In this document: positions 1 through 64,000 of the stretch, piece by piece
Numbering within the stretch: position 1 is the first letter of the stretch
How the letters are laid out: the number at the start of each line of letters is the position of its first letter
Assembly: GCA_021791495.1 (NCBI GenBank)
Contig: JAJYWN010000060.1
Coordinates: 141,591-205,590 of the forward strand
DNA from: Bacillota bacterium
GTDB lineage: Bacteria; Bacillota; Sulfobacillia; JAJYWN01
Reading direction: 5' to 3'
DNA: 64,000 nucleotides
The notes under the pieces: generated by a model
Seen by the model: the letters and a program-made list of their open reading frames with translations, nothing else
Database searches by the model: none
Told to the model about the DNA's origin: nothing
Translations under genes and position numbers: made by a program

Positions 1-311
1 GCACCTTGAGCGGCGGCGAGCAGCAGATGCTGGCTATCGGGCGCGCGCTGATGGCCAAACCGAAGATCCTTCTTCTCGATGAGCCGTCTCTGGGATTGGC
101 CCCCCAAGTGGTCACTCAGGTACTTGATCTCATAAGGCGGATTCGCCAATCGGGTGTCGGAGTACTCTTGGTGGAGCAAAACGTCCACCAGGCATTAGAA
201 GTAGCGGATACGGCTTACGTCTTGGAGAACGGGCGGGTGGTCCTTTCGGGCAGAGCTGGTGAGATCAGGGAGAACCCAGCCGTCCGGTCCGCATATCTGG
301 GACCGGCTTGA
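1..311 (+). CDS. livF: Branched-chain amino acid ABC transporter ATP-binding protein (LivF-type), C-terminal part; 5' end lies outside the window
   Basis: ORF 6..311 is open to the window edge. It shows the ABC signature LSGGEQQM and Walker [14 protein letters not shown]. The C-terminal stretch ([16 protein letters not shown]...[10 protein letters not shown]) is typical of LivF. Confidence 0.8.
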
Positions 312-362
312 TGCCAAGCTGAGTGGGTCCGGCCGGAATGAGGCCGGCCTAACCCGCAGACG

Positions 363-716
363 TCAACGCAAAGCCTCGCAGAAGCATTGGAAACTCCGCG
401 AACGGTTGCGTTCAGGCTCCATGTACGCTGATACTCTCTCAGAGACCTTGATCTTGGGAAGGCCTGTCCGGTAATACGGGTGGAGCACTCTCTCTAACGC
501 CTCGCAAGTGCCCCCCGCTACGGAGTCTGGGTCGCGAAACCCCGCCCTCTCACCCAATGTTAGGGGCACTCTAGGGTACGCGGCGGCAAGCGCAGGAACG
601 TCCCCCAAAAGCCAGGCTTCCAGCTCCTCACAGGCAATGCGATTGACAACGGAAAACTGGGGAAGAGCCCCCAGTCTGGCGGCAACCAGTGACGGTAACC
701 TGCAAGCCGCTTTCAA
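363..716 (-). pseudogene. DUF4276-like C-terminal fragment, the usual partner of the AAA ATPase above
   Basis: The 117-aa ORF in a different frame abuts the ATPase remnant (..[22 protein letters not shown]...NRSRSFQCFCEAL). The region is too short to hold both full-length genes. Confidence 0.3.
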
Positions 717-1137
717 ACTCGAGAAACCGAAATGGCTTCCCTTTAGGCTTGCGCCTCCACTGTAGCCACTCCTCAGAAACGTAAGGGCCGCGCTGGTTCT
801 CCTCTATGGCCAAGTGATAGGTCAGTAGCGGTGTTCCTGGGCACTCCCTGTACTTGACCTCAATCTCTATCGGACCGGAAGCTCCCCGGCTCCGCAGTTC
901 CTTGAACCTTCCTCGCCTATCCCAAGCTTTCCTGAGGCCACTAGTAAAGCATTCCGACAGAAACGCAAACACGTCAAAGACCGTCGATTTGCCACTGCCG
1001 TTAGGTCCGATCAGGGTCGCCAACGGCAGGAGGTCTCTGAGCTCGAAATCCTTGAGGACTCGGTAGTTCCGCACGTGAACGTACTCAATCCGAGGGACAG
1101 AGGCGTTGCTTTCGAGATCATCCTGCCACAAGCTCAT
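628..1137 (-). pseudogene. AAA_15/AAA_21-type (abortive-infection/OLD-like) ATPase, N-terminal remnant only
   Basis: The 169-aa ORF starts [46 protein letters not shown] (Walker A) and then runs into out-of-frame-looking sequence. Full-length family members are about 350-450 aa. Family assignment is by motif memory only. Confidence 0.45.
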
Positions 1138-1356
1138 GGCCGCCCTCCCAATCCTGACCAGTGCCTCTACAACTAGACGCGGTGATTACTTAGACCTTTT
1201 GCGGTCCCAAGTCGGTTTATGCCGTGAAGGCCGACGTGGTAAGGAGGAGCCTGGTCCCAAGGACTGAGGGAATGGTCCGTCGAACATGAAGCGGAACATA
1301 GACTGACAAAGATTCACGGCCATCTTGGCCGATGGATGTGAAAGGATGGTCGGGCC

Positions 1357-3249
1357 ATGGCTGCAGCGGAAGACTCTTTCCTCGACGGCATGAGGACCTT
1401 CATTCAGGAGAAGATGCAAGTCTGGAAGGTACCCGGCGTTGCCGTGGTCATCGTCCGCAACGGTGAGGTGGTCCTCCAGGAGGGATTCGGCTTCCGCGAT
1501 GTGGAACGCGGGCTGCCGGCGACACCGAACACCTTGTTCGCCATCGGTTCGTCCACCAAGGCGTTCACTGCCGCCGTGGTCGCAGCCCTGGTAGACGAGG
1601 GCAAGCTGGAATGGGACCGTCCCGTTCGGGACTACCTGCCCGGTTTCCGCCTACACGACCCCTTCGCCAGTGAGCGCATCACTCTCCGCGACATGCTCTG
1701 CCACCGCTCAGGGTTGCCCCGCCACGACCTCTTCTGGTACTCCTCCACCCTGACCCGCGAGGAAATCATCGCCCGGCTGCGCTACTTGCCGGCCAGCCGC
1801 GACTTCCGTACGGTCTGGCAGTACCAGAACCTGATGTTCATGACCGCCGGGTACATAGCGGGTCACGTGGCGGGTGGGACCTGGGAGGATGCCGTCCACA
1901 ACCGCCTGTTCGGCCCCCTCGGAATGGCATCCAGCAACTTCTCGGTGACCGAGTCGCAGCGCACGGGCGACTTCGCCCTCCCCTACCTGAAGAAGAATGG
2001 TGCAAGCAGTGACCGTGGTGGCGGCGGCGGCAGCGGTGGCAGAAGTGGCAGCGGCGGCGGCAGTGGCGGCAGTGGCGGGGACGGGAACGCCAAGGTTATC
2101 CCCATCCCCTTCCGCAACATTGACACCGTGGGCCCCGCCGGTTCCATTAACTCCTGCGCCCGTGACATGGCCAAATGGCTGCAACTCCACATAAATGAGG
2201 GGAGGCTGGGAGGCCGGGAGATCATCTCGGCCGCCGCCCTCCGTGAGATGCACTCACCGCAGATGGTCATCCAGCAGCCCGTCCAATACGCGGAACTGCC
2301 CCTCTCCACCTACGGCATGGGCTGGTTCATCGGCCCGTATCGCGGCGCCATCGAAGTCCAGCACGGCGGCAATATCGACGGTTTCAGCGCCTTGGTGAGC
2401 TTCCTCCCGGCCCACAAGACCGGAGTCGTGGTGTTGACGAACTTGGGCGGTAACCCCTTGTCGGCCATCATCTCCCGCTACGTCTACGACCAGGTGCTTG
2501 GCCTGGAGCCGGTGGATTGGAGCGGCCGGCTGCTGGAGGCGGCAGCAAAGGTCGAGGAGGGTATCAAGGAAAAGAAGAGGGCGGAGGCCGCGGCGAAGCG
2601 CAAGGCTTCGGGCGCGCGGTCGATGGAGCGATCAACGGCGGGGTCGACTGGGCGCGGCAGAGCGCGGGTGGCCAAGCCAACGCACCCCTTGGCCGACTAT
2701 GTCGGAGATTACGAGCACCCTGGGTACGGTACGGTGACGGTGGCCTGGAGCGATGAAACTGAGAAGGACGCCCTGGAGCTGCGCTATAACGCCCTGACCT
2801 GCCCTCTGACCCACAAGCACTACGACGTCTTCGAGGCCAGGTACGACCTGTTCGACATGGTCTTGGTTGTCAATTTCCAGATCGGCCTGAAGGGTGAGAT
2901 CGCTTCGCTGTCCGTTCCGCTGGAGGCGGCCCTGGAACCGCAGCCTTTCACCAAGGTCCCACCCAAGCCCTCCGCCGCCCTGGAAGAACGCCTGATGGGG
3001 CGGTACATGCTGAACGGGACCATCCCCGTGGATATCGCCCGCCGGGGCGCCGTCCTGAGCCTGGTCATTCCCGGGCAACCCGCCTTCGACCTGACCCTGC
3101 GCGGAGGAACAACCGCCACCTTCGACGTCAAGGGTTTCCCGCTGTCCCTGGCTTTCACCTTCGACGAAGCCGGGCGGCCGACCGGTTTCGCCCTAACGCA
3201 ACCCAACGCCGTGTTCCAGGCAACGCGAGCGAGCACAGCGAGCACGTAG
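1357..3249 (+). CDS. Serine hydrolase with beta-lactamase/PBP fold and a C-terminal DUF3471-like domain; carries Gly-rich and Lys/Ala-rich inserts
   Basis: The 630-aa ORF has an SxxK motif (AIGSSTKAF), a YxN motif (WQYQNLM) and an HGG in place of the third box. The RBS is AGGATGG. Inserts are SDRGGGGGSGGRSGSGGGSGGSGGDGN and KVEEGIKEKKRAEAAAKRKASGARS. Confidence 0.85.
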   Translation: MAAAEDSFLDGMRTFIQEKMQVWKVPGVAVVIVRNGEVVLQEGFGFRDVERGLPATPNTLFAIGSSTKAFTAAVVAALVDEGKLEWDRPVRDYLPGFRLHDPFASERITLRDMLCHRSGLPRHDLFWYSSTLTREEIIARLRYLPASRDFRTVWQYQNLMFMTAGYIAGHVAGGTWEDAVHNRLFGPLGMASSNFSVTESQRTGDFALPYLKKNGASSDRGGGGGSGGRSGSGGGSGGSGGDGNAKVIPIPFRNIDTVGPAGSINSCARDMAKWLQLHINEGRLGGREIISAAALREMHSPQMVIQQPVQYAELPLSTYGMGWFIGPYRGAIEVQHGGNIDGFSALVSFLPAHKTGVVVLTNLGGNPLSAIISRYVYDQVLGLEPVDWSGRLLEAAAKVEEGIKEKKRAEAAAKRKASGARSMERSTAGSTGRGRARVAKPTHPLADYVGDYEHPGYGTVTVAWSDETEKDALELRYNALTCPLTHKHYDVFEARYDLFDMVLVVNFQIGLKGEIASLSVPLEAALEPQPFTKVPPKPSAALEERLMGRYMLNGTIPVDIARRGAVLSLVIPGQPAFDLTLRGGTTATFDVKGFPLSLAFTFDEAGRPTGFALTQPNAVFQATRASTAST

Positions 3250-3271
3250 AGGGATTCCAAAGCCCGGGGCC

Positions 3272-3333
3272 TACCGTTCTCCGGCCCGTTCTCCGGCCCG
3301 TTCTCCAGCCCGTTCTCCAGCCCGTTCTCCGCC
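3272..3333. repeat. Intergenic 12-bp direct tandem repeat (CCGTTCTCCGGC and variants), 5 copies
   Basis: Read directly: ccgttctccggc / ccgttctccggc / ccgttctccagc / ccgttctccagc / ccgttctccgcc. It lies between the hydrolase stop and the next gene. Confidence 0.8.
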
Positions 3334-3397
3334 CTATTGTCTCCCGCCCCAACGTTCGATAGTGTTGGATAGGGGAAAGGGAAAGCGGGGTTGGGGT

Positions 3398-4645
3398 ATG
3401 GTTTGTCCGGATGGTGGCGACCAGGCGGGTCGCCTTGATGTCGCGCGCCGCGGACGCGCCATCAGGAAATCTGTCTCGGTGGTGGCGTCCGTGGTCATCT
3501 TGCTGACGGCGGTCCAGCTCTACCCCCGTGTCAAAGCCACCTACAGGTCGCGCGTCCCCGAGGAGTTCGGGCCCGATCCTCTGACCGATGGCATCACTTA
3601 CACCTTGCCGGCGGACGCCTCAAAGACGGTACTGAGCCTGCCCAACGACTTGGCGGATATCTTCGCCGGCGGACTTACGGGAGCGTCGGGCTTCGGTCTG
3701 CATGCCTTGGACCACGTCGAAGGATTGGACCACATCGTCCTAGACCTTAGACAGGGGGTGCCTGTCGGGAGCTGGGCGGAAGGGGTCGTCACCCAGGTGT
3801 ATTGGACCGGTGAGGATTACCAGATCACTATCGACTACGGCGGCGGTCTGGTGGGCACGTACATGGAGATCACCACTCCTTACGTGAAGAGAGGCCAGCG
3901 CGTCGCGCGCGGCCAGCCCGTGGGCCTTGGCATGGGTGCCGAAAGAGAGGTGTCCAGCGCCGAGTTCGCCCTCTTGGACCGTAATCGCCACAAGGGCGTG
4001 GCGGCAAGTGACGGCCAGGGCGGGGTCTACGTTTCTCCCTACGATTACCTGGAGTACTCGCAGAAGATGAAGCTGGTGGAGGTGTACAGGAGGAACGTCC
4101 TCGACCGGATGGCTGTGACGGCGGGCGGCTCGCCCTTGGAACCAACCCAGTCGGAAAAGGGCAAGTCGCCCGCGCTCTTCCCCTACCAGCCCTACCTCAC
4201 CAACCAAATCATGCTTCACGAAGGCAACCAGGGCCGCTTAACCGGCGAGTGGTACAGTACTCGGAAATGGGGCCCCGGGCTACCGGTGGACATCCTCACG
4301 TTCATCGAAGCGTCGAACCCCTATTTCCGGGGAAACGTCCTTCTTTCGAACGACGACGGCACTCCCACCGGTTCCGGGCTGAGTCTAAAGGGGACGTTCG
4401 AAGTGGACTACGCGAAGAAACAGGTCAAGATCAACGCGCTCGCCACCACCGACTTGCCGCCCACGACCTACTACGGGATCTTCGAAATCGATGAGTCGGG
4501 GAAGACCGCAACGCTGAAACTGGAATACCAGACAGGGAGCTACCCCACAGTTTTCTCCGACAGGGCCGTCACCTACGTGACCAAGCCTCCCATGCGGCGG
4601 CGCCCCGCCGGCAAACTGCTGGGGGTAAGGGATTCAGATAAGTGA
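3398..4645 (+). CDS. Membrane-anchored protein with a degenerate LytM/M23 peptidase domain (HxxxD retained, HxH lost); start uncertain (3362-3398)
   Basis: ORF 3362..4645. There is an N-terminal signal-anchor VVASVVILLTAVQLY. The M23-like block reads LHALDHVEGLDHIV...ITIDYGGGLVGTYMEI..VKRGQRVARGQPVGLG, where the IDHG and HLH histidines are replaced. Confidence 0.5.
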   Translation: MVCPDGGDQAGRLDVARRGRAIRKSVSVVASVVILLTAVQLYPRVKATYRSRVPEEFGPDPLTDGITYTLPADASKTVLSLPNDLADIFAGGLTGASGFGLHALDHVEGLDHIVLDLRQGVPVGSWAEGVVTQVYWTGEDYQITIDYGGGLVGTYMEITTPYVKRGQRVARGQPVGLGMGAEREVSSAEFALLDRNRHKGVAASDGQGGVYVSPYDYLEYSQKMKLVEVYRRNVLDRMAVTAGGSPLEPTQSEKGKSPALFPYQPYLTNQIMLHEGNQGRLTGEWYSTRKWGPGLPVDILTFIEASNPYFRGNVLLSNDDGTPTGSGLSLKGTFEVDYAKKQVKINALATTDLPPTTYYGIFEIDESGKTATLKLEYQTGSYPTVFSDRAVTYVTKPPMRRRPAGKLLGVRDSDK

Positions 4646-4680
4646 GGTGGGCGCCGGCAAGCGCCGGCAAGCGCCCTGGG

Positions 4681-5667
4681 CTATGAAACCAGGGCCTCTT
4701 GCACCGACCTCATGGCCTGCAGCACCCGGCGGTGGTGACTGAACACCGACCGGTTATGCCGGAGCCGCGCTTCCGCTCCGGCCGTGGAGTTCACCAGGTC
4801 GCCGAAGGTTCTGACCATGGACACGACTGGATGGGGGTGCCAATCCCGGACGGACGTCCGCCCGCCTGCCCCGACCACCGTCACGACCTGGCGGCCCGGT
4901 TCCACCCGTAGCGCCCCGCGCCGCCCCACGATGTCGATGTCTATGTCCGGACCTTCCGATGGATAGTCGGCCGGCAAGCAGGCCGAAATCTCGGCCGAGA
5001 CGATGAAATCGTCCGTGAACCGTATCGTCAGGACCAAGGTGTCCATGCTCTCAACCGCAGCGCGTCTCGTCTCGCCGGCGAGCCCGCCGGTGCCGACGCC
5101 GCCCCCGAAAAGACGCCCCCCAGCGGCATGGACTCGGGCCATGGGCGCCGGCGTGCAGCCGAGGGCGAAGTCCAAGACATGCCAAATGGGGTCTTCGAGA
5201 ACGCTGCTTCCTACCTGCCGCTCGCCACCGGCCGCCGCTCCAACCCTTGTCCTGTATCCCACGTAGGCATGGAGCCCCGGACCTATCCCTCCCCCGGCCA
5301 TGGCGTCGAGGGCGTGTCCCACGGCAGCCATGTGCCGCAGGTCGGTCGGGGTGTAGAGGAGACCCGGCTCCGGTGTCCCTTCGCACGTCCGCTCCAGCTG
5401 ATCCAACTCGGCTTCGGTTAGGGCGCAGGGCATTGGGCACAACACCGACCTCCCAGCGCCGAGGGCCGCGGCGGCGGCCGCCGCCCGCCCACTGGGTGCG
5501 CCGCCGACGAAGACGGCATTGACCGTCTGCTCGCGGGCCGGGGCCGCCAGTTGCACCGGTCCCAAGGTGAATGGGCTTTCATTCCCGAGTCGCTCCACCA
5601 AAGCCGCAGCCCGATCGTCCGAACCTATTACTCCCAGCTCAAGCACTTTCGCCGACACCCCCCACAT
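4681..5667 (-). CDS. Gfo/Idh/MocA-like oxidoreductase, divergent
   Basis: The 328-aa ORF has a Rossmann-like N-terminus (LELGVIGSDDRAAALVERL..AVFVGGAPSGRAAAAAAAL.AGRSVLCPMP), consistent with the family. Confidence 0.4.
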   Translation of the reverse strand: MWGVSAKVLELGVIGSDDRAAALVERLGNESPFTLGPVQLAAPAREQTVNAVFVGGAPSGRAAAAAAALGAGRSVLCPMPCALTEAELDQLERTCEGTPEPGLLYTPTDLRHMAAVGHALDAMAGGGIGPGLHAYVGYRTRVGAAAGGERQVGSSVLEDPIWHVLDFALGCTPAPMARVHAAGGRLFGGGVGTGGLAGETRRAAVESMDTLVLTIRFTDDFIVSAEISACLPADYPSEGPDIDIDIVGRRGALRVEPGRQVVTVVGAGGRTSVRDWHPHPVVSMVRTFGDLVNSTAGAEARLRHNRSVFSHHRRVLQAMRSVQEALVS

Positions 5668-6712
5668 TAGCCGCCCCCGTCTCGTCCAACCAGACCACGC
5701 GCCCTTCCTTGGCGCTCTTCACCGCCGCCAAGGCGAAGCGTAGCGCCGCCCGGCTCTCTTCGGCCGCCAGAGGCACTGGCTCATCGCGCCGCAGTGCCCC
5801 CACGAACTCCGAAAGCTCCAGCGCATAGGCGTCGGGGATGTGCAGGAGCCTCTCGTACGTGCCGGGATACTTGGCGCCGCCGTCCCCGAACTGGATCAAG
5901 CCCTGCTGGTCGGTGTCCCGGGCGCGGATGAAGCCGCGCGTCCCGCAAATGTCCAGTTGGTGGTAACTGGGGTAGCCCGGGGGCAGACTGTTCGTGACCT
6001 CGGACGAACCCAGCGCGCCGTTGGCGAAGGTGGCCGTGAACGTGATGAAGTCGGGTACCAGGTTGCCTTCCCGTTGGACGGCCGTCTCGGCGAACACCTT
6101 GACCGGCTCGGTCCCCACAAACCACCGTAGCAGGTCGAACTCGTGGATCCCGTTCAGCAGGACCGCGCCCAAAGACAGCTCGGGGTTCCCCGTCCAATGG
6201 TCGGGCCGCCAGTAAGCGCCACGCCGCCCCGGTTCCGGACGCATGCGTCGCTCGTTTTCCCTCGCCAGGCGCACCTCGCCCACCTCGCCGGCATCAATGG
6301 CCTGGCGGATCTCCTGATAACGCCGGGTGAACCGCCGGCTGTGGGCGACCATCAGCCGGACCCCCGCGCACCGGCACGCGGCGATCATGGCGTCGGCATC
6401 CTCAAGGGACGGGGCCATCGGCTTCTCACAAAGGACGTGTTTCCCCGAGGCGGCGGCCGCCTCCACGATCTGCCGGTGGGCGAATTCCGGCGCCGCCACC
6501 ACCACCATTTCCACGTCGGGCCGCTCTGTGACCCGCCGGAAGTCCCCATAGGCATCGGCCCCGAAAGGCCGGGCCGCCGCCTCCGCGGCCGCCGGGGACA
6601 CATCGGCCGTGGCCACCAGACGGACGAGACCGGGTAGGCTACGGATGGCTGGGAGATGGGCGCTGTTGGCGATGCCGCCGCACCCGATCAGTCCGAGACG
6701 AACAGGTTCCAC
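5639..6712 (-). CDS. Gfo/Idh/MocA family NAD(P)-dependent oxidoreductase
   Basis: RLGLIGCGGIANSAHLPAI...VVVAAPEFAHRQIVEAAAASGKHVLCEKPMA is the canonical N-terminal fold and the EKP motif. Confidence 0.85.
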   Translation of the reverse strand: MEPVRLGLIGCGGIANSAHLPAIRSLPGLVRLVATADVSPAAAEAAARPFGADAYGDFRRVTERPDVEMVVVAAPEFAHRQIVEAAAASGKHVLCEKPMAPSLEDADAMIAACRCAGVRLMVAHSRRFTRRYQEIRQAIDAGEVGEVRLARENERRMRPEPGRRGAYWRPDHWTGNPELSLGAVLLNGIHEFDLLRWFVGTEPVKVFAETAVQREGNLVPDFITFTATFANGALGSSEVTNSLPPGYPSYHQLDICGTRGFIRARDTDQQGLIQFGDGGAKYPGTYERLLHIPDAYALELSEFVGALRRDEPVPLAAEESRAALRFALAAVKSAKEGRVVWLDETGAANVGGVGESA

Positions 6713-6769
6713 GGTGTCGTTACCCCTTTCCAGATTACCCGCATCCGGCCTCGGGTCGGGCCGGCGCTA

Positions 6770-8332
6770 TCAGACCTTGGCCGTCTTCCAGCGCCCGCTC
6801 TTCCACCGCATGTAGATCACAAGCGATCGCGTGAGCTGGTCGACGAGCATGGCCAGCCAGGCCCCGGCCAGGCCCCAGTGGAGGACGTTCACGAACAGAA
6901 GACACAGAGTGACGCGGAAGCCCCAGACCCCGGCGAAGGCGGCGTAGAGGGGCCAGGTGGTATCCCCTGCCCCGCGTAGGCCTCCGGCCAGAACGAATTG
7001 GTTGACCTGAGCCGGCTGGGCCAGGGCCGCGATCCTTAGGGCGACGGCGCCGAAGGCGATGACCCCGGCGTCCGAGGTGTACATCCGCACGATCCAGGGG
7101 GCTCCGAGGAAGAAGAGCGCCCCCAAACTCACGCCCATGATCAGGCCCAGGCGCCGGGTCTCCCACCCGCAACGCTCGGCCCAGTCCGGCCGCTTGGCCC
7201 CCAGGTTCTGCCCGACCAGGGTGGTGGCGGCGACGGCGAAGCCCTGGCTGGGCATGAAGGACAGGCTCAGGACGTTCATGGCGATTTGGTGGGCCGCCAC
7301 CGTCACTGTACCCAATCCGGCCACCGTCCGCGTAAAGATGACCATCCCCCCGCGCATGACGAACTGCTCCAGGGCAGCCGGCAGACCGATGCGCACCATT
7401 CGGGCGATGATGGCGCCGTTCCAACGCCACCGGTCCCGCAGACCCACCTTGATGACGTACTTCCCGCTCACCACGGCGGACAGTGAAAGGGCGAAGGCGG
7501 CGAACCGGGCCATGGCCGAGGCCACCGCCGCGCCCAGCACACCCAGAGCGGGCAGACCGAAGGCGCCGTAGATCAAGGGGTAACCGAGGATGACGGCGAG
7601 GACGTTAGCGATCAGGCTCACCCGCATGGGAGTCTTCGTGTCGCCCGCCCCGCGCAGGGCCGAGTTCAAGCTCATGCTGAGGGTATTGAAGGACAGAGTC
7701 ATAGCGATGACCTGGAAATAGCTGAGGCCGGCGGAGATCACCTCGTCCTCGGCACCCATGAAAGCCAGGATCTGAGCGGCGAAGATGTACCCCAGGGCGG
7801 CCATGACCGCGGACAAGACGACGTTGATGAGGAGGGTCTGGCGGGTGACCTCGTTGGCTTCTTCCGGATGCCCGGCGCCAACGGCGCGGGCCACCAGGGC
7901 GGTAGCGCCAACGTTCAGCGCCTGGAAGGCGGAGATGGCGAAGAAAACCGGCTGGTTGGTGAGGCCGACGGCGGCCACGGCTACGGGGCCGAGGTGGCCC
8001 ACCAGGACCATGTTCAAAACCTGAATCATGCTGGAGAACGTCATTTCGGCGATGGCCGGCCCGGCCAACTGGATCACTTTCTGCCGGATGGCGGCCGGGG
8101 TGGCTTCGCCGATACCCACGGCAGCGGATAGGCGGGCGCGGCCCAGTAAGGCGCCACCGGGCAGGGCAGCACCGGGCGGGGAAGCACCGGGCGGGGAAGC
8201 ACCGGGTACGGCGGCACCGGGTGGGGTCGCACCAGGAGCCGCCGCCATGGTCGCGGCAGTGGGGGCCGCGGCGGCGGCGGCAATGAGGGCTTCCTCCGCC
8301 TCTTCCGGAGGGCCACTGGGCCGGTCAGTCAT
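6770..8332 (-). CDS. MATE family multidrug/efflux transporter; the N-terminal ~70 aa are Pro/Ala/Gly-rich low complexity and the true start may be internal (GTG ~8119)
   Basis: The 520-aa ORF contains a MATE core, IRQKVIQLAGPAIAEMTFSSMIQVLNMVLVGHLGPVAVAAVG, across twelve predicted transmembrane segments. Confidence 0.8.
   Translation of the reverse strand: MTDRPSGPPEEAEEALIAAAAAAPTAATMAAAPGATPPGAAVPGASPPGASPPGAALPGGALLGRARLSAAVGIGEATPAAIRQKVIQLAGPAIAEMTFSSMIQVLNMVLVGHLGPVAVAAVGLTNQPVFFAISAFQALNVGATALVARAVGAGHPEEANEVTRQTLLINVVLSAVMAALGYIFAAQILAFMGAEDEVISAGLSYFQVIAMTLSFNTLSMSLNSALRGAGDTKTPMRVSLIANVLAVILGYPLIYGAFGLPALGVLGAAVASAMARFAAFALSLSAVVSGKYVIKVGLRDRWRWNGAIIARMVRIGLPAALEQFVMRGGMVIFTRTVAGLGTVTVAAHQIAMNVLSLSFMPSQGFAVAATTLVGQNLGAKRPDWAERCGWETRRLGLIMGVSLGALFFLGAPWIVRMYTSDAGVIAFGAVALRIAALAQPAQVNQFVLAGGLRGAGDTTWPLYAAFAGVWGFRVTLCLLFVNVLHWGLAGAWLAMLVDQLTRSLVIYMRWKSGRWKTAKV
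8169..8240. repeat. 15-bp tandem repeat (GCACCGGGCGGGGAA-like), about 5 copies, at the 5' end of the MATE ORF
   Basis: Read directly: gcaccgggcggggaa gcaccgggcggggaa gcaccgggtacggcg gcaccgggtggggtc gcaccaggagcc. On the minus strand it encodes PGASPPGASPPGAALPG. Confidence 0.6.
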
Positions 8333-8359
8333 GGGGCGAATCCTGCTTTCTTCTGCTAC

Positions 8360-10135
8360 CTATTGCCTATCGAAGCCCAAGGCCACTCCATCCCGTCGGG
8401 GGTCGGCTCCACCGTAAAAAAGCCCACCGGCACCATCGAACAGGACGCCCTGAGACCCTCCGAAGAAGAGGTCATATTCCTTGCGCACGTTCACCTCGTG
8501 GCCCAGCGCCTTCAGCCCTTCGGCGACCACGGCCGGCACACGTCCCTCCACGTTCAGCACGTCCCCATCAATATGCACGCGGGGCGCGGCAATGGCATCC
8601 TGAAGGCGCATGCCGTGGTCGATCACATTCGAGATGACCTGAGCCACAGCGGTGATGATGCGTTTGCTCCCCGGAGAGCCGACGGTCATGACGGGCCTTC
8701 CGTCCTTCAGGACCAAGGTGGGGGACATGCTGGACAAGGGTTTCTTCCCGGGGGCGATGCTATTCGGCCCACCCGGCTTGGGGTCCAGGTCGTGCATCTC
8801 GTCGTTCAAGATGAACCCGTAGCCGGGCACGACGATCCCCGACCCGAAGAAGCACTCGATGGTCTGAGTCAGGGCGACCATATTCAGTTCCTCATCCATG
8901 ACCGAGAGATGGGTTGTGCTGTTGCCTTCGTGCAGCCTCGGCCGGCCCGGTCCGACGCCACCGGGCGGGGTGGCCGCCGCCGGGTCAATCTCGCGGACCC
9001 GTTCGGCGGCATAACCCTTGGTGGTGAGACCTTTCAAGGGGATGTCTCGCACGAAGCCCGGATCGCCCATGAAGGCGTCGCGGTCGCGGAAGGCCCGCTT
9101 CTGGACCTCCGCCAAGAGGTGCAGGTGGCGGACGCTGTTATGGCCCATCGCCCCGATGTCGAATTGCTCCAGCATATTGAGGATCTCGATGACATGAGCC
9201 CCTCCCGAACTGGGCGGGCAGGTGGCGATGAGGTCGTAGCCGCGGTAAGTTCCGGCAATGGGGGTCCGGACGGTCGGCCGGTAGGCGGCGAGGTCCTCCT
9301 CGTCCAGGATACCGCCGCCCGCCCCGATCTCGTCCGCGATGGCTCGGGCGACCTCGCCCCGGTAGAAGACGTCGGGACCGTGAGCGGCCACAAGGCGAAG
9401 AGTGCGCCCGTAATCGGGGTTCCGCAGCGTGTCACCGACGTCAAGGAGGTCGCCATTCCTCTTCAGGTAAATGCGGGCTATTTCCGGGAAGGCCCGTAGT
9501 TTCTCGTGCTGGGACTGGGCGTTATTCCGGAAGTTCTGGGTGACGATGATGCCCTCTTCGGCGGCGCGGATGGCGGGGGCCAGCACCTCGGCCAGGGAGA
9601 GGCGGCCGAACTGTTCCAAGGCGAGGCATAGCCCGGCAACGCTACCAGGGACCGCTACGGCCCGGTGCCCTAGCTGGTTCGCGCGACCGACGACCTCACC
9701 GCCCCGCATGGGGTACATGTCGGCCGCGGCCCTTCTCGGGGCGACCTCTCTGTAGTCGATGAAGGTGGTCTCGCCGGTGCGGCTCAGGCGGAGGAGTAAG
9801 AAACCGCCACCACCGATTCCCGAGCAGAACGGCTCCGCCACTCCGATGGTGAAAGCTGCGGCGACGGCGGCATCCACCGCGTTCCCGCCCCGGCGGAGCA
9901 TCTCCACCCCAGCTTGTGAAGCCAGGGGGTGCGCGGTGGCGACCATGCCGTTCCTTGAGGTGACTTCAGGTTTTCCACCCAATGCCCGAGACCTCCCACT
10001 CCTGCGTCCCTTGCTCCAGCCTGTAGCGCGGGCCGTGTGCCGTGTGCCGTCTGCCATATGCAGTCTGCCGGTCCAATCCCACTGGAAGTCACAGGTCCAT
10101 TGTGCAAATGCTGGAACTGTTCTGGAGTTCGGCAT
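8360..10135 (-). CDS. ggt: Gamma-glutamyltransferase
   Basis: Contains AHPLASQAGVEMLRRGGNAVDAAVAAAFTIGVAEPFCSGIGGGGF and the catalytic-Thr motif GNSTTHLSVMD, with the small-subunit region following. The exact start is uncertain. Confidence 0.9.
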   Translation of the reverse strand: MPNSRTVPAFAQWTCDFQWDWTGRLHMADGTRHTARATGWSKGRRSGRSRALGGKPEVTSRNGMVATAHPLASQAGVEMLRRGGNAVDAAVAAAFTIGVAEPFCSGIGGGGFLLLRLSRTGETTFIDYREVAPRRAAADMYPMRGGEVVGRANQLGHRAVAVPGSVAGLCLALEQFGRLSLAEVLAPAIRAAEEGIIVTQNFRNNAQSQHEKLRAFPEIARIYLKRNGDLLDVGDTLRNPDYGRTLRLVAAHGPDVFYRGEVARAIADEIGAGGGILDEEDLAAYRPTVRTPIAGTYRGYDLIATCPPSSGGAHVIEILNMLEQFDIGAMGHNSVRHLHLLAEVQKRAFRDRDAFMGDPGFVRDIPLKGLTTKGYAAERVREIDPAAATPPGGVGPGRPRLHEGNSTTHLSVMDEELNMVALTQTIECFFGSGIVVPGYGFILNDEMHDLDPKPGGPNSIAPGKKPLSSMSPTLVLKDGRPVMTVGSPGSKRIITAVAQVISNVIDHGMRLQDAIAAPRVHIDGDVLNVEGRVPAVVAEGLKALGHEVNVRKEYDLFFGGSQGVLFDGAGGLFYGGADPRRDGVALGFDRQ

Positions 10136-10248
10136 TCCTCTCGCCTAACTCCTTTTTCGGAACCAGTAAGAATGAGGAAGAACGCAGGTGAGCGCGGAGT
10201 GTGGGCATCGATGAGGGCGCCGCCACCGACCTGCGGTGGGCCACCCCG

Positions 10249-11022
10249 TTACCACATGCGGTCGTGAGCGTGATAGTAGCGGTGGTGGTGACCGTGACCG
10301 AGGTGGTGGCACTCATGATGATGGTGGTGGTGATGGTCGTGATGTTGGTGGTCGTCGTCGTGCTCGTGCCCGCAGACCGCATCTCCCGACTCCAGTGTTC
10401 CCGAGGCAAGTTTGGGAAGCACCTCATCCAACGATCCGGACACGCCCGAGATGATCTCCAGGCCGTTGGCCCGCAGAGCCTGCTGGGCCGGGCCACCGAT
10501 CCCGCCCACGACTACCACGGACACCTGATGGTCGCGCAAGAAACCGGCCAGAGTCCCGTGCTGGTGTGGTCCGGGGTTTGGGTAGTCCCGACGGCTGACG
10601 ACCGAGCCTCCGGCGATCTCGACGATGGCGAAACCCGGCGCCCGTCCGAAGTGCTGGGATACTTCGTTACCTTCTAAAGCGATAGCTGCGATCACTGGGT
10701 CATTCTCCTCCTTTTTTCTGGCCGGGGGCTCGACGAACTCGTAGTTGCCGCCCCCGATACGAATGGCTTTCCCCGTTACCAGGGCTGTAGCCACTTTGCC
10801 CCGGGCGGAGCTAACGATACGCTGGAAAGTGCTCTGGGCTACATTCATGCGCCGGGCGCAGGCCTCTTGATCGAGGCCGTCCATGTCGCTCAGGCGAAGG
10901 GCCTCCAACTCATCGACGCACAGGCATTCCTCCTCCAACTCCCGAAGAGGGGTACCGGCGGGTTTGTAGTAGGTCACTTCCGGTCGAAACGCCACGGACC
11001 TGGTCTTAGGCGGCCTTGGCAT
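10249..11022 (-). CDS. Fusion of DUF134 (UPF0251, predicted sigma-70 region-4-like DNA-binding) with a NifX/NifB-like dinitrogenase FeMo-cofactor-binding domain and a His-rich C-terminal tail
   Basis: The N-terminus [25 protein letters not shown] matches DUF134 and starts at an ATG. The middle region ([47 protein letters not shown]) is Nitro_FeMo-Co-like. The tail reads [36 protein letters not shown]. Confidence 0.8.
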
Positions 11023-11105
11023 TCCTTCTGCGCACCTCGCGTTCCGGGTTATTATCGATAACTATTCTAGTGGGTTTTTGGGTATTTATCAATAACAGTT
11101 TTCTC

Positions 11106-11924
11106 CTACAGCCTCAAGTCTCTTCGTCTGAAGATCAGCACTGCCGCAGTCAGGAAGACGATGGTCGTGGCGGCCAAGATCGCGGCATGCTCCCAGACCC
11201 CGGACGCCGACTCCACGAGTTTGGCCGGGTCGTAGTGCCCAAAGATAGTCCAGGCCGTGAGCGCGTTCTCCCGGCCCGAAGCCCGGAGCGCCACCGTCAG
11301 GACATACAGGGCTGTGGATACTCCCAAACCCGTGAAAAGGGTTCGGGTGTAGTCTGGCACAAACACGGAGATGAGCAGGAGCAGCGCGGCAACGGCCATG
11401 ACGGCGAGCCAGGCCACCGAAACCGTGCGCAGCGCCACCCAGGCGGGGAACTCCTCGCCGATGCTGGCGATGCCCACCCAGGCCCCGCCGAAGACGACCA
11501 GGTGCAGGATGGCCAGGTTCAGTGCCAACCCGACGAAGCGGGTGAGCACCAGGCGGGCTCGGCTGATGGGTTGGGCGAAGAGGAACTCGGCCGTGCCCCG
11601 CTCGATTTCCTTACTGATGATGCCCGCCACGACGATGGAAACGTAAATGGAGGCCAGCATCGGGAGATAGCTGAGCAGTTCCAGGCGGAGCCACCCCGCC
11701 ACCGTCCGGCTGGACAGTTCCCCACCCACTAGGGCTTTCAGGCCGGCCGGCATGTGGTTCAGATACTCCAGCAGGGGCTGCCAATCGTGCTCCGTGCTCT
11801 TGTAGAAGGCGGAGATGTAATAGGCGTAGGCCGCCAAGCCGACAGCCCAGCCCACCAGGGCGCCGCGCTCGGCCCGCCAGTAGTTCCGGAACACGGTCAG
11901 GGTCTTCATGAAGGTCAGCTTCAT
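11106..11924 (-). CDS. ABC-2 type transporter permease
   Basis: A 272-aa protein with six transmembrane segments. Its start overlaps the ATPase stop by 4 nt. Confidence 0.7.
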   Translation of the reverse strand: MKLTFMKTLTVFRNYWRAERGALVGWAVGLAAYAYYISAFYKSTEHDWQPLLEYLNHMPAGLKALVGGELSSRTVAGWLRLELLSYLPMLASIYVSIVVAGIISKEIERGTAEFLFAQPISRARLVLTRFVGLALNLAILHLVVFGGAWVGIASIGEEFPAWVALRTVSVAWLAVMAVAALLLLISVFVPDYTRTLFTGLGVSTALYVLTVALRASGRENALTAWTIFGHYDPAKLVESASGVWEHAAILAATTIVFLTAAVLIFRRRDLRL

Positions 11925-12913
11925 CTCTGCTCACCTCCGACGCCAGCACCGGAATCGCCGCTGTAGAACTGCATGAACACCTCTTCCAGGGTCGGGTCCT
12001 CCACGCGCAGGTCCTGAAGAGAAGAGGAAGCCAGCCTCTCAAGGAGCGGACGGAGGTCGCCCGTCACCTTCAAGGTGATCCAACCGCTCTGGGCGGCGCC
12101 GCCGGCGTGGTCACGAACCCCGGCTGCCGGCCCCGACCCGTTTTCCACCAAGCGTACGCCGGGGATGGTCAAGAAATTGGGCCGGCCGCCGGAACCGGGC
12201 TCACCTCCTCCGGAGCCCGCAGCCGTGCCAAACCGGGCAGTGACCGTCTTGAAGTGCATTCCGCGCAGGGACGACACCTCGTCGACCTTGACGACCACCC
12301 CTTCGCGGATAATAGCCACACGGTTGCACAAGGATTCGACCTCGGCCAGGTTATGAGACGACAGGAAGACGGTCTTCCCACGCGCCGTCTCCTCGCGCAG
12401 CAGGTCGGCCAGCACATGCTGTACCAGAGGGTCTAGACCGGTGCTGGGCTCGTCCAGGACCAACAGTTCGGGGTCGTGGGCCAGGGTGGCGACGATGGCG
12501 ATCTTCTGCCGCATTCCCCTGGAGCACTGTTTCACTCGGAGGCCAAGGTCAACTCCGAGTCGGCCGGCCAGGGAGCGGGCCCGCGAGCGGTCGCGTAGCC
12601 CCCGGGTGGCGAGGACGAAGTCCACCAGGTCCCAGCCGCGCAGATGGGGGTACAAACTGGCGTCGCTGGGGAGGTACCCGGTCCGGGCTCGGATGGCCAG
12701 CGTATCCCGGTCGACGTTCAGACCGAAGACGTGGGCGGTGCCGCCGGTCCGGAGCAACATCCCCAGGAGGAGGCGGATGGTCGTTGTCTTGCCGGCACCG
12801 TTGGGGCCCAGGAAACCGAAGATCTCGCCCTTTTCCACGGTAAGGGTCACATCCTCAATACCACGCTGGCGCCCATAGCTCTTGCTCAGCTTGACGGTCG
12901 CTATGACTGCCAT
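11921..12913 (-). CDS. ABC transporter ATP-binding protein, partner of the ABC-2 permease
   Basis: Contains Walker A GPNGAGKTTT, the signature CSRGMRQK and Walker B LLVLDEPSTGLD. The preferred start is ATG at 12913, which has a GGAGGAGG RBS 10 nt upstream. The longer GTG-start ORF reaching 13051 is rejected. Confidence 0.85.
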   Translation of the reverse strand: MAVIATVKLSKSYGRQRGIEDVTLTVEKGEIFGFLGPNGAGKTTTIRLLLGMLLRTGGTAHVFGLNVDRDTLAIRARTGYLPSDASLYPHLRGWDLVDFVLATRGLRDRSRARSLAGRLGVDLGLRVKQCSRGMRQKIAIVATLAHDPELLVLDEPSTGLDPLVQHVLADLLREETARGKTVFLSSHNLAEVESLCNRVAIIREGVVVKVDEVSSLRGMHFKTVTARFGTAAGSGGGEPGSGGRPNFLTIPGVRLVENGSGPAAGVRDHAGGAAQSGWITLKVTGDLRPLLERLASSSLQDLRVEDPTLEEVFMQFYSGDSGAGVGGEQR

Positions 12914-12939
12914 GGCTCTGACCTCCTCCTGAAACACAA

Positions 12940-12978
12940 ACAAAAGGACCTCACAGGGAGGTCCCTCACGCCCGTACT
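12940..12978 (-). terminator. Rho-independent terminator/attenuator hairpin inside the 5' leader of the ABC-2/DUF134 operon
   Basis: Minus strand: GGGACCUCCCUGUGAGGUCC (7-bp stem) followed by UUUUGUUUGUGUUUC. It sits about 25 nt upstream of the ATPase RBS. Confidence 0.45.
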
Positions 12979-13367
12979 GCTTGAACCCGGGAGCCTCCGA
13001 TGATTGGGGTTTGGCACAGCACGACCTGGTCCTGAACTGCGGTCCTGCCACATTAGGTACGCCTTGCGGCGGTATCTGCTACACCCGTTGGAGTCTCTCG
13101 ACCTTTCCGGGCAGTGGCTTTAGCCAGTACTGGAGCCTCACTTAACAAGGGAGCGGTATTCTGTTTTGCTTCCAGTGTCTGGACATTATACGAGGGTCCG
13201 CGGGCGAAGTTCCATAGGGTCTCGACTCTATTGCGTTTCCGCACCATCAGGGCGTCTACGCTACTTCCCTTGTGCCTGCCGTCAATCCATCAGCCCCGAC
13301 AAGGAAGCTAATTCCACTCCTGGAAAGGGATTCTCTTTGGTTCTCCCCTAATCTTTATCGGGAGGGC

Positions 13368-13399
13368 TTGACCTTCCCCTTAGGGCAAGGCTTTACGAT
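13368..13399 (+). promoter_or_regulatory. MerR-type promoter: -35 TTGACC, ~19-bp spacer containing an imperfect dyad, -10 TACGAT
   Basis: Sequence is cTTGACC ttcCCTTcCCCTtAGGGcAAGGct TTACGAT. Inside it is a 9-bp inverted repeat (CCTTCCCCT / AGGGCAAGG, one mismatch). It lies 35 nt upstream of the MerR-family gene RBS GGAAGGAGG. Confidence 0.4.
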
Positions 13400-13432
13400 G
13401 ATGGCGGATGCGGAAGGAGGCGCCGGTTAGAA

Positions 13433-14233
13433 ATGTACACGGTCGGTCAGATGGCGCGGATCTGCAATGTCTCCACGAAGACCCTCCGCCACTACGACGA
13501 AATCGGCCTGTTCCGGCCGGCCGCCGTGGGGGCGGACAACCAGTACCGGTATTACACGCACGAGCAGATCCCCGTGATCCGGAAAGTCCTGTTCCTGCGC
13601 GATCTCGGAGTACCCTTGGATGACGCCAAGGGGTTGATCGAGGACGGCTCTATGGATGATCCGGCACGGCTGGCCGCTTTCCTCCAGGAACGGGCCGGTG
13701 TGGTGCGTGGCGAGATCGACTCCCGGCTGCATCTCCTTTCGCGCATCGAACAAGCCACCGCCCAGTTGGGGCGGGAGAAGGAGTGGATGAGGGTGGAACA
13801 GCAAGCGGTTACCTTGAAAGACCTTCCCGAAGTGCAAGTCGTCGGGGTCCGGAAGACGATCCCCATCGGCGAGATCGGCGGGCTGTTCGGGCAGGCGGCG
13901 AGACAGATGCGGTCGCGGCCGGCGGGGCCGCCCATGACCCTTTACTATGACCAGGATTTCGACCCGGAGAAGGCCGATGTCGAAGTCCTGTTCCCGGTAG
14001 TGGCGCGTGGGCAGCGTACGCTTCCGGCCACCAAAGTGGTGTCTACCGTTCACGTCGGTCCTTACGACCGAATCAGCGGGAGCTACGCCGCCATCTTCGA
14101 CTGGGTGAACCGTAACGGCTGGCGGCAAGCTGGGCCGCCGCGCGAGATCTACTTGGTGGGACCGGAGTCCAAAAAGCGCCCGGAAGAGTACGCTACGGAG
14201 ATACAGATTCCGGTCGAGTCCTCTGACAGGTGA
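13433..14233 (+). CDS. MerR family transcriptional regulator with a C-terminal GyrI-like (BmrR/AraC-effector-type) ligand-binding domain
   Basis: MYTVGQMARICNVSTKTLRHYDEIGLFRPA..YRYYTHEQI is the MerR HTH plus coiled coil. The 160-aa C-terminus is GyrI-like. Confidence 0.85.
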   Translation: MYTVGQMARICNVSTKTLRHYDEIGLFRPAAVGADNQYRYYTHEQIPVIRKVLFLRDLGVPLDDAKGLIEDGSMDDPARLAAFLQERAGVVRGEIDSRLHLLSRIEQATAQLGREKEWMRVEQQAVTLKDLPEVQVVGVRKTIPIGEIGGLFGQAARQMRSRPAGPPMTLYYDQDFDPEKADVEVLFPVVARGQRTLPATKVVSTVHVGPYDRISGSYAAIFDWVNRNGWRQAGPPREIYLVGPESKKRPEEYATEIQIPVESSDR

Positions 14234-14296
14234 GCGGACGGCGGGCGAGCCGAATTCGTTCGGCAAGCATAACGACGTGTGAGTGGTCATCTGTAC

Positions 14297-14323
14297 GGGA
14301 GGGGGGCGCCGCGCCCCCCTCCC
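14297..14323 (+). terminator. GC-rich perfect hairpin downstream of the MerR-family gene, with no U-tract
   Basis: gggaggggggcg ccg cgcccccctccc forms a 12-bp perfect stem. Confidence 0.35.
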
Positions 14324-14464
14324 TGTGTGAGTGAGTAGCCGCGCCACTCTTGGGACACGAGTGGGATGTTGATTCCTGGCAAATTCCTGGAAGGTCTCTG
14401 TCCAGTGGGGGAGAATTGAAGTATGTTCTGGACATAGCGTTATCGCTCGAAGGAAGGCTAGTAC

Positions 14465-15805
14465 ATGATCACGGTGGAGTCAGGTAGAAGCGCACGGGGG
14501 TGGCTCCCGCGCATCGCCGCCGGTGCCGTTTGGCTTCTGCCCCTGGCCGCCCTCTATGCAGTGGCTCGGGTTAGCTATCTCCTTTTTCACATCTCCGCGG
14601 AGATCTTTGCGATCCTGGTGGCCATACTCATCCACATCCTGGCCACGCGCACGTACAAGCACTCCAACAGTGACTTCCTCCTGTTTTTGGGACTGTCGTA
14701 CATCTGCATCGCCTTCCTCGACTTTGCCCACACCCTTACCTATAGCGGGATGAACGTCATCGCCGTCGACTCGCCCAACGTCCCCACGCAGCTGTGGATC
14801 GCCGCCCGATCCCTTCAAGCGGCGGTTCTGCTGGCAGCCACGTTCGTCATGCGACACCGCGTCCGACGCGGTCCGGCGTTGGTCGTGCTGAGCCTGGTTA
14901 CCTTGGGCCTCGGCCTCTCCATCCTGGTCTTCCGGAACTTCCCGACCTGTTACGTGGTGGGTAAGGGACTGACGCCCTTCAAGGTGACGGCCGAAGGTGT
15001 CATCATGGTCGCGATGGCGGCGGCCATGCTCCGCCTCAGAGGGCAGAAGGTGGCTCTGGGTGAGTCGCTGTACGGAGCAATGATGGTCTCCACGGGACTG
15101 GCCATCCTATCCGAATTGGCCTTCACCTTTTATGTGGACGTCTACGGCATACTTAACTTCATTGGGCATGTTCTAAGGATCCTGTCGTCTTTCGTGCTCC
15201 TTTCGGAGGTTGTGGTCCGTGGTATTGACCTGCCGTACCAGACCATCTCCGACGAGTTGAAAGTCGCTTCGACCACGGATTACCTCACCGGCCTTCTGAA
15301 CCGACGTGGGTTCATGGAACTGGCGGCGCGGCGCGTGGACCTGGCCCGGCGCCAGATGAAGGCCGCCGGCCTCCTGCTAATCGATCTGGACGATTTCAAG
15401 GGGGTGAACGATACACTGGGCCACGCTCGCGGGGATGCCGTGTTACGCGGGTTTGCCGACGTCCTCCGGAACTGCGTGCGTGAGTCGGACCTTCTGTCAA
15501 GGCTGGGCGGGGACGAGTTCGTGGTACTGGCAATCACCGATGCGGCCGGAGCGGGGTTAGTGGTCGAACGCCTGAGGGCGGCGGTGGGCGAATGGCAGAG
15601 GGCTGACGACGCCGCGGCCCTCACCAACCTCAGCATAGGTACGGCTGTGTGGGAGGCGGCGCCGGCCGGCGCGATGGAGGCCGAGCTGGACGTGGCACCG
15701 GATGCAGAAGCAAAGGCAGTGGTCGAACGCCTGCTGAAGGCCGCCGATGATCACATGTATCTGGAGAAAAGAGCAAAGCCGGATGTCATCGCCGCGGGCC
15801 GGTGA
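14465..15805 (+). CDS. Integral-membrane sensor diguanylate cyclase (GGDEF domain)
   Basis: About 7-8 N-terminal transmembrane segments are followed by RRGFMELAARRVDLARRQMK..IDLDDFKGVNDTLGHARGD..RLGGDEFVVL, an intact GGDEF motif. Confidence 0.85.
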   Translation: MITVESGRSARGWLPRIAAGAVWLLPLAALYAVARVSYLLFHISAEIFAILVAILIHILATRTYKHSNSDFLLFLGLSYICIAFLDFAHTLTYSGMNVIAVDSPNVPTQLWIAARSLQAAVLLAATFVMRHRVRRGPALVVLSLVTLGLGLSILVFRNFPTCYVVGKGLTPFKVTAEGVIMVAMAAAMLRLRGQKVALGESLYGAMMVSTGLAILSELAFTFYVDVYGILNFIGHVLRILSSFVLLSEVVVRGIDLPYQTISDELKVASTTDYLTGLLNRRGFMELAARRVDLARRQMKAAGLLLIDLDDFKGVNDTLGHARGDAVLRGFADVLRNCVRESDLLSRLGGDEFVVLAITDAAGAGLVVERLRAAVGEWQRADDAAALTNLSIGTAVWEAAPAGAMEAELDVAPDAEAKAVVERLLKAADDHMYLEKRAKPDVIAAGR

Positions 15806-16508
15806 TCTCTTTCTCAACCACTCCCTCACTCACTCCCTCACTCATTCTCTCTCCCACTCTCTCTCCCACTCTCTCTCCCACTCTCTCTCCCACGTCCTAT
15901 GGGTTGGCGGGTCACCCTGCGCCGGCAAGACTTCGGTCGCCGGTGAACTGGGCCGACGGCATGGAGTGCACCTGTACAGCGCCGACGACCACCTGGCGGA
16001 TCACGCCCGGCAGGCCGACCCAGGGAGGCAGCCGTCGCTGCACTCCTTCATGAACCCGGACTGGGACCAGTTCTTGGTCCGGCGTTCCGTTCCCGAGCAA
16101 GTGGAAGAACTACTCGGCGCTTACCGCGAGGAGTGGCCCTACATCGTCCGGGATCTCTTGGCCATGCCCACCGATCACTTGATCCTGGCTGAGGGGGTGG
16201 CTCTTTTGCCCGAACTGGTCACTGCCGTCATCCGCCGACCGAGCCAGGCCCTTTGGATGGTCCCCACCAGCGAATTCGTGCACGACACCTACCCCGCGCG
16301 GCGCTCAGCACTGGTCCGAGACGTGGTGGGGCAGTGCAGTGATCCTGCTTTGGCTTTTGAGAACTGGATGGACCGCGACATGGAGTTCGGATGTCGAGTG
16401 GCGGAGGAAGCCACCAGGCGCGGGCTTCGGGTCATCGTAGTGGACGGAGTCCTCACCATCGAGGAGTTGACGCGGACCGTGGAAACCCATTTCGGGTTGG
16501 ACATATGA
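15783..16508 (+). CDS. P-loop NTPase/kinase-like protein with an N-terminal (His-Ser-Leu-Thr/Ser)n repeat
   Basis: The ATG at 15783 overlaps the GGDEF stop (ATGtcatcgccgcgggccggTGA), implying translational coupling. No other in-frame start lies between the repeat and Walker A (VGGSPCAGKTSV). Confidence 0.6.
   Translation: MSSPRAGDLFLNHSLTHSLTHSLSHSLSHSLSHSLSHVLWVGGSPCAGKTSVAGELGRRHGVHLYSADDHLADHARQADPGRQPSLHSFMNPDWDQFLVRRSVPEQVEELLGAYREEWPYIVRDLLAMPTDHLILAEGVALLPELVTAVIRRPSQALWMVPTSEFVHDTYPARRSALVRDVVGQCSDPALAFENWMDRDMEFGCRVAEEATRRGLRVIVVDGVLTIEELTRTVETHFGLDI
15821..15894 (+). repeat. In-frame 12-bp tandem repeats (CACTCCCTCACT x2, then CACTCTCTCTCC x4-5) encoding HSLT/HSLS
   Basis: Read directly in the sequence. 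Confidence 0.8.
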
Positions 16509-16541
16509 CCGGGCACTCCGTGGCGCGAAGCGGTCGAGTGC

Positions 16542-17780
16542 TTAGGCTCTACGCGAGTCGGTCGTCCCTTCGGCCTGGCCCGTCTCCATGGTCTCGGTGA
16601 TAGTGATGCCCCTTTTCCGCAGTTCGTCCAGGAAGCGGCGGGGCGGGATGTCCCGCACCGCTTGGAGCAGCCCCCGCCCCTTAATCTCGCCGCGGGCCAG
16701 CATTTGGGCGCAGATGCTGACCGAGAAGCCGACCGTCCGGTTCATGGCCATGAAGCCGGTCGCCAGGTCACGGCTGTCCACCAGGTCGAAAGTGAGGCGC
16801 GCCGGCTCCCCACCCTTGACGCCGCCGACGATGGTCCGCATCACGACCATATCGCGTTCCTGCGGGCCGTACTGGAGCCGGGGCCCAAGGTGATGGACCA
16901 TGAATTCGTGGGGCGTTACCCCGCCACCCAACCCCGGCACGGGTTCGTCACTAAGAAAGCCCAGGTCGTAGAAGGTCTTCCACAGGTAGCTGTGGCCGGG
17001 CCAGCGCAGGGTCGAGCGAGTGGTGTTCCTCAGCGCGCGTGCCACGCCCAGTTGTTCGGCGAATTCCATGGCATCGCCGTTCAGGATGCTCTCCAGCTTC
17101 CCCACGCCGGGGATGATGGTGGTGGCCACCCAGCCTGGTGCGTGCTGGTCCTTCGGGTCGACGGTGATGACCTCCCCGTCGCGCATCATGACCGCCGGTC
17201 GCTTGTAGGAGAGCAGCACTCCGTTCCAGGTCCAGGAGATCTTATATTTCAAGGGGTTGTCGATGGCCGCCGGTTCTGGGATGCCACCGCACATGGAATG
17301 CAGCTCGTGGACCTCATCCAACTGGCTGCACCCGTACCGGCACAGCACCAGGTCGATGCCGGGGTCCAGTCCGGCCTCGGGCAGGAAAGCGATGCCTCGC
17401 TCCACCGCCTTCGCGTGGAACCAGTCCGGCACCTGGTGGCCGTACATGGTGTTCACCACATTGACGCCGGCCTCCAGGGCGGCGGCGCAAACGTTCGGCA
17501 GATACCGGACGGGCAGGACGTCGATGACTACGTCGAAAGCGCTGGCAGTGCTCGAGCTACCGGCGACACAACCTTTCATCAAGGAGGTCAGAGCGGCCGT
17601 ATCAGAGGCGTCCACCTTGGCGAAGAATATCTTGGAGGCGTCCATCAGGTGGAGGTAGGGCTTTAAGGCGTCCGGATTCTGGTCGGCGCATACGATTCGC
17701 TCTACGCTGAAGCTCTTCGACAGGTCGTAGATGGCGGCTTTCCCCTGGAGCCCGGCGCCGCCCAGGACAAGAACGTTCAT
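16542..17780 (-). CDS. Saccharopine dehydrogenase family protein (NAD(P)-binding)
   Basis: MNVLVLGGAGLQGKAAIYDL matches the family. The chosen start is ATG at 17780, which has an AAGGGGG RBS. The longer ORF reaching 17960 is rejected. Confidence 0.85.
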   Translation of the reverse strand: MNVLVLGGAGLQGKAAIYDLSKSFSVERIVCADQNPDALKPYLHLMDASKIFFAKVDASDTAALTSLMKGCVAGSSSTASAFDVVIDVLPVRYLPNVCAAALEAGVNVVNTMYGHQVPDWFHAKAVERGIAFLPEAGLDPGIDLVLCRYGCSQLDEVHELHSMCGGIPEPAAIDNPLKYKISWTWNGVLLSYKRPAVMMRDGEVITVDPKDQHAPGWVATTIIPGVGKLESILNGDAMEFAEQLGVARALRNTTRSTLRWPGHSYLWKTFYDLGFLSDEPVPGLGGGVTPHEFMVHHLGPRLQYGPQERDMVVMRTIVGGVKGGEPARLTFDLVDSRDLATGFMAMNRTVGFSVSICAQMLARGEIKGRGLLQAVRDIPPRRFLDELRKRGITITETMETGQAEGTTDSRRA

Positions 17781-18194
17781 GCCGATTTCCGCCCCCTTAA
17801 GACTGACCGACTTGGTTATCGGTTTCGGTATTCGGCAGTCCAACCCTCCCTCGGCCGGCCTTCTCCCCACAATCCTTGTAATCCCACCCCGCTTTTCGCG
17901 CGCCCGATCGCCGTGCCGGGAATGTGGTGGCCGAAGGTCGGAAAAGCGGATACTTGCCAAGGGTAAACCGTCCGGAAACCCGGACAGAATCGGTAGTTAT
18001 GTAAACTCGTTTCGCCTCCGAGGGGTCTATTCCCGCGATGGGGAAGGGAACTGTCCGGCTTTCCGACGTTTGGATACACATGAGTGTCCGAAAAACCGAC
18101 CTTTTGCCCCTGGACTTTGTGCCTTTTCAGTACAATGAGCCGGCCTCCGGCCATCCGCAAGTCAGAGGCTTCGTATCTATCAAGCCAAGTCCGC

Positions 18195-18300
18195 TCGGGG
18201 CGGCGGTCGACGGCAGGCGACGGCGGGCGGTGGAGGGGGGGCGGCGGAGGGGGACGGAGGGGGGCGGTTGGGGGGCGGTGGAGGTGATCGGCGGTGGCGA
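18195..18300 (+). repeat. G-tract-dense block (GGGGGGG / GGGGG / GGGGGG / GGGGGG ...) that could form a G-quadruplex
   Basis: ggtggagggggggcggcggagggggacggaggggggcggttggggggcggtggagg. The short ORFs across it are Gly/Arg-rich artefacts. Confidence 0.5.
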
Positions 18301-18959
18301 CAGGCATATCAATGGACGAAGCTGGCCTTTTAGCGCTCCTGCGTGAAGTCTTGGGGTCTCGGGTTCAGCTCGCTAGCTTAGACGTCAAGAAGAGAGCCGA
18401 GGACTACCTGGTCTTCACCGCGCACCTAAGCCGCTGTACGCCCGGCGAAGTCCTCGTCAAGGTGGCCGGACCGCGCGCCCCCCTTTCCTGCCCCTTCGAA
18501 CGGACGGCTGCCATCAGCCGTCTGGTCCGGCAAGCCGGAGTGCCCACCTTCGAGGTAGTCGCCGCCGACGAATCGATGGGCAGAACCTTCTGGTGGACCG
18601 GGGTCCGGATGGGCGTTGGAGGCTTTCTGGAATCGTGGACTTCGACAGCGCCTGGTTCGGGTGTGGCGAGTCAGACCTGGCCAGGCTGGAGATATGGAGA
18701 GGTCTGCTTCGCGGAGCGGGTGGCGGCGCGAGTGATAGCCTTGGCCCTGATGTGCCGGCAGCCGCGTTCTGGAGGGCGTACGAGTCGGTTCGGCATCTTC
18801 ATAGCGGTTATGCTGGGCGCCGACCCGTTTTCCAGCTACTCTGGTGCCTGGAGTACGCTGCGCCAACCCCGGAGCACCGAGCCGACACGGCCAAGGTCTG
18901 CGTGGAACTGGGGATTCCGGCTGTTACCTTTCCCAACCACTCCCGTTAGCGCCCAGTGA
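18294..18959 (+). pseudogene. APH/choline-kinase-family phosphotransferase, frameshifted and degenerate
   Basis: The N-terminal part is in frame 1 up to ~18600. The Brenner-motif region is in the +2 frame (..RIDGQNLLVDRGPDGRWRLSGIVDFDSAWFGCGESDLARLEIW). The HGD triad is not preserved and the total length is too short. Confidence 0.4.
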
Positions 18960-19932
18960 GCCCCTGGGTGGCTCCCAAGGCCGCCCGCATTACCTGGTCA
19001 AGGGTCCGGCCATCCTCGTCGCGCTCGGCACCGTAGGAGACCAGCGCCAGTGCGCCGACCTTCGGGTAGGAGAGCAGCCGCCGCAGGCCTTCTCCCAGCT
19101 GATCGCCGGAGATGCCTCCCGGCGCGGGCAAACCCGCCGCCGGCGCCAGCGTGGGGTCAAGAATGTCCAGGTCCACGTGCACGTAGACCACATCCTCGCG
19201 CGCGCACAGGCGGTCCATGGCCCACTTCAGCCGGGGAGACCATGCAGACCCGTCGGACCCCGCCTCCCCTTGTAACAGGTCATCCACGGTCAAGGTGACG
19301 ATGCCGTCCTCCTTGATCGCTTCCTGCTCCGGCGGATCGACGTCGCGGAGCCCCACCATTAGCACGTCGGGCGCCTGTAGCGGGACGCGCAGGCCGCTGG
19401 CGCGGCGCAGCCGCGGTAAGCACTTCCCGCAGGCGGTGGCCACCGGCATCCCGCCCAGCATGCCGCTGGGACTGGTCTCGGGGGTGTTGTAGTCGGCATG
19501 GGCGTCGATCCAGACCAGCCCGACGCGGCGGGGCCACTCCGGCTCCACGCTCCTGGCCAGCCCGCCAAGGATGCCCAGCACCGAGTTGCAGTCGGCGCCG
19601 AGGGCTACGACGAAAGGCTGGGCATTCACGCTGTCGCAGGCCCTGGTGTCGCGGGCGACCCCGCTGCCGCCAGCCTCGACGCCACCCGGCCTCAGTCTGG
19701 CCGCCGCCACCAGGCCCGCCAGACAACCATTGGCCATCCCCACCCGGTTCCATCCGCCGTAACGGGCTTCCTCATCGGGCGTCAGGGTGACGGTGGCGGG
19801 CCCTTGGACGGTGTGTCCCTGGGCGGTCAGTCTATCGGCGATACCGGCTCGTATCAGGGCTTCAGGACCGGAACCGTGGCCCTGACCTTTGCCTTGGACA
19901 TTGTAAGGTTGGGCAATCAAGGCGACGCGCAA
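18946..19932 (-). CDS. Arginase/agmatinase/formiminoglutamase family ureohydrolase
   Basis: Metal-binding motifs LVWIDAHADYNTPETSPSGMLGGMP, GLRDVDPPE and VHVDLDILDP are present. The start is TTG. Confidence 0.8.
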   Translation of the reverse strand: MRVALIAQPYNVQGKGQGHGSGPEALIRAGIADRLTAQGHTVQGPATVTLTPDEEARYGGWNRVGMANGCLAGLVAAARLRPGGVEAGGSGVARDTRACDSVNAQPFVVALGADCNSVLGILGGLARSVEPEWPRRVGLVWIDAHADYNTPETSPSGMLGGMPVATACGKCLPRLRRASGLRVPLQAPDVLMVGLRDVDPPEQEAIKEDGIVTLTVDDLLQGEAGSDGSAWSPRLKWAMDRLCAREDVVYVHVDLDILDPTLAPAAGLPAPGGISGDQLGEGLRRLLSYPKVGALALVSYGAERDEDGRTLDQVMRAALGATQGLTGR

Positions 19933-20049
19933 GGGAAACCGCCCTCCATCCCAGATCGATCACAAGGTTTCGCAGTCACCGGAGTCGATTCCTTGGGGAA
20001 GGAAGTGGCAGAGGCACATGGAAATGGCGCAAGCAAGGTGCGAGGGGGG

Positions 20050-21231
20050 GTGCGGTGGTTGCACAGGAGTATCGCTCTGGCGATTGCCGAGGTGGCGCTA
20101 ATACTGGTGCTGATGCCGGTGCTTATGCTTTCCGGAGGGTGCGCCGGCAAGGGCAAACCGTCCGGCGGCACCATGTCGCCATCCTTCTCCTCCCAGCCAA
20201 CGCAACCCTCCCAGGCCACCCAGCCAACATCCAAGCCAAGCGAGCAACCGACTACCCAGCCAACCGCGCCATCGACTACATCCGTCAGCCGTGGGCAGTC
20301 CATCCCCGCGACAAGGGCGAAGGCACTCCCGTCGGCCGACCCCTTTCCTCCGGTCCTCCGTTCGGACCAGTGGCAGGCCCCCATACCCCTGCCCGGCCCC
20401 ATCAATACGGCGGGCGCCGAGGATTCCCCGTTCGTGTCCCCCGACGGCAAGGAGTTCTATGTCTTCTTCACGCCCGACCCAAACGTCCCACCGCAGAAGC
20501 AGCTTCTGGATGGTGTAACCGGGATCTGGCGGGCGACCAGATCCGGCGAGACGTGGACCGAACCAGAACGAGTGCTGCTCTCTGATACGCTGGCCCTGGA
20601 CGGGTGTCCGACGCTGCAAGGCGAGACGCTGTGGTTCGCGTCGGTCCGCGCGGGGAGCATGGGCGAGATCGACGTCTTCACGGCACGCCGAGGAGCCGCC
20701 GCAGGACCTACGAGCGGCGCCGGTGCCGCGACGGGTGGTGGGGGTGGCGCGGGGGGCGGAGCCTGGACGAAGTGGGAAAACGCCGGTGCCCAGTTGAACA
20801 AGGATTTCGATATCGACGAGTTCCACGTCACCGCAGACGGCATGACCTTGTACTTCCACTCATCGCGTCCGGGCGGTTACGGCGGGCTGGACATCTGGAT
20901 GACCCAGAAGACGGAGAACGGGACCTGGGGTACTCCAGCGAACCTGGGTCCCGGAGTCAACACCGCCGCGGACGAGGGCCGGCCCTTTCTGACCTCCGAC
21001 GGCAGAGAGTTGTGGTTCGACCGGCCCGGATCGAAGGACCCGGGGCCCGCTGTGTACCGTTCCGTCAAGGCTGCCGACGGCAAGTGGGGCATCGCGCAGG
21101 AGGTAATCTCACGCTTCGCGGCCGAACCCACCTTGGACGACCGCGGGAACATCTACTTCGTGCACCATTACTTCACGCCGGACGGGAAAACCATGGTTGA
21201 GGCCGACATCTATGTCGCCTATCGCAAGTGA
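20050..21231 (+). CDS. Lipoprotein with TolB-like PD40 beta-propeller repeats and a Thr/Pro/Gln-rich linker
   Basis: The GTG at 20050 gives MRWLHRSIALAIAEVALILVLMPVLMLSGGC, a signal peptide with lipobox. The linker is SQPTQPSQATQPTSKPSEQPTTQPTAPSTT. PD40-type repeats include SPDGKEFYVF, TADGMTLYFHSSR and TSDGRELWFDR. The upstream part of the ORF overlaps the arginase gene and is rejected. Confidence 0.7.
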   Translation: MRWLHRSIALAIAEVALILVLMPVLMLSGGCAGKGKPSGGTMSPSFSSQPTQPSQATQPTSKPSEQPTTQPTAPSTTSVSRGQSIPATRAKALPSADPFPPVLRSDQWQAPIPLPGPINTAGAEDSPFVSPDGKEFYVFFTPDPNVPPQKQLLDGVTGIWRATRSGETWTEPERVLLSDTLALDGCPTLQGETLWFASVRAGSMGEIDVFTARRGAAAGPTSGAGAATGGGGGAGGGAWTKWENAGAQLNKDFDIDEFHVTADGMTLYFHSSRPGGYGGLDIWMTQKTENGTWGTPANLGPGVNTAADEGRPFLTSDGRELWFDRPGSKDPGPAVYRSVKAADGKWGIAQEVISRFAAEPTLDDRGNIYFVHHYFTPDGKTMVEADIYVAYRK

Positions 21232-21304
21232 TTCCGGAGCTGAGGAGCCGAGGCTGAGGGGCCAAGGCGCAGGAACCGAAACCGAGGAGCCAGAGAGTGG
21301 GGCA

Positions 21305-21637
21305 TCATCGGAGGAGGCCACCCGCCAAGGAGGCTACCAGTAGCGCCACCAACCCACCACCGACCACCGCAAGCAAAGCCGCGGTGAAATGGGCTTTTCC
21401 CAGAATCCTGGCGCGCCATTGGTACAGTTGCACCGCCAGGCCACTTCCGATGACGATCCCCAGGAGGTCCCAGGCAGGATCTTTCAGGAAGAAGGACCGA
21501 CGGGCCACCGCCAGTAGCAGGGCAAACATGGCCAAGAGGTAACCCAGCCGGTAACTGGCGTTTTCCACCGCTATCGTGCGCTCGTCCCTTTCCGGCGGCT
21601 CCTGCCGCGGGCTTTGGCTCTTGTGACTTGCGGGCAT
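21305..21637 (-). CDS. Small three-TM membrane protein, translationally coupled to the XRE regulator (yozG/yoaS-like module)
   Basis: The ATG at 21637 sits 1 nt after the XRE stop. Hydrophobic helices are YLLAMFALLLAVA, LLGIVIGSGLAV and ALLAVVGGGLVALLVA. Confidence 0.5.
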   Translation of the reverse strand: MPASHKSQSPRQEPPERDERTIAVENASYRLGYLLAMFALLLAVARRSFFLKDPAWDLLGIVIGSGLAVQLYQWRARILGKAHFTAALLAVVGGGLVALLVASLAGGLLR

Positions 21638-21638
21638 C

Positions 21639-21854
21639 TCACATCTCCTCCAGTTGGAAAAGCTCTTCGACCTTCTTCTCCAAAACCCGTGCAAGGATGA
21701 GGGCCAGTTTCGCCGACGGGGCATACTGGCCATTCTCAATGTAGCTGATGGTCTGACGGGTCACGCCCGCCATGGCCGCCAGATGCTCTTGGGACAGATC
21801 CTTCTCGGCTCTTACCACTCGAAGCCGGTTCCTCAGCCGGTACGCTTCTGACAT
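21639..21854 (-). CDS. XRE family HTH transcriptional regulator (Cro/CI-type)
   Basis: MSEAYRLRNRLRVVRAEKDLSQEHLAAMAGVTRQTISYIENGQYAPS. The RBS is GGGAGGG. Confidence 0.8.
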   Translation of the reverse strand: MSEAYRLRNRLRVVRAEKDLSQEHLAAMAGVTRQTISYIENGQYAPSAKLALILARVLEKKVEELFQLEEM

Positions 21855-21900
21855 CCTCGTTCGACCCTCCCGGCTCAAAGGTAAAATACATTTGTCGTTT

Positions 21901-21918
21901 TGTCAAGTATACTTGACA
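21901..21918. promoter_or_regulatory. Perfect 18-bp palindrome TGTCAAGTATACTTGACA, a candidate operator flanked by divergent promoters
   Basis: It lies between the XRE gene and pepF paralog 1. It carries TTGACA on both strands. Confidence 0.5.
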
Positions 21919-21999
21919 CCCTGGATCGGTTAGGTGGGAGGTGCGGGCTTCCCGGAATAGAAACTGTGGATAGGTCCCCACGATGGGAGGCAATCTGTG

Positions 22000-23787
22000 A
22001 TGCCTGCTCCGATACGGCCCCCTTCTGAAGCGTCACCTACTTGGAGACGCCTGACCCGTGCCGAAGTCCACGTGGAAATGACCTGGAACCTGGCCGACAT
22101 CTTCCCCACCCCCGAAGCCTGGGAGACGGAGATGGCGGCGGTGGAAGCCGACATTCCGACAGTGACGACATACCGGGGCAAGCTTGGGGAAGGCACGTCG
22201 GTGATCCTGGCCTGCTTGGAGGCCTACGAGAATCTCGCCGCTCGCACCGGCCGGGTTTCCAGCTACAGCTTCCTGAACTGCGCGGTCGACGCCACTTCCG
22301 CAGCCAAACAGGAGGCCTACGCCAGGGCCCAGACCCTTATGGCGAAAGTGCAGGCCGCCGCATCATTCATTAGGTCGGAAATCCTCACCCTCCATCCCTG
22401 CACCGTAGAAGGCTTGTTGGCAGACGGTGATCTGGAAGGTGACGGCGGCCTCAGCTCGTACCGCCCATATCTAAGGGGTCTCCTTCGGCAGAGACCTCAC
22501 CAACTGAGTCAACAAACGGAGGAAGCTCTCGTGGCGTTCGGAGAAGTGCTGGGCGCCAGCAAAACCATCTATGACCAATCCAAGATGCTGGATATGTCTT
22601 TCCCGCCGGCCACCGACAGTGAATGCCACCAGCATCCACTGTCCTTTGGCGCCTATGAAGCCCGCTACCAGAACACATCCGATCAGACCCTGCGTCGCAG
22701 CGCCTGGGCTTCATTCACGGCCGGCTTGAAAGGTTACCGGCACACCTACGCCGCCACTTGGTCGACGATGGTCCGTCGGAACATCGTCCACGCCAGCCTC
22801 CGCCGGTACGAGTCGGCCCGCGATATGTTCCTCGACGAACAGGGAGTACCGCTTAAGGTTTACGACAGCCTCCACGACGTCATTCTGGCTGAGCTGGCCC
22901 CCCACATGCGACGTTATGCCGAACTGCGGCGGCAAGTGTTGGGCCTGGACCGATTGCTTTATTGTGATCTTGAGGTTCCCCTGGACCCCGGTTACCTCCC
23001 GGCCGTGACCGTCGAAGAAGGCCGGGAGATGCTCCTCCGGGCCCTGGGTGCGCTCGGCGGAGAGTACCGTCAGATAATCGCCGATAGCTTTAGCCACCGG
23101 TGGATAGATTGGGCCGAGAACATTGGGAAATCCCCGCACGGCACCGCGGGCATGGTTCCCGGCGTTCACCCCTATGTAATGGTTACGTGGACGGGTAGCA
23201 TGCGTAATACGTTCACTCTGGCACATGAACTCGGGCATGCCGCCCAGATGTTCTTAAGCTATATCCATCAGGAACCGTTGAATAGCATTCCCTCTCGCTT
23301 CTTCATGGAGGCACCGTCCACGGCGAACGAGGCCATCCTCGGCCTTGACGCCTTATCCTCCAGCACCGGTGAACGCAGGCGCTTGTGGGTTTTGACCTAC
23401 CTGCTCGCCAGCTACCACCACAACTTCGTCCGTCACCTAATAGAGGGAGAGCTGGAGAGGCGGATATACGCTCTGGCCGAGCGCGAGCAGGCCATCACTG
23501 AGCGGGAGCTGTCGGGGGTGCAGGGCGATATCTTAAGGGAGTTCTGGGGCGACATTCTTGAAATCGATGATGGCGCCCGCCTGACCTGGATGCGTCAGCC
23601 CCATTATTACCGTGGCCTCTACTCGTATGCCTACGCGGCCGGCCTCACCATCGGGACCGCTGTGGCTCTGGCCCTCCGGGACGAGGGCGAACCGGCCGCC
23701 GTTCGCTGGGTAAACGCGCTGAAAGCCTGCGGGGCCAAAGGCCCCCTCGAACTGGCGCAGATCGCCGGGGTGGACCTGATCGCCTGA
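22000..23787 (+). CDS. pepF: Oligoendopeptidase F (M3B family), paralog 1; its C-terminus is truncated/frameshifted relative to paralogs 2 and 3
   Basis: The zinc motif HELGHAAQ is present. The protein is about 55-70% identical to the other two copies over the full length. The RBS is GGGAGG. Confidence 0.88.
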   Translation: MPAPIRPPSEASPTWRRLTRAEVHVEMTWNLADIFPTPEAWETEMAAVEADIPTVTTYRGKLGEGTSVILACLEAYENLAARTGRVSSYSFLNCAVDATSAAKQEAYARAQTLMAKVQAAASFIRSEILTLHPCTVEGLLADGDLEGDGGLSSYRPYLRGLLRQRPHQLSQQTEEALVAFGEVLGASKTIYDQSKMLDMSFPPATDSECHQHPLSFGAYEARYQNTSDQTLRRSAWASFTAGLKGYRHTYAATWSTMVRRNIVHASLRRYESARDMFLDEQGVPLKVYDSLHDVILAELAPHMRRYAELRRQVLGLDRLLYCDLEVPLDPGYLPAVTVEEGREMLLRALGALGGEYRQIIADSFSHRWIDWAENIGKSPHGTAGMVPGVHPYVMVTWTGSMRNTFTLAHELGHAAQMFLSYIHQEPLNSIPSRFFMEAPSTANEAILGLDALSSSTGERRRLWVLTYLLASYHHNFVRHLIEGELERRIYALAEREQAITERELSGVQGDILREFWGDILEIDDGARLTWMRQPHYYRGLYSYAYAAGLTIGTAVALALRDEGEPAAVRWVNALKACGAKGPLELAQIAGVDLIA

Positions 23788-23935
23788 CCCGATCCATAAA
23801 GCGGTCACCTTCGTCGGCACCCTCGTGGATGACGTGGAGCGGCAGGTACAAAACCTTCGGGCGTGGAAACTTCAGGGGATAGAGGAAAACCGCGAACCTA
23901 CTAAACGATAGGCTCAAGACAGGAGGTAGCCCCAG

Positions 23936-25744
23936 ATGCCCGAACCTGCTCAGCGGCGCCTGACCCGCGCCGAAGTCCCCGTGGACATGACCTGGAACCT
24001 GGCCGACATCTTCCCCACCCCCGAAGCCTGGGAGGCGGAGATGGCGGCGGTGGAGGCCGACATCCCCAGCGTGACCCAGTACAAGGGAAAGTTCGCCGAA
24101 GGCCCCTCCGCCCTTCTGGCCTGCCTGGAAGCCCAGGAGAAGCTGCAGGCCCGCTTCAGTCGCGTGATGTCCTACGCTTCCCTGAACAATTCGGCCGACG
24201 GCAGCTCGCCCGCTAACCAGGCGGCCACCTCCCGCGCCGGGGCCCTAGCGGCGAAGATCCACGCCGCCACCACCTTCATCCAATCGGAGGCCCTCGCCCT
24301 CCCGGCCGGCATCCTTGAAGGGTATCTGGCGTCCGAACCGGGTCTCGCCTCCTTCCGGCATACCATCGAACGGATGGTGAAGGAGAAACCGCACACCTTG
24401 AGCCAGGAGACCGAGGCGGCCCTAGCGGCGTTAGGCGAGGTTCTGGATGCTCCTAGCATGATCTACCGCCTCTCGAAGGTGTCTGATATGACCTTCCAGC
24501 CGGCGACCGACAGCAAGGGGAACGCGCACCACATATCCCCCGCGGGATATGAGGGACGCTTCCGTGACACCGACCAAACGCTTCACCACAACGCCTGGGC
24601 CTCTTTCACCAAGGGGCTCGCCGCCTACAAGAACACCTACGCCGCCACCTGGGCGACCACGGTGAAGAAAAATGTGGTGGAGGCCAGGTTGCGGGGATAC
24701 GCCTCGGCGCGGGACATGATCTTGTCGCGGCAGGAGGTCACGCCGGAGGTCTACAACAACCTCCACGACATCATCCTAAAAGAACTGGCGCCGCATATGC
24801 GCCGCTATGCCGAGCTGCGGAAACGCGTGCTGGGGATGGACAAGATACTCTACTGCGATCTCGAAGCCCCGCTGGACCCCGACTATACTCCCACCATCAC
24901 CTTCGAAGAAGCCGGCGAGATTTTGCTGCACGGTCTGGCGGTGCTCGGAGACGAGTACCTCGACATCATTCGCACCGCCCTGAAGAACCGTTGGATCGAC
25001 CGGTCCGATAACGTGGGTAAGTCCACCGGCGCTTTCTGTAACACCGTTCCCGATGTTCATCCCTACGTCATGATGACCTGGACGGGGAGCATGCGCAACG
25101 CTTTCACCCTGGCCCACGAGTTGGGTCACGGCGGGCAGGGAGTGTTGAGCCACCGGTACCAGCGGCTTTCAAACACACGGCCTTCGATGTTCTTCATTGA
25201 GGCGCCCTCAACGATCAACGAGATCATCGTCGGCACCGATATCCTGGCCAACAGTACCGACAAGCGCCGGCGGCGGTGGGTCATCATGATGATGCTGGCC
25301 AGCTACCACCATAACTTCGTGCGCCACCTGATCGAAGGCGAGCTGCAGCGCCGGATCTACGCCATGGCCGAGCAGGGCCGCCCCATCACGGAGCAGACGA
25401 TCTCGAAGACTCAGGGCGAGATCTTGAGCGAGTTCTGGGGCGACGTCCTGGAAGTCGACGACGGCGCGAGGCTCACCTGGATGCGGCAGCCCCACTACTA
25501 CCGTGGGCTTTACCCCTACACCTACTCCGCGGGACTCACCATCGGGACCACGGTGGGGCAGGCCATCCGCCAGGAGGGACAACCGGCGGTGGACCGCTGG
25601 CTGACTGTGCTCAAAGCCGGCGGGACCAAGGGGCCCATCGAACTGGCGAAGATGGCGGGCGTGGACATGAGCGCGCCCGATCCCATCCGCAAGGCGGTGG
25701 CTTTCGTCGGCTCGCTGGTGGATGAGGTTGTCGCCAGCTTCTAA
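23936..25744 (+). CDS. pepF: Oligoendopeptidase F (M3B family), paralog 2
   Basis: The 602-aa protein has HELGHGGQ and an AGGAGGT RBS. Confidence 0.92.
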   Translation: MPEPAQRRLTRAEVPVDMTWNLADIFPTPEAWEAEMAAVEADIPSVTQYKGKFAEGPSALLACLEAQEKLQARFSRVMSYASLNNSADGSSPANQAATSRAGALAAKIHAATTFIQSEALALPAGILEGYLASEPGLASFRHTIERMVKEKPHTLSQETEAALAALGEVLDAPSMIYRLSKVSDMTFQPATDSKGNAHHISPAGYEGRFRDTDQTLHHNAWASFTKGLAAYKNTYAATWATTVKKNVVEARLRGYASARDMILSRQEVTPEVYNNLHDIILKELAPHMRRYAELRKRVLGMDKILYCDLEAPLDPDYTPTITFEEAGEILLHGLAVLGDEYLDIIRTALKNRWIDRSDNVGKSTGAFCNTVPDVHPYVMMTWTGSMRNAFTLAHELGHGGQGVLSHRYQRLSNTRPSMFFIEAPSTINEIIVGTDILANSTDKRRRRWVIMMMLASYHHNFVRHLIEGELQRRIYAMAEQGRPITEQTISKTQGEILSEFWGDVLEVDDGARLTWMRQPHYYRGLYPYTYSAGLTIGTTVGQAIRQEGQPAVDRWLTVLKAGGTKGPIELAKMAGVDMSAPDPIRKAVAFVGSLVDEVVASF

Positions 25745-25771
25745 GGCCTGACAAAGAACAAGACCAAAACC

Positions 25772-25812
25772 AAGACCCTTCCCCAGTCGGTCCGGGGAGG
25801 GGTCTTGTCTTA
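25772..25812. terminator. Bidirectional rho-independent terminator between pepF-2 (+) and the XRE gene (-)
   Basis: AAGACCCUUCCCC agucggucc GGGGAGGGGUCUU is a 13-bp stem, followed by a U-rich tail. Confidence 0.5.
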
Positions 25813-26265
25813 CGGTGTTCCGGGATCCCCGCCGCCGTCGGGGTAGTCGGGAAAGGCGGCTACCTTGATCAGGCGGAGCAGCTTCCTCTTCTCCTCGGGA
25901 GACAGGGTGAGGGCGGCCCGGCGGATGAGGGCGAGCCCTTCGGGCCAGGCAGAGTCGTCCTGGCCGCCTGCGCCTGGGCCGTAGGCGGTCCCTGGCTCGG
26001 TCACCGCGTCGGCACGCCCCAGAAGATAGTCCGTGGAAACAGAGAAGTAGTCGGCCAGGGCCTGGAGCGTTTCGTACGTGGGCATTCGCTTGCCGATCTC
26101 GTAGTGGGCCAAGGTCCCCCGGGGAATGTGGAGACGTGACGCCAGGTCCACCTGACGCAACCCCGCGTCCAACCTCAGTCTCCGCAACCTGTCGCCAAAG
26201 CCGCCTGACAATCTCTTGCCCCCCAACCGAGCCCATCGCCCATCCCGGGTGCGGTCGTTTCCCAT
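25810..26265 (-). CDS. XRE family transcriptional regulator
   Basis: The HTH is LRRLRLDAGLRQVDLASRLHIPRGTLAHYEIGKRMPTYETLQALADYFSVSTDYLL. Confidence 0.7.
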   Translation of the reverse strand: MGNDRTRDGRWARLGGKRLSGGFGDRLRRLRLDAGLRQVDLASRLHIPRGTLAHYEIGKRMPTYETLQALADYFSVSTDYLLGRADAVTEPGTAYGPGAGGQDDSAWPEGLALIRRAALTLSPEEKRKLLRLIKVAAFPDYPDGGGDPGTP

Positions 26266-26377
26266 CTATGCCTCTATTCTAACTGCGGAATGTGGCTCTG
26301 CGCTACCTCGATTAGGCCTCAGGGCAGCCGAATCGTAAAGGTCGAGTGCGGGAACCGCACATTTCCCGGCGAAGAAG

Positions 26378-26410
26378 CTTGACGTGTAGCGCATCGCTAC
26401 AATATACTTC
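26378..26410 (+). promoter_or_regulatory. Putative promoter (TTGACG, 18 bp, TATACT) overlapping the inverted repeat TGTAGCG-cat-CGCTACA
   Basis: It lies between the divergent XRE genes and was read directly. Confidence 0.35.
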
Positions 26411-26452
26411 TACCTAAAGAGACTTGCCCGGAGGACCGGAGGTAGCCAGGCC

Positions 26453-26653
26453 ATGGTCGTCAGACGCCGGCTCATCGCTCTCCGTCAGTCCAAAGGTATG
26501 ACCCAAGCCCAAGTGGCCCAAGCGCTGGGCCTGTCACGCGCATACTACACGCAGTTGGAGACGGGGCGACGGACCCCATCTCTGGACGTTGGGCTCCGAC
26601 TCGCCCGGTTCTTCGGAGTGTCTTTTGAAGAGCTTTTCGCCCCGCGGATGTAG
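26453..26653 (+). CDS. Small XRE family HTH regulator
   Basis: LIALRQSKGMTQAQVAQALGLSRAYYTQLETGRRTPS. The RBS is GGAGGT. Confidence 0.75.
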   Translation: MVVRRRLIALRQSKGMTQAQVAQALGLSRAYYTQLETGRRTPSLDVGLRLARFFGVSFEELFAPRM

Positions 26654-26702
26654 CGGTGGCGCGCGTGCCCCTTTCCACCACGAACAGGGGACGGAAATAG
26701 CC

Positions 26703-27374
26703 ATGCGTCAAGCCGTGACCCGGAAAGTCATAGAGGAATTGTCCCTTGCCCGTCTTTGGCCCAGAGACATCATCGAGGAATTCGCCGACTCCTACGTTGA
26801 GGCCGTCACGACCAAGCCCTTGGTCCTACTGGTCGGGTCGGCCGGAACTGGGAAGATGATGTGGACTTCGGTGGTAGCCCAGGCCCTTGGAGATGCCTGG
26901 CGGGCCGTGTCCGCGCGGCCGGCCTGTGACGGAGGCAAGAGTCTCTTCGGCGCCTACGATGCCTTCCTGCACAGGTACCGCCGGACAGAGGCTCTCGATT
27001 TCACCATAGACGCCCTGAACGAGTTTCGAGCCCACGGGCTTGCGGCGCAGCGCTACCACCTTTGCCTCTGCGGACTGCGCACGGCTGTGGCAGCCCCCTG
27101 CCTGGCGCCCGTGTTGCGTGCCCTGGAGACCCCGGAACGTCAGATTCGGCTGCACGATCAGCGCGACGAACTGAAAGTTGGGGTGGCCCGCACGCTGTTC
27201 CTGCCGACGAACCTGGTCATTGTGGCTTGCATTGATGACATGCCCGGTGGCGCGATCACCCACCCCACGGAGGGTAACCTCACGGAGGGTAACCTCGCTA
27301 AACTGGCCTTGAGGTTCCCCGACCTCCACCTCTCGCCAAACCTTTTTGCAGGAGGGGATGGGCGGCTCTGGTAG
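26703..27374 (+). CDS. P-loop (AAA-like) protein of unknown function with a 15-bp in-frame duplication (TEGNL x2)
   Basis: The ATG at 26703 gives MRQAVTRKVIEEL... Walker A is LVLLVGSAGTGKM and Walker-B-like is LVIVACIDD. The part of the ORF overlapping the upstream XRE gene is rejected. Confidence 0.45.
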   Translation: MRQAVTRKVIEELSLARLWPRDIIEEFADSYVEAVTTKPLVLLVGSAGTGKMMWTSVVAQALGDAWRAVSARPACDGGKSLFGAYDAFLHRYRRTEALDFTIDALNEFRAHGLAAQRYHLCLCGLRTAVAAPCLAPVLRALETPERQIRLHDQRDELKVGVARTLFLPTNLVIVACIDDMPGGAITHPTEGNLTEGNLAKLALRFPDLHLSPNLFAGGDGRLW

Positions 27375-27401
27375 AAGTGCCTCCCCGGAGAGGTGAGCGT
27401 C

Positions 27402-28784
27402 ATGCATTCCGTGGAGGCGACGTGCCGCGCCGTCTTAGATAAGTACAAAGTCCCCGACGATGTAGTCTTGCACTCTCTGGCCGTCAGGGACGTAGCGCTC
27501 TTCCTGGCCGATCGGCTGATAGCCGCCGGCGAGGAAGTCGACCGGGCGGTGGTGGAGGCAGCCGCCCTCCTACACGATGCAGACAAAGGGTCGCTGGCGC
27601 GGACCCGTTTCCCGGGACTACCGCACGGCCAGGGGTCCGCCAAGATAGCGGAGGCCGAGGGTTTCGCCGAGGCGGCGGCGCCTTGTGTCAGACACGCCAC
27701 CCACGCTCCCTTGCGCCCGGAGATGCGCCCGACCTCCTGGGAGGAGAAGCTCCTCTGGTACGCTGACAAGTCCACCTCCTACCGGTACCTGGGGCTGGAG
27801 CGCCGCCTATGGGAGTTCGAGCCCCCCGCCCCCGCGGGCACCGTGGCGCGGGTCATGCCCCACGCCCTTGAGATGGAGCGGGAAATCTTCCGCGCCCCGA
27901 CCTTGGCCCCCGCCGGGATCAGGCCGACGGATCTCCGTCGGCTGGTGGCCCGCCGTCCCGCCGGTGACCTTGACCTCGCCATCGGGACGACTTATGACTA
28001 TGGCGTGGAAATCGGGGAGATGTTCCGGCACGTGGCGGCCGCCGGGTTTACCTCTGTTTCGTTGGCGGGCGGAAATGTCGGGCATTCGGGCTACGACGCT
28101 CCCGCTGGGCGCGCCCGGCTGCTCCGCCTCTGCGCGGAGACGGGCCTGTCCATTTCGTCGGTACACGCTCCTTTTGCCAAGGGAATGACTTCGCCCGATG
28201 ATGGCGAGCGCCTGGCGGCGGTGGAGGGCGCCATCATGGCCTGCCACGCCGCGGCCGAACTCGGCGCGCCGGTGGTGGTGGTCCACACCTGGTCGTGGAC
28301 GCCGCGCCCCCTGGATGAGGCGGTCCAGGCGGCGGTGGACTCGGTGGGGCGGGTGTTGGCCGGCTGTCCGGATGGAGTGATGGTGGCCGTTGAGAATCTG
28401 CCCGTACCTGGCACGGAAACAGTGCTGGACGCCATTCTGAAGGCCTTTCCCCCGGACCGGGTTGGTTTCTGCTACGACACGTCCCATCACCACCTGCGTC
28501 CACGAGACTTCGATCTCCTCGGGGCCTTCGGCGACAGGCTCATCGCCACGCATGTGTCGGATAACCGCGGCGAGCGGGATGATCACCAGATCCCTTGGGA
28601 GGGGGCTATCGACTGGCGGGCCTTCGCCGCGTCTTTCGGTGCCACCGACTTTAGCGGCCCCTTCCTTCTTGAGGTCGAAACGCGGGAATCGCGCTTCAAA
28701 GACTCGCAGGCCTTCCTCAGGGCGGCCTTCGATGCGGCCCAGCGACTTCTGGGCTTGGCGGACCGGCTGGGCAACATGCCATAG
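27402..28784 (+). CDS. Fusion protein: N-terminal HD-domain phosphohydrolase (YqeK-like) plus C-terminal xylose-isomerase-like TIM barrel (sugar-phosphate isomerase/epimerase)
   Basis: The HD part has HSLAVRDVA..LLHDADK..WYADK. The TIM part has SISSVHAPFAK...ELGAPVVVVHTW..AVENL..CYDTSHHHL. The RBS is GGAGAGGTGA. Confidence 0.75.
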   Translation: MHSVEATCRAVLDKYKVPDDVVLHSLAVRDVALFLADRLIAAGEEVDRAVVEAAALLHDADKGSLARTRFPGLPHGQGSAKIAEAEGFAEAAAPCVRHATHAPLRPEMRPTSWEEKLLWYADKSTSYRYLGLERRLWEFEPPAPAGTVARVMPHALEMEREIFRAPTLAPAGIRPTDLRRLVARRPAGDLDLAIGTTYDYGVEIGEMFRHVAAAGFTSVSLAGGNVGHSGYDAPAGRARLLRLCAETGLSISSVHAPFAKGMTSPDDGERLAAVEGAIMACHAAAELGAPVVVVHTWSWTPRPLDEAVQAAVDSVGRVLAGCPDGVMVAVENLPVPGTETVLDAILKAFPPDRVGFCYDTSHHHLRPRDFDLLGAFGDRLIATHVSDNRGERDDHQIPWEGAIDWRAFAASFGATDFSGPFLLEVETRESRFKDSQAFLRAAFDAAQRLLGLADRLGNMP

Positions 28785-28863
28785 CCGACCTCTCCGGCGA
28801 GAACGGTGGTCGATTGCTATCGGCTCTCCGGTCGGATGGGCCGAATACTGGGAGGATTCCAGC

Positions 28864-30423
28864 GTGGAAAGCCCGTACATCTGCCGGTGCGAACGCATTA
28901 CTCTGGAGGACGTCTTGAGCGCGGTCCGCGGGGGCGCCACTTCGGTGGACGGCGTGAAGCGGCGTACGCGGGCCGGAATGGGGCCGTGCCAGGGGAAGAC
29001 GTGCAGCCGGATCATCGCCCGCATCATCGCCGCCGAGACGGCGATGTCCAGGGAAGAGGTGCTGCCGGCCAGGGTGCGTCCTCCCTTGCGCCCGTTGACT
29101 CTCAGGGAGCTGGCCCTGGCCGGATCCGAACCCAGCGACATGTTGGCGGTTCCGCCGCCGGTTTCCGCTCCGCCCGCCTTCGGCCTTCTGGCTGATGCCG
29201 GCGACGCCAACGACGCCGGCCGCCCGGACGGTACGGTCGTACACGGGGCGATGGCCGGCGAGGGCAGCCTAGCCGAGCGAAGCTACGAGTTTGTTGTCAT
29301 AGGCGGCGGCGCCGTGGGTTCGTCAATCACCTATCACCTGGCCCGCGCCGGTCGCGACGTCGCCCTCCTTGAAGCAAATGACCTGGCCACCGGTACTTCT
29401 GGTGCCACCCAGGCCTGGGTCTGGGTCCATAGCAAAACTCCACGCTACTATATGGAGCTGAACTGGCGGGGCGCCCGCCGGTATCCTGGGCTGTCCGAGG
29501 AGCTTGGGATCGACCTGGAGTACCGCCGCACCGGCGGGATGGTCGGCCTGTTCACTCAGGAAGAGGTCGACGCCTCCCGGAGGATGATGGAGTCAAACCA
29601 AGCCGCGGGCGTCGAGATACACCTCCTCACGAGGGAAGAAGCTCTCTCTATGGAACCGCGGCTGAGCCCGGAGATTCTGGCGGCTACCTATAGCCCGGTG
29701 GATGGGAACGTGAACCCATTCCGAGTCGTTCAAGGGTTTGCCGGGAAGGCAGCCTCTTTGGGAGCCCGTATTCACCTACGCACGGCGGTCAAGGCCTTGG
29801 AACCCGATGACGGCGGGAGCGCCAGCGGCCCCAGTCCTGGTGGCAACCGTGTAAACCGTAGTGGTTGGCTGGTTCGCACCAACCGGGGAGCCCTCCGTTG
29901 CCGCACCCTGGTAATTGCCGCCGGTTTCTACACACCGTCTGTGGCGCGCCTGGCGGGAGTGGACGTCCCTGTCCAGCCCGTACGCGGGCAGGTCCTTCTC
30001 ACCGAGGCGATGCCGCCCACGGTCCGGTTCACCCACCAGGGAGTGCGCCAGAACCCCACCGGCCAAGTAATGTTGGGCTACCTCAGCGAGAACGCCGGCT
30101 TCGACAAGTCCACCACCCTTTCCGGGTTGAGCCAGGTGGCGGATTGGGCCATACACTACATGCCTTCCTTCGCGGAGACGAAGGTTATCCACGCCTTCTC
30201 GGGCTTGCGTCCCATGCCAAAGGACAAGCTTTCTATCCTGTCTTGGGCGCGCCGAGACCCACCCCTGTTCGTGGCGGTGACGCATAGTGGAATCACCTTG
30301 TCGCCGGTCATAGGGGAACTGGTCTCGGAGGCGCTTATGAAGCAGGCAGACGGCGGCGCCGAGGCCGGTGTGCCACCCGCCGGTCTGGAGCCGTACGACC
30401 TGCGGCGTTTCGCGGCGAAGTAG
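28864..30423 (+). CDS. BFD-like [2Fe-2S] domain fused to an FAD-dependent DAO-family oxidoreductase (HcnA+HcnC / OoxB / SoxB-like)
   Basis: The GTG at 28864 follows a GGGAGGA RBS. The BFD-like block is YICRCERITLEDVLSAV..GMGPCQGKTC. The FAD-binding fingerprint is YEFVVIGGGAVGSSITYHLARAGRDVALLE. Confidence 0.8.
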   Translation: MESPYICRCERITLEDVLSAVRGGATSVDGVKRRTRAGMGPCQGKTCSRIIARIIAAETAMSREEVLPARVRPPLRPLTLRELALAGSEPSDMLAVPPPVSAPPAFGLLADAGDANDAGRPDGTVVHGAMAGEGSLAERSYEFVVIGGGAVGSSITYHLARAGRDVALLEANDLATGTSGATQAWVWVHSKTPRYYMELNWRGARRYPGLSEELGIDLEYRRTGGMVGLFTQEEVDASRRMMESNQAAGVEIHLLTREEALSMEPRLSPEILAATYSPVDGNVNPFRVVQGFAGKAASLGARIHLRTAVKALEPDDGGSASGPSPGGNRVNRSGWLVRTNRGALRCRTLVIAAGFYTPSVARLAGVDVPVQPVRGQVLLTEAMPPTVRFTHQGVRQNPTGQVMLGYLSENAGFDKSTTLSGLSQVADWAIHYMPSFAETKVIHAFSGLRPMPKDKLSILSWARRDPPLFVAVTHSGITLSPVIGELVSEALMKQADGGAEAGVPPAGLEPYDLRRFAAK

Positions 30424-30437
30424 AGAGGAGCTTTCCA

Positions 30438-32075
30438 GTGGGCCGGGACCTACGAATTATCAACCACCCTGCTCTGGGTGCCAGAACCGAGAAGCGGGTG
30501 GTCTTTTCTTTTGACGGCCGCGAAATAGAAGGTATTGAGGGCGAGCCCATCGCTGTGGCCTTGTATGCGGCAGGCATCAGGAAACTGGGCGCCCACGAGT
30601 ACACCGGAGAGCCTCGGGGCCTGTTCTGTGGGATCGGCCATTGTTTCGGCTGCCGGGTCACGGTAGATGGCGAGCCCAATGTCCGCTCCTGCATCGCCCC
30701 TCTGAGAGCGGGGATGGAGGTTCAGAGCCAGGGAAAGTTCCCCGGGGAGCCGGTAGCGTGGCAAGCCCCAGAGCAGACTCGTCAACGTCCAGAGGAGCCT
30801 CCGGCTCCCAGGCGGCACGTAGATGTGGTGGTCATCGGCGGTGGTCCGGCCGGCTTGTCCGCCGCTCTGGCCGCCGCTAACCAGGGCGCCAAGGTCATGG
30901 TCGTGGATGAACAGCATGAACTCGGCGGTCGTCTGCTGTCTCAAGTCCACGAAAACCCGCTGCGCAAAGGGGAGTGGTTCAATGGGCCGCGGATCGCCGC
31001 CGACTTGGCGGAGAACCTGGCTGCGGCCGGCGTGGAGTTCCGCCGTGAAACCCAAGCCTGGGGGGTGTGGCCACGATGGTTGGTGTCGATCACCGGACCG
31101 GGTGCCGAAGACGGCGAGTCGGTGGAAGCCTCCGCCGTAATCGTCGCTACCGGGGCGGCCCAAGCCTGCCAGCCTTTCCCGGGCTGGACTCTGCCGGGAG
31201 TCATTTCAGTGGGAGCCGCGCAGACCATGATGCACCGCTTCCGGCTACGCCCGGGTCACCGCTGCCTGGTGGTAGGCGCCGACCCCTTGGCCCTGGCCGT
31301 CGCCAGCGAATTGGCGACGCTGGGGTCCGAAGTCCTCAGCGCGGTGCTTCCGCCGCCTGGCCCAGCGGCAGGCGAACTGGCTGAGCCGAAGGAAGCCATC
31401 ACCTCCGTCAGCCGCCTCGCCGACATGGCCCCCAGCCCCTTCTTGCGGGGCGCGGGACGGGTCGTGTCGCGCGCGGCCGCGGCCGGGGCCATGAGCGCCA
31501 TGCTCTTCCCGAAACAGGGCATCAAGGTGCAGGGCGTTCCCTTGGCCTTACGGCGCTGCATCGTCCGAGCCGTGGGGGATGAAGAAGTCAAAGGGGCCGT
31601 CGTGGCCGACCTCACGGCGGACGGTAAGGCTGTCACGGGCAGCGAGACCACTGTGGATGTCGACTCCATCTGCGTCTCCGGGGACCTCTATCCCTTGGTG
31701 GAAGCGCTGGAGATGACGGGACAGTGCGCTTTTGCCTACGTCGAAGCTCTGGGTGGACGGGTGCCTCTCTATGGCCCCGACCTGCGGACCGGTAGCAGCG
31801 CGGGCGGACCCGGCAACGACGGCGCCCAAGGCAGTGGCCTGTTCGTGGCCGGAAGCGCCTCCGGTGTGGAGGGCGCCCAGGTAGCGATGGCCCAAGGGAG
31901 GCTGGCGGGACTCGGCGCCGCCGCATTCGCTGGGCGGGTCGCCCCCTCCGAACTGGTCGGCATGCTCGAACAGGCCGCGCGGGACGTGGCGACGGCAAGG
32001 CGCGAAGCGTTCCTGACCTTCCGGCCAGGCATACCCGAGGGGCGGGATTTCATGGCCAGGCATTGGCTGGCCTGA
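30438..32075 (+). CDS. HcnB/OoxA-like subunit: N-terminal 2Fe-2S (Fer2_4-type) plus FAD/NAD(P)-binding oxidoreductase
   Basis: FCGIGHCFGCRVTVDGEPNVRSCIAP and VDVVVIGGGPAGLSAALAAANQGAKVMVVDE. The GTG start has a GAGAGGAG RBS. Confidence 0.8.
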   Translation: MGRDLRIINHPALGARTEKRVVFSFDGREIEGIEGEPIAVALYAAGIRKLGAHEYTGEPRGLFCGIGHCFGCRVTVDGEPNVRSCIAPLRAGMEVQSQGKFPGEPVAWQAPEQTRQRPEEPPAPRRHVDVVVIGGGPAGLSAALAAANQGAKVMVVDEQHELGGRLLSQVHENPLRKGEWFNGPRIAADLAENLAAAGVEFRRETQAWGVWPRWLVSITGPGAEDGESVEASAVIVATGAAQACQPFPGWTLPGVISVGAAQTMMHRFRLRPGHRCLVVGADPLALAVASELATLGSEVLSAVLPPPGPAAGELAEPKEAITSVSRLADMAPSPFLRGAGRVVSRAAAAGAMSAMLFPKQGIKVQGVPLALRRCIVRAVGDEEVKGAVVADLTADGKAVTGSETTVDVDSICVSGDLYPLVEALEMTGQCAFAYVEALGGRVPLYGPDLRTGSSAGGPGNDGAQGSGLFVAGSASGVEGAQVAMAQGRLAGLGAAAFAGRVAPSELVGMLEQAARDVATARREAFLTFRPGIPEGRDFMARHWLA

Positions 32076-32274
32076 TGGCGGCACAGCGCCGGCAGGACGT
32101 CCGGTGCGCCATCAATCGGTGGAATCCATGTCAAAACCATGTATCACTTGCAAGCTGGCGATAATGGTGGTAATCTTGTAACGGTCTAAAATGTGTTTAG
32201 TGGTTACACGATTTCACGATAGGCCCAAACTAACAAGGCAGCAAACACGGTCAACCGGGGAGGAAGGTCGGAAC

Positions 32275-33243
32275 ATGAAAGAGCTACGCCATGCCACAAT
32301 TGACTGGGCTGGGAAACAGGGCTACGGGGTGGCCATCGTAGACCCCGCGGTGGTCGACGCGGCAGTCGCGGAGAACGCGGCTCGCCACCGCCGCGGCGAG
32401 ATCGCCGACGCGCTCTTTCAAACCTACTTGTCGAGTCACCCCGACTCTCTCCGCGCGGCAAAACCGTGGGTGTCCGCCGTTCTCGTCTTCTCCATGCCCA
32501 GCCCGGCCCAGCAGGTTACGTTCCGCACCAAGGGCCGGGCTTTCAAGGCCACTATCCCTCCCACCTACGCCGACGACGCCCCACCCAAGGCCGGCTTGGC
32601 CGAGAGGCTCGCAGCCCCCAGCGGCCCCCTTCAGGGGTGGAGGGTCGAACCTGTCCGTATACCTTTGAAGAACGTGGCCACCCGGACGGGGTTGGTGACC
32701 TACGGGCGGAATAACGTTACCTACTCCGGTAAGCTTGGCAGCTATCACCGGCTGGTGGCAGTGGCGACGGACGCCGACCTTGGAGGGGCGGCCCAGGCGG
32801 GCCAGGTGGCCTTGTCCGTCGAACCGGCCCGGACCCTCGCTCCGGAGTGCGAAGGCTGCGGCGTCTGCCTGGCCGTCTGCCCTACGGGCGCTATCAATGA
32901 GGACCGATTCGTCGTCCACGCCGAGCGCTGCCTGACCTTCCATAACGAGAAGACCGACCCCTGGGAGCCTTGGTTGAAACCGGCGTTTCACAACTGCCTG
33001 GTAGGCTGCATGGTCTGCCAGGATGGCTGTCCCAGGAACGCGGGCGCCCTGTCGTTCCTCGAGTCCCCGGCGGAGTTCTCGGAGGAAGAGACGGAATGCC
33101 TGTTGGCCAGCGCCGGCCGCGGCATTCCAGCAGGTGACCCGGTCTGGAACCGGGTGGTAGCGAAGATTCAGCAGATTGGATTGGGCGGGTACGAATCCGT
33201 CCTGGGCAGGAACCTGGCGGCGTTGCTTCAGGCAGGAAAATGA
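32275..33243 (+). CDS. QueG-family (epoxyqueuosine-reductase-like) Fe-S protein lacking the C-terminal HEAT domain
   Basis: LKNVATRTGLVTYGRNNVTYSGKLGSY matches the QueG cobalamin-proximal block. Two 4Fe-4S motifs are present: CEGCGVCLAVCPTGAI and CLVGCMVCQDGCPRN. The ATG at 32275 has a GGGAGGAAGG RBS. Confidence 0.6.
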   Translation: MKELRHATIDWAGKQGYGVAIVDPAVVDAAVAENAARHRRGEIADALFQTYLSSHPDSLRAAKPWVSAVLVFSMPSPAQQVTFRTKGRAFKATIPPTYADDAPPKAGLAERLAAPSGPLQGWRVEPVRIPLKNVATRTGLVTYGRNNVTYSGKLGSYHRLVAVATDADLGGAAQAGQVALSVEPARTLAPECEGCGVCLAVCPTGAINEDRFVVHAERCLTFHNEKTDPWEPWLKPAFHNCLVGCMVCQDGCPRNAGALSFLESPAEFSEEETECLLASAGRGIPAGDPVWNRVVAKIQQIGLGGYESVLGRNLAALLQAGK

Positions 33244-34232
33244 CCGTGGACGATCCGCCCCTGAGCCTCCAGGGGTCCAACCCAGTCCGTAGCCACGTCC
33301 ACCAGGAGCGGCGGCTGGCCGAGTTCCGCGAGAGTGAAATCGCGGAACTTCTGGCGCCCGAGTTTCACGACGGCACGTTCCATTAGGTTCTGTCCGAACA
33401 TTAGTCCTACGGTCGCGTCGACCGCCGTCAGTTCGCGCCCGGCCACCGCGATGCCCAAGTCCTTTATGACGTCGAAGTGACTCCAAGCCGTCGCGAAACG
33501 GCCGCCCTCCCAGAACACGACGGTGTGCCGGATCCCTTCGCACAGCCCAACCACGTCGAAGAGCGCCCGGTAGACCATGTCCACGTCAATGATACTTACC
33601 GCCAGATCGTCGTGGTAACGCAGGCGGGAGGGATGGGGGATCAAACCGAACAAGTTCTTCATTGTGAGACTGAAGTCACGGGAAGTCGGTGAGGTCATCT
33701 TGATCCGGGCCAGGTCGATGAGGGTGGACCCGCGCAGGTCAAACAGCCTCTGCGGTACTTGGCTGTACAATTCCGGGTGGGCGACGGGACCAAAGCGGTT
33801 CTCCACCAGTGCCCGGACCGACGACTCGTCCGCCGTGCGCCGGGCCCAGAAATCCTCCGTGATGTTAAGGTACTCCACCCCGTGCCGGTCGAGCACCTCG
33901 GCCAGGCCGGTACGATCCAGATAGGCTTTTTCCTGAGCGCGGATCCATTCCCGTTGCGCGTCCATGTTCTCGGGCGTTATCCGTTGCGATAGATCATTTC
34001 GCGAATGGGAGTGCCCTTCGATCACCAGCTTCTTCCCCGGCAAGGCGGAAAGAACCATGTCCAAGATGAACGGGTCCGTGAAGCTCCCCGGGCGCGGGTC
34101 GAACCAGTTGGGTTTGACGATGAAGAAGTCACCGGAAACGCCGGCGGTGTCAAGAACAGTCGCCAGCTCTCTTGGGCCATTGACAGTTCCCCACGTCACT
34201 AAGCCGGCGTTGTGCCCATTAGCGTCCGTCAT
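33228..34232 (-). CDS. DUF362 domain protein
   Basis: FIVKPNWFDPRPGSFTDPFILDMVL and IDLARIKMTSPTSRDFSLTMKNLFGLIPHPSRLRYHDD match DUF362 conserved blocks. Confidence 0.6.
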   Translation of the reverse strand: MTDANGHNAGLVTWGTVNGPRELATVLDTAGVSGDFFIVKPNWFDPRPGSFTDPFILDMVLSALPGKKLVIEGHSHSRNDLSQRITPENMDAQREWIRAQEKAYLDRTGLAEVLDRHGVEYLNITEDFWARRTADESSVRALVENRFGPVAHPELYSQVPQRLFDLRGSTLIDLARIKMTSPTSRDFSLTMKNLFGLIPHPSRLRYHDDLAVSIIDVDMVYRALFDVVGLCEGIRHTVVFWEGGRFATAWSHFDVIKDLGIAVAGRELTAVDATVGLMFGQNLMERAVVKLGRQKFRDFTLAELGQPPLLVDVATDWVGPLEAQGRIVHGHFPA

Positions 34233-34233
34233 G

Positions 34234-34524
34234 TCAGTCCTCGGCCACTATCTTGAAAACCACAGGCTTATTCGGGTCCGGGCACGAGACGAAAGTGGTG
34301 CCGGCTACCGCATCCCAAGGATGCCGACCCCCGAGTTCTACCACGCGCAAGTGCGGCCACAGGCTGTGGAAGGCCGCGGCGCAAAAATCGCTGGGGCAGC
34401 GTTCGAAATCGAAGGTGAATTCCTGCCCTTCGGTGTGCATGTGGCAGACCCCATGCTCTGGGTGGTCGGTCAGTTTGTGGACGATGATCTTGATTTTCTT
34501 GGGCTTGTTCAAAGAGTGTTCCAC
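34234..34524 (-). CDS. TIGR04076 family small protein
   Basis: KIKIIVHKLTDHPEHGV...EFTFDFERCPSDFCAAAFHSLWPHLRVVELGG..PWDA...FVSCPDPNKPVVFKIV is the family's pattern. The gene is 1 nt downstream of the DUF362 gene. Confidence 0.6.
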   Translation of the reverse strand: MEHSLNKPKKIKIIVHKLTDHPEHGVCHMHTEGQEFTFDFERCPSDFCAAAFHSLWPHLRVVELGGRHPWDAVAGTTFVSCPDPNKPVVFKIVAED

Positions 34525-34570
34525 GTCTCCAATTCCTCCATGTCCTTGGCATGAATCCTGGTGTCGCCAA

Positions 34571-35506
34571 TCAGTTCTTCTTGTATGCCGATCCCAAGGC
34601 CGCCGGCGCGGTGGTCTTCCCCGCCATCACCATGGCCGCCAAAGTCAAGACGTAGGGAAACATCAATAGGAACTCGTAGGGTACGGGCACCCCGGCGACC
34701 TGTAGCTTCAGCTGCAGGGCATCGGCCAGACCGAAGAGGAGCGAAGCACCCATGGCTCCCCAGGGATTGTACTTACCGAAGATGATGATGGCGAAAGCCA
34801 TGTATCCTCTCTCCGCGGTCATCATCTCAATGAACGTATTGGCGTGGGCCAAGGATAGATAAGCGCCGCCCAGACCACCCAGGGCCCCGCTTACGAGCAC
34901 GCAGGCGTACCGGGTGAGCGTCACGTTCAGGCCGACCGTGTCGGCGGCCTTGGCGTGTTCACCGACGGAGCGGATTTGCAGACCCAGCGCCGTGCGGTAC
35001 AGGATGAACCAGGTCAGCGGCACTAGAGCAAAGGCCAGATAGACCAGAACATTCTGGGTGAACAGGACCTGCCCGATGATTGGCAGACGGCTGAGCCCCG
35101 GAATGGCCACGGGCTGGAAGGGAGTCACCCGGACAAAGTTCCCGCTGGAACGAAACAGGACTCGGTTGAGGAACCCCGTCGCACCGGCCGCCAGCATGAC
35201 CAGACCCGTACCGGCCACTGCTTGGCTGGATCCGACCGAAACCGAGAAATAGGCGTACACGAAAGCCAGAAGCATGCCGGCTATCAAGGCCGCCGCGATG
35301 CCGATCCAGAGGTTCCCGCTGTAGAAGGCGCCGACGAAACCCGCGAAGGCTCCAGCCAACATGAAGCCTTCCAAGCCGATGCTGAGCACGCCAGAGCGGT
35401 CGGAGAACAGCCCTCCGATGGCCGCCAGGAGCACCGGCGCCGTAGTGCGCATGGTCGAGGAAAGCAGTGCGATGATCGAAGTTAGGCTAAATAGGGGTTC
35501 AAGCAT
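34571..35506 (-). CDS. ABC transporter permease (BMP/nucleoside-type, second permease)
   Basis: Starts at ATG 35506 (MLEPLFSLTSIIAL...), 2 nt after the upstream permease stop. Confidence 0.8.
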   Translation of the reverse strand: MLEPLFSLTSIIALLSSTMRTTAPVLLAAIGGLFSDRSGVLSIGLEGFMLAGAFAGFVGAFYSGNLWIGIAAALIAGMLLAFVYAYFSVSVGSSQAVAGTGLVMLAAGATGFLNRVLFRSSGNFVRVTPFQPVAIPGLSRLPIIGQVLFTQNVLVYLAFALVPLTWFILYRTALGLQIRSVGEHAKAADTVGLNVTLTRYACVLVSGALGGLGGAYLSLAHANTFIEMMTAERGYMAFAIIIFGKYNPWGAMGASLLFGLADALQLKLQVAGVPVPYEFLLMFPYVLTLAAMVMAGKTTAPAALGSAYKKN

Positions 35507-36623
35507 TGCTGCCGGCCGCCTCCTTTCCCGCGGCGGCGGCGTGCGGGCCTCTGTCCCGGGGCTTGCGCTCCGCCCAATAGCGGGCAAACCGGTCTTCGTA
35601 AACAGCGTAGCCGAGTACGAAGAAGATGACCAACGCCTGCATGACCGAAGCCAACATGGCCGGCACCTCGGCGGCCCGCTGCATGTTGTTGGCGCCCGTG
35701 GCCAGCGCCCCGAACAGAAGCGACGTCAGGATTACGGCGAGGGGGTTGCGCTTAGCAAGAAGCGCTACGGCGATGGCGCTGTAGCCATACCCCGGGGAGA
35801 AGTTGCTGTAGAGTTTCCATGTAACTCCCAATAGTTCCACGGCGCCCCCCATGCCGGCCAGACCGCCACTGATCGCCATGGCCAGGACCACATTACGTCG
35901 GACGTTGATCCCGGCGTACTCGGCGGCCAACGCGCCTGAGCCAACAGCGCGGATCTGGAAACCCAGGACCGTCTTGAAAATCAGGATGTAGGCGGCCACA
36001 GCCATCGCCAGACCGATGACCAGACCCAAGTGCAGCCTGGTGCCGGGCACTAACACGGGCAGCTTGGCGGCGTTTACGATCTCCGCCGTCTCCGGATAGA
36101 AGTGCCGCGGTTCTTGCAAGGGGCCCTTGATGATCCAGGAGACTATCTGAACCGCGATGGAGTTCATCATCACCGTCGTGACGATCTCCGAGGCCCCCAC
36201 CTTGGCTTTCAGGTATCCCGGTATCGCTCCGTACGCGCCGCCGGCCACGAAAGCCGCCGCCAAGAGCAGCGGGATCAGGATGAAGGAAGGAAGACCCGTG
36301 ATGGCCACGCCCAGCCAACTGACCGCCAAAGCCCCCATGTAGAACTGCCCTTCGGCACCGATGTTGAAGGAGCGGCTACGGAAGGCAATGGCCACTCCCA
36401 AGCCCGTAAATAGGTAAGGAGTGCTCTTCACCAGAGTCTCGGTGAAGTTGATGCCACTTCCAAAAGCCCCGTCGAGCAAGGCGGCGAAAGTTTGGACCGG
36501 GTTGAAACCGGCCGCGGCTACCACCACCGCGCCCGCCACGAAGGCGGATAGCACCGCCAATGAAGGGATGATGAGCTGCCGCGCGGCCGCAAGTACGCTA
36601 TCCAAATGCGGGCGAGCTTTCAC
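35499..36623 (-). CDS. ABC transporter permease (first permease)
   Basis: The GTG start overlaps the ATPase stop (GTGA). The protein is polytopic. Confidence 0.8.
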   Translation of the reverse strand: MKARPHLDSVLAAARQLIIPSLAVLSAFVAGAVVVAAAGFNPVQTFAALLDGAFGSGINFTETLVKSTPYLFTGLGVAIAFRSRSFNIGAEGQFYMGALAVSWLGVAITGLPSFILIPLLLAAAFVAGGAYGAIPGYLKAKVGASEIVTTVMMNSIAVQIVSWIIKGPLQEPRHFYPETAEIVNAAKLPVLVPGTRLHLGLVIGLAMAVAAYILIFKTVLGFQIRAVGSGALAAEYAGINVRRNVVLAMAISGGLAGMGGAVELLGVTWKLYSNFSPGYGYSAIAVALLAKRNPLAVILTSLLFGALATGANNMQRAAEVPAMLASVMQALVIFFVLGYAVYEDRFARYWAERKPRDRGPHAAAAGKEAAGSNA

Positions 36624-38170
36624 TGTTCGCCGCCCCCTCTCGGCCCAAGGGCGCTCAGCATGGTTTTGGCTCCGGTCATCAATTGCCCAAGGTCCTCCTC
36701 GCTGACGTCTGGCCATACCAGTCCGGTGACAGCCCCACGGTGCATGACCGCGATACGATCGCTGAGACCTTTTATCTCTTCCAGTTCGGATGACACCAGG
36801 AGGATGGCTTTCCCTTTCGCGCGTTCCTCCAGAAGCCTTCGGTGCACGTATTCCGTGGCGCCCACGTCCAGGCCGCGGGTGGGTTTCATGACCACCAGCA
36901 CCTTGGGCTCCCTGGATATCTCGCGCGCCAGGACCACCTTCTGTTGGTTGCCTCCGGACAGGGACGATGCCGGCGCGGAGGCCCCGCCGCCCGACCGAAT
37001 GTCGAAAGTCTGGATCATGCCGGCCGCGAACCGGTTCACCTGCGCCTCATCGATGAAGAAACCTCGACGGAAGGGAGCGGCGCGGTGTGATTCGAGGATA
37101 AGGTTCTCGGCGATGGAGAAGTCCATAATGAGGCCCCGGGTCTGCCGGTCTTCCGGTACCAGCGCCAGACCGGCGTCGATGGCCCGCGCCGGGCCCTTTC
37201 CCGTGATGTCGCGGCCGTCCAGGATGACCCGTCCGGAAGCCACAGGGGCGGTTCCCAGGATGGCCTCCACCAGTTCGTTCTGGCCGTTGCCGTCCACCCC
37301 CGCGATGCCCAGGACTTCTCCCCCCCAGACATCAAGGGATATGCCTGAACAGGCCTCTTTCCCTTCACGCCTGACTGTCAGCCCCTGTAACGAGAGAGTT
37401 GGCCCCGTGTAGCCGCCGGTGCGCGGGCTCGATGGAGCAGCCAGGTCCCGCCCGATCATCATTTTCGCCAGCTCTGCCGGGGAAGTGGCCGACGTCTCCA
37501 CCGTGCCCTGGACCTTGCCCAGCCGCAATACCGTGACGCGCTGACTTATCTCCATGACTTCGTTCAGCTTGTGGCTGATGAAGATGACCGACTTGCCTTC
37601 TCCTTGAAGGTGACGGATCACCCGGAAGAGGTCTCCGGTTTCCTGCGGCGTGAGCACGGCCGTGGGTTCGTCCAGAATTAGGATCTGAGCCCCGCGATAG
37701 AGGCTCTTTAGTATCTCTACCCGCTGCTGAAGGCCTACCGGCAGATCCCCGACCCGCGCGTCCGGATCAAGGTCGAAGTTATAGCGGTGCGAGAACTCCC
37801 GAATGGACGAGCGGAGCCGGGTCCGGGAAATGACCGCGCCGGTCTTCTTGCGCATACCGAGGACCACATTCTCCGCGACCGAGAAAGCAGGTATCAGCAT
37901 GAAGTGCTGATGGACCATGCCTACGCCCAAGTCGATAGCCTGGCGGGGCGACCGGAACTCGACCGGTCGCCCCCCCACCAGGATCTGTCCCTCATCCGGC
38001 CGCAGGAGGCCATAGAGGATGTTCATTAATGTCGTTTTTCCCGCGCCGTTTTCACCGAGTAGCGACAGGACCTCGCCCGGCTTGACTGTCAGGTCGATCT
38101 GGTCATTGGCGATCAGGGCGCCGAACCGCTTGGTGATGCCGCGGGTTTCAAGGGCGTACAGGGGTACCAA
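36620..38170 (-). CDS. ABC transporter ATP-binding protein with two fused ATPase domains (sugar/nucleoside type)
   Basis: Two Walker A/signature/Walker B sets are present (GENGAGKTT..LSGGNQQKV..LILDEP, and a second set). The start is TTG, with low confidence. Confidence 0.85.
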   Translation of the reverse strand: MVPLYALETRGITKRFGALIANDQIDLTVKPGEVLSLLGENGAGKTTLMNILYGLLRPDEGQILVGGRPVEFRSPRQAIDLGVGMVHQHFMLIPAFSVAENVVLGMRKKTGAVISRTRLRSSIREFSHRYNFDLDPDARVGDLPVGLQQRVEILKSLYRGAQILILDEPTAVLTPQETGDLFRVIRHLQGEGKSVIFISHKLNEVMEISQRVTVLRLGKVQGTVETSATSPAELAKMMIGRDLAAPSSPRTGGYTGPTLSLQGLTVRREGKEACSGISLDVWGGEVLGIAGVDGNGQNELVEAILGTAPVASGRVILDGRDITGKGPARAIDAGLALVPEDRQTRGLIMDFSIAENLILESHRAAPFRRGFFIDEAQVNRFAAGMIQTFDIRSGGGASAPASSLSGGNQQKVVLAREISREPKVLVVMKPTRGLDVGATEYVHRRLLEERAKGKAILLVSSELEEIKGLSDRIAVMHRGAVTGLVWPDVSEEDLGQLMTGAKTMLSALGPRGGGEQ

Positions 38171-38188
38171 CCTCCCGCGGAGCCGGCC

Positions 38189-39187
38189 TTAGTACGCTCC
38201 GATATTGATCTTGATCTTGCCGGCCTGGATATCCTTCAGGGCTTTGTCGTAGGCGTCCTTGGCTTCTTGGGGAATGGTCATCTTGTCGTTCCACACGAAT
38301 TTGACCACGTTATCTTTCGTCCCGACCCTGATCTCGCCCGGCTTCCATGTGCCGTCCTTGACCTGCTTGACGACTACACTGAAGGCGTTGGAGAAGTCAA
38401 TGTACCCGTCGGCGATAACCACATCGGGAGCATCCTTCGACCACTGTGAGTAGGCGCCGAAGATCTTCACGCCCTTCTTGGCGTTCTCCCGGACGGCCTG
38501 CAGAGCGCCCTGGCCGGCGGCGTTGGCGCTGACCCAGAAGATGTCGGCCCCGGAGTTGATCATGGTGATGGTGGCTTCCTTGGCCTTACCCACATCATCC
38601 TGAGTCCCGATGTAGGTCCGCAGTACCTTGACGCTGGGGTTGGTGTCTTTCACGCCCTGTTCGAAGCTGATCAGGGTCTTGGAGATGGCCGGCATTTCCT
38701 GGCTACCGATGGTCCCCACGACTCCGGTCTTGGTCATCTTCGCGGCGACCACGCCCATGAGATATGTCGCCTGCTCGAACTCGGTGTAGATGGGCGAGAC
38801 GTTGTCCATCACGGTCGTGCCGCCGCTGGTGATGAAGATGGTCTTCTTGAAGTCGGGCGCCACTCGCTTCGCGGCATCCTGGTAGTCATAGCTGTGGCCG
38901 AAAACAATGCGATAGCCCTTCTGGGCATAGTCGCGGAAGGCTTCCACGACATCGGAGGGCGACTTGATCTGCACATAGCTAACTTCCGCGCCGAAGTCGG
39001 TCTCGACCTTTTTGAGACCTTTGTATGCGGATTCGCTCCAACCGCCGTCGGTGATGGAGCCGGGCACCAGCAGGGCGATCTTCAGCTTGCCGGAGTTTCC
39101 CGTTTTCGCTCCGCAACCGGCGGTGGCGGTCACGATCACCAAAGTTAAGATAGCAATCCAGGTGAGGACGGGCCATTTCCTTCTCAC
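38189..39187 (-). CDS. BMP family (PnrA-like) ABC transporter substrate-binding lipoprotein
   Basis: The GTG start has an AAGGGGG RBS. The signal peptide plus lipobox reads LTLVIVTATAGCG. The body matches BMP-family substrate-binding proteins. Confidence 0.85.
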   Translation of the reverse strand: MRRKWPVLTWIAILTLVIVTATAGCGAKTGNSGKLKIALLVPGSITDGGWSESAYKGLKKVETDFGAEVSYVQIKSPSDVVEAFRDYAQKGYRIVFGHSYDYQDAAKRVAPDFKKTIFITSGGTTVMDNVSPIYTEFEQATYLMGVVAAKMTKTGVVGTIGSQEMPAISKTLISFEQGVKDTNPSVKVLRTYIGTQDDVGKAKEATITMINSGADIFWVSANAAGQGALQAVRENAKKGVKIFGAYSQWSKDAPDVVIADGYIDFSNAFSVVVKQVKDGTWKPGEIRVGTKDNVVKFVWNDKMTIPQEAKDAYDKALKDIQAGKIKINIGAY

Positions 39188-39302
39188 GATAGTACCCCCT
39201 TGTGAACTGTTTTGCGCTGGGAGCACCCCCCGGAAGGGGCATTCCCCGGTGTTGTCAACGGTTGATGCCTTGGGCGATAGGGACACTGGTTCTCTGGAAG
39301 GA

Positions 39303-40649
39303 TCAGCGGGTCAGCGTTTCTGCCGCGGAGGTGAGCTCCCGCAGCAGCGTCTCCTCGTCGATCCCGTTGACCACTCCTCCTTCCATGACCACACGACCGG
39401 CAATCACCGTTGTGTCGATGTTCCCTTCGGTAGACGACAGCACCAGCGATGAGACTGGATCCAACACTGGTGCCGACTTCGGCTTTAGAGGGTCATACAC
39501 GAAAAGGTCGGCCGCTTTGCCCACTTCCAAAGAACCGGTCACATCCCCAATTCCCAGCACGTCGGCGCCGCACTTGGTCGCCATTCTCAGAACGTCCACG
39601 GATGCCAGTACACTGGGGTCTTCCGCCGCCACCTTCTGAAGCAGAGCTGTCAACTTCATGGCCTCGATCATGTCTTGACCGTCGTTGGAGCCGGCTCCGT
39701 CGGTGGCCAGACCCACTCTCACCCCATGCCGCCATAGCTTGGCGATCGGTGCGATCCCCGAACCTAGTAGCATGTTACTGGCTGGGTTGTGACTGACGCC
39801 GACGTCAAACCGCCGGAGGAGATCCACGTCTTCATCCCGCAGATGCACCGCGTGCACCGCGAGGAAGTGTGCGTCCAGAAAGCCCAGGTCGGCCAGGAAA
39901 GGCACCGCCCGCCGGCCGAAACGTGCCAGGGTGGTCTCGTCGTCCCGCGGCGTTTCGCAAAGGTGCATCGTTACCGGCATGCCGTGGCTCCTCGCGAACT
40001 CCGCTGTCAGCCGCAACCCTTCATCAGTCAGGTTCCAGATGGCTGTGGGCGCCAGCCAGACGCGGAGGAGAGGGTTACCGGCGTGGTCGCGGGCCAGCCT
40101 CTCCACATCAAGGAGCACCTTGTCGATGGGTTCCACCAGACGGCGCTGGGCCTCGTCCCCATAGGCGCGGTCGGAGAATCCCCGCGCCAGGATCCCACGG
40201 AACCCGGTGTCGGAGAAGGCCCGGATGACGGCATCAGAGAGCCCCGGGCTGGTCTGAGCGTACATATAGTCGAGCACGGTGGTGACGCCGGAATGCATGG
40301 CCTCGACGCACCCTGCCATGGCGGCCAGGTAGCAAAGCTCTTCGTTCAGACGGGGAACCAGCGGGCGAACATGCTCCTCCAGCCAACCGACCAGGGACTT
40401 GTCCTTACCGAGCCCCTTTACGTAGACTTGGAACATGTGGGCATGCGTGTTTATCAGGCCGGGAAAGACGTACTTGCCAGATGCGTCAATCCGCCGGGAT
40501 GGGTTGTAGCGACCGTGTAACCGGTCGTCAGGTCCGATCGCCAGGATGATGCCGCGGCGCACGGCAATGCTTCCCGACCGGATCTGTGTGCCCAGGTCGT
40601 CCATGGTGATGATGTAGCCGTGTTCGATGAGAAGGTCTACTTCTTCCAT
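39303..40649 (-). CDS. Amidohydrolase-superfamily nucleobase/nucleoside deaminase (MtaD/SsnA/chlorohydrolase-like)
   Basis: PGLINTHAHMFQ is the metal-binding HxH block. The overall architecture is a TIM-barrel amidohydrolase. Confidence 0.85.
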   Translation of the reverse strand: MEEVDLLIEHGYIITMDDLGTQIRSGSIAVRRGIILAIGPDDRLHGRYNPSRRIDASGKYVFPGLINTHAHMFQVYVKGLGKDKSLVGWLEEHVRPLVPRLNEELCYLAAMAGCVEAMHSGVTTVLDYMYAQTSPGLSDAVIRAFSDTGFRGILARGFSDRAYGDEAQRRLVEPIDKVLLDVERLARDHAGNPLLRVWLAPTAIWNLTDEGLRLTAEFARSHGMPVTMHLCETPRDDETTLARFGRRAVPFLADLGFLDAHFLAVHAVHLRDEDVDLLRRFDVGVSHNPASNMLLGSGIAPIAKLWRHGVRVGLATDGAGSNDGQDMIEAMKLTALLQKVAAEDPSVLASVDVLRMATKCGADVLGIGDVTGSLEVGKAADLFVYDPLKPKSAPVLDPVSSLVLSSTEGNIDTTVIAGRVVMEGGVVNGIDEETLLRELTSAAETLTR

Positions 40650-41536
40650 CCGTTGGCCCTGCTCCCGAAATAGGTGGCCAGCAGGCTCTCGGTCTCTGTC
40701 ACGCGGTCCAGGGACCGGTCTTTCACCTTCGTGGTCACCTGGTACAGCAGGGCGTCGATCAAGGCCATGCAGGCGGCATAGGAGATGAACTCACCGGTGG
40801 TGCGAACGACGAATGTGCGATCGGCGGTCTGGGAAATGGGCGCGACGGCGCTGTCAGTGATGGCGATGACCTGACAACCCCGCTCCCTGGCAAAGCGCAT
40901 CACATCCAGAGTGAAGTTCCGGCTCATGAGGAAACTGGCTCCGATAATCAGGTCCTGCGGTCCCCAGAAACGCAGGTAGTCGAAGACGTCTCCGATGTCG
41001 GGGATGATCAGCCTGGCGTTACCCAGGATCTCGTTCAGAAAGGTGTACAGGACTAAGCCCGGCGCCACCGCACTGCGCAATCCCACGATGCCAATCTTCC
41101 CGGCCTTGACGATCATCTCCGCCGCCTGGTCGAGGTCAGCGCAGGTGACACCGGCCATCGAAGCCCGAATGTTCTCGATGTCCCGTTCAAAAACCAGCTG
41201 GCAACCGTCCACAGTCTTCGGGGCCTCGGACAGCGACTGACGAAGGCGTTCGGCAACCACAAGGCGGTTCCGGAGAATGTGTTGGCTGGCTTCCTGAAGT
41301 TCACGAAACCCCGCAAAGCCAATGTCGGTACAGAAACGAGTCACGACGGACTCGCTTATGCCCACATCCTTCGCGATCATGGCCGCGGAGTAGAAGGCAG
41401 CTTCCTCGGTGTTCCGAAGAATCCACTCCGCAATCCTGCGCTTGCCGGGACTGAGACCGGGGTAGGCCTCGCGGATCCGGGCATCAAGGTCAGGTTTCTG
41501 GACGCCATTCGAGGACGGGTGCCGAGGAGATTCCAT
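40637..41536 (-). CDS. MurR/RpiR family transcriptional regulator (HTH plus SIS domain)
   Basis: RRIAEWILRNTEEAAFYSAAMIAKDVGISESVVTRFC is followed by an SIS fold. Confidence 0.85.
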   Translation of the reverse strand: MESPRHPSSNGVQKPDLDARIREAYPGLSPGKRRIAEWILRNTEEAAFYSAAMIAKDVGISESVVTRFCTDIGFAGFRELQEASQHILRNRLVVAERLRQSLSEAPKTVDGCQLVFERDIENIRASMAGVTCADLDQAAEMIVKAGKIGIVGLRSAVAPGLVLYTFLNEILGNARLIIPDIGDVFDYLRFWGPQDLIIGASFLMSRNFTLDVMRFARERGCQVIAITDSAVAPISQTADRTFVVRTTGEFISYAACMALIDALLYQVTTKVKDRSLDRVTETESLLATYFGSRANGWKK

Positions 41537-41762
41537 CAGGAGACACCGCCTTCGCCAAGACCAATGAATTAGCAGTCAACTGGTCGGCAAGAACGCTTCA
41601 ACGGAAAGTAGGCTCTTCCTGCAAGAAAACTTGTTGCCAAATAAAGAAATGGCAAGAAACCAACTTTGGAAACTACTCCCGGCGGTTTCTTACTGGAGGA
41701 TCGCCGCCGCCGAGCTAACGGGCCCCTCTTGCGCGGGCCCCTCCTGCCCTCTTGCGCCGCCG

Positions 41763-41791
41763 TTGACAGCCCGCGAGTCAGGTGTTAGCAT
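41763..41791 (+). promoter_or_regulatory. Putative sigma-70 promoter (TTGACA, 17 bp, TAGCAT) driving the SAM riboswitch
   Basis: Read directly, about 20 nt upstream of the riboswitch P1. Confidence 0.35.
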
Positions 41792-41810
41792 TGTGGCAAC
41801 TTCATAGCAC

Positions 41811-41930
41811 CTCTTTCATCCAGAGGCGGCGGAGGGACAGGCCCGATGATGCCACGGCAACCACTCCCACATTCGGAGGACGGTGCCAATTCCTGCGGAT
41901 CGGCGACCACGGCGGTCCCAAAGATGAGAG
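41811..41930 (+). ncRNA. SAM-I riboswitch (S-box)
   Basis: CUCUUUCAUCcAGAGGCGGcGGAGGGAcaGGCCCGAUGAuGCCacGGCAACC...GGUGCCAAUUCCUGCgG...AAAGAUGAGAG matches the S-box consensus blocks. P1 is CUCUUUCAUC/GAUGAGAG. Confidence 0.9.
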
Positions 41931-41953
41931 TGAAGGTGTGTCGCGCCTGTCAG

Positions 41954-41986
41954 CGGCCCTTCATTCGAAGGGCCGTTTCCTTTTCG
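41954..41986 (+). terminator. Riboswitch expression-platform terminator
   Basis: CGGCCCUUC auuc GAAGGGCCG followed by UUUCCUUUUCG. Confidence 0.65.
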
Positions 41987-42044
41987 CCCGTCCGGTTCGG
42001 CGGAGGGCGGCCGGACAGAAACACACGTTTCGGGGGGATTTGCT

Positions 42045-43214
42045 TTGAGCGTCAAGACCTTCGAGGAGATTAACGAGAAGATCCGCTCCAAGAAGGCGGT
42101 GGTCGTCACCGCCGAAGAGATCATCGGCATCGTCGAGGAGAAAGGCGCCGCCGAAGCGGCCAAGCAGGTAGACGTGGTCACGACGGCCACCTTCGGCCCC
42201 ATGTGCTCTTCGGGTGCCTTCCTGAACTTCGGCCACGCCGACCCGCCCATCCGCATGAACTACATCCGCCTGAACGATGTGCCGGCCTCTGGCGGTCTGG
42301 CGGCGGTGGACACCTACATCGGCGCCACGGAGGCTTCCGAGACCCGTGGCATGGAATACGGCGGAGCCCACGTCATCGAAGACCTCATCGCCGGCAAGAA
42401 GGTACACCTGCGCGCTACCTCCTACGGCACCGACTGCTACCCGCGGACGGAGATCGACACCTTCATCACCAAGGATTCCATCAACGAAGCCTACCTCTAC
42501 AACCCGAGGAACGCTTACCAGAACTACGCCGCCGCCACCAACGGTTCGGACCGGACCATCTACACGTACATGGGCGTGCTCCTGCCCCGCTTCCGGAACG
42601 TGACCTACAGCACGGCCGGAGAGCTTTCGCCGCTCCTGAACGATCCGTACCTGCGCACCATCGGCATTGGAACCCGCATCTTCCTGGGCGGCGCCCAAGG
42701 CTACGTGACCTGGAACGGCACGCAGCATAACCCGTCGCGCCTGCGCTCCGAAAACGGCGTGCCCATGCAGAACGCCGCCACCCTGGCGGTGGCGGGCGAC
42801 CTGAAGCAGATGAGCACCCGGTACATCCGCGCCGCCACCTTCGAGAAGTACGGCGTCTCCATGTTCGTCGGCATCGGCATTCCGATCCCCATCCTTGATG
42901 AGGAGATGCTCCGCTACGTTTCGGTCCGGAACCGCGACATCTATACCTTCATCTACGACTACAGCATCCCGTCGCGTTCGCGCCCGCCCCTGACCAAGGT
43001 CAGCTACGAGGAGCTTCAGAGCGGCACGGTGCGGCTGAACGACCGCGATGTGCCCACGGCGCCGCTATCCAGCCTGAGGGTGGCACGGGAGATCGCGGGG
43101 GTGTTGAAGGAATGGATCGCGGCCGGCCAGTTTCTGCTGACCCAGCCGGTGGCCCCGCTGCCGTCGACCGCCAGTCCGAAGGGGCTGGACGTCGTGGGAG
43201 GTGACGAGAGATGA
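42045..43214 (+). CDS. DUF39 (COG1900) homocysteine-biosynthesis protein (sulfide-dependent route from aspartate semialdehyde)
   Basis: Full-length DUF39 architecture. The TTG start has a GGGGGGA RBS. Confidence 0.85.
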   Translation: MSVKTFEEINEKIRSKKAVVVTAEEIIGIVEEKGAAEAAKQVDVVTTATFGPMCSSGAFLNFGHADPPIRMNYIRLNDVPASGGLAAVDTYIGATEASETRGMEYGGAHVIEDLIAGKKVHLRATSYGTDCYPRTEIDTFITKDSINEAYLYNPRNAYQNYAAATNGSDRTIYTYMGVLLPRFRNVTYSTAGELSPLLNDPYLRTIGIGTRIFLGGAQGYVTWNGTQHNPSRLRSENGVPMQNAATLAVAGDLKQMSTRYIRAATFEKYGVSMFVGIGIPIPILDEEMLRYVSVRNRDIYTFIYDYSIPSRSRPPLTKVSYEELQSGTVRLNDRDVPTAPLSSLRVAREIAGVLKEWIAAGQFLLTQPVAPLPSTASPKGLDVVGGDER

Positions 43215-43666
43215 AGCCCGAGCTGAAATCAGCGACTAAGCGCATCAAGGTCTTCCTTCGTTTTCCGCCGGGCCGCGCCGGCCGCCCTGTCACCTACCAC
43301 CTGGTCAAGGATTTCGACCTGAAGATCAACATCCTGCGGGCCGAGGTCTCGGTGAACAAGGGCGAGCTGGTGCTGGACATCGAAGGCCGCTCGGAGGACA
43401 TCGAGGGCGCCGCTCGTTTCTGCGGCGAGGAGGGCGTGGAGTTCCACACCATCGATAACGCCGTGGAGTGGAACCGCGACCGGTGCGTGCATTGCGGCGC
43501 CTGCACGGCGGTCTGCCCATCGGGGGCTCTGTCCCTGGACAGACGTGATTGGAGTCTGGTTTTCAGCGCCGCCGACTGCTACGCCTGCAACGTTTGCCTG
43601 AAGGCGTGCCCGGTGCGGGCCTTGTCCCCCGGTTTCGACGGCGACCCCATCGCGGCCACAGACTGA
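43211..43666 (+). CDS. NIL domain plus 2x[4Fe-4S] ferredoxin protein, partner of DUF39
   Basis: CVHCGACTAVCPSG and CYACNVCLKACP are present. It overlaps the DUF39 gene by 4 nt. Confidence 0.8.
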   Translation: MKPELKSATKRIKVFLRFPPGRAGRPVTYHLVKDFDLKINILRAEVSVNKGELVLDIEGRSEDIEGAARFCGEEGVEFHTIDNAVEWNRDRCVHCGACTAVCPSGALSLDRRDWSLVFSAADCYACNVCLKACPVRALSPGFDGDPIAATD

Positions 43667-43709
43667 GGGCTGGCGGCCACCCGCCGACCATGGGCAAAGC
43701 AGGGGCTGA

Positions 43710-44441
43710 GTGACGGAATTGTACGAGCCACGGACATACCGAGAGCTATTCAAGGGCGAGAATCTCGTCTTCTTCAACTGCACCCTAAAAGAGACCGACC
43801 TCCAGATCGGCGCCCACCGTTCCCTGGCTTTCGAAGCCATGGAGCAGGTGTGCGAACTGCGCCTGCAGCTGGACGACTACATCCGCTCCTATCCGGAATT
43901 CCTGACCAGCCTGGTGCCGGTCCCCGCCACACCGGGTGCGCCGGCCATCGTCCGGCGCATGTGCTGGGCGGGGTGGCAGGCGCATGTGGGCCCCATGGCG
44001 GCGGTGGCGGGTGCGGTGGGTGAGTTTGTTGGACGCAAGCTCCTTGAGTTCTCCCCCGAGGTCATCGTGGAAAACGGCGGCGACATTTTCCTGAAGTCCG
44101 ATGTCCCGCGGCGGATCGGGATCTATGCCGGTCAGTCGCCCTTAAGCCTGAAAGTGGCCCTGGAGATCGCCCCGGAAGACACGCCGCTGGGCGTGTGCAC
44201 CTCTGCCGCGACCGTCGGCCCTTCGCTCAGCTTCGGCCGGACCGACGCCACGGTTATCGTAGCCAAGGACACCGCCCTGGCCGACGCCGCCGCCACGGCC
44301 GTGGGCAACCGGGTCAAGGTCCCGGCCGACTTGGAGGCGGGGCTTCACCTAGCGTCCCAGATTCCGGGCGTCTTGGGGGCGGTCATTGTCATCGGCGACA
44401 AGATGGGTGCCTGGGGTCAGGTCAAGCTCGCAAGGCTCTAA
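43710..44441 (+). CDS. UPF0280/ApbE-like family protein
   Basis: The 243-aa protein from a GTG start has an ApbE-like C-terminal region. It is co-oriented with the two upstream genes. Confidence 0.55.
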   Translation: MTELYEPRTYRELFKGENLVFFNCTLKETDLQIGAHRSLAFEAMEQVCELRLQLDDYIRSYPEFLTSLVPVPATPGAPAIVRRMCWAGWQAHVGPMAAVAGAVGEFVGRKLLEFSPEVIVENGGDIFLKSDVPRRIGIYAGQSPLSLKVALEIAPEDTPLGVCTSAATVGPSLSFGRTDATVIVAKDTALADAAATAVGNRVKVPADLEAGLHLASQIPGVLGAVIVIGDKMGAWGQVKLARL

Positions 44442-44589
44442 CCCATCGCCACTTGCGATCAGCCGGCGGCCGACCGGTCGTCAGGCTCGAAAAAAATGCC
44501 GGATTGATCCGACAAATTCATGGCTGCGGTCCCGGTCTCGGACAAGTCCATACTTTAAGGACAAATGTCAAGACTCAGAAATCAACCTA

Positions 44590-45327
44590 CTAAAGCCTCA
44601 TATACTTGAAAACCCTCTCGGGGATCATCCGAATGCCCAACATGATCCAATACCAGAAGCCAGGCACGTAGAATACGTCTCTTCCGGACTGGATCCCGCG
44701 CACAACTCTCTCTGCAACCCGTTCAGGGGTAGCGACCAATGGTCCCGGACGGACAACCCCGTAGGTCATCTTGGTATCTACAACGCCGAGGAGAACTGTC
44801 ACGACCCGGACCTGTGATCGGGCCATACGGCTTCGGAGACCTTGCAGGAAAGTGACCAATGCAGCTTTAGCTGAGCCATACATGTAGTTGCTCTGTCGCC
44901 CCCGGAGTGCCGCGACAGATGCCAGCGCGCAAATGAAACCTGCATCACGTTCTCCCAGATAACTGGCGGCAAGGTGAAGCACAGAGACATAGGACGAATA
45001 GTTCACGTCGATTACCTTTCGGGCTTCCTTTATACTGCTCTCCGCCTCATTCTGGCTACCCATGTAGCCGTGGCATACGATGACCCCAGTCAAACTAACA
45101 CCCCATGGCTCATCCTCAAACAGAAGATGGTGGGATTCGTACGCGTCGGCCTCAAACGCGCGTACGGCAGTCCGCACACCAAACCGGATGGCCAGATCCG
45201 CCGCAAGGCATTTCAAGTCTGCCGTATCCCTACCAGCCAGGACAAGGTCCCACTTCCGCCGGGCGAACGAAACCGCGATCGCCCGGGCAATCCCAGATGT
45301 CGCTCCCACTATCAGAACGCTGCCCAC
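44590..45327 (-). CDS. SDR family oxidoreductase; DprE2-like by context (follows DprE1 with a 1-nt stop/start overlap)
   Basis: VLIVGATSGIARAIAVSFARR is a TGxxxGxG-type NAD(P)-binding motif. The protein is 245 aa. Confidence 0.75.
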   Translation of the reverse strand: MGSVLIVGATSGIARAIAVSFARRKWDLVLAGRDTADLKCLAADLAIRFGVRTAVRAFEADAYESHHLLFEDEPWGVSLTGVIVCHGYMGSQNEAESSIKEARKVIDVNYSSYVSVLHLAASYLGERDAGFICALASVAALRGRQSNYMYGSAKAALVTFLQGLRSRMARSQVRVVTVLLGVVDTKMTYGVVRPGPLVATPERVAERVVRGIQSGRDVFYVPGFWYWIMLGIRMIPERVFKYMRL

Positions 45328-46727
45328 TATGCCTCCATGATTCCAAGCCTTCGTGCCATCGACGAAGAGAATAGATGGTTCGGGTCTACATGGCTCTTGA
45401 TCTCCTGAAACTGCCCCAGGCGCGGATACATCTCGCGAAACACATCGCGTTTCAGCACGGAATCCTTTGCGAGGTAGACTCGCCCGCCGTTTTCCAGGAC
45501 AACCCCGTCCAGGCGGTTCAGAAGCGCCTCCACTTCCGGTCCGCGAAACGGAAGGTCCAGAGCCAGCGTAAAACCACGCTTCGGAAAACTGAGGAGGCCC
45601 TGCCCCTCCGGACCAAGACTCTTCAGAACAGCGAGGAAGGAGGATGCTCTCGCTGCCGAAAGCATCTCTAGGATGCGGGTCATCCCGCGGAGACTGGTTT
45701 CCGGAGGCAGAACAACCTGGTACTGAACGAATCCACTCCGTCCATACATGCGGTTCCAGTCCAGAATGGCGTCAAGCGGGTAGAAGAATGACTCAAGATG
45801 AACCAGTCGCTGGCCACTACCGTGTCTTCTGAAGTAGACCTCGTTGAATGCCCCGATAGTTGCGGAGTTCAAAGTTCCTGCAGGCAGATAGAAAGGGATC
45901 CGCAGGAACGGGTTCCGGCTGGGTTTCAGCGTCTCGGGAGCGGGATCCGGAGCCGGGTTTCCAAGCATCAGCACGGAACGGCCCAGGCTTCTGCCACCCT
46001 TGAGGCAGTCAATCCAGGCGACAGAGTACTGATACTCCTTCTCCGTAGTCGTGAACATCTCCAACGCCTCATCCAGGTTCCTTGCTCGTAGATACTTGAC
46101 CGAAAACAGAGCCGAGTGGATGCGGACTAAGCGTAGACGGACTGTCAGGATGAACCCTGTCAGGCCGATCCCGCCGACGGTCGCCCAGAATAGGTACGGG
46201 TGGGACTCGCGGGAACAGGTGAGGATTTCACCAGAGGCCAACATCAACCGAAAACTGATGATGCAGTTGGAAAAGGCACCGTCTCGATGGTGGTTCTTGC
46301 CGTGAACATCGTTAGCCACAGCGCCACCCACCGTGACGTGCTTGGTTCCCGGCGTAACGGGCAAGAAGAAACCCCGCGGCAAGAACGTCTGTAGGATGTG
46401 GGCCAGGCTGACGCCGGCCTCGCATTCCAGAACTCCCGTTTCCGGGTCAAAGGACAAGAACCGGTTCAGGTGGGTCAGGAGGACCGTGGCGCCGTCACCG
46501 TTCACCGCTGAGTCGCCATAGCTCCTCCCGAGACCGCGTGCCAAGAGGGAGGAGATCCGGTCATAGGTCAAGAGCTGCTCGGTCTCAGTGGCACTTTCAG
46601 GACGGTAGATCTCGGAGGTCTGCCGCGAGTGGTTTCCCCACCCGGAGATCTCGGCTGTGACAGATCTCAGCACCGGCAACACTCCCTTTTGCACAGTGTT
46701 AGGCATATACGAGACAAATGACGGCAA
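45327..46727 (-). CDS. dprE1: Decaprenylphosphoryl-beta-D-ribose 2'-oxidase-like FAD-dependent oxidoreductase (DprE1 family)
   Basis: The DprE1 signature is VTPGTKHVTVGGAVANDVHGKNHH, with an FAD_binding_4 N-terminus (RGLGRSYGDSA). The start is probably at an internal ATG near 46706. Confidence 0.8.
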   Translation of the reverse strand: MPSFVSYMPNTVQKGVLPVLRSVTAEISGWGNHSRQTSEIYRPESATETEQLLTYDRISSLLARGLGRSYGDSAVNGDGATVLLTHLNRFLSFDPETGVLECEAGVSLAHILQTFLPRGFFLPVTPGTKHVTVGGAVANDVHGKNHHRDGAFSNCIISFRLMLASGEILTCSRESHPYLFWATVGGIGLTGFILTVRLRLVRIHSALFSVKYLRARNLDEALEMFTTTEKEYQYSVAWIDCLKGGRSLGRSVLMLGNPAPDPAPETLKPSRNPFLRIPFYLPAGTLNSATIGAFNEVYFRRHGSGQRLVHLESFFYPLDAILDWNRMYGRSGFVQYQVVLPPETSLRGMTRILEMLSAARASSFLAVLKSLGPEGQGLLSFPKRGFTLALDLPFRGPEVEALLNRLDGVVLENGGRVYLAKDSVLKRDVFREMYPRLGQFQEIKSHVDPNHLFSSSMARRLGIMEA

Positions 46728-47586
46728 CGCCCCAGAGCAACAGGTTAGTTAGCAAAGGCCGGTCGGTGAGGATCGCTTCTTCAGGACTACCGCTCAGGTC
46801 GGTGCGATGCACGAGATAGAGATACCGGAAAAGCCCGTAGATCACGAACGGAATCGTCCACATCATGTTGTAGTTGTGGGTGGCGAAGAAGGTATACAGG
46901 GAATATGCCGTAATCGTGCTGCCGCTTAGGATGCTGAGGAACTGGTCAAGCAACTCGATGGAGTAGGAGTCCAGGACTTTACGGTGGTCACTGCCGGTTG
47001 TCAAGAGCTCTGTGCGCCGTTTGCCGAAGGCCAGGAAAAGAGAGAGAAGCAGCGTGCACACGAACAGCCAAGGGGAGATGGCAACGTTCACCGCTACGGC
47101 GCCTGCCCATGCGCGCATGATAAACCCGAACGCAACAATCATCGCATCTACAATGAAAACATGCTTCAGATGGAACGAGTAAGCCAGATTAACAAAAAAG
47201 TAGATTGCTGTGACGGCCGCAAAACGCCATGACAGAAAGGCCGCCAGAGGAACCCACACAACCGTCAAAAGAACGGCAAAGAGCAAAGCCACCCTAGGAC
47301 TGACGGCTCCTGAAGGAATCGGGCGCTTTCGCTTCTCCGGATGGAGCCGGTCCCGATCTGCATCCGCAATATCGTTGATCACGTAGACCGAGCTTGATAC
47401 GAGACAGAAGGCCAGAAAGCCCTGAAGACTGGGCGCCAGAGTCTGAAACAGAACGCCGGCGAACACCGGACCGGCAAGAAGGAACCCGTTCTTGATCCAT
47501 TGCTTCGGGCGCATTAGGCGCACTAACCCGAGCCAAGGATTGTGGAAGCGACTTATTGTGTCGGAAGTACCCTCAGGGTCGCACAC
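46699..47586 (-). CDS. UbiA-family decaprenyl-phosphate 5-phosphoribosyltransferase-like prenyltransferase (DPPR synthase, Rv3806c-type)
   Basis: LMRPKQWIKNGFLLAGPVFAG..NDIADADRDRLHPEKRKRPIPSG. The protein is polytopic. Confidence 0.75.
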   Translation of the reverse strand: MCDPEGTSDTISRFHNPWLGLVRLMRPKQWIKNGFLLAGPVFAGVLFQTLAPSLQGFLAFCLVSSSVYVINDIADADRDRLHPEKRKRPIPSGAVSPRVALLFAVLLTVVWVPLAAFLSWRFAAVTAIYFFVNLAYSFHLKHVFIVDAMIVAFGFIMRAWAGAVAVNVAISPWLFVCTLLLSLFLAFGKRRTELLTTGSDHRKVLDSYSIELLDQFLSILSGSTITAYSLYTFFATHNYNMMWTIPFVIYGLFRYLYLVHRTDLSGSPEEAILTDRPLLTNLLLWGVAVICLVYA

Positions 47587-47825
47587 CGAATCGCTGCCCC
47601 CTCAATGCCCATGGAGCAATAAGAAACTGGATGTGACGCCGGCAGCCATCTCATGAGACGGCAGTTCGGTCCCGACTCCTTTTCACCTTGCGCCTGGATT
47701 CCCCTTCAGGGTGATTCACAGGCCGGCAGACGGGTGGTGGGAAGGGATACGGTTGGAGGTCAGTTGAATCGGTTTGGCGCGCGGTCCAAACAAGTTTCGG
47801 ATGAGTCCGCGTCGAATACTCCGGT

Positions 47826-50420
47826 ATGAACGAAGACCGGTTGAAATCGGGTCCCCCCAACGGGTCAGGGCCTTTCTTTCGGGAACTCGCGGTTGCCGCG
47901 TCACTGACCGGCCTTACCATTGCCATTGCTCTGTGGCCCATCCTCTCGGCCCCCAACTCCTCGTACCCGGACACCGTGGACGCCCTGGGCCACATGGCCA
48001 AGATCAAGTACATCGCTGATTCGCTGCGGCAGTGGCACATCCCGTCCTGGTTCCCATACTGGTACTCGGGGTCGGCAGTGACCCAATACTACCCGCCGCT
48101 CTCCTACTGGCTCTTGATCCCCATCCAGTTGTTGTTCAGCAACGTGATGATCACGTTCAAGGCCTTTCTCTTCGCGTCAGTGTTCGTTGGCTCCATCGGG
48201 GTATGGTGCTTTAACTGGAGGTTTGTCGGGCCGCGCACCGGGGTAGTCGCCGCCGTCATATATGCGATCCAACCGTATCTTCTTCGCTCACTCGTCCTCC
48301 ACGGGCTGATCGCTCAGGGGCCGATCTACGCCCTTTCTCCCTGGCTCTTGGTCTTTACGATGCTTTTCCTTGAGCGCCCCGGATGGAAGCGTTGGTTGGC
48401 CGTGTGCGTCACCGTCATGCTTCTCGTGCTTTCCCACGCGATGCACGCTTTTCTCGTTGCCATTTTCACGGGACTCGTAGTCTTGGTCTTGTGCAGTCGA
48501 TGGAAAGCCGGCTTTCAGTACCTGGTGAGCTGGGCAGTGGCGGTGGCAGGGGGAGCGGGTCTGGCGGCCTTTTGGTGGGTGCCCGGAGTCACGCAACTGG
48601 ATACCCCTGGTATCCCGTTCCTTATGCCGGAAGTCGCCGAAACATTCACTGCCAATGTGTCCTGGTTTCTGCCGCAAGCACGCCGTGGTGGTGGCTTCTA
48701 CTTTAGCCTCTTGGTTCTTTTGCTCGCCGCGGCTGCCTTGTGGCCGAAGGTCTGGCCGAACAAAGACCGGCGATTGCTCATCGCTCTTGAGGTCTCTTCC
48801 GTCGGGAGCGTGGTGCTTTCTTTCGGCAAAGCGATTCCTCTTTTCCGGTTCATTCCAATGGCGTCCAGTCTTGTCCCCGGCCGCAGCCTAAGCTACGCGT
48901 CATTAGCGACCGCTCTCTTGTCGGCCGTCACCATCACCCAACTAGGCCTGGCCTCCAGGCGGACTGGAAATCGTCTTGCGGTGGGGTTCTTGGTCATTCT
49001 CGCGCTATGGGACCTGAACCCGTTCGCAATCGGCATGGCGACGGACCCGTATCTGAGCCTGCAAAAGAGCCTGGATGTCGTGTCCCCGGCAGAGAAGTCC
49101 TTCGACCGTGGAAGATTCACTTGGATCACCCCGGCCGGCTCCGAGATGACGTACTTCCCCATGATCCATAGCCTGAACATTGCCGAAGGCTGGAATATCG
49201 AAGGTACGCTACATAACCGTGCCATATGGCAACACAACATCGCCATAGCCGTCCAACAAGACGATTACGTGATCGATAACCTCCTGCAGTGGAACGTGCG
49301 TTCCCTGTTCGTGGATGAAGACTACCCTCAGCTCGTAACTGCCCTGAAGGCCCATGGCTTCCGGGAAGTGTCTAGGAACGGCATCACCGTCACCCTGGTC
49401 AGCCTCCGCCCCTCCACCTATTTCATGAAGGCTGACCGCGACGGAGTGGCCATCGGCGCGGCCGCCCGAAACCTGGTCATGTACTTCCCATGGCTTATCG
49501 AGGGCCGCTCGCCGACCTTGGAGGACTATGCCGACGCAGATCTGGCCGGCTTTCGTCTTATCTACCTGGCCGAGCCGAAGGTGAGGAATCCCCAAGCCTT
49601 CGAGGCCGCCCTCCGCAAGCTGGCGTTAGCCGGCAAGACCGTCATCGTCGAATACGGCCGCTCGCGGATCTGGTCGGTGCTGGGAACGTACGCGTATTGG
49701 GACAAGATCACCCAGGGAATCCTGGAGCCGGTCCCAGGCAGCCCTTTCAAGGCAACCGTCCCCTTGCAGCCTGACCCCTTGGGCCAGTCGCCCGTAGTGG
49801 CCGGGCTCGACGGCGTGTGGTACGAGGCCGAGATCGAAGACAGCGCTCTGCGTCCCGGTGTCGGCTACAAAACCGTCGAGAACGGTCGCGTCTTCTTCGT
49901 CAACGACGCCCTCAGCCAGTCGCTGGGCTCCCCCTACGGCAGCCCCATCAAGGAAGCGCTGGGCACCTTGATGGACCTGGTATCGCCCAATAAGGAACTG
50001 GCGCCCGCGCCCTTCCCCATCACCGGTGCCCAGTGGTCGTACAACGGGTGCACGTTCCATTACACCTCCGACAAACCCGACACCATCTGGGTATCCGTGA
50101 CCTACAGCTCCCGCTGGAAGGCCACGGTGGATGGCACCCAGATACCGGTGCGCAACCTGTCAAATCTCATCGCCCTGGATGTTCCACAAGGGGAGCATGA
50201 GGTGGTGCTGGAATACGGCATGAGTTGGGTAGCCTGGGCCGGCGTCGCTCTAAGCGGTTTCGCAGCCCTTCTGGTCCTTATGATCTGCGTCTACTTCGGG
50301 CGTCTCGGCGCCGGCGCCGACTCCGTTCAGAGGTGGTTCGACCGCTGGATCACGACCTGGGCCAACCGTGACGAACACGAGTCGCGGTCCCCCGTGGCTC
50401 GCAATGGAAAGAGGGGTTAG
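47826..50420 (+). CDS. 864-aa polytopic membrane protein with a C-terminal extracytoplasmic domain; candidate GT-C glycosyltransferase using a polyprenyl-phospho-sugar donor (inferred from membrane topology and from position beside the donor-pathway genes, not from any recognised motif)
   Basis: About 13 N-terminal transmembrane segments are followed by a 450-aa soluble region. It is divergent from the DPPR/DprE1/DprE2 operon and followed by the GT2 gene. Only the family is unassigned. Confidence 0.7.
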   Translation: MNEDRLKSGPPNGSGPFFRELAVAASLTGLTIAIALWPILSAPNSSYPDTVDALGHMAKIKYIADSLRQWHIPSWFPYWYSGSAVTQYYPPLSYWLLIPIQLLFSNVMITFKAFLFASVFVGSIGVWCFNWRFVGPRTGVVAAVIYAIQPYLLRSLVLHGLIAQGPIYALSPWLLVFTMLFLERPGWKRWLAVCVTVMLLVLSHAMHAFLVAIFTGLVVLVLCSRWKAGFQYLVSWAVAVAGGAGLAAFWWVPGVTQLDTPGIPFLMPEVAETFTANVSWFLPQARRGGGFYFSLLVLLLAAAALWPKVWPNKDRRLLIALEVSSVGSVVLSFGKAIPLFRFIPMASSLVPGRSLSYASLATALLSAVTITQLGLASRRTGNRLAVGFLVILALWDLNPFAIGMATDPYLSLQKSLDVVSPAEKSFDRGRFTWITPAGSEMTYFPMIHSLNIAEGWNIEGTLHNRAIWQHNIAIAVQQDDYVIDNLLQWNVRSLFVDEDYPQLVTALKAHGFREVSRNGITVTLVSLRPSTYFMKADRDGVAIGAAARNLVMYFPWLIEGRSPTLEDYADADLAGFRLIYLAEPKVRNPQAFEAALRKLALAGKTVIVEYGRSRIWSVLGTYAYWDKITQGILEPVPGSPFKATVPLQPDPLGQSPVVAGLDGVWYEAEIEDSALRPGVGYKTVENGRVFFVNDALSQSLGSPYGSPIKEALGTLMDLVSPNKELAPAPFPITGAQWSYNGCTFHYTSDKPDTIWVSVTYSSRWKATVDGTQIPVRNLSNLIALDVPQGEHEVVLEYGMSWVAWAGVALSGFAALLVLMICVYFGRLGAGADSVQRWFDRWITTWANRDEHESRSPVARNGKRG

Positions 50421-50446
50421 TCTTCATCGTAGTCCTAGTCCTGCCC

Positions 50447-51238
50447 ATGTACAACGAAGAGGAATCCATCCCACTCCTCCGCGCCGACCTGGCGCGGGTC
50501 CAGGGTGTCTTAGTCTCCCACATCGTTGCTGTGGACGATGGCAGTACCGACCGAACCCTCGAACTCCTGGAGGAATGGGCCCTGGACGAGCCGCGCCTGC
50601 GCGTGGTCTCTTACCACCCCAACCGTGGCCTACCCGGCGCCATCCTGGCCGGGTTCCGCGAGGCGGTGGAACTGGGAGCGGGCACCGGAGCGGAGGCTCA
50701 CGGAGGCGAAGACGTCGTCGTCACCATGGACTCCGACGCCAGCCACCCCATCTCCTTGATCCCCGAAATGGTCAGGCGGCTCGCCGCCGGCGCAGACATC
50801 GTTATCGCCTCGCGCCATGCCCCTGGGGCTGCCCAGTTCGGCCTGGCCTGGTACCGTCAGGTGTTCAGCTGGGGCGCCTCGCTCCTCATGCGCCTAGCCT
50901 ATCCCCTGCGCGGCGTACGCGATTACTCGACGAACTACCGGGCCTACCGCGGCGCCCTTCTCCTTGAAGCCCTGAACCGCAGCCCCTCCGGCCGCCTGGC
51001 CGCGGCGCGAGACTTCTCCGGCGTCGTGGAGATGCTTCTCCGCCTGTGCAGCCTGGGCCCGAAGGTGGCAGAGGTGCCCCTGGAACTCCATTACGAACGG
51101 AAGAAATCGCCCAGCAAGGCACAAGTAACGCGGATGATCACCGGCTACTTCCGGCTGGCCCTGAAGAAGAAGACCCGCTCCGCGACGGGTGTGTGCCTTC
51201 CCCTCCTCGACGGGGAGGGTAGCAAGGCTGACAGATAG
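50447..51238 (+). CDS. GT2 polyprenyl-phosphate sugar synthase (Ppm1/GtrB/ArnC-like); the first ATG lies after the beta1 strand
   Basis: PMYNEEESIP..VAVDDGSTDRT...VVTMDSDASHP are the DxD/DAD-type motifs. The upstream in-frame sequence LVFIVVLVLP looks like the missing beta1 strand but has no canonical start codon. Confidence 0.8.
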   Translation: MYNEEESIPLLRADLARVQGVLVSHIVAVDDGSTDRTLELLEEWALDEPRLRVVSYHPNRGLPGAILAGFREAVELGAGTGAEAHGGEDVVVTMDSDASHPISLIPEMVRRLAAGADIVIASRHAPGAAQFGLAWYRQVFSWGASLLMRLAYPLRGVRDYSTNYRAYRGALLLEALNRSPSGRLAAARDFSGVVEMLLRLCSLGPKVAEVPLELHYERKKSPSKAQVTRMITGYFRLALKKKTRSATGVCLPLLDGEGSKADR

Positions 51239-51272
51239 CGGGGTTGCCTGATAGCGTACCCGATAGCTGGAG

Positions 51273-51635
51273 CTACCTGATGGCGAGAATCACGCCTACC
51301 AAAATGAGTCCAATCCCCGCGACCCTGGCCAAACCCACCGTTTCACCAAGAAAGGCCCAGGAAAGAACCGGTACGAAGGCGTAGGATAGGGCGATCATGG
51401 GCTGGGCCCGTGACAGGTCCATCCGCGACAGAACACCCAGCCACAACATCATGCTGGAGGCGAACAGGACCACCCCGCCGATGATGGCGGGCTGTTGGGC
51501 CACCTTGAGGACGGTGGCCGCCCATTCGCCGCCCCCGTACCGTACGCCCCCCATCCGGTTAACGCCGATTTTCAGGAGAAACTGCCCCACACTCCCTAAA
51601 AGGACAGACAACAAAGCCGTGAGTAGCGCGCTCAT
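51273..51635 (-). CDS. ArnE/ArnF-like small EamA/SMR-type transporter, a putative lipid-linked sugar flippase subunit
   Basis: The 120-aa four-TM protein has LLSVLLGSVGQFLLKIG and MDLSRAQPMIALSYAFVPVLSWAFLGE, which align to the ArnE pattern. Confidence 0.65.
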   Translation of the reverse strand: MSALLTALLSVLLGSVGQFLLKIGVNRMGGVRYGGGEWAATVLKVAQQPAIIGGVVLFASSMMLWLGVLSRMDLSRAQPMIALSYAFVPVLSWAFLGETVGLARVAGIGLILVGVILAIR

Positions 51636-51661
51636 TTGGTCCCCCAGTTGCCTCTTTCCGC

Positions 51662-53212
51662 TTATGCTCCGACTCGTCCTTTGGCGTGCCGCCCGCCGCT
51701 GCGGCCTGCGCGACCCGGAGCGGCACCCGCCGCCGTTCGGGCGGTCTCCGACGTCTCAGCCACTCTAGCAGGTCCGCGCTTCCGAGGTGCCTTGAAGAAG
51801 CCTCTTACCCCACCGACCAGCGAGGTGAAAGCCCGGGCCACTCGCTGCCCTTCATTCTCCGCCGACCAACTGGCCGGCTCGTTTAGGGCGTAGATCATGC
51901 CCGACAGGCGCGGCCACCACAGGACGAACCGGTAAATGGGCATGGCGAAGGGCAGGAACCACCACGACCATACTCTCACACCGTATTCCTTCATCAGAAA
52001 GCCCGCCACAGACACGAGAAAACCCAAGTCAATGAGGACATACAGGAAGTAAGTGATCCATAAGGCCAAGGCCACCAGCGGCAGCGAGTACCCCAGGAAG
52101 AACATGAACGGGATAAGGAAAGTCCAGGTCAGCCGCGGGAAGGAGAGCGTATGATCGCTCAGCAGCAGCCTGCCGACGAAATCCCCCAGCGCGAACGTCC
52201 CGTCCCGCCGGTAGTGCTTCGGATACAGCGAAAGCACCTCCAGCTCGCCCCGCTGCCACCTCAGGCGCTGCGCCAAGAACCGAGTCAGGCTGGAGGTCGG
52301 CTCCACGTAGGCCCGGGCGTCCGGAACACAGACCAGGCGCCACCGTCCTCCCATCAGGTTCCTTATGTCGAAACTGACCTTGGTGTCCTCTGACACTGTG
52401 GTGTCGTCATAGCGGTGGGTTCCCAGGAGCGCCTCCCGGCGGAAGACGGAAAATGCCCCGGACAGGGTGAACAAGGTGTTCCGCAGGGACTGCACCCGCC
52501 GCCCGATGCGGAAAGCGGACAGGTACTCCATGATCTCACAAGCGTTGACGATCTTCCACCACCACCGGGTCTCGGAAGGCACCAGGTCGACCATGATGGA
52601 CCCGCAGGCGCCACCGATCTTGTCGTCGGCGTCAAAAGCCTCCACCATCCGCTGGACGGCGTCGGGGGCCAGGCGGGTGTCGGCGTCCACAGTGAAGATC
52701 AGCGAACCGCGGGCCAGGTATGCCCCTGCGTTCAGGGCTTTCGACTTGCCCTTGGCGACCAGATCGATCCAGGTGACGTTTAGTTCCGCGCATTCCTGCT
52801 GTGCCCGCCCATACATCCGGGCGCTGTGGTCGCTGACTCCGTTCCCGATGCACAGGACCTCCATGGCCCGTGCCGGATAGGTCTGGGCCGACAAGGCCTT
52901 GAGGCAGCGGAGAAGCGATTCCTCCGCGTTATAGACGGGCACCACGATGCTGATGAACCTTGGGGGTGGAGTGCTGCGACGCCGCAGGCGTTCTTGCTCC
53001 AACTCCGCCTCGGCCGCGCCACTGATCGGGGCGGCGCCACCGGCCAGGGCGGCGCCCGGCTCGGCCTCTTCCTTCTTCGGAGCCGGCGCCCGGCTGGGCC
53101 GGCGCAGCATCAGGAGCAGATACGACAAGGCCGTCAGGCCATCCACGGCCATGGGGACCAGGGCCCAGATGGCCCAGAACAGGAGAAAGCGCACGATCGC
53201 ATCGCTCAGCAC
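51662..53212 (-). CDS. Membrane-integral processive GT2 glycosyltransferase (PgaC/IcaA/NodC/cellulose-synthase-like)
   Basis: SIVVPVYNAEE, a DAD motif (FTVDADT) and the processive motif QRLRWQRG are present, with flanking transmembrane helices. The GTG start has a GGAGGAG RBS. Confidence 0.85.
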   Translation of the reverse strand: MLSDAIVRFLLFWAIWALVPMAVDGLTALSYLLLMLRRPSRAPAPKKEEAEPGAALAGGAAPISGAAEAELEQERLRRRSTPPPRFISIVVPVYNAEESLLRCLKALSAQTYPARAMEVLCIGNGVSDHSARMYGRAQQECAELNVTWIDLVAKGKSKALNAGAYLARGSLIFTVDADTRLAPDAVQRMVEAFDADDKIGGACGSIMVDLVPSETRWWWKIVNACEIMEYLSAFRIGRRVQSLRNTLFTLSGAFSVFRREALLGTHRYDDTTVSEDTKVSFDIRNLMGGRWRLVCVPDARAYVEPTSSLTRFLAQRLRWQRGELEVLSLYPKHYRRDGTFALGDFVGRLLLSDHTLSFPRLTWTFLIPFMFFLGYSLPLVALALWITYFLYVLIDLGFLVSVAGFLMKEYGVRVWSWWFLPFAMPIYRFVLWWPRLSGMIYALNEPASWSAENEGQRVARAFTSLVGGVRGFFKAPRKRGPARVAETSETARTAAGAAPGRAGRSGGRHAKGRVGA

Positions 53213-53216
53213 GCCG

Positions 53217-53807
53217 CTACTCCTCCAAGATCCGCTTGCGCAGAGTCTCCATGGTCGTCCGGGTGAAGGTATACCAGTATAAGTTGATCACCAGGGCGAA
53301 GAACACCGCCCGGCCCACAACCGTATGTGCCAGGTAGATCGCATCCTTGCCAAAATGCGAAATCATGGCTACGATGACCACGATCCGGACCACGTTGACG
53401 GCGAACGTGAAGAGCAGCCCAGCAGTCAGGTACCCCACCTTACTTATCAACGGCAGTCCCCGGTAGAACAGGACCAGACCGAGAAAGACGATGGACTCCA
53501 GGAGTCCCGAACACTCAATATCGATCTCCACCGCCGTCCACCCGGCTTTCTGGTAGACGATGAGTACCAGTAGTGTCCCGGGGGCGTTGAAGAAAACCCT
53601 GGTCGGAATACCTATCGCGTCACCGACATAGTGCGCCGCCACCGCGCCCGCCGTCTCGACCAGGGATTCCAACGCGGAACCCCGCACGAAGTAGACGAAG
53701 ATGAGAGTGAAGCCCACCGCCCCCACCACGTAGGACAAAAGCCAGGCCCTGGCCCGGCGGAGGAACAGGTAGACCGCCGCCCATAGGGCGATGGCAAGGT
53801 AAATCAT
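53217..53807 (-). CDS. Exosortase/archaeosortase-family protein (XrtG-like)
   Basis: The seven-TM protein has the Cys motif VEIDIECSGLLS and a conserved Arg (NVVRIVVIV). The start ATG overlaps the upstream stop (ATGA). Confidence 0.55.
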   Translation of the reverse strand: MIYLAIALWAAVYLFLRRARAWLLSYVVGAVGFTLIFVYFVRGSALESLVETAGAVAAHYVGDAIGIPTRVFFNAPGTLLVLIVYQKAGWTAVEIDIECSGLLESIVFLGLVLFYRGLPLISKVGYLTAGLLFTFAVNVVRIVVIVAMISHFGKDAIYLAHTVVGRAVFFALVINLYWYTFTRTTMETLRKRILEE

Positions 53808-54598
53808 GCCGCCCCACCCAGCCTTCGCCGGTGACGGGCGCGGCCCGCCGCCACCAAAGCCACCGCCAACCCCGCCAGTGCCGCCTGGGCCCACGGCGGA
53901 AGCGTCGGGATGGGGGCCCATTGGAGGTCGCCCTCGTCCGGAAGACGGTCGGCCCAGTCCTCTTCCACCATCTCCTCCCATTCCTCGAACGACGCCGGGA
54001 ACCGGCCGCCAAACTCACCCTCGGACAGGTGATTCTTGTCCGTGGCGAAGAGGACCATCCGGATGACGTACCCCGGCCCGGTCCCGATCTCATTGAAAGT
54101 CACATAGAACTCGGCCCGGCTCCCGCCGTCCTCGGCGCTTTCGCCCCAGCGACCCTGCCGTCGGCCCACCCGGACTTCTCCGCGCCAGACTTCCACCGTC
54201 ACCTGACCGCGCTCCTCAGACTTGTCGGGTTCATAGGTGATGTCCACGACGCGGTCATTGGCGTCGTCGAACCGGCCGTTATTGTCCGTGTCGATAAACA
54301 GGCAGTAGTAGACTTCCTTCTTCTGGTCCTGATGGTTCTCGGGCTCGTAGCGCTCGATCATGAAGTAGAGCCGGTCCTGGTTCGGGTTGTTCGCCCAGTA
54401 CAAGTTCTCCAGATCGTAGGTGTCGTGATGGGCGTCCCTTGGGTCTGCCAGGTGCGCCCGTCCCTCCCAGTCCTCAAAGGAGCCGTCCATCACGATGGAG
54501 CCGGCGGCGAAGGCGCGATTAGGCGCTGATGCCACGAGAAGCAGGAGCAGAGCCGCCAGAAGGGCTGCCGCTCTTCCCACGCGCCCTCTTCTTCCCAT
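53804..54598 (-). CDS. Secreted protein with an N-terminal signal peptide and a C-terminal motif-TM-Arg-cluster tail (sorting-signal-like)
   Basis: The signal peptide is MGRRGRVGRAAALLAALLLLLVASAPNRAFA. The C-terminus reads ..QWAPIPTLPPWAQAALAGLAVALVAAGRARHRRR. It is coupled to the exosortase gene. Confidence 0.55.
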   Translation of the reverse strand: MGRRGRVGRAAALLAALLLLLVASAPNRAFAAGSIVMDGSFEDWEGRAHLADPRDAHHDTYDLENLYWANNPNQDRLYFMIERYEPENHQDQKKEVYYCLFIDTDNNGRFDDANDRVVDITYEPDKSEERGQVTVEVWRGEVRVGRRQGRWGESAEDGGSRAEFYVTFNEIGTGPGYVIRMVLFATDKNHLSEGEFGGRFPASFEEWEEMVEEDWADRLPDEGDLQWAPIPTLPPWAQAALAGLAVALVAAGRARHRRRLGGAA

Positions 54599-57500
54599 GC
54601 GCCACACCTCCCCTCGCGGACTGCGCACGCAGCAGCAGGAACGCCGCCAAGGCCAGGGTCACCGCGGAAATCAGCCCACCGGCCAGCATCTCGCGGGGCG
54701 GCTCCGGCTTTACGGAGATCGTGAAGCGCCCGGGAACGAGGGCCAAGGTCAAGAGGTGTTCCCGCTCCCGGGCCGGGACCGGGTCGCCGTTCGCTTCCAC
54801 GGTCAGGTTATTCCGGAAAGCTACGGGCACAGTCACCGCCCAGGAGGAGGTGTTCTCGGGGACTGTCAGACCGAAGGAGTAGCCGTGGGCCGTGGCCGAG
54901 TATCCGTCCAGAGGCAGCAGCTTGGACTCCGGAACGGCATCGGCTTTCAAGCCCAGCAGGTCGGACAAGAGAGCGGTGGCCACCGGATCACCGGTGAGGA
55001 AGGCGTGGAAAGGCAGGTTACCTCCCACGAAATACACGTCTTTTCCTCCGACATCCTTCGTGCCTATCAGAGCCGTCTTCTCACCCAGGTGCGAGAAGTA
55101 CAGGTCAGTGCGCGTCAAACTCTGGGGCGACAGACCTTTCCAGGGATCATAGGTCGGGTCGAAGGGCGCCAGGCGCAAAGGCTCTCCCCCCTGGTCGGTG
55201 CGGTACGCTACCAAGGGTTGGTACAGGTTCACCGGCTCGCCGGTCACGCCGAAGAGCGACGGCCGCCGCGACAAGGTGTCTTCCGGCAACCCTTGGAGGT
55301 CGACAATGAGCTTCCCGCCTCCCAAGGTATACTGGCGCAGGACCTCCTCAGCCTTCGCCTTATTCCGCCAGAGGGCTCCCGACACCACGACTGTCTTATA
55401 GCGGGCCAGCGTGGCCGGCGAGTAGGAATCGACAAACATATCCGAGCCCACTTCCAGGGCGGGGAAGACCATGGCCAGGTTGGACGCGTAGCGCCCGATG
55501 GCTAACCCCTGGTAACTGGAGAGAATGGCGTAGGGTCCGGTCGCGTCGGAGGCGAGGAGGATCACCTCGCTGGAACGCCACTTTTCGCGGTATCCGAGGA
55601 TCTCCGCCTCGGCCAGGAACTCGTCCAGACGCGGTGCCACCAAATCCCGTCGGACCACCAGGTGCGTGGCGCCAAGCTCCCGCAGTTCGTTGAACATAAA
55701 GGACCAACGGTGCTCCTTCAGCGCGCGGTTTACCCACACGATGTTCTGGGCCGTGGTCGCCCCTTGCCAGGCCCATCCGAACACTTGCTCCCGGCCGCCT
55801 TCCACGCCCACCAGGTATGCGGCAGTGGAGCCGAAACCGCTGAGGTCAAGGGTGGCTTCCCGCCAGCCGCTGCCGGCGGGAAGCTCGCGCACCGCCCGCT
55901 CCACCACGGTGGGTTTGGGCCGCGTCGAGATCAGCCTGAGGGTCGGGACGGCATCGAGGACCAAGAGGGCGATGAGGAGCAGGAGAATGTAGGCCGCCGC
56001 CTTGCGCCCTCCCAGAGGGCGCCCTGAGGTGGGCTGGAGCAAAGCGAGGTAGAACATGGCCGGCGCCGCGCTGGCCATGTAAATGGGCCAGAGCAGGTGA
56101 TGCAGAGGAAGGGAGTTGTACAAGGGGCGGAGGAGCGGCGTGGTGACGGCGACGGTCAAGATGCCGGTGACCAGCGCCGCCCGGCTGAGCCCTTGGCGCT
56201 GCTTCCAGGTGATCAGGACCCAGAGGGCCACGGGGACCAGGGCCAGCCCCCAATAGAAGATCTCGGGGTTCGTCAGGCGCAGGAACGGGTTGAAGCTTTC
56301 CGTGACCGGGAAATACTGGATGGACGAGGTGACCGCCGCGGCGTCGACCGAAACGATACCGGCGCGCAAGGCGGGGAGGAGCCACCAGGCCGACGCGGCG
56401 ATGCCCGCGAAAGTCACCGCGAGGCCGCGCCCGACGTCCCTGGCCCTCAGCCCCCCCACCACGGTCCACGCCGCGGCCAGGACCGTCTGGATGACGAAAA
56501 AGCCGGCGGCGATCATGGCGTGAGTGAGCACCAGGAGGGCATCGATCCCGATAAGGACAAAGGCTGAGCGGGGCCAGTCCTGTCTCTCCAACACGTTCAG
56601 GAAGAAGTGCAGCGCCACGGGGAAAAGGGCCGTGGCCAGGGCCCGGGGCAGGTTGCCCTCGGACATGGCCACCCGCACGTGGTCGGGCCAGATCATCCAG
56701 AGGCCGGCGGCGATGAGGGCGCCCTCAGAGCCAAGGCGCTTCCGGTGCGGCAGCCAACCCAGTGCCCCGATGACCGCGGCAACGGCCACGTAGGCTCCGC
56801 CGGCCCGGAAGGGGTCGGCCAGCACGGCCATGATGGCGGCCAAGACGTAATACGGCAGGGGCGCCCAGTAACGGAAGGGTTCCACGCCATTGTACCAGGC
56901 GGGGTTGAACAAGGGGAACAGGTTCCCCCGGGCGATTTCCTCTTTCAGGAACTTGGCTTTGGCGATGTGGGCCCAGGTATCCGATCCCCAGGGGTACTGC
57001 TCCGCCGCCGGAGGCCAGATGATCTTGTGGTATAGTACCGCCCCGATCAGGGCCAGGAAGGCCCCCCAGAGCAGACGGCGCCACCTCGGAACGGGCTTGT
57101 GCCGCTCCAGAGCGCGGGACGGGATGGACAGGGGGTCGTACTCCCCGGCCCCGGGTGGCATCAGGCGCATCAGTATCTTCCGTCGCCGGCGCGACGGGAA
57201 CTTTGAGCCGGCCAGGGCGGCGCCGACCAACCTGCCGTCGGCTTCGGCTCCCGCTCCGGTCCCCGGACCGGCACTGGCTTCGGTTTCCGCGTCAGACGGT
57301 GCGGAGGCCGGCGCGGCGCTCGATACGGGGAATGAAACCGGCGCTTGAGGCGCCGGCGGTATCTCCGGGCGCGTGATGCCGGTCCCCGTCGCTGCCGGCG
57401 GACCCTCGCCGGGCTGGTCGAAGTCGCTGGACGGACGCTGGCCCGGGCTGGGTGGCACCTCACCGTAAACCGGCCGGTCGGGAGGCTCTTCGCCCTGAAC

Positions 57501-58028
57501 GGTGGTGGTCAGGCGGGTGCTGTATGGCATCTGCACCGGCGGAGCGAAAGGCGACCCCTCCGTGCTCACGCCGGTGGTGGAGACGACCAGGCCCGTCTGC
57601 GGGGTGTGAACTACCTTTACGCTACGGACGGGTGATTCACGAATAAGGACCGAACACAAGCCGGCACTATACTCAGGCAGGACCGCCAAAAGGCGGTGGT
57701 ACAGGTAAAACGCCAGGTTCTCCACGGACGGATTGACTTTCCGGAAGTTCGCCAGCTCGTTCAGGACCCGGCCGTCGAAGGGGCTGATCTGGGCCTTGAT
57801 TTCCGCTTCCAGATCGGCAAAGGGTATAGTATTATCCTCCGGTGGGACTAGTTCTACCTCCATGCTGCATGAATGCTTATGCAATGGACCAAGGTTCCCA
57901 CCAACCGCCACTTGATGCCGAAGCTCAAAGAAGACGGTGACGGTGATCCTCAGTTCCGGCCGGCCATACTCCAACCGTGCGTTCCTTCCCGTCCGTAACA
58001 ATGCCCGGAGGGGGTCGGCCAAGCCCAC
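54519..58028 (-). CDS. 1169-aa protein: N-terminal QueD/6-pyruvoyl-tetrahydropterin-synthase-fold domain, then a Pro-rich linker, then a ~13-TM domain and a large extracytoplasmic domain (PTPS-related membrane protein)
   Basis: LRITVTVFFELRHQV...GPLHKHSCSMEVEL...IPFADLEAEIKAQISPFDGRVLNEL...SVENLAFYLYHRLLAVLP aligns block-for-block with QueD (AAHRL, LHGHS, DFAELK, ENPTSE). An alternative TTG start near 57974 has a GGGAAGGAA RBS. Confidence 0.8.
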   Translation of the reverse strand: MGLADPLRALLRTGRNARLEYGRPELRITVTVFFELRHQVAVGGNLGPLHKHSCSMEVELVPPEDNTIPFADLEAEIKAQISPFDGRVLNELANFRKVNPSVENLAFYLYHRLLAVLPEYSAGLCSVLIRESPVRSVKVVHTPQTGLVVSTTGVSTEGSPFAPPVQMPYSTRLTTTVQGEEPPDRPVYGEVPPSPGQRPSSDFDQPGEGPPAATGTGITRPEIPPAPQAPVSFPVSSAAPASAPSDAETEASAGPGTGAGAEADGRLVGAALAGSKFPSRRRRKILMRLMPPGAGEYDPLSIPSRALERHKPVPRWRRLLWGAFLALIGAVLYHKIIWPPAAEQYPWGSDTWAHIAKAKFLKEEIARGNLFPLFNPAWYNGVEPFRYWAPLPYYVLAAIMAVLADPFRAGGAYVAVAAVIGALGWLPHRKRLGSEGALIAAGLWMIWPDHVRVAMSEGNLPRALATALFPVALHFFLNVLERQDWPRSAFVLIGIDALLVLTHAMIAAGFFVIQTVLAAAWTVVGGLRARDVGRGLAVTFAGIAASAWWLLPALRAGIVSVDAAAVTSSIQYFPVTESFNPFLRLTNPEIFYWGLALVPVALWVLITWKQRQGLSRAALVTGILTVAVTTPLLRPLYNSLPLHHLLWPIYMASAAPAMFYLALLQPTSGRPLGGRKAAAYILLLLIALLVLDAVPTLRLISTRPKPTVVERAVRELPAGSGWREATLDLSGFGSTAAYLVGVEGGREQVFGWAWQGATTAQNIVWVNRALKEHRWSFMFNELRELGATHLVVRRDLVAPRLDEFLAEAEILGYREKWRSSEVILLASDATGPYAILSSYQGLAIGRYASNLAMVFPALEVGSDMFVDSYSPATLARYKTVVVSGALWRNKAKAEEVLRQYTLGGGKLIVDLQGLPEDTLSRRPSLFGVTGEPVNLYQPLVAYRTDQGGEPLRLAPFDPTYDPWKGLSPQSLTRTDLYFSHLGEKTALIGTKDVGGKDVYFVGGNLPFHAFLTGDPVATALLSDLLGLKADAVPESKLLPLDGYSATAHGYSFGLTVPENTSSWAVTVPVAFRNNLTVEANGDPVPAREREHLLTLALVPGRFTISVKPEPPREMLAGGLISAVTLALAAFLLLRAQSARGGVAHGKKRARGKSGSPSGGSAPASRGISA

Positions 58029-58169
58029 CCCCCACTAACTAGTATCACGTTCATCTAACGCGGCTCTAACCGTCGACTAACACCAGCCGAGAAAGGGGAA
58101 AACCGGTGAACAAAGAACATCTCCCTAGTCGCCATATGCAAGTAGACAAAGGACAGGAGGGACCGTTAG

Positions 58170-59969
58170 ATGCAGAAACGCCTGACCCGCTCCGAAGTCC
58201 CGGTGGAACAGACCTGGAAAATCGAAGACCTTTTCCCCACTTTTGAAGCCTGGGAAGCCGGGCTCGCCGCCGTCGAGACCAAGCTGGCCACCGTGACCGC
58301 CTTCAAAGGACGGTTGGGTGAGGGCGCCGCCACTTACCTTGCGTGCCTGGAAGCTCTGGAAGCCTTACAGGGGGAGTTCATGCGTGTCGGATCGTACGCA
58401 TCCCTGAACCTGTCCGCTGATGGGACGTCCCCGGCGAACCAGGCAGCCGCCGCACGCGTGGGAGCCTTGATGGCTAAGTTCGGCGCGGCCACCGCCTTCG
58501 TCCAGACCGAGTCGCTCGCCCTTCCCGACGGTACCCTCGAAGGCTACCTGGCCTCCGAACCGAAGCTGGAGCCCTTCCGGCGCGCCATCCAGCTCACCCT
58601 GAAGGACAAGCCCCACGTCCTGAACCCCGAAACCGAGGTGGCGCTGGCCTCTCTCTCGGAAGTACTGGGTGCCCCGTCCCTCATCTACAATCGGTCGAAG
58701 AGTTCGGACATGGCTTTCGACCCCATTACGGACAGCAAGGGAACCCAACTGCCGATGTCCTTCGCGGTGTACGAGGGCCATTACGAGAAGTCACCCGACC
58801 CGGTCCTCCGCCGGAACGCCTACGCCTCTTTCACCAAGGGTTTGAAGGCCTACAAGAACACCTACGCCGCCGCCTGGGCTACGGAAGTCAAGCGGAACGT
58901 GGTCATGAGCCGGCTGCGTCACTACCCGACCACGGCCCACTTCCTTCTGCACCGTCAGGAGGTAACCTTGGATGTCTATAACAATCTACACGACATCATC
59001 TTGAAAGAACTGGCGCCCCACATGCGCCGTTATGTCGAACTCCGTCGGAAGGTGCTGGGGCTAGACAGGATCCTTTACTGTGACATCGAGGCCCCGCTGG
59101 ACCCCGACTTCAGTCCGCCCACCACCTTCGCCGAAGCGTCGGACATCATTCTGAACGGCCTGTCGGTGCTGGGTAAAGAATATACGGACATCATCGCCCA
59201 GGGCCTGAAGAACCGCTGGATCGACTGGGCCGATAACGTCGGCAAGTCCACGGGCGCCTTCTGCAACAGCGTCTACGGCGTCCATCCCTATGTCCTCATC
59301 ACCTGGACCAGCAACATGCGGGACGCGCTGGTTCTCTCGCACGAACTGGGGCACGCCGGGCACGGCGTGTTGAGCCAGCGGTATCAGCGTCTGGTGAACA
59401 CGCGGCCGTCCATGTTCTTCGTGGAGTCGCCGTCCACCATCAACGAACTCCTGGTCGGCCAGAGCATCCTGGACCGCAGCTCGGACCAGCGCATGCGGCG
59501 TTGGGTCATCATGCAGTTCCTAGCCACCTACTATCATAACTATGTCCGGCACCTCATCGAGGGCGAACTGCAGCGGCGCATCTACGCCATGGCCGAGCAG
59601 GGCCGGCCCATCACCGAGCAAGTCCTCTCGAAGGTCCAAGGCGACATCCTGGCCGAGTTCTGGGGCGATGTCCTGGAAATCGACGACGGTGCCCGCCTGA
59701 CCTGGATGCGGCAACCCCACTACTACATGGGTCTGTACCCGTACAGTTACTCGGCCGGACTAACTATCGGCACCGCCGTCTCTCAAGCCATCCGCGAGGA
59801 GGGCCAGCCGGCCGTGGACCGGTGGCTGAAGGTGCTGAAGGCCGGAGGGACGGCCACGCCCATCGAACTGGCGAAGATGGCCGGGGTCGACATGAGCAAG
59901 CCGGAGCCCATCCGGAAAGCCGTCGCCTACGTTGGGTCACTCATCGACGAAGTCGTGAAGAGCTTCTAG
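58170..59969 (+). CDS. pepF: Oligoendopeptidase F (M3B family), paralog 3
   Basis: The 599-aa protein has HELGHAGH and an AGGAGGG RBS. It is about 70% identical to paralog 2. Confidence 0.92.
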   Translation: MQKRLTRSEVPVEQTWKIEDLFPTFEAWEAGLAAVETKLATVTAFKGRLGEGAATYLACLEALEALQGEFMRVGSYASLNLSADGTSPANQAAAARVGALMAKFGAATAFVQTESLALPDGTLEGYLASEPKLEPFRRAIQLTLKDKPHVLNPETEVALASLSEVLGAPSLIYNRSKSSDMAFDPITDSKGTQLPMSFAVYEGHYEKSPDPVLRRNAYASFTKGLKAYKNTYAAAWATEVKRNVVMSRLRHYPTTAHFLLHRQEVTLDVYNNLHDIILKELAPHMRRYVELRRKVLGLDRILYCDIEAPLDPDFSPPTTFAEASDIILNGLSVLGKEYTDIIAQGLKNRWIDWADNVGKSTGAFCNSVYGVHPYVLITWTSNMRDALVLSHELGHAGHGVLSQRYQRLVNTRPSMFFVESPSTINELLVGQSILDRSSDQRMRRWVIMQFLATYYHNYVRHLIEGELQRRIYAMAEQGRPITEQVLSKVQGDILAEFWGDVLEIDDGARLTWMRQPHYYMGLYPYSYSAGLTIGTAVSQAIREEGQPAVDRWLKVLKAGGTATPIELAKMAGVDMSKPEPIRKAVAYVGSLIDEVVKSF

Positions 59970-60001
59970 ATGGTAACAAGGAGGAAGCACCCGTGCACGT
60001 C

Positions 60002-60922
60002 TTGATCGCCGGTGGTACGGGGTTCCTGGGAAAACCTCTGATCAAGGAGTTGCAGGCGGGTGGGCACCGGGTAACGGTGCTCACCCGCTCTCCCGACGGC
60101 GCCCGGCGGGCGCTGGGCCAGGCGGGACTTGTCGGAACGTTGCCTGACCACGATGTGGCCATCGCGGCCTGGACCGACCTTGCCGGGGCCCTGAGAGGGG
60201 TCGACGGTGTCGTCAACCTGGCCGGCGCGTCCATTGGCGAAGGCCGCTGGACGCCCCAGCGAAAGGCCGAGCTGGTGGACAGCCGCCTCAGTTCCACCCG
60301 GGCCATCGTCTCGGCCTTGGGGCGGGTGGAACCACGGCCCAAGGTGCTGGTGAACGCGTCGGCTGTCGGCTACTATGGGGACCGGGCGGAGAAAGTGGAC
60401 GAGGGCTCCGCTCCGGGAGGCGACTTTCTGGCGGGGCTGTGCCAAAAGTGGGAAGAGTTCGCCGAGGGCGCTACTTCCTCGGGTGTGAGGGTGGTCCGCG
60501 TCCGGACCGGAGTGGCGCTGGCAAAGGATGGTGGTGCCCTGAGCCGGATGCTTCTGCCTTTCAAGCTTTTCGCCGGGGGCCCCATGGGCTCGGGCCGGCA
60601 GGGTTTCCCCTGGGTGCACCGGGCGGACGTGGTCGGCCTGATCCGGTTCGCCCTCGAGCACGATGAGGTGTCGGGCCCCTTGAACGCCGTAGCTCCCGAT
60701 ATGGTAGACAACGCGGGCTTCTCGCGCGCCCTGGGGCGGGCCTTGCATCGCCCGTCCTGGCTGCCCCTACCCGGTTTCGCCCTGCGCCTGGCTCTGGGGG
60801 AAATGGCGGGCCCCCTTCTCCTCTCGGGTCAGTTTGTAAGGCCGGCGGCGGCCGAGAAGTTCGGCTATCACTGGCGTTTCCCGAAACTGGTCGGGGCCCT
60901 GGACGACCTGTTCAGGCAGTAG
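60002..60922 (+). CDS. TIGR01777 family epimerase (YfcH-like SDR with a DUF1731 C-terminus)
   Basis: The GTG at 60002 follows an AGGAGGAAG RBS. The sequence is MHVLIAGGTGFLGKPLIKEL...WRFPKL. Confidence 0.85.
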   Translation: MIAGGTGFLGKPLIKELQAGGHRVTVLTRSPDGARRALGQAGLVGTLPDHDVAIAAWTDLAGALRGVDGVVNLAGASIGEGRWTPQRKAELVDSRLSSTRAIVSALGRVEPRPKVLVNASAVGYYGDRAEKVDEGSAPGGDFLAGLCQKWEEFAEGATSSGVRVVRVRTGVALAKDGGALSRMLLPFKLFAGGPMGSGRQGFPWVHRADVVGLIRFALEHDEVSGPLNAVAPDMVDNAGFSRALGRALHRPSWLPLPGFALRLALGEMAGPLLLSGQFVRPAAAEKFGYHWRFPKLVGALDDLFRQ

Positions 60923-61325
60923 CAGGTGACAGCCAAAGCACCTTTAGGTCTCCCTTTCTCTCCAGGCTCCTGAACTCCGAGTCGCCGGTAACCAAGGTAG
61001 CATCGCGTTCCTGGGCTAACGCGGCTGCAAAGCAGTCGGCATAGGAAAGTCCACCGGCCACCTTGAGTCTCGCGGCCGTCTTCACTCGGTTCCAAGTCGG
61101 CTCCACGACTTCAACGTTGGGACTCCGCAGAGTTCTGGCTACGACTTCTTCGGCTATCGCTTCAGAACGGTGGCGAAGGATGATGTAGAACACTTCGCCC
61201 AAGTTGATGGCGCTGATGGCAATGAGGACGTCGTCCGAGGCTAAGATTGATGCGACTTGAGAACCACCGGGCTCACCGTTTAAGAAGGCCAACAAGGCTG
61301 AGCCGTCAAGAACATACTCATCCAT
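60912..61325 (-). CDS. vapC: PIN-domain toxin VapC
   Basis: LDGSALLAF...VLIAISAINLGEVFY..LSYADCFAAALAQERDATLVTGDSEF is the acidic quartet pattern. Confidence 0.85.
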   Translation of the reverse strand: MDEYVLDGSALLAFLNGEPGGSQVASILASDDVLIAISAINLGEVFYIILRHRSEAIAEEVVARTLRSPNVEVVEPTWNRVKTAARLKVAGGLSYADCFAAALAQERDATLVTGDSEFRSLERKGDLKVLWLSPATA

Positions 61326-61566
61326 GCCGACTATCTTCCTTCGCCCGGTCGCGTCGTCTCTCTTCTAGCAAAGCCTCTGTTAGGCTACTGCCTTCCTTTA
61401 GTGCTCCCTGGAGGGCCAACAGAGGATGGCGCTCCAACGGCTCCAGAATAATCTTGCCATCAGCCAATACGATCGATAGCTGGTCCCCTTGACGTAGGTC
61501 GAGCTTCTCCCGGACAGTCCTTGGGATCACAATCTGTCCCTTCGAGGATATCTTGATCGCCGGCAT
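61318..61566 (-). CDS. vapB: AbrB/SpoVT-type antitoxin VapB
   Basis: MPAIKISSKGQIVIPRTVREKLDLRQGDQL is a swapped-hairpin motif. The RBS is GGAGGTGG. It overlaps the vapC gene by 8 nt. Confidence 0.8.
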   Translation of the reverse strand: MPAIKISSKGQIVIPRTVREKLDLRQGDQLSIVLADGKIILEPLERHPLLALQGALKEGSSLTEALLEERRRDRAKEDSRHG

Positions 61567-61765
61567 GTACTCCACCTCCAAGGCCGTCTTACCTGACCGT
61601 GATTCTTATGCGTGGTACTCACTTACACTGTAGAGTGTAAGCCGGCCTCCGTGCTTAGGCAAGAGCCGCCAAGGGATTTTCGTCCGTAGCGCGAACCTTC
61701 TTACCCATCGTCCATGCTCGTGCTCACTTCACTACCCACAAACTCCGGGGAGGCAACGGAAAACG

Positions 61766-63205
61766 ATGACCACCAAGGACCTGACTGCCATCGACCGCGA
61801 CATCATTGCCGAGATCTGGACATCGGAAGAGGCCTATGAAAATCTCGTCTACCTGTGCGATGAGTGCGGCAGCCGCTTTGGCGGCACGGAGGGCGAGCGC
61901 CGGGCCGTGGATTTCATGGCGGCCAAGCTGCGCCAGTACGGGCTGGAGAATGTGCGCCTCGAAGAGGTGGCTTATAACTCGTGGACCCGCGGCACGGCCA
62001 AGCTCGAGGTATTGAGCCCGGTGCGCACCGAACTGCCCTGTATCGCCCTCCCCTACTGCCCGTCGGGCACCGTCGAAGCGGACCTGGCCTTCGTCGGTCA
62101 GGGCCACCCCCAAGACTACGAGGATAAGGCCGAGGCCATCAAAGGCAACATCGCCATGGTCAGCACCAAGCCCCCCGCCTTTATGCGCCGCGGCATGCAC
62201 CGCATGGAGAAATACTTCCGAGCCCTCGAGAAGGGCGCCGTGGGCTTCATCTGGATGCGCGAGGAAGGCGGGCTGCTGCCCGAGACCGGATCGCTCACCT
62301 TCAACGCCGCCGCCCCGACGCTGGGCATCGGTGTATCGAAGGAAGTGGGCGCCACGCTGCTCCGGATGGCGAAGAAAGGCAAGGTCCGCCTCCGCATCAC
62401 CGCCGAGAACACGATCAAACCCGCCGTCTCCTGGAACGTGGTGGGCGACATCCCCGGGCGGGCGGATTCCGCTCATCGCGACAGCGTCCTGGTCTTCGGT
62501 GGCCATTTCGACGGCCACGACATCTCCCAGGGCGCCATGGACGACGGGTCGGGCGCTGTGGTGGCTATGGAGGCGGCGCGTGGGCTGGCGCGCCACAAGG
62601 GGAAACTCGATCGCACCGTGCGCGTCATCTGCTTCCCCCTTGAAGAGATCGGGCTCATCGGCTCCCACTCCTACGTCGACCGACACGCCGGCGCCGGTGA
62701 CGAAATACCGAAGGTGGAGTTCATGCTGAACCTGGACGGGGCCGGGCGGGGCGGCGAGACGGCCATCGTTCTCCAAGGGTGGACCGAATTGCGCGGCCTC
62801 TTCAACGATATCGGCAAGGACATGAAGCAGCCGCTGATCGCAGTCAGCCAGATCAGCCCTTACTCCGACATGTTCCCCTTCGCCCTAGCCGGGGTGCCCT
62901 CCGCCACCATGCAGGCGATAAGCGAGGGCCCACGCACCGGACGCGGGTGGGGCCACACCGCCGCGGACACGCTCGACAAGGTTTCGCCGCGCGGGCTGCA
63001 GATGGACGCCCTAACAGTGGCGCGCGTGTTCCTGCGCCTGGCCACCCTGGAGGCGGGCACGCCGGGTGCGGGGCTGCCCAAGGCGACCTGGAAAGGCACC
63101 TGGCCGGCGGCCCGCAAAGGCCCGGCCGAGTTGAAAGCGCTCCTGGGCGAGCAGGACCTCCTAGACGTGTTAAGGGTGGAGGGCCGGTACCCGTTCAAGG
63201 ATTGA
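61766..63205 (+). CDS. M28-family zinc metallopeptidase (aminopeptidase-like)
   Basis: Metal-ligand blocks VLVFGGHFDGHD, DDGSGAVVAMEAAR and CFPLEEIGLIGSHSYVD are present. Confidence 0.85.
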   Translation: MTTKDLTAIDRDIIAEIWTSEEAYENLVYLCDECGSRFGGTEGERRAVDFMAAKLRQYGLENVRLEEVAYNSWTRGTAKLEVLSPVRTELPCIALPYCPSGTVEADLAFVGQGHPQDYEDKAEAIKGNIAMVSTKPPAFMRRGMHRMEKYFRALEKGAVGFIWMREEGGLLPETGSLTFNAAAPTLGIGVSKEVGATLLRMAKKGKVRLRITAENTIKPAVSWNVVGDIPGRADSAHRDSVLVFGGHFDGHDISQGAMDDGSGAVVAMEAARGLARHKGKLDRTVRVICFPLEEIGLIGSHSYVDRHAGAGDEIPKVEFMLNLDGAGRGGETAIVLQGWTELRGLFNDIGKDMKQPLIAVSQISPYSDMFPFALAGVPSATMQAISEGPRTGRGWGHTAADTLDKVSPRGLQMDALTVARVFLRLATLEAGTPGAGLPKATWKGTWPAARKGPAELKALLGEQDLLDVLRVEGRYPFKD

Positions 63206-63247
63206 CTGTCTGTAACCTCTAGATCGCTGGAGACAATAGATGCCGAG

Positions 63248-63841
63248 GTGATAGCCTTGGGCATCGGCGAAGTCGTCCTGCGGGTCGTCGTCGCCTTCGT
63301 TGTGTTGGCCGTGGTAGCCAGGCTGCAAGGGAACAAAGAAGCTGCCCATATGACCTTTTTCAACTTCGTTGCCGCAGCCACGCTGGCGGCGGTGGCCGGT
63401 GCCCTTTCCGTTCACGAAAACCTTCCTATCGTCACGGGAGCCACGGCCATCGTTGCCTGGGGTGTGCTGCTCGGAGGCGCCACGTATATCACGCTGAAAA
63501 GCCCCCGTTTGCGCCAAGCGCTGGACGGGGAACCTCTGATCATCATTCAGAACGGGAAGATCGTCCGGGAGAACATGGCCAAGAACCGGTACAACATGAG
63601 CGAACTCATGTCCCACCTCCGCGAGCAGGGCGTTTTCAGCCTCAAGGAAGTGGCCTACGCCATACTCGAAACCAACGGCAAGCTCAGCATCCTAAAACAC
63701 CCCGCGTACCAGCAGGTGACCCGGAAGGACCTCGGTCTTGAAGCCAAAGGCCCTTCCGGCAAGCGGGCTCTGGGCCGCGGAGGCGAGATCCTAGAGCCCA
63801 CAGTGAGCGGCAAATCGTCTCCGAAGAAGGTTGAGCGATAG
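63248..63841 (+). CDS. DUF421 (YetF-like) membrane protein
   Basis: The C-terminal block LIIIQNGKIVRENMAKNRYNMSELMSHLREQGVFSLKEVAYAILETNGKLSILK is typical DUF421. N-terminal transmembrane helices are present. Confidence 0.75.
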   Translation: MIALGIGEVVLRVVVAFVVLAVVARLQGNKEAAHMTFFNFVAAATLAAVAGALSVHENLPIVTGATAIVAWGVLLGGATYITLKSPRLRQALDGEPLIIIQNGKIVRENMAKNRYNMSELMSHLREQGVFSLKEVAYAILETNGKLSILKHPAYQQVTRKDLGLEAKGPSGKRALGRGGEILEPTVSGKSSPKKVER

Positions 63842-63844
63842 CGG

Positions 63845-64000
63845 TCACTTGGCCGTCGTGCCGGCGTTGACCTTGGAGACGACCAACAGGCCTTCCTGAC
63901 CCAGCGGTGCCAACTCGACGAAATACCCCTTGCGACCGTCGGTGAAGACCAAGGGCACCGAGGTGGCGCTGGCATTGCCGCCGACGTAAGTGGCCACCGT
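63845..64000 (-). CDS. C-terminal end of an unidentified protein; its start lies outside the window
   Basis: The minus frame is open to the window edge and ends ..VFTDGRKGYFVELAPLGQEGLLVVSKVNAGTTAK at a TGA near 63845. Confidence 0.3.
   Translation of the reverse strand, partial: TVATYVGGNASATSVPLVFTDGRKGYFVELAPLGQEGLLVVSKVNAGTTAK

Follow-up and report, generated by a model that had tools for sequence, protein, structure and literature searches.

M-box riboswitches reliably mark Mg2+ transporters. Their targets are 'almost always' CorA, MgtE, MgtA or NrmT, and M-boxes in front of an 'unexpected' transporter family, the Nramp-like genes, exposed NrmT as a new family of Mg2+ transporters (PMC4072509). 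In both the Bacillus subtilis mgtE M-box (ykoK) and the NrmT M-box, a full-length aptamer is followed by a terminator, forming a transcriptional OFF switch. Small NifX-like proteins outside nif clusters, such as Thermotoga maritima TM1816 (PDB 1O13, 1T3V), PH0822 and MJ0327, consist of a single domain and lack a DNA-binding domain. Among related Di-Nase domains, the bound species is Fe-S, Mo-Cu-S or thioferrate (PMC6345978, PMC5524996); the same fold is found in the ORP complex and MrpORP of Desulfovibrio vulgaris, where it binds Mo-Cu-S or Fe-S (PMC6345978). Published orp operons are under the control of a sigma-54 activator, not of a DUF134 protein (PMC3897727). Pyrococcus furiosus IssA combines a NifX-family globular domain with a disordered C-terminal tail that binds inorganic iron-sulfur species (PMC5524996).

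Fusions of DUF134 (UPF0251, PF02001) with Nitro_FeMo-Co (PF02579) are annotated as 'predicted DNA-binding protein (UPF0251 family)/predicted Fe-Mo cluster-binding NifX family protein'. DUF134 itself is a large family of regulators, whose members number in the thousands among anaerobic bacteria and archaea. Whole-word literature searches for DUF134, UPF0251 and COG1342 retrieved no experimental characterisation, and searches with motif strings returned NdeI-site primers only. DVU2107, which may be a DUF134 protein, plays no part in the argument.

Here we compare these systems with a locus in a 64-kb window, the whole stretch of DNA that was analysed, from a Bacillota bacterium. We consider it moderately probable that the locus comprises two separately controlled units standing side by side, an M-box-led ABC-2 cassette and an autoregulated DUF134-NifX gene. 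The three minus-strand genes of the first-pass annotation, including that of the 257-aa DUF134/NifX/His protein, were all confirmed by ORFs and Pfam (Table 1). The ATPase starts at the ATG at 12913, as in the public-contig gene call (330 aa), with AGGAGGAGG standing just before it, and the mechanical ORF 11921-13051 is too long. The permease start overlaps the ATPase stop (ATGA). Other neighbours of the regulator gene in the window, besides the ABC-2 genes, are GGT and MATE genes.

Table 1. Positions of the genes and control elements of the locus within the window
Feature	Position	Strand	Basis
ABC-2-type (DrrA-like) ATP-binding subunit, 330 aa	11921..12913	-	PF00005 3.8e-23, 83 bits
ABC-2 permease, 272 aa	11106..11924	-	PF12679 ABC2_membrane_2 5.7e-16, 59 bits
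DUF134-NifX-like-His-tail protein, 257 aa	10249..11022	-	Pfam, AF2 model, Foldseek, PDB sequence match
Spacer between permease and regulator gene, 83 nt, 41% GC	11023..11105	-	Promoter scan and palindromes
M-box (ykoK) Mg2+ riboswitch aptamer, full length	12988..13156	-	Rfam RF00380
Intrinsic terminator of the riboswitch expression platform	12933..12967	-	Terminator scan; hairpin in both MFE folds
TATAAT -10-like hexamer, candidate promoter of the riboswitch-ABC transcript	13185..13190	-	Read from the sequence
Divergent MerR/GyrI-like (BmrR-type) regulator gene, 266 aa	13433..14233	+	Pfam

The leader of the ABC-2 genes had been described as a leader with a terminator. The terminator is indeed present, but the leader is not anonymous, as it holds a full-length M-box that scores 77.6 bits against a gathering threshold of 44 (E 4e-15) in the Rfam covariance model. 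The match spans model positions 1-169 of 169 with the conserved core segments intact, and extends beyond position 13052, the upper limit given for the locus in the first-pass annotation. On the 3' side, the M-box is followed by the terminator (a 10-bp stem, GAGGGACCUC/GAGGUCCUUU, at 12943-12967 and then a U-rich tract), the RBS and the ATG of the ATPase, so that a terminator lies directly downstream, as in an M-box expression platform and likewise in the mgtE and NrmT M-boxes. The MFE folding z-scores of the leader are ~0 and uninformative in this GC-rich sequence, and it is therefore the covariance-model match that carries the evidence for a riboswitch. When cytoplasmic Mg2+ is high, the aptamer would compact and the terminator form, ending transcription ahead of the ATPase gene, while low Mg2+ would permit read-through into the ABC-2 genes. 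An S-box riboswitch is also among the riboswitches of the source DNA.

Unlike the CorA, MgtE, MgtA and NrmT genes to which M-boxes are known to belong (PMC4072509), the genes downstream encode an ABC ATPase and an ABC-2 permease, making the cassette an atypical M-box target. Both proteins exceed the cutoffs of PF00005 and PF12679, the ATPase reaches 190 bits with the drrA subfamily model TIGR01188, which is below the cutoff of that model, and the flanks of the ABC-2 genes hold no substrate-binding protein gene. Export is the general mode of ABC-2 systems that lack a binding protein. We read the first unit as a probable two-gene, DrrAB-like efflux cassette with an M-box in its mRNA leader.

The orthologues of the cassette show a different setting. 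The ATPase has orthologues of 59-61% identity, and relatives of the permease are few, the closest being 43-55% identical. None of the five orthologous cassettes compared (L007, L093, L094/95, L096) carries an M-box, and none includes a DUF134 gene; they adjoin other regulators, either an ECF sigma with anti-sigma or a response regulator. Neither Rfam nor nhmmer with the window's M-box revealed an M-box in related loci, and the combination of M-box, ABC-2 genes and regulator is seen only in this organism's contigs. These observations bear on the possibility that the locus forms one Mg2+-starvation module, in which low Mg2+ opens the M-box and the pump and His-rich protein handle the Ni2+/Co2+/Zn2+/Fe2+ influx that accompanies Mg2+ scavenging, or in which the ABC-2 system is a new Mg2+-related transporter. 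The M-box lies directly upstream, read-through into the regulator gene is possible, the tail of the regulator is the most His-rich of its family, and NrmT offers a precedent for an M-box before an unexpected transporter (PMC4072509). However, the confinement of the arrangement to one organism, the absence of the M-box from relatives of both cassette and regulator, and a His tract resembling a slippage-expanded codon repeat speak against a single module, and a pump that low Mg2+ switches on for export cannot be an importer of Mg2+. On balance we regard this reading as unlikely. Somewhat less probable still is a bolder version, in which the M-box marks an unrecognised arm of the low-Mg2+ response: pump and His-rich sensor, co-transcribed when Mg2+ is scarce, would buffer competing divalent metals or remove them from the cell, or would remodel the envelope, and would also reset metal/Fe-S gene expression, with the pump possibly representing a new class of Mg2+-linked transporter like NrmT. 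The ABC-2 cassette is a rare non-canonical target of its riboswitch class; since it occurs in a single lineage, the case may instead illustrate how readily a stress-efflux cassette picks up a riboswitch.

Further control of the cassette might come from upstream. A TATAAT hexamer with a poor -35 sits ~30 nt upstream of the M-box; since the consensus promoter scan did not detect it, it is treated as a candidate promoter only. The divergent gene encodes a protein with MerR_1 (1.7e-15) and GyrI-like (2.9e-18) domains, and thus shares with BmrR-type regulators both the architecture of a MerR HTH plus a GyrI-like domain and the divergent orientation to an efflux pump. Unlike BmrR-type systems, the window has no identified 19-bp-spacer promoter with a dyad, inspection by eye upstream of the M-box finding none that is convincing, and it has a riboswitch between promoter and pump genes. 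Its divergent position, the only basis for assigning it a role, suggests that the MerR/GyrI-like protein may activate transcription from the promoter of the ABC-2 operon, where it would probably supply ligand-dependent control.

In the regulator, residues 3-95 (nt 10738-11016) match PF02001 DUF134 with 70.5 bits against a cutoff of 27, covering profile positions 6-96 of 98, and residues 118-205 (nt 10408-10671) match PF02579 Nitro_FeMo-Co with 80.3 bits against 26.3; the N-terminal DUF134 and NifX-like assignments made earlier are hence borne out by HMM, and the latter also by structure. The DUF134 part scores 56.9 bits with NCBIfam PRK04217, under the equivalog cutoff of 115. The sole NCBIfam match for the Nitro_FeMo-Co domain is the domain-level MrpORP model (66.6 against an equivalog cutoff of 450), and no NifX or NafY model of NCBIfam matches. 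With neither a specific-model match nor a nif gene context, the domain does not qualify as NifX or NafY sensu stricto. Its place is in the family's non-nif branch, and a reference to FeMo-cofactor is too specific.

In the AF2 model, pLDDT exceeds 92 over residues 1-100 (94 for the DUF134 domain), is ~85 for the NifX-like domain and drops below 50 in the tail, the Cys/His-rich disordered tail corresponding to nt 10252-10383. Foldseek places the NifX-like domain onto TM1816 (TM-score on target, TMt, 0.81; 35% identity), PH0822, MJ0327, NafY, ORP and NifX, and TM1816 is also found by PDB sequence match (2.3e-18). The window's protein has the 'S-x-HFGRAP' motif in common with TM1816, PH0822 and MJ0327, and TM1816 likewise ends in a native His-rich C-terminus (...HDHHHHEHH); in contrast to these single-domain proteins, it is fused to DUF134. 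The DUF134 domain is a predicted DNA-binding HTH fold: helices 36-47, 52-58 and 63-83 of the model form an HTH whose core superposes on DNA-bound sigma-E / sigma-70 region 4 (2h27, with -35 DNA) at 0.9 A over 48 residues, and also on the DeoR DNA-binding domain. DNA-binding module, cluster-binding fold and Cys/His tail, the domain logic put forward earlier, are therefore all recovered, and a metal- or cluster-sensing regulator is plausible; the accompanying idea that it is encoded with the exporter it may control finds no support in the comparison of neighbourhoods.

About 200 relatives were retrieved, 79 of them fusions. These fusions have the same domain order, mostly carry Cys/His-rich tails, and share E38, E40, D46, H124-F125-G126 and C217 with the window's protein, which differs from them in having the longest His tract and in adjoining an ABC-2 cassette rather than Mrp/ORP genes. 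It is 37-45% identical to the other fusions, while unfused relatives are closer to each half (DUF134 69%, NifX-His 55%), which suggests that this fusion may have arisen independently. The nearest DUF134 relatives are from Symbiobacterium and Bacillota MAGs. Eighty DUF134 loci, 18 of them fusions, were taken from a DUF134-domain alignment scan and are biased to close DUF134 relatives. NifX-like, Mrp, CbiA-Fer4 or DUF5320 genes lie within 5 kb in 61 of these 80, in line with DUF134 genes, fused or unfused, typically residing in ORP-like Mrp / CbiA-Fer4 / NifX-like clusters; explicit ORP-type clusters are found at L004, L010, L011 and L012, and Feo/DtxR genes stand beside a minority of the loci. 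By Pfam, the 113 ORFs neighbouring the 18 fusion loci show ParA/CbiA as the only recurrent family, and no ABC family recurs. The DUF134-NifX protein with a His/Cys tail is a widespread, common architecture normally found beside iron-sulfur cluster genes, not exporters. The 64-kb window, unlike ORP clusters, has no Mrp, CbiA-Fer4 or DUF5320 genes, tblastn for ORP-type partner genes yielding just the fusion's own NifX-like domain.

The first-pass annotation had viewed the regulator as the last gene of an exporter operon, and proposed that it controls that exporter. In this case the DUF134-NifX-His protein would be a dedicated local regulator that senses the exported metal or cofactor. The genes are on the same strand with an 83-nt gap, and the terminator scan found no terminator between permease and regulator gene, so that a functional tricistronic operon is possible; in addition, at L034 (a Symbiobacterium thermophilum MAG) a DUF134 gene 69% identical to the window's is divergent to another ABC-2 operon. 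That operon is not orthologous, however, because its ATPase is just 37% identical to the window's. Adjacency to transporters is not conserved either: no ABC ATPase lies within 3.5 kb of any of the 18 fusions, and one lies within 2 kb of only two of the 80 DUF134 loci, neither orthologous, so that homologues come close to never neighbouring transporters. With the five orthologous cassettes free of DUF134 genes, the ABC operon already under an M-box and a MerR/GyrI-like neighbour, and no TTATYGATAA-like site in the ABC promoter or leader, there is no support for the protein's acting on this exporter in particular, and we judge a dedicated local regulator to be distinctly improbable.

The spacer in front of the regulator gene points to a candidate autoregulated promoter, so that the earlier description of an operon with this gene at its end holds only in part. 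A sigma-70-like promoter (-35 TTGATA at 11087-11092, -10 TAGAAT at 11064-11069; 10/12 matches in the promoter scan) is accompanied by the palindromes TTATTGATAA at 11086-11095, covering the -35, and TTATCGATAA at 11052-11061, immediately past the -10. These TTATYGATAA palindromes, at -40 and -72 of the regulator gene, overlap the promoter match and are the only two intergenic sites of this type in the 64 kb, a count attained in 0 of 100 shuffles; a pair of near-identical near-palindromes appeared in 45 of 200,000 composition-matched shuffles. The sole near-match to the palindrome elsewhere, at 49270, lies inside a coding region and was set aside as chance, as was the window's only copy of the family box GCATATGC, inside a gene at 24793.

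In relatives this same position holds a conserved palindrome (GnGCATATGCnC or variants of it), which points to autoregulation of the regulator gene. The box GCATATGC occurs within 152 nt upstream of 18 of the 80 DUF134 genes, against 0.005 expected per region, and where DUF134 is last in its operon (L052, L064, L090) the palindrome stands at the operon start instead. Such a placement before gene or operon fits a DNA-binding autoregulator. Palindrome type also co-varies with the type of recognition helix. The window's TTATCGATAA departs from the main family box, its TATCGATA core being shared by only four other loci, and another protein could bind the spacer palindromes.

Conserved palindromes that co-vary with the recognition helix, together with the superposition of the HTH core on sigma-70 region 4 and DeoR, also argue against a protein that serves mainly in metal or iron-sulfur storage or as a chaperone, like IssA, CooJ or Hpn, and whose DUF134 domain is no sequence-specific transcription factor. 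Native His tails do occur on stand-alone NifX-like proteins (TM1816 and P0082), IssA stores thioferrate by its NifX-like domain and tail (PMC5524996), and MrpORP's Di-Nase domain binds an Fe-S cluster (PMC6345978). The tail of IssA, though, is cationic and Gly/aromatic-rich rather than His-rich, and IssA has no DNA-binding domain. Altogether, the storage or chaperone role seems very improbable.

We thus return to two separately controlled units, the second of which would be a single-gene regulator built from a sigma-70-region-4-like HTH, a TM1816-type metal/cluster-binding domain and a Cys/His-rich tail. Most likely it binds the two TTATYGATAA palindromes bracketing its own promoter and thereby represses itself, and occupancy of the NifX-like domain and tail by a metal or an iron-sulfur-type cluster would switch DNA binding. 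Other targets may lie elsewhere in the genome, with ORP-like or Mrp Fe-S genes and iron uptake genes as candidates. Since no terminator separates the units, read-through from the Mg2+-gated promoter could add to regulator expression, in an adjacency that is lineage-specific. For the DUF134 family, this analysis provides a testable operator (GnGCATATGCnC and variants), a set of partner genes and a recurrent Cys/His-rich sensor tail, by which the regulation of ORP-like Fe-S machinery in anaerobes becomes directly testable. Neither this lead nor that of the M-box before ABC-2 genes is the one first proposed.

The tail had been described as 35 residues with about 20 His; it does contain 20 His, spread over the last 44 residues. 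The pairing of a conserved Cys (C217) with a His/Cys-rich tail after it is recurrent across the family; 52 of the 79 fusions have four or more His among their last 40 residues, and the count of 20 is the highest (others: median 6, maximum 16). Poly-His/Cys stretches bind Ni, Fe, Co or Zn in E. coli YqjI/NfeR, CooJ, HypB and Hpn, whose folds are unrelated to that of the window's protein, the similarity being a resemblance only. At the DNA level the tail is a weak tandem repeat of CAY codons (10316-10362), and the His tract has the appearance of a codon repeat expanded by slippage. With this built-in His tag, the window's protein would be a convenient DUF134 member to purify.

We lean towards reading the locus as two juxtaposed units, a Mg2+-gated ABC-2 cassette and an autoregulated DUF134-NifX-His regulator. 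The first would be an efflux cassette gated by Mg2+ and probably placed under a MerR-type regulator as well. In the second, the regulator would control or repress its own gene, sense a metal or a cluster of the iron-sulfur type, and act mainly on targets elsewhere.

Open reading frames and Pfam bear out the three minus-strand genes of the first-pass annotation, encoding an ABC ATPase, an ABC-2 permease and a 257-aa protein, and seven metagenomic/MAG contigs with an identical 257-aa protein show the same arrangement. An 83-nt spacer separates the permease gene from that of the 257-aa protein. The ATPase starts at the ATG at 12913, behind AGGAGGAGG, in agreement with public gene calls. The mechanical ORF reaches 13051 and is 46 codons too long; its surplus part (12914-13051, minus strand) runs through the terminator into the 3' portion of an M-box riboswitch, which would go unnoticed if the longest ORF were called automatically.

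Features of the locus and its regulatory DNA
Feature	Position	Strand	Remarks
DUF134-NifX-His protein, 257 aa	10249-11022	minus	Pfam
Palindrome TTATCGATAA	11052-11061		just past -10; -40 from start codon
Palindrome TTATTGATAA	11086-11095		over -35; -72 from start codon
ABC-2 permease	11106-11924	minus	start overlaps ATPase gene via ATGA
ABC ATPase, 330 aa	11921-12913	minus	Pfam and public gene calls
GC-rich 10-bp hairpin and U tract	12933-12967	minus	followed by RBS and ATG of ATPase
M-box riboswitch (RF00380), full length	12988-13156	minus	Rfam 77.6 bits, gathering score 44
MerR/GyrI-like (BmrR-type) regulator	13433-14233	divergent to ABC operon	Pfam

The leader with a terminator noticed earlier upstream of the ATPase can now be named: the terminator is present, and Rfam identifies the leader as an M-box with all conserved core segments intact. 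Judged by its sequence, the M-box with its downstream terminator is a predicted Mg2+ OFF switch of the classic kind. M-box targets are 'almost always' CorA, MgtE or MgtA, with the Nramp-related NrmT, revealed as a new Mg2+ transporter, as a notable exception (PMC4072509). The ABC-2 ATPase/permease pair is therefore an atypical target. The wiring of an M-box to an ABC-2 cassette varies a known kind of regulation in a new way and is seen in one lineage only. The window holds a second riboswitch, of the SAM-I (S-box) class (41813-41930, plus strand, 76 bits).

Few relatives of the permease are known. Five orthologous ABC-2 cassettes in other genomes (loci L007, L093, L094/L095 and L096; ATPase identity 59-61%, permease 43-55%) contain no M-box by Rfam and nhmmer, and none of the five is followed by a DUF134 gene. 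In L094 (3947-6694), genes for an ECF sigma factor and a zf-HC2 anti-sigma factor lie immediately upstream of the cassette, and in L096 (4544-6730) a stand-alone response regulator gene does. These neighbours are a hint that the pump serves envelope stress or detoxification. Each lineage seems to have wired what looks like a portable stress-efflux module in its own way; in the window, control comes from Mg2+ and probably from a MerR-type sensor.

Both domains assigned to the 257-aa protein score above their Pfam cutoffs, DUF134 (PF02001) at residues 3-95 with 70.5 bits (cutoff 27) and the NifX-like Nitro_FeMo-Co domain (PF02579) at residues 118-205 with 80.3 bits (cutoff 26.3). The reported His-rich tail is also there, with 20 His and 2 Cys in the C-terminal 44 residues. 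Searched with HMMER, 1.84 billion representatives yielded 5435 matches at E <= 1e-3, and both domains were found in 79 of roughly 200 relatives retrieved. At least four His occur within the last 40 residues of 52 of these 79 fusions (median 6, maximum 16), and the tail begins with a nearly invariant Cys (C217 in the window protein). Because the three-part architecture is common among relatives and already annotated by sources as 'UPF0251 DNA-binding / NifX family', it is of a known but unstudied kind, of which the window fusion is a further, uncharacterised member; our literature search on DUF134 function found no paper.

AlphaFold2 predicts residues 1-100 with pLDDT > 92, the NifX-like domain with about 85, and a disordered tail. 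Structures on which the NifX-like domain can be superposed are TM1816 (TM-score 0.81), PH0822, MJ0327, NafY, orange protein (ORP) and NifX. TM1816 shares the S-x-HFGRAP motif with the window protein and has a native His-rich C-terminus of its own. The helix-turn-helix core of DUF134 fits sigma-E region 4 on -35 DNA (0.9 A over 48 residues) and also superposes on the DeoR DNA-binding domain; structure comparison found no solved structure spanning the complete DUF134 domain. For the DUF134 half, the closest matches are DUF134 plus Zn-ribbon proteins of roughly 150 aa from Symbiobacterium and other Bacillota (59-69% identity); for the NifX-His half, it is a stand-alone protein of 151 aa (55% identity). 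The best relatives of each half are thus unfused, which suggests, but does not prove, that the fusion is lineage-specific. Replication slippage may account for the unusual length of the His run; the DNA encoding it (10316-10362) is a weak tandem repeat of CAY codons with a period of 12 or 21, consistent with such an origin.

The genomic neighbourhood of DUF134 genes bears on the first-pass proposal that the protein regulates the adjacent ABC-2 exporter. With each GTDB species represented by one genome, a scan gave 502 relatives; the best 80 loci, biased to close DUF134 relatives, were retained. A NifX-like domain (fused or adjacent) occurs no more than 5 kb from DUF134 in 51 of these 80, Mrp/ParA in 32, CbiA-Fer4 in 27 and DUF5320 in 21, with at least one of the four in 61. 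Only two of the best 80, L034 and L091, have an ABC ATPase within 2 kb. L091 carries a MacB-type system, with an opposite-strand gene between it and DUF134, and L034 a divergent, non-orthologous DrrA-type system whose ATPase is 37% identical to that of the window. Pfam analysis of 113 neighbour ORFs at the 18 true fusion loci found ParA/CbiA alone to recur (3 cases), with no ABC family among those recurring. The supposed functional link between regulator and exporter is unsupported; in the loci scanned, homologues almost never neighbour an ABC ATPase, so that control of the exporter by this protein comes close to failing the first-pass refutation test, and we regard such control as quite unlikely. 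In L034 (210-4763, from a Symbiobacterium thermophilum MAG), the DUF134 plus Zn-ribbon gene encodes a DUF134 domain 69% identical to the window's, the divergent ABC-2 operon comprises one ATPase and two permeases, and the intergenic DNA of about 800 nt contains no Rfam family.

Precomputed Pfam annotation shows the usual neighbourhoods in full. In L004 the order is DUF134-NifX, two CbiA/Fer4 and NifX; in L010 and L011, DtxR and FeoAB adjoin ParA, two NifX, DUF5320, two CbiA/Fer4 and DUF134. These are ORP/Mrp-type clusters. Di-Nase domains of characterised ORP/Mrp systems bind Mo-Cu-S or Fe-S clusters (PMC6345978), and the related IssA serves in thioferrate storage (PMC5524996). No ORP-type partner gene occurs within the 64-kb window. 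FeoB is found within 5 kb of DUF134 in 7 and DtxR in 5 of the best 80 loci; these cases, though a minority, connect some of the family with iron supply. DtxR-type repressor or feoAB genes stand beside DUF134/ORP-like clusters in L010, L011, L038, L047, L050, L052, L059, L065 and L084. Near the DUF134 genes of L020 and L066 lie a c-di-GMP-II-GAG (636-723, minus strand) and a TPP riboswitch (7164-7272, minus strand), both probably unrelated to DUF134.

Autoregulation is suggested by a conserved palindrome. Of the best 80 of 502 loci, 18 carry GCATATGC in the 152 nt that precede the DUF134 gene, with 0.005 expected per region. Its commonest form is the 12-bp GnGCATATGCnC, 26-58 nt ahead of the start codon, and variants are GGGTATATACCC, GTGCATATGCAC, TGACATATGTCA and CGATATATATCG. 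Where DUF134 comes last in an ORP-like operon, the palindrome stands at the operon start (L052, 4291; L064, 3510; L090, 3256). It marks promoters of DUF134 genes or operons in Dehalococcoidia, Desulfobulbales, Treponematales and Bacillota, and was found across L013-L092 and also in L005 and L010. Proteins with a 'VSR(P/Q)T' recognition helix pair with GCATATGC boxes, and those with '(A/S/G)QST', the window's included, with GGGTATATACCC or TATCGATA-type boxes. The pattern is that expected of an autoregulating DNA-binding protein, with DUF134 as the putative binder of the box. We believe this family-wide candidate DUF134 operator to be undescribed, as far as the literature searched goes.

The spacer ahead of the window's regulator gene has 41% GC within a 62% GC region and contains a promoter match, TTGATA-17-TAGAAT (10/12 positions). 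Its two palindromes are the only intergenic matches to their pattern in 64 kb, and a comparable pair arose in 45 of 200,000 composition-matched shuffles. The ABC promoter and leader contain no palindrome of this type. A terminator between permease and regulator gene is absent, so read-through from the Mg2+-gated transcript may couple regulator levels to Mg2+. This possibility keeps alive a reading of cassette and regulator gene as one low-Mg2+ metal-homeostasis module, which we consider unlikely.

Other 83-nt stretches of the window with paired near-identical, near-palindromic 10-mers are found only at 27221-27350, 53031-53150, 56321-56410 and 60011-60130; 27262-27296 and 53012-53056 are tandem repeats too. 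A 15- or 30-nt tandem repeat (8146-8233) at the 5' end of a MATE gene ORF (6770-8332, minus strand) gives the MatE-family transporter a Pro/Gly/Ala-rich N-terminal extension, (PGA.PPGAS)n. Inside the ORF at 15747-16508 (plus strand; 253 aa), a 12-nt tandem repeat (15818-15893; 6.3 copies, 90% match) is translated into an (H-S-L-S/T)n stretch close to the protein's N-terminus.

Follow-up and report, generated by a model that had tools for sequence, protein, structure and literature searches.

Three co-oriented genes follow a leader RNA on the plus strand of the window (i.e. the whole 64-kb stretch of DNA that was analysed), and their products belong to the DUF39/COG1900/HcyBio, NIL-domain ferredoxin and UPF0280/COG2122 families (Table 1). 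Very probably, the locus is an operon that makes homocysteine without homoserine and that SAM represses through transcription attenuation. Descriptions already exist of the riboswitch class, of the pathway and of the set of three genes, and the arrangement is common in Bacillota.

Table 1. Positions of the features of the leader and of the three genes, numbered from the first nucleotide of the window.
Feature	Position	Strand	Details
Sigma-70-type promoter (predicted)	41763-41791	+	TTGACA (41763-41768), 17-nt spacer, TAGCAT (41786-41791), extended -10 TG
SAM-I (S-box) riboswitch aptamer	41813-41930	+	RF00162
Aptamer P1	41813-41820 and 41923-41930	+	CUUUCAUC with GAUGAGAG; RF00162 fold
Antiterminator (predicted)	41928-41966	+	GAGUGAAGG (41928-41936) pairs with CCUUCAUUC (41958-41966); constrained folding
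Intrinsic terminator	41952-41986	+	Stem AGCGGCCCUUC / GAAGGGCCGUU, loop AUUC, U-rich tail UCCUUUUCG; scan and RNA folding
Ribosome-binding site of DUF39 gene	42032-42037	+	GGGGGG
DUF39/COG1900/HcyBio protein	42045-43214	+	389 aa, TTG start; PF01837
NIL-domain / 2x[4Fe-4S] ferredoxin	43211-43666	+	151 aa; PF09383 NIL, PF00037 Fer4
UPF0280/COG2122 protein	43710-44441	+	243 aa (GTG 43710) or 240 aa (TTG 43719); NF003323

The SAM-I leader and its predicted switching

A consensus scan of the leader identified a putative promoter matching 10 of the 12 consensus positions, from which transcription would be predicted to start at approximately 41798-41800. The first nucleotide of this promoter is also the point at which the region described in an earlier note on this DNA begins. 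That note had described a textbook S-box, and all of the sequence blocks quoted in it were found at 41822-41930. The presence of this RNA was corroborated by cmscan with Rfam 15, which gave a significant match to RF00162 (SAM/S-box) of 76.0 bits (E = 4.6e-16), above the gathering score of 44.4, with the alignment covering the full length of the model (positions 1-108 of 108). The aptamer scored 116 bits with a covariance model built in this analysis. When the fold was examined across 38 related leaders, 92.8% of the cells for 31 pairs in five helices were paired as compared to 35-42% for slid controls. Compensatory evidence was obtained for 16 pairs, with 156 cells changed on both sides, and the observed covariation score was reached by 0 of 500 shuffles, these counts being biased toward the structure because the alignment was fitted to the covariance model.

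The window RNA matches the Rfam consensus at the ligand-pocket blocks of J1/2, the P3 internal loop and the P1 U-A pairs, and has the same four-helix aptamer and conserved core nucleotides as the yitJ and metE leaders (RF00162) of B. subtilis. The aptamer belongs to SAM-I, and its ligand would be SAM. Spermidine is bound by rare RNAs that resemble SAM-I and still match its models but differ from it in nucleotides of J1/2 and the P3 loop (PMC10853860). A specificity variant for another ligand, e.g. spermidine (as for the variants of 2023) or SAH, is nevertheless highly improbable for the window RNA, which fits the RF00162 consensus at J1/2 (AGAG) and at the P3 internal loop (GGCAACC ... GGUGCCAAUUCC) and which precedes methionine-pathway rather than polyamine genes. 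The spermidine reading was rejected on this consensus match, as determined by comparison with RF00162, together with the gene context.

A terminator had also been claimed to follow the S-box, and one was located by both scanning and folding. The hairpin (41952-41977) is succeeded by TCCTTTTC. A predicted antiterminator overlaps both neighbouring structures: it begins with the final three nucleotides of the 3' strand of P1, and its own 3' strand comprises the 5' arm and loop of the terminator. For the same 71-nt segment, constrained folding gave -25.8 kcal/mol with the antiterminator enforced versus -28.2 kcal/mol for the terminator fold, suggesting that the antiterminator would be energetically competitive with the terminator and may pair exactly as listed in Table 1. 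A weaker alternative pairing, of GAUGAG with UUCAUU, is also present.

In the mechanism proposed for SAM-dependent attenuation, transcription would begin approximately 15 nt upstream of the aptamer. At low SAM, bases 41928-41936, which comprise the end of the P1 3' strand and the nucleotides after it, would pair with 41958-41966, and the antiterminator so formed would block the terminator and permit polymerase to enter the three genes. Plentiful SAM would instead lock P1 and the four-way junction, such that the antiterminator could not form and the GC-rich hairpin with its U-tract would end transcription, leaving the operon off. This OFF logic of competition between terminator and antiterminator is that of other Bacillota S-boxes, as is the control of a regulon of the methionine-biosynthesis kind. 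Textbook S-boxes share the whole P1 3' strand with the antiterminator, whereas the overlap in the window leader is only 3 nt and the coupling of ligand to termination is therefore weaker on paper.

Two further features could point to a riboswitch acting chiefly on translation or mRNA stability and not on transcription termination, namely the interruption of the U-tract and the high GC content of the genome (63%), given that GC-rich genomes can have weak intrinsic terminators. Such an action is quite unlikely, as approximately 60 nt separate the end of the terminator from the start codon, the hairpin does not reach the GGGGGG ribosome-binding site, and an equivalent hairpin and U-run terminator was detected in 29 of the 30 DUF39 leaders carrying SAM-I.

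Probable homocysteine synthesis genes and proposed SAM feedback

Matches to PF01837, NIL and Fer4 confirmed that, as the earlier note had claimed, COG1900 (DUF39) and NIL-4Fe4S genes lie behind the S-box. The DUF39 protein matched PF01837 (HcyBio) with 531.6 bits over profile positions 1-349 of 349, and contains only two cysteines, C54 and C131, each of which is 100% conserved in 81 sequences. An essential Cys54 is reported for MA1821 (PMC12068725), its equivalence to C54 of the window protein being drawn from the matching residue number and not from an alignment. Family membership makes the DUF39 protein the probable catalytic subunit of L-aspartate-semialdehyde sulfurtransferase, an enzyme named L-ASST (PMC12068725). 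The motif CxxCxxCxxxCP occurs twice in the adjacent NIL-ferredoxin (at residues 92 and 123), which by its domains is the MA1822-type electron-supplying subunit. Its ATG start lies within the DUF39 stop codon (ATGA), and this 4-nt overlap suggests translational coupling of the two genes. In the proposed reaction, the invariant Cys54 and Cys131 of DUF39/HcyBio would pass sulfur to L-aspartate semialdehyde, with the reducing electrons coming from the NIL-2x[4Fe-4S] ferredoxin. An antisense ORF of 203 aa at 43229-43840 was examined and discarded as a shadow ORF, because no family matched it and the strand facing it is conserved coding sequence.

An activity converting aspartate semialdehyde and sulfide to homocysteine is supported by SAM-I control, by the metF-metH operons described below and by the literature. 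It is on the literature that the previously drawn link to this route stands: mutants of D. vulgaris in the DUF39, NIL/ferredoxin and COG2122 genes are methionine auxotrophs, homoserine is not an intermediate (PMC5764234), and homocysteine synthesis by D. alaskensis requires DUF39 (PMC4045070). As of 2017, the DUF39 route was reported to be missing from MetaCyc and KEGG and to be mis-annotated in UniProt (PMC5764234). The COG1900 family also includes MMP16, a coenzyme M synthase (PMC12068725), and the DUF39 protein of the window has a partial match to TIGR03287 (methanogenesis marker 16). That this protein is a paralogue with another aldehyde substrate, e.g. an MMP16-type sulfoacetaldehyde-to-coenzyme-M synthase, is barely credible. 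The TIGR03287 match of 141.1 bits is far under the cutoff of 363.95, the ferredoxin is not fused to the DUF39 protein but, like that of L-ASST, is a NIL protein in its own right, and both the SAM-I riboswitch and co-transcription with metF/metH in relatives indicate methionine synthesis. To our knowledge, coenzyme M is not to be expected in Bacillota.

Classical S-boxes target metA/metX-metY/metB-metC or metE/metH, whereas the window RNA targets the DUF39/NIL-ferredoxin/COG2122 route. No metY, metB, metH, metE or metK was found with Pfam among essentially all ORFs of at least 90 aa in the 64-kb window. Kuehl 2014 (PMC4045070) reports that the C-terminal CBS domains of the archaeal DUF39 protein MJ0100 sense SAM, and C-terminal CBS domains were also detected in an archaeal DUF39 locus of our survey (L079). 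None of the bacterial DUF39 proteins checked, that of the window included, had a CBS domain. In archaeal DUF39, SAM is reportedly sensed within the protein, whereas the window pairs a DUF39 protein lacking the SAM-binding CBS domains with a SAM riboswitch, which would therefore supply SAM feedback at the RNA level. For the Desulfovibrio DUF39 protein, which has no CBS domain, an absence of SAM feedback had been speculated (PMC4045070). Bacteria without the archaeal CBS domains are not necessarily without SAM feedback, which in Bacillota would sit in the mRNA leader. Riboswitch control of DUF39 is not described in PMC5764234 or PMC4045070, with 0 occurrences of the word 'riboswitch' in the texts searched. 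An explicit link between SAM-I and DUF39 was not found in the literature searched, including the RegPrecise RNA-regulon supplements, although an earlier mention is possible.

Conservation of the operon and its leader

Conservation of the locus was examined in a sample of 80 species-level DUF39 loci. A NIL-ferredoxin partner was present at 75 of these, and 61 carried DUF39, NIL-ferredoxin and UPF0280 in this order and orientation. Linkage of UPF0280 to DUF39 was observed in 69 of the 80 loci (61 co-oriented downstream and 8 divergent), with 10 loci having no UPF0280 within the fetched flank. The reciprocal test, starting from UPF0280, detected DUF39 at 28 of 43 testable loci, so that the association proposed in the earlier note was recovered from both directions. 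SAM-I was located directly upstream of DUF39, at a distance of 78-235 nt, in 29 of the 80 loci. Five more loci had a longer upstream operon with SAM-I in front of it, giving a total of 34 of 80 species. In one of these five (L010), a single SAM-I heads metF-metH-RACo-DUF39-NILFd-UPF0280, with metF-metH-RACo confirmed by Pfam, and this operon ties the DUF39, NIL-ferredoxin and UPF0280 genes to methionine synthesis. SAM-I control of the DUF39 route, which had been put forward as logical but not well documented in a bacterium, is not peculiar to the genome of the window, since it recurs in these 34 sampled species; the functional reading of the earlier note holds, but its claim of novelty was overstated.

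Among DUF39 loci without SAM-I, an Actinomycetota intergenic region (L025:5400-6100) had no Rfam match at E <= 1, and an alignment of eight SAM-I-less DUF39 intergenic regions revealed no structured leader. All that the alignment showed was a promoter-like motif of the TTGACA type (TTGAAA-N17-TATTAT), a short box upstream and, on the other strand, a probable small gene.

The three families of the window also occur in Methanosarcina acetivorans as MA1821 (COG1900/HcyBio), MA1822 (NIL-ferredoxin) and MA1715 (COG2122). Going by the gene numbering of M. acetivorans, MA1715 is presumably unlinked to MA1821-22, whereas the three genes of the window form one operon. The same three-gene pathway is encoded in Desulfovibrio vulgaris Miyazaki by DvMF_1464, DvMF_0262 and DvMF_0044, which are needed for methionine prototrophy (PMC5764234); their locus tags suggest that these genes are dispersed, in contrast to the single operon observed here. 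For Dehalococcoides, PMC5764234 cites DET0921-DET0919 as the genes of the DUF39 pathway. The recurrence of the arrangement independently supports, at the level of the regulon, the grouping of DUF39, NIL-ferredoxin and COG2122 into one SAM-repressed unit devoted to methionine synthesis in many Bacillota, and the leaders and operons found are tractable material for probing the function of COG2122.

Fold and possible role of the UPF0280 protein

The third co-oriented gene, described previously as UPF0280/ApbE-like, was detected with 291.1 bits to NF003323 (PRK04334; cutoff 271). Translation from TTG 43719 (240 aa) gives a protein that fits the usual length of its homologues, of which there are at least 7,982, assigned to PF27030 and carrying names of the type 'UPF0280 family / ApbE superfamily'; NCBIfam names the COG2122 models 'hypothetical protein'. 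No Pfam family, ApbE included, matched the window protein at E <= 0.001. PDB 2O34 (DVU1097), a solved structure of the family, matched by sequence with E = 5.9e-42 and, in the comparison of folds with the predicted structure, gave a TM of 0.84 at 38% identity. In Foldseek, the model also matched Ftp, ApbE and FmnB (E = 1e-7 to 7e-5, probability 1.00), with query-normalised TM values against ApbE-type folds of 0.48-0.64 and identities of 10-16%, indicating an ApbE-like fold for the modelled protein. This overall fold is common to the ApbE/Ftp flavin transferases (PF02424; TM 0.55-0.64), but UPF0280 is approximately 80 residues shorter. It has one invariant cysteine, C163, which would suit sulfur chemistry, unlike ApbE/Ftp, and the flavin-handling role suggested in the earlier note is disfavoured.

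The same note had suggested that UPF0280 may be an uncharacterised third component, but the proposal is not new, COG2122 having already been published as the third gene of the pathway (2014, 2018). Gene-neighbourhood evidence was provided by Kuehl 2014 (PMC4045070), and in Desulfovibrio vulgaris COG2122 was found to be genetically required, with a fitness defect rescued by methionine (Price 2018, PMC5764234). In the proposed mechanism, UPF0280/COG2122, with its ApbE-like fold and invariant cysteine, would most probably deliver or activate sulfide for DUF39 through a persulfide relay, the persulfide being a putative element of this scheme. A wider reading, in which SAM-I in Bacillota replaced at the RNA level the feedback through the C-terminal CBS pair of the archaeal enzyme and UPF0280 is a subunit dedicated to the bacterial homocysteine synthase, delivering sulfide or persulfide to it by means of Cys163, is offered tentatively, as somewhat short of an even chance. 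If true, it would provide a regulon-based handle on the biochemical role of COG2122.

Alternatively, UPF0280 could work in sulfide assimilation or sulfur trafficking in general, serving other acceptors as well, and be co-transcribed here only for convenience and not as a dedicated part of the enzyme, a proposal that we regard as doubtful yet far from negligible. The linkage with DUF39 is not obligate, with 15 of the 43 testable UPF0280 loci having no DUF39 nearby and UPF0280 being divergent and outside the operon in eight Actinomycetota loci, which fits a broader sulfur-trafficking role over a dedicated subunit. MA1715 has been called a 'sulfur trafficking protein' (PMC12068725), and PMC5764234 reports that MA1715 mutants of Methanosarcina are rescued by cysteine, by homocysteine or by high sulfide, and that COG2122 has been proposed to act on SepCysS too. 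Against such a general function, UPF0280 lies inside the SAM-repressed unit, in the three-gene order, in 29 of the 29 loci with SAM-I directly upstream, which would mark a dedicated subunit and not a general trafficking factor. Furthermore, the fitness of COG2122 mutants of D. vulgaris, the strains rescued by methionine, tracks that of DUF39 with r = 0.98 over 170 experiments (PMC5764234).

Riboswitch and expression platform

The whole window was scanned against Rfam 15 and two matches exceeded the gathering score, one of which was the SAM/S-box family upstream of DUF39. All of the S-box blocks named in the earlier note (AGAGGCGG, GGAGGGAC, GGCCCGAUGA, GGCAACC, GGUGCCAAUUCCUGC and AAAGAUGAGAG) were read in the sequence, and every feature that it described was found where it had been placed by sequence reading, Rfam or a consensus scan. 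The start assigned to the unit coincided with that of a sigma-70-like promoter, the sole one detected in the 3.2-kb region by the consensus scan. Covariation among 38 aptamers was convincing, with 92.8% of cells paired as compared to 35-42% in slid controls, two-sided changes in 156 cells and a score that was reached by none of 500 shuffles. A spermidine-type specificity variant of SAM-I (PMC10853860) is unlikely because the J1/2 and P3-loop blocks fit the SAM-I consensus and the regulon is one of methionine.

A terminator 3' of the S-box had also been proposed and was borne out, as the same consensus scan detected a terminator-like hairpin followed by UCCUUUUC. RNA folding produced a AGCGGCCCUUC-AUUC-GAAGGGCCGUU hairpin that prevailed in every leader fold. 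An alternative 9-bp helix pairs GAGUGAAGG with CCUUCAUUC and, when enforced in constrained folding of a 71-nt segment, reached -25.8 kcal/mol versus -28.2 for the terminator fold. The 5' strand of this helix opens with the final three nucleotides of the 3' strand of P1 (i.e. the basal aptamer helix), and its 3' strand is shared with the terminator, where it forms both the 5' arm and the loop. By the usual S-box logic, SAM would stabilise P1, the antiterminator would be lost and the terminator would form; we infer this coupling, since the overlap with P1 is short. A hairpin and U-run were present between aptamer and start codon in 29 of 30 SAM-I DUF39 leaders (i.e. the window and 29 other loci), indicating that the terminator-based design is conserved.

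Coordinates of features in the window and in related loci (L handles denote DUF39 loci of other genomes)
Feature	Position	Strand	Details
DUF134 + Nitro_FeMo-Co protein	10249-11022		follows the M-box ABC genes
ABC-2 permease	11106-11924	-
ABC ATPase	~11921-13051	-
M-box (RF00380)	12988-13156	-	77.6 bits; upstream of ABC ATPase and permease
Three paralogous M3/oligoendopeptidase-F-type peptidases	21997-23787, 23936-25744, 58170-59969
RpiR/SIS regulator, TRZ/ATZ-family amidohydrolase, Bmp-type binding protein, ABC ATPase, two permeases	34571-41536	-	divergent from riboswitch promoter
Sigma-70-like promoter	41763-41791		TTGACA, 17 nt, TAGCAT; TG extension
SAM-I aptamer (RF00162)	41813-41930	+	76.0 bits, threshold 44.4, E = 4.6e-16; full model
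Alternative helix, 5' and 3' strands	41928-41936, 41958-41966
Terminator-like hairpin	41952-41977
DUF39/HcyBio	42045-43214	+	full-length PF01837 'HcyBio', 531.6 bits; 389 aa; TTG start, GGGGGG 7 nt upstream
NIL-Fd	43211-43666	+	151 aa; NIL and ferredoxin domains; two CxxCxxCxxxCP motifs
Antisense ORF	43229-43840	-	203 aa; opposite NIL-Fd/UPF0280 junction; no family match
UPF0280 (ORF3)	43710-44441	+	NCBIfam NF003323, 291 bits, cutoff 271
Decaprenyl-type cluster	44590-58028
DprE2-like SDR	44590-45327
DprE1-like FAD oxidase	45327-46727		456 bits, slightly below 500 cutoff
Decaprenyl-phosphate phosphoribosyltransferase	46699-47586		above cutoff
Two large PTPS_related membrane proteins	47826-50420, 54519-58028		latter with N-terminal PTPS domain
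L010, six-gene SAM-I unit	1220-8058
L079, archaeal three-gene unit	5995-8582
L022 and L024, 304-aa ORF	5050-5964, 5095-5961
L019, L043 and L064, second SAM-I	12353-12465, 6847-6959, 6378-6488	-
L013, Clostridiales-2 sRNA (RF02937)	5019-5098	+	62.6 bits

Operon content and distribution

The ATG of NIL-Fd overlaps the DUF39 stop codon (ATGA). An MMP16-like coenzyme M function for DUF39 was excluded by a score of 141 bits, against a cutoff of 364, and by architecture. The UPF0280 gene, whose family NF003323 is still named 'hypothetical protein' by NCBI, has an ambiguous start, with GTG at 43710 giving 243 aa and TTG at 43719 giving 240 aa; the TTG may be the more likely start, as 240 aa is the usual length of homologues and fits the consensus N-terminus MYEPRTYR. 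A GC-rich shadow ORF is the likeliest reading of the antisense ORF. The operon lies between a divergent RpiR-amidohydrolase-ABC transporter cluster and a convergent DprE2/DprE1-like cluster, and no other methionine genes were found within the 64-kb window.

Using the DUF39 protein as query against one genome per GTDB species, 80 loci of 60-84% identity were obtained, mostly from Bacillota with some Actinomycetota and a few others. By tblastn, DUF39, NIL-Fd and UPF0280 followed in this order on one strand in 61 loci, UPF0280 was divergent upstream in eight Actinomycetota MAGs (L025, L029, L034, L035, L040, L041, L055 and L074), and it was not found within the fetched flank in ten. A covariance model was built on six aptamers, and an Rfam run over 11 loci served for its validation. 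With this model, 29 loci were seen to have SAM-I at 78-235 nt ahead of DUF39, all with the three-gene order, and five more to have it 1-5.5 kb upstream, so that the pathway is under SAM-I in about 34 of the 80 sampled species. In a reciprocal test starting from UPF0280 in metagenome contigs, DUF39 and NIL-Fd were immediately upstream in 28 of 43 testable loci (not in 15) and SAM-I was present in only three, indicating that the riboswitch link is lineage-restricted and that UPF0280 is strongly, though not obligately, linked.

Riboswitches are not mentioned in three pathway papers (PMC5764234, PMC4045070, PMC12068725), and the family names are missing from the supplements of Sun et al., who surveyed RNA regulons. 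Nothing relevant was found in the literature covered here on the DUF39, COG1900 and COG2122 families and riboswitches, although an earlier mention elsewhere is possible. The finding of the earlier note was real and correctly interpreted, but the unit adds one more case to an arrangement that recurs and whose parts are known.

UPF0280 and the probable site of SAM feedback

UPF0280 (i.e. COG2122) had been put forward as an uncharacterised third component. It does belong to the pathway but is the already published third gene: a COG2122 mutant was rescued by methionine and its fitness correlated with that of DUF39 (r = 0.98, 170 experiments; Price et al., PMC5764234), and DUF39 orthologues were described as 'often adjacent to COG2122' as well as to a ferredoxin (Kuehl et al. 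2014, PMC4045070). DET0921:DET0919 is cited for the Dehalococcoides DUF39 pathway (PMC5764234), whilst in 2025 the MA1821/MA1822 enzyme was named L-aspartate semialdehyde sulfurtransferase and MA1715 a sulfur-trafficking protein (PMC12068725).

The UPF0280 protein matched no family in the Pfam copy used, PF02424 of the ApbE family included. At least 7,982 homologues exist. They bear PF27030 and go by the name 'UPF0280 family / ApbE superfamily'; among the matches listed, the closest was 91% identical and the nearest named homologues were from Bacillota MAGs. An AlphaFold model (pLDDT 90.3, pTM 0.88) resembled 2O34, a structure of D. vulgaris DVU1097 from structural genomics (TM 0.84, 38% identity), which was also the one significant match in a sequence search of the PDB (E = 5.9e-42). 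Similarity of the model to the ApbE/Ftp/FmnB flavin transferases was lower (TM 0.48-0.64, 10-16% identity), and UPF0280 is, as modelled, ApbE-like in fold only. COG2122 has been described as distantly related to ApbE, with homology that stops short of the flavin-binding region, and a role in persulfide formation was proposed by Rauch and colleagues (PMC5764234). The family has a single invariant cysteine, C163 in GxCTS, with GPMA and ENGGD motifs also invariant, and the only two cysteines of the window DUF39 protein (C54 and C131) were invariant across 81 sequences. These cysteines would fit a sulfur-relay role. The main live alternative is that UPF0280 is a general sulfur-trafficking factor, as suggested by its incomplete linkage to DUF39 in both surveys and by the Methanosarcina COG2122 phenotype (PMC5764234), rather than the dedicated subunit favoured by its invariable presence in directly SAM-repressed units and by the Desulfovibrio cofitness with DUF39 (PMC5764234).

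According to Kuehl et al., a SAM-sensing CBS domain is present in archaeal MJ0100 and absent from the Desulfovibrio protein, which they speculated to be without SAM feedback (PMC4045070). No CBS domain was found in the DUF39 proteins of the window, L001 or L025. SAM feedback would thus be present in Bacillota, but located in the mRNA leader. A locus of an uncultured archaeon (L079) shares the three-gene order with the window but encodes an HcyBio protein of 501 aa with a C-terminal pair of CBS domains, and has no riboswitch. Feedback by RNA in Bacillota versus CBS in archaea is a reasonable, not a proven, evolutionary reading.

Variant loci and neighbouring genes

In L010, one of the five loci with a more distant aptamer, a single SAM-I heads metF (MTHFR), metH, a RACo-type corrinoid activase, DUF39, NIL-Fd and UPF0280. 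Its MetH lacks the activation domain, for which the RACo gene may stand in. Spacing in L012 and L004 resembles that of L010, as do ORF sizes in L004; gene contents were annotated for L010. In the remaining two of the five, L022 and L024, one 304-aa ORF lies between SAM-I and DUF39 (78% identical, no Pfam or NCBIfam match). This ORF was seen in no other locus and from its position is presumably also SAM-repressed. In the eight Actinomycetota loci, a TTGAAA-N17-TATTAT promoter is conserved near the DUF39 start codon, as is an upstream box, TAxATTATAAAGCAG, to which a protein regulator may bind; the L025 intergenic region matched no Rfam family. In three Clostridium-like loci, a second SAM-I lies a few kb past the DUF39 operon and on the other strand, and in L013 an sRNA precedes by ~900 nt a DUF39 gene that has no SAM-I.

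Within the window, 5'-deoxyadenosine deaminase and MTA/SAH deaminase are among the best NCBIfam matches of the divergent amidohydrolase, all of which fall under cutoff. The operon of this gene may be tied to the salvage of SAM by-products. The genes associated with the M-box do not encode a classical MgtE/MgtA/CorA magnesium transporter. The downstream cluster, which also contains two GT2 glycosyltransferases, resembles the actinobacterial decaprenyl-phospho-arabinose pathway, and the nearest relatives of the genome are Bacillota MAGs.

Follow-up and report, generated by a model that had tools for sequence, protein, structure and literature searches.

The window analysed in this study, that is, the whole 64-kb stretch of DNA, comes from an uncultured, GC-rich lineage (about 63% GC) with Bacillota MAGs as its closest relatives. 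It carries a tightly packed operon of mostly overlapping genes in the order PTPS-related membrane protein, tail-bearing secreted protein, exosortase family protein XrtG, processive family-2 glycosyltransferase (GT2) and small flippase-like protein. The first cassette gene (54519..58028, minus strand) encodes a PTPS_related membrane protein with an N-terminal 6-pyruvoyl-tetrahydropterin-synthase (QueD-like) domain and a large polytopic PTPS_related part; its product matched PF01242 (46.9 bits) and PF10131 (426 bits) in Pfam and scored 57.3 bits against the NCBIfam model TIGR03112, under the 69.35 cutoff. The 3' end of this gene overlaps the start of the gene for the secreted protein (ORF 53804..54628, minus strand), the candidate substrate or partner of XrtG. 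XrtG itself (53217..53807, minus strand) has 196 aa, and the XrtG-associated GT2 (51662..53212, minus strand) begins 4 nt past it. The latter resembles PgaC, NodC and cellulose synthase and carries a membrane domain at its C-terminus; it matched Pfam GT2 families and reached 351.1 bits against TIGR03111, just under the cutoff of 363.95.

The cassette further includes a small 4-TM EamA/ArnE-ArnF-like protein (51273..51635, minus strand; NF002816 ArnF, 64.7 bits, sub-cutoff; PF00892 EamA), which is a candidate polyprenyl-phosphate-sugar flippase. On the plus strand lie a small GT2 of the PgfS/ArnC/dolichyl-phosphate-hexose-transferase type (50447..51238), a candidate polyprenyl-phosphate-sugar synthase for which every match was sub-threshold, and a second PTPS_related/YfhO-like large membrane protein without the PTPS N-terminal domain (47826..50420; PF10131, 286 bits; PF09586 YfhO, 29.5 bits). 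Comparison with other loci, within flanks of up to 10 kb around related genes, showed that most of this arrangement recurs. The GT2 stood directly 3' of XrtG in 20 of 20 loci, and the PTPS_related gene was kept upstream of the substrate/XrtG pair in most loci compared. The EamA/ArnE-ArnF-like gene was found again in the cassettes of other loci, including that of Syntrophomonas wolfei, which also has an 860-aa counterpart of the second PTPS_related protein, and PgfS-type small GT2 genes were found again near XrtG elsewhere. The genomic association by which XrtG is recognised, namely with a TIGR03111 GT2 and a TIGR03112 PTPS-related protein, was therefore present in the window, with both models below cutoff.

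The reading frame of the secreted protein is open for 274 codons. An in-frame ATG at 54598, where the earlier note on this DNA had ended the locus, gives a CDS of 53804..54598, and public gene callers start at a GTG at 54580, which gives a CDS of 53804..54580 and 258 aa; the likely CDS begins at one of the two. At its other end the gene is joined to XrtG by the ATGA overlap that had been described earlier (53807..53804; gcggcATGAtttacc), in which the XrtG ATG occupies 53807..53805 and the substrate stop TGA 53806..53804. The N-terminus, MGRAAALLAALLLLLVASAPNRAFA followed by AGS (54506..54580, minus strand), looks like a Sec signal peptide, and a hydrophobic N-terminus was common to all homologs of the protein. 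The ectodomain (53951..54505, minus strand) is predicted to form a CBM9/DOMON-like ligand-binding beta-sandwich with a DTDNNGRFDD loop. A Pfam scan of 113 members of the partner family detected no consistent family and left the ectodomain without coverage, and the partner profile found no match among PDB chains; an exhaustive profile search gathered 419 representative clusters of the family.

The protein (258-274 aa) ends in ...ADRLPDEGDLQWAPIPTLPPW, a TM helix, RARHRRR and LGGAA, and its C-terminus through to the stop codon reads ...QWAPIPTLPPWAQAALAGLAVALVAAGRARHRRRLGGAA. The conserved signature DRLPDEGDLQWAPIPTLPPW (53891..53950, minus strand) lies directly N-terminal to the C-terminal TM helix LPPWAQAALAGLAVALVAAG (53843..53902, minus strand; modelled helix at residues 229-256), which is followed by the cytoplasmic basic cluster RARHRRR (53822..53842, minus strand) and then by LGGAA and the stop, as read from the sequence and from family comparison. 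The tripartite layout of motif, TM helix and basic cluster proposed by the earlier note is real, although the end given there stopped five residues (LGGAA) short, and its PIPTLPP motif is present but makes up only the C-terminal part of a longer signature, DRxPDxGDIQW[SA]P[IV]P. Residues D-R-x-P-D-x-G-D-x-Q-W-x-P were invariant or almost so across homologs, with D211, R212, P214, D215, G217, D218, Q220, W221 and P223 as the invariant columns of the alignment. Among anchored family tails, 73 of 75 had the hydrophobic run (median length 24), and a median of 4 R/K occurred in the 10 residues past the helix. The combination of a putative signal peptide with the tripartite C-terminal signal, whose TM helix is modelled, was conserved across homologs. 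Presumably, XrtG recognises and cleaves within the C-terminal half of the signature (W-A-P-I-P-T-L). In the structure model, the N-terminal half of the motif (DRL) forms a beta-strand within the folded domain (pLDDT around 90), so that some of the signal may serve the fold instead of marking a recognition site. At another locus (L018), an unrelated ectodomain bears a similar VPTLGW-TM-RRR tail and its gene overlaps an XrtG-like gene, which fits the expectation for a portable signal.

The assignment of the enzyme is clear. XrtG scored 108.8 bits against TIGR03110, above the curated cutoff of 102.75, over model positions 3-182 of 187, and 59.2 bits against the exosortase/archaeosortase signature TIGR04178 (cutoff 23); the best exosortase model was XrtG, not XrtA. 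The Cys motif IDIECSGL and the conserved Arg (NVVR) that had been noted before were both recovered, within C99-S-G101 (Cys99 at nt 53511..53513) and N138-V-V-R141 (53385..53396), and H161-T-V-V-G165 (53313..53327) completes the C-x-G, N-x-x-R and H-x-x-x-G motifs that are invariant in exosortases/EpsH (PMC1569441). Across 20 homologs, C99, N138 and R141 were invariant, and H161 and G165 were at least 90% conserved.

One-to-one co-operonic adjacency is the mark of dedicated systems (bioRxiv 10.1101/2023.06.07.544157), and it was found here from both sides. In the window, one such tail and one exosortase were detected, next to each other. A tail-bearing homolog stood immediately upstream of XrtG in 17 of 20 independent XrtG loci, often with a 4-nt overlap, and in all five loci found from the substrate side XrtG lay immediately 3' of the substrate gene and was followed by a GT2. 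The recurring gene pair and the near-invariance of the tail residues exceed what chance would give. At the locus of the closest GTDB relative (L001), XrtG was present and the substrate gene was absent. Occurrence of the tail motif without an exosortase, which the earlier note would have taken as evidence against its proposal, was seen in no locus examined. Two-way adjacency, together with the natural fusions described below, makes it very probable that the window XrtG has the neighbouring secreted protein as its dedicated (1:1) target or partner, as had been proposed, but this is not the first such candidate for XrtG.

The partner protein belongs to a superfamily that is already catalogued. 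Alignment of the window subfamily with a TIGR04145-like (Firmicu-CTERM) group by hhalign gave a probability of 99.94% and an E of 4.5e-37; it spans 202 columns and brings the tail motifs into register. The counterpart of the window signature in those proteins is DRxPDxGxIxISTISTYP, and tails grade continuously between the QW[SA]PIP and ISTISTYP variants. The TIGR04145-like group in turn matched model positions 1-191 end to end, with E down to 1e-11, and 46 of 113 family members matched TIGR04145 (best E 6.3e-13); none of the relatives examined individually exceeded 44.7 bits, and relatives reached about 49 bits at most, all under the 50-bit cutoff of this 191-position model, so that the link consists of sub-threshold end-to-end HMM matches and hhalign, with no above-cutoff member in support. 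The window protein itself gave no match to TIGR04145 even at E<=10 and stays outside the curated cutoff (50 bits). Searches for a homolog named Firmicu-CTERM at source were also negative: not one of the 19 proteins from a word-indexed profile search bore that name, a cluster look-up of 10 homologs gave the names "hypothetical" or "XrtG" only, and PLSDB plasmids gave no tblastn match to a TIGR04145-like protein. Sequence comparison places the window protein in the Firmicu-CTERM superfamily as a divergent homolog, outside the curated TIGR04145 boundary, and since it falls under the cutoff, public records call it "hypothetical".

These results suggested that the locus is probably a dedicated exosortase G system of an already catalogued kind. 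The partner protein would be exported by Sec, its ectodomain would fold outside the membrane as a CBM9/DOMON-like beta-sandwich, and the C-terminal helix and basic cluster would hold it in the membrane. XrtG, a Cys enzyme with several membrane spans, would expose its C-x-G, N-x-x-R and H-x-x-x-G motifs at the outer face of the membrane. There it may recognise the DRxPDxGDIQW[SA]PIP signature beside the C-terminal helix, cleave via a thioacyl intermediate and pass the ectodomain on to an acceptor, for which a lipid or a glycan from the neighbouring glycosyltransferases is the most likely choice. The literature searched yielded no experiment on an XrtG substrate, so cleavage and transfer are proposed by analogy with sortase A and archaeosortase A. 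For the latter, a model with a thioacyl intermediate and subsequent transfer to archaetidylethanolamine has been put forward (PMC7157517), and in the literature searched no other branch of the superfamily has a chemical mechanism proposed for it.

Among known systems, the closest is the XrtG/Firmicu-CTERM cassette (TIGR03110, TIGR04145, TIGR03111 and TIGR03112), annotated for example in Lactiplantibacillus plantarum (LP_RS09075-09090; PMC12854382). It shows the same order of tail protein, XrtG and GT2, with a PTPS-related protein alongside, the same one-to-one adjacency, and a partner homologous in both ectodomain and tail (DRxPDxG..., TM, basic cluster). In contrast, the window partner is too divergent for TIGR04145, the second half of its motif is DIQW[SA]PIPTLP and not xIxISTISTYP, and three further genes stand in its cassette, for a PgfS-like GT2, an ArnE/F-like protein and a second PTPS-related protein. 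Archaeosortase A of Haloferax volcanii (PGF-CTERM) is a homologous polytopic Cys enzyme, as the TIGR04178 match indicates, and its substrates also carry a tripartite tail, but it serves many targets (the S-layer glycoprotein and others), has no adjacent dedicated target, and differs in motif and host domain. XrtA (EpsH) shares the superfamily, the C-x-G/N-x-x-R/H-x-x-x-G motifs and the association with exopolysaccharide glycosyltransferase genes (PMC1569441). However, PEP-CTERM is a many-to-one system (median 8 per genome) of outer-membrane bacteria with a P-E-P motif, whereas the window has one adjacent target with another motif; no PEP-type tail and no match to a PEP-CTERM model occurred in the 64-kb window. 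Finally, sortase A and LPXTG work on the same logic, in which a protein with an N-terminal signal peptide and a motif-TM-basic signal at its C-terminus is handled by a Cys/His/Arg transpeptidase, but the enzymes are non-homologous (a soluble-domain sortase as opposed to a polytopic membrane exosortase), and the window protein is without LPXTG.

In addition, natural fusions of the partner ectodomain with each of its neighbours were found, with XrtG in some and with the PTPS-related membrane protein in others. Fusion to PTPS_related was seen in eight of eight long matches tested. Fusion to XrtG characterises an S. wolfei-type clade of six sequences, in which Ser or Asn replaces the Cys and the N-x-x-R and H-x-x-x-G motifs are kept; one of them, Swol_2159, comes from the complete isolate genome of S. 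wolfei and sits in a full, otherwise normal cassette. The notion that fusions always lose the Cys was rejected, as the low-GC fusion P0166 retains it and the Cys-less fusions form one related clade (49-67% identity), which may reflect one evolutionary event.

The strongest alternative to cleavage holds that the partner is never cleaved but stays anchored by its tail as a CBM9-like extracytoplasmic subunit of a membrane complex that synthesises a polysaccharide or glycoconjugate, with XrtG mainly a stoichiometric partner or scaffold and the motif a protein-protein interface. The fusions speak for it, because they place the ectodomain and motif directly on TM1 of XrtG, join the same ectodomain to the PTPS_related membrane protein, and in the S. 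wolfei type have dispensed with the Cys. Moreover, a standalone XrtG with Ser for Cys lies beside a standalone substrate (locus L027), another homolog (P0041) also has Ser at this position, and the modelling of DRL as a strand of the fold points the same way. Evidently, the Cys-less clade and these two standalone enzymes mean that the system can persist without thioester catalysis. Against this, the Cys belongs to the most conserved motif of XrtG and was kept by 38 of 39 informative standalone homologs and in 18 of 20 GTDB loci; the Cys-less fusions are interrelated and perhaps represent a single event, one fusion (P0166) retains the Cys, and Ser could yet serve as a nucleophile. Standalone partners also retain the full tripartite layout typical of cleaved sorting signals. 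We consider this scaffold role unlikely. A related and decidedly unlikely proposal is that XrtG systems do not, or do not only, cut and transfer: the CBM9-like protein and XrtG would be a stable module of a glycan-synthesising complex, and the Cys-less fusions, in which TM1 of XrtG takes the place of the substrate's own TM helix, would represent a "captured", frozen enzyme-substrate state.

Far less probable is the reading of the earlier note itself, an unrecognised class of C-terminal sorting signal and the first candidate substrate of XrtG. In its favour, public records name the window protein and every close standalone relative only "hypothetical protein", no Pfam family covers these proteins, and the QW[SA]PIP variant differs in sequence from ISTISTYP. 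Its premise that XrtG has no identified cognate substrate was not supported, since Firmicu-CTERM (TIGR04145), a family of adjacent one-to-one partners of XrtG, is already curated and in use for genome annotation. The pairing and the tail are likewise not new, because homology of the window protein to that family extends over both ectodomain and tail, the motifs align in register and the tails are continuous between variants; the annotated L. plantarum cassette, the TIGR04145 matches and the hhalign result together refute the claim of novelty. It is extremely improbable that the tail is instead an IPTL-CTERM sorting signal (TIGR04174; reported on the S-layer protein of Methylomirabilis lanthanidiphila, PMC8671808) handled by the enzyme of that separate system: residues 240-265 of the 274-aa ORF did score 23.9-24.0 bits against a cutoff of 20.5 (E 3.4-3.7e-5, model positions 1-26 of 27), and IPTLPPWA fits the IPTLxxW pattern that both tails show before a TM helix and Arg cluster, but the window signature begins 12 residues earlier (DRLPDEGDLQW), the 27-position model is mostly generic Ala/Leu-rich helix and Arg cluster, relatives of 66-67% identity with PIPTLPLW or PIPTLPWW failed to match it, no second IPTL-like tail lies within the 64-kb window, and both the gene context and the homology along the whole protein argue for XrtG/Firmicu-CTERM. 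As a property of the family, IPTL-CTERM was rejected, with the window protein itself the only match among 113 members.

As first posed, the finding matters little, as XrtG with an adjacent target is already part of NCBI curated families and genome annotation. The analysis is of modest practical use in three respects. First, a large, divergent portion of the family escapes the TIGR04145 model, and the clusters checked bear the label "hypothetical"; as a result, XrtG appears to lack a substrate in many genomes, and this probably misled the earlier note. Second, the predicted CBM9/DOMON-like ectodomain fits the glycosyltransferase-rich cassette and suggests a carbohydrate-binding role for the partner. 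Third, the natural fusions with each neighbour, together with the one in the cultivable S. wolfei that has lost the Cys, provide handles on XrtG function. If the captured-module proposal were true, exosortase-family proteins would gain an undescribed non-catalytic role in scaffolding or anchoring.

The minus strand of the window carries two overlapping genes at 53217-54628. The ORF of the secreted protein (53804..54628) comprises 274 open codons; an ATG in frame with it lies at 54598, taken as the end coordinate in the earlier note, and public gene calls start at a GTG at 54580, giving a 258-aa protein (P0001). The N-terminus of the protein resembles a signal peptide, MGRAAALLAALLLLLVASAPNRAFA/AGS, and the C-terminus reads ...ADRLPDEGDLQWAPIPTLPPWAQAALAGLAVALVAAGRARHRRRLGGAA, whose final five residues were absent from the earlier version. 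At the gene junction, gcggcATGAtttacc, the TGA stop (53806..53804) overlaps the ATG (53807..53805) of XrtG (53217..53807, minus strand), a 196-aa protein with the N-terminus MIYLAIALW and the motif IDIECSGL. The ORFs, ATGA junction and IDIECSGL read from the sequence confirmed the earlier description of overlapping secreted-protein and exosortase genes.

The NCBIfam model TIGR03110 ("exosortase family protein XrtG") has a curated cutoff of 102.75, which XrtG exceeded at 108.8 bits; with TIGR04178, the exosortase/archaeosortase signature, it reached 59.2 bits. The three motifs described by Haft et al. for the EpsH/exosortase family, C-x-G, N-x-x-R and H-x-x-x-G (PMC1569441), were all present as C99-S-G, N138-V-V-R141 and H161-T-V-V-G165, and their residues were invariant or nearly so among 20 homologs. 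A 516-aa GT2 starts 4 bases downstream of XrtG and reached 351 bits against TIGR03111 "XrtG-associated glycosyltransferase", just under the cutoff of 364. Upstream, the gene of a 1169-aa protein overlaps the start of the 258-aa gene; this protein combines a PTPS domain with PF10131 PTPS_related (426 bits; TIGR03112, 57 bits). Together with an ArnE/F-like 4-TM protein, a PgfS/ArnC-like small GT2 and a second PTPS_related/YfhO-like protein, these genes form a canonical XrtG neighbourhood. In the 1169-aa protein (54519-58028), the N-terminal ~140 aa are a soluble QueD/6-pyruvoyl-tetrahydropterin-synthase-like domain on a large polytopic membrane protein, which places a pterin/queuosine-type enzyme fold within an envelope glycosylation cassette. 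Precomputed Pfam labels, mapped from locus L021, placed two further groups nearby. A UbiA prenyltransferase, an FAD_binding_4/ALO oxidase and a short-chain dehydrogenase adjoin the cassette at ~44590-47586 (L021 16995-19991); the trio resembles the DprE1/DprE2-type donor pathway from decaprenyl-phosphoryl-ribose to arabinose, and it might supply polyprenyl-phosphate sugars to the GT-C-like PTPS_related/YfhO proteins. At ~60912-61566 (L021 3015-3669), a few kb away, is a MazE-antitoxin/PIN-domain toxin-antitoxin pair.

The pairing is real, and the adjacency is conserved when viewed from either side. In 17 of 20 XrtG loci gathered from GTDB genomes, the same-strand ORF immediately upstream ends in DR[VCL]P[DN]xGDIQW[SA]P[IV]P, a TM segment and basic residues, in many cases with a stop codon that runs into the XrtG start. 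In the converse direction, each of five substrate homologs had directly behind it, with an overlap, an XrtG homolog (37-66% identity with that of the window) and then GT2; none of these five loci showed a tail lacking an exosortase, the pattern that the earlier note had named as refuting its proposal. At locus L001 (5711-5976), PTPS_related, XrtG and GT2 were present with no substrate gene; its XrtG is the closest GTDB relative of the window's XrtG (61% identical), and the substrate position is a gap of ~270-290 nt with no homologous ORF. In a Chloroflexota MAG (L018), a 186-aa protein (329-889) ends in FFSVPTLGW, a TM segment and RRR. Its gene shares 4 nt at the stop with an XrtG-like gene (886-1488; IGIECSSL), and GT2 and a PTPS_related gene come next. 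The ectodomain of the 186-aa protein is unrelated to the window family (hhalign probability 4.8%); this locus is a single example of the tail moving without the domain, as expected of a sorting signal.

Anchored on DRxP in 75 of 113 members, the family consensus of the tail was D-R-[VLAI]-P-D-x-G-D-[IV]-Q-W-S-P-[IV]-[PS]-[IT]-[LM]-[GP], followed by a hydrophobic run (median 24 residues). Behind the run comes a basic cluster, with a median of 4 R/K among 10 residues, and the C-terminus beyond it is short. The window tail fits at every position. The proposed PIPTLPP motif does precede the TM segment, as merely the membrane-proximal end of this longer signature. Residues 240-265 also pass the IPTL_CTERM model TIGR04174 (23.9 bits vs 20.5), so the tail was not new even on its face. 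This match was not taken as evidence for a separate sorting system, since only 1 of 113 relatives, the window protein itself, matched this 27-position model, through a local resemblance (IPTLxxW, Ala/Leu helix, Arg cluster).

The earlier note had also held that XrtG lacks an identified cognate substrate, which is wrong: in Lactiplantibacillus plantarum the partner is annotated beside XrtG under consecutive locus tags (PMC12854382). This curated partner family, Firmicu-CTERM (TIGR04145), is modelled over 191 positions covering the whole ectodomain plus tail, not as a short tail, and the window protein gave no match to it even at E<=10. Nevertheless, its homology to the upstream-ORF proteins of XrtG loci is full length (alignments A3 and A4), and several of those match TIGR04145 sub-threshold (E down to 2.7e-8); 46 of 113 standalone family members match the model (best E 6.3e-13). 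When 1.84 billion representatives were searched exhaustively with a profile, 419 clusters reached E<=1e-3 and 88 reached E<=1e-30. The tails in these clusters grade continuously from the window type, DIQW[SA]PIP[TI][LM], through QWSPA[SND][IA]LG to the low-GC DRxPDxGxIx[IV]STISTYP, and the low-GC type matched TIGR04145 over its entire length (positions 1-191, E 1e-11 to 1e-7, 29-45 bits). Profile-profile comparison aligned the window subfamily with the low-GC group over 202 columns (99.94% probability, E 4.5e-37), from the signal peptide into the TM helix, with DRlPDsGDiQWsPIP opposite DRxPDxGxIxISTISTyP. By this homology, the window protein is a divergent member of the superfamily of XrtG's known partner, and its tail, proposed as a new sorting signal, is the known Firmicu-CTERM tail in a divergent form. 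The window protein and its relatives are called "hypothetical protein" in public records because they fall outside the curated cutoff. The system belongs with the dedicated XrtG systems, which are already known; Haft's description of "dedicated" sorting, one-to-one with enzyme and target in consecutive genes, describes the arrangement (bioRxiv 10.1101/2023.06.07.544157).

AlphaFold, run on a 13-sequence alignment (pLDDT 83.9, pTM 0.76), modelled a beta-sandwich over ~residues 42-180 and a short helix, with D211-L213 as a strand and 229-256 as the TM helix. The ectodomain is a predicted CBM9/DOMON-like ligand-binding sandwich, which suggests that the partner may bind the glycan made by the cassette. 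Foldseek of the model against the PDB gave no significant match, and by sequence the family matched neither Pfam nor the PDB. Several 400-600-aa matches (P0058, P0060, P0101, P0123 and others) have additional domains, N-terminal or inserted, ahead of the CBM9-like domain and the tail, and one member matches CBM_2 and an exoglucanase CbhB model, suggesting that the tail-bearing module is sometimes joined to carbohydrate-active domains.

Two types of natural fusion were detected, and both support a functional unit of PTPS_related, partner and XrtG. First, in all eight long matches tested (P0064, P0069, P0098, P0107, P0118, P0125, P0134 and P0138; 835-1389 aa), the ectodomain and tail lie at the C-terminus of a PTPS_related (PF10131) membrane protein. 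Second, ectodomain-XrtG fusions (P0005, P0006, P0054, P0056, P0059, P0077 and P0166) lack the partner's own TM helix and basic cluster, and the motif joins XrtG TM1. One of them, Swol_2159 (P0054 cluster), lies in the complete S. wolfei Goettingen genome within the same extended cassette as in the window; fusions of this type are about 400 aa and also occur at loci L022/L023 (8001-9203). The six S. wolfei-type fusions carry Ser or Asn in the position of the catalytic Cys (DIESSGL, DIENSGL/F), with N-x-x-R and H-x-x-x-G retained; the Cys is kept in 38 of 39 informative standalone XrtG homologs and at 18 of 20 GTDB loci. That fusion entails Cys loss as a rule was not accepted, since these fusions form a related clade, possibly from a single event, and the low-GC fusion P0166 keeps its Cys. 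Two standalone XrtGs, L027 (4905-5519) and P0041, have Ser at this position (VSVESSGLLE), a change independent of the fusion clade; the L027 enzyme adjoins a standalone tail-bearing partner (P0060).

By analogy with the archaeosortase A model (PMC7157517), the window protein would be exported by Sec and retained by its C-terminal helix; XrtG would then recognise the signature on the outer face of the membrane, cleave via a thioacyl intermediate on Cys99 and transfer the cleaved protein to an acceptor. A glycan or glycolipid acceptor is plausible because the cassette has a processive GT2, a polyprenyl-phosphate-sugar-type GT2, a flippase-like protein and YfhO/PTPS-related membrane proteins. Alternatively, the partner may stay uncleaved and tail-anchored, with XrtG mainly a stoichiometric membrane partner or scaffold; the main support for this explanation is the persistence of cassettes without the Cys, which shows that the cassette can endure without thioester chemistry. 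The interest of this dedicated XrtG system lies in an under-annotated family, its fold assignment and the Cys-less natural fusions.
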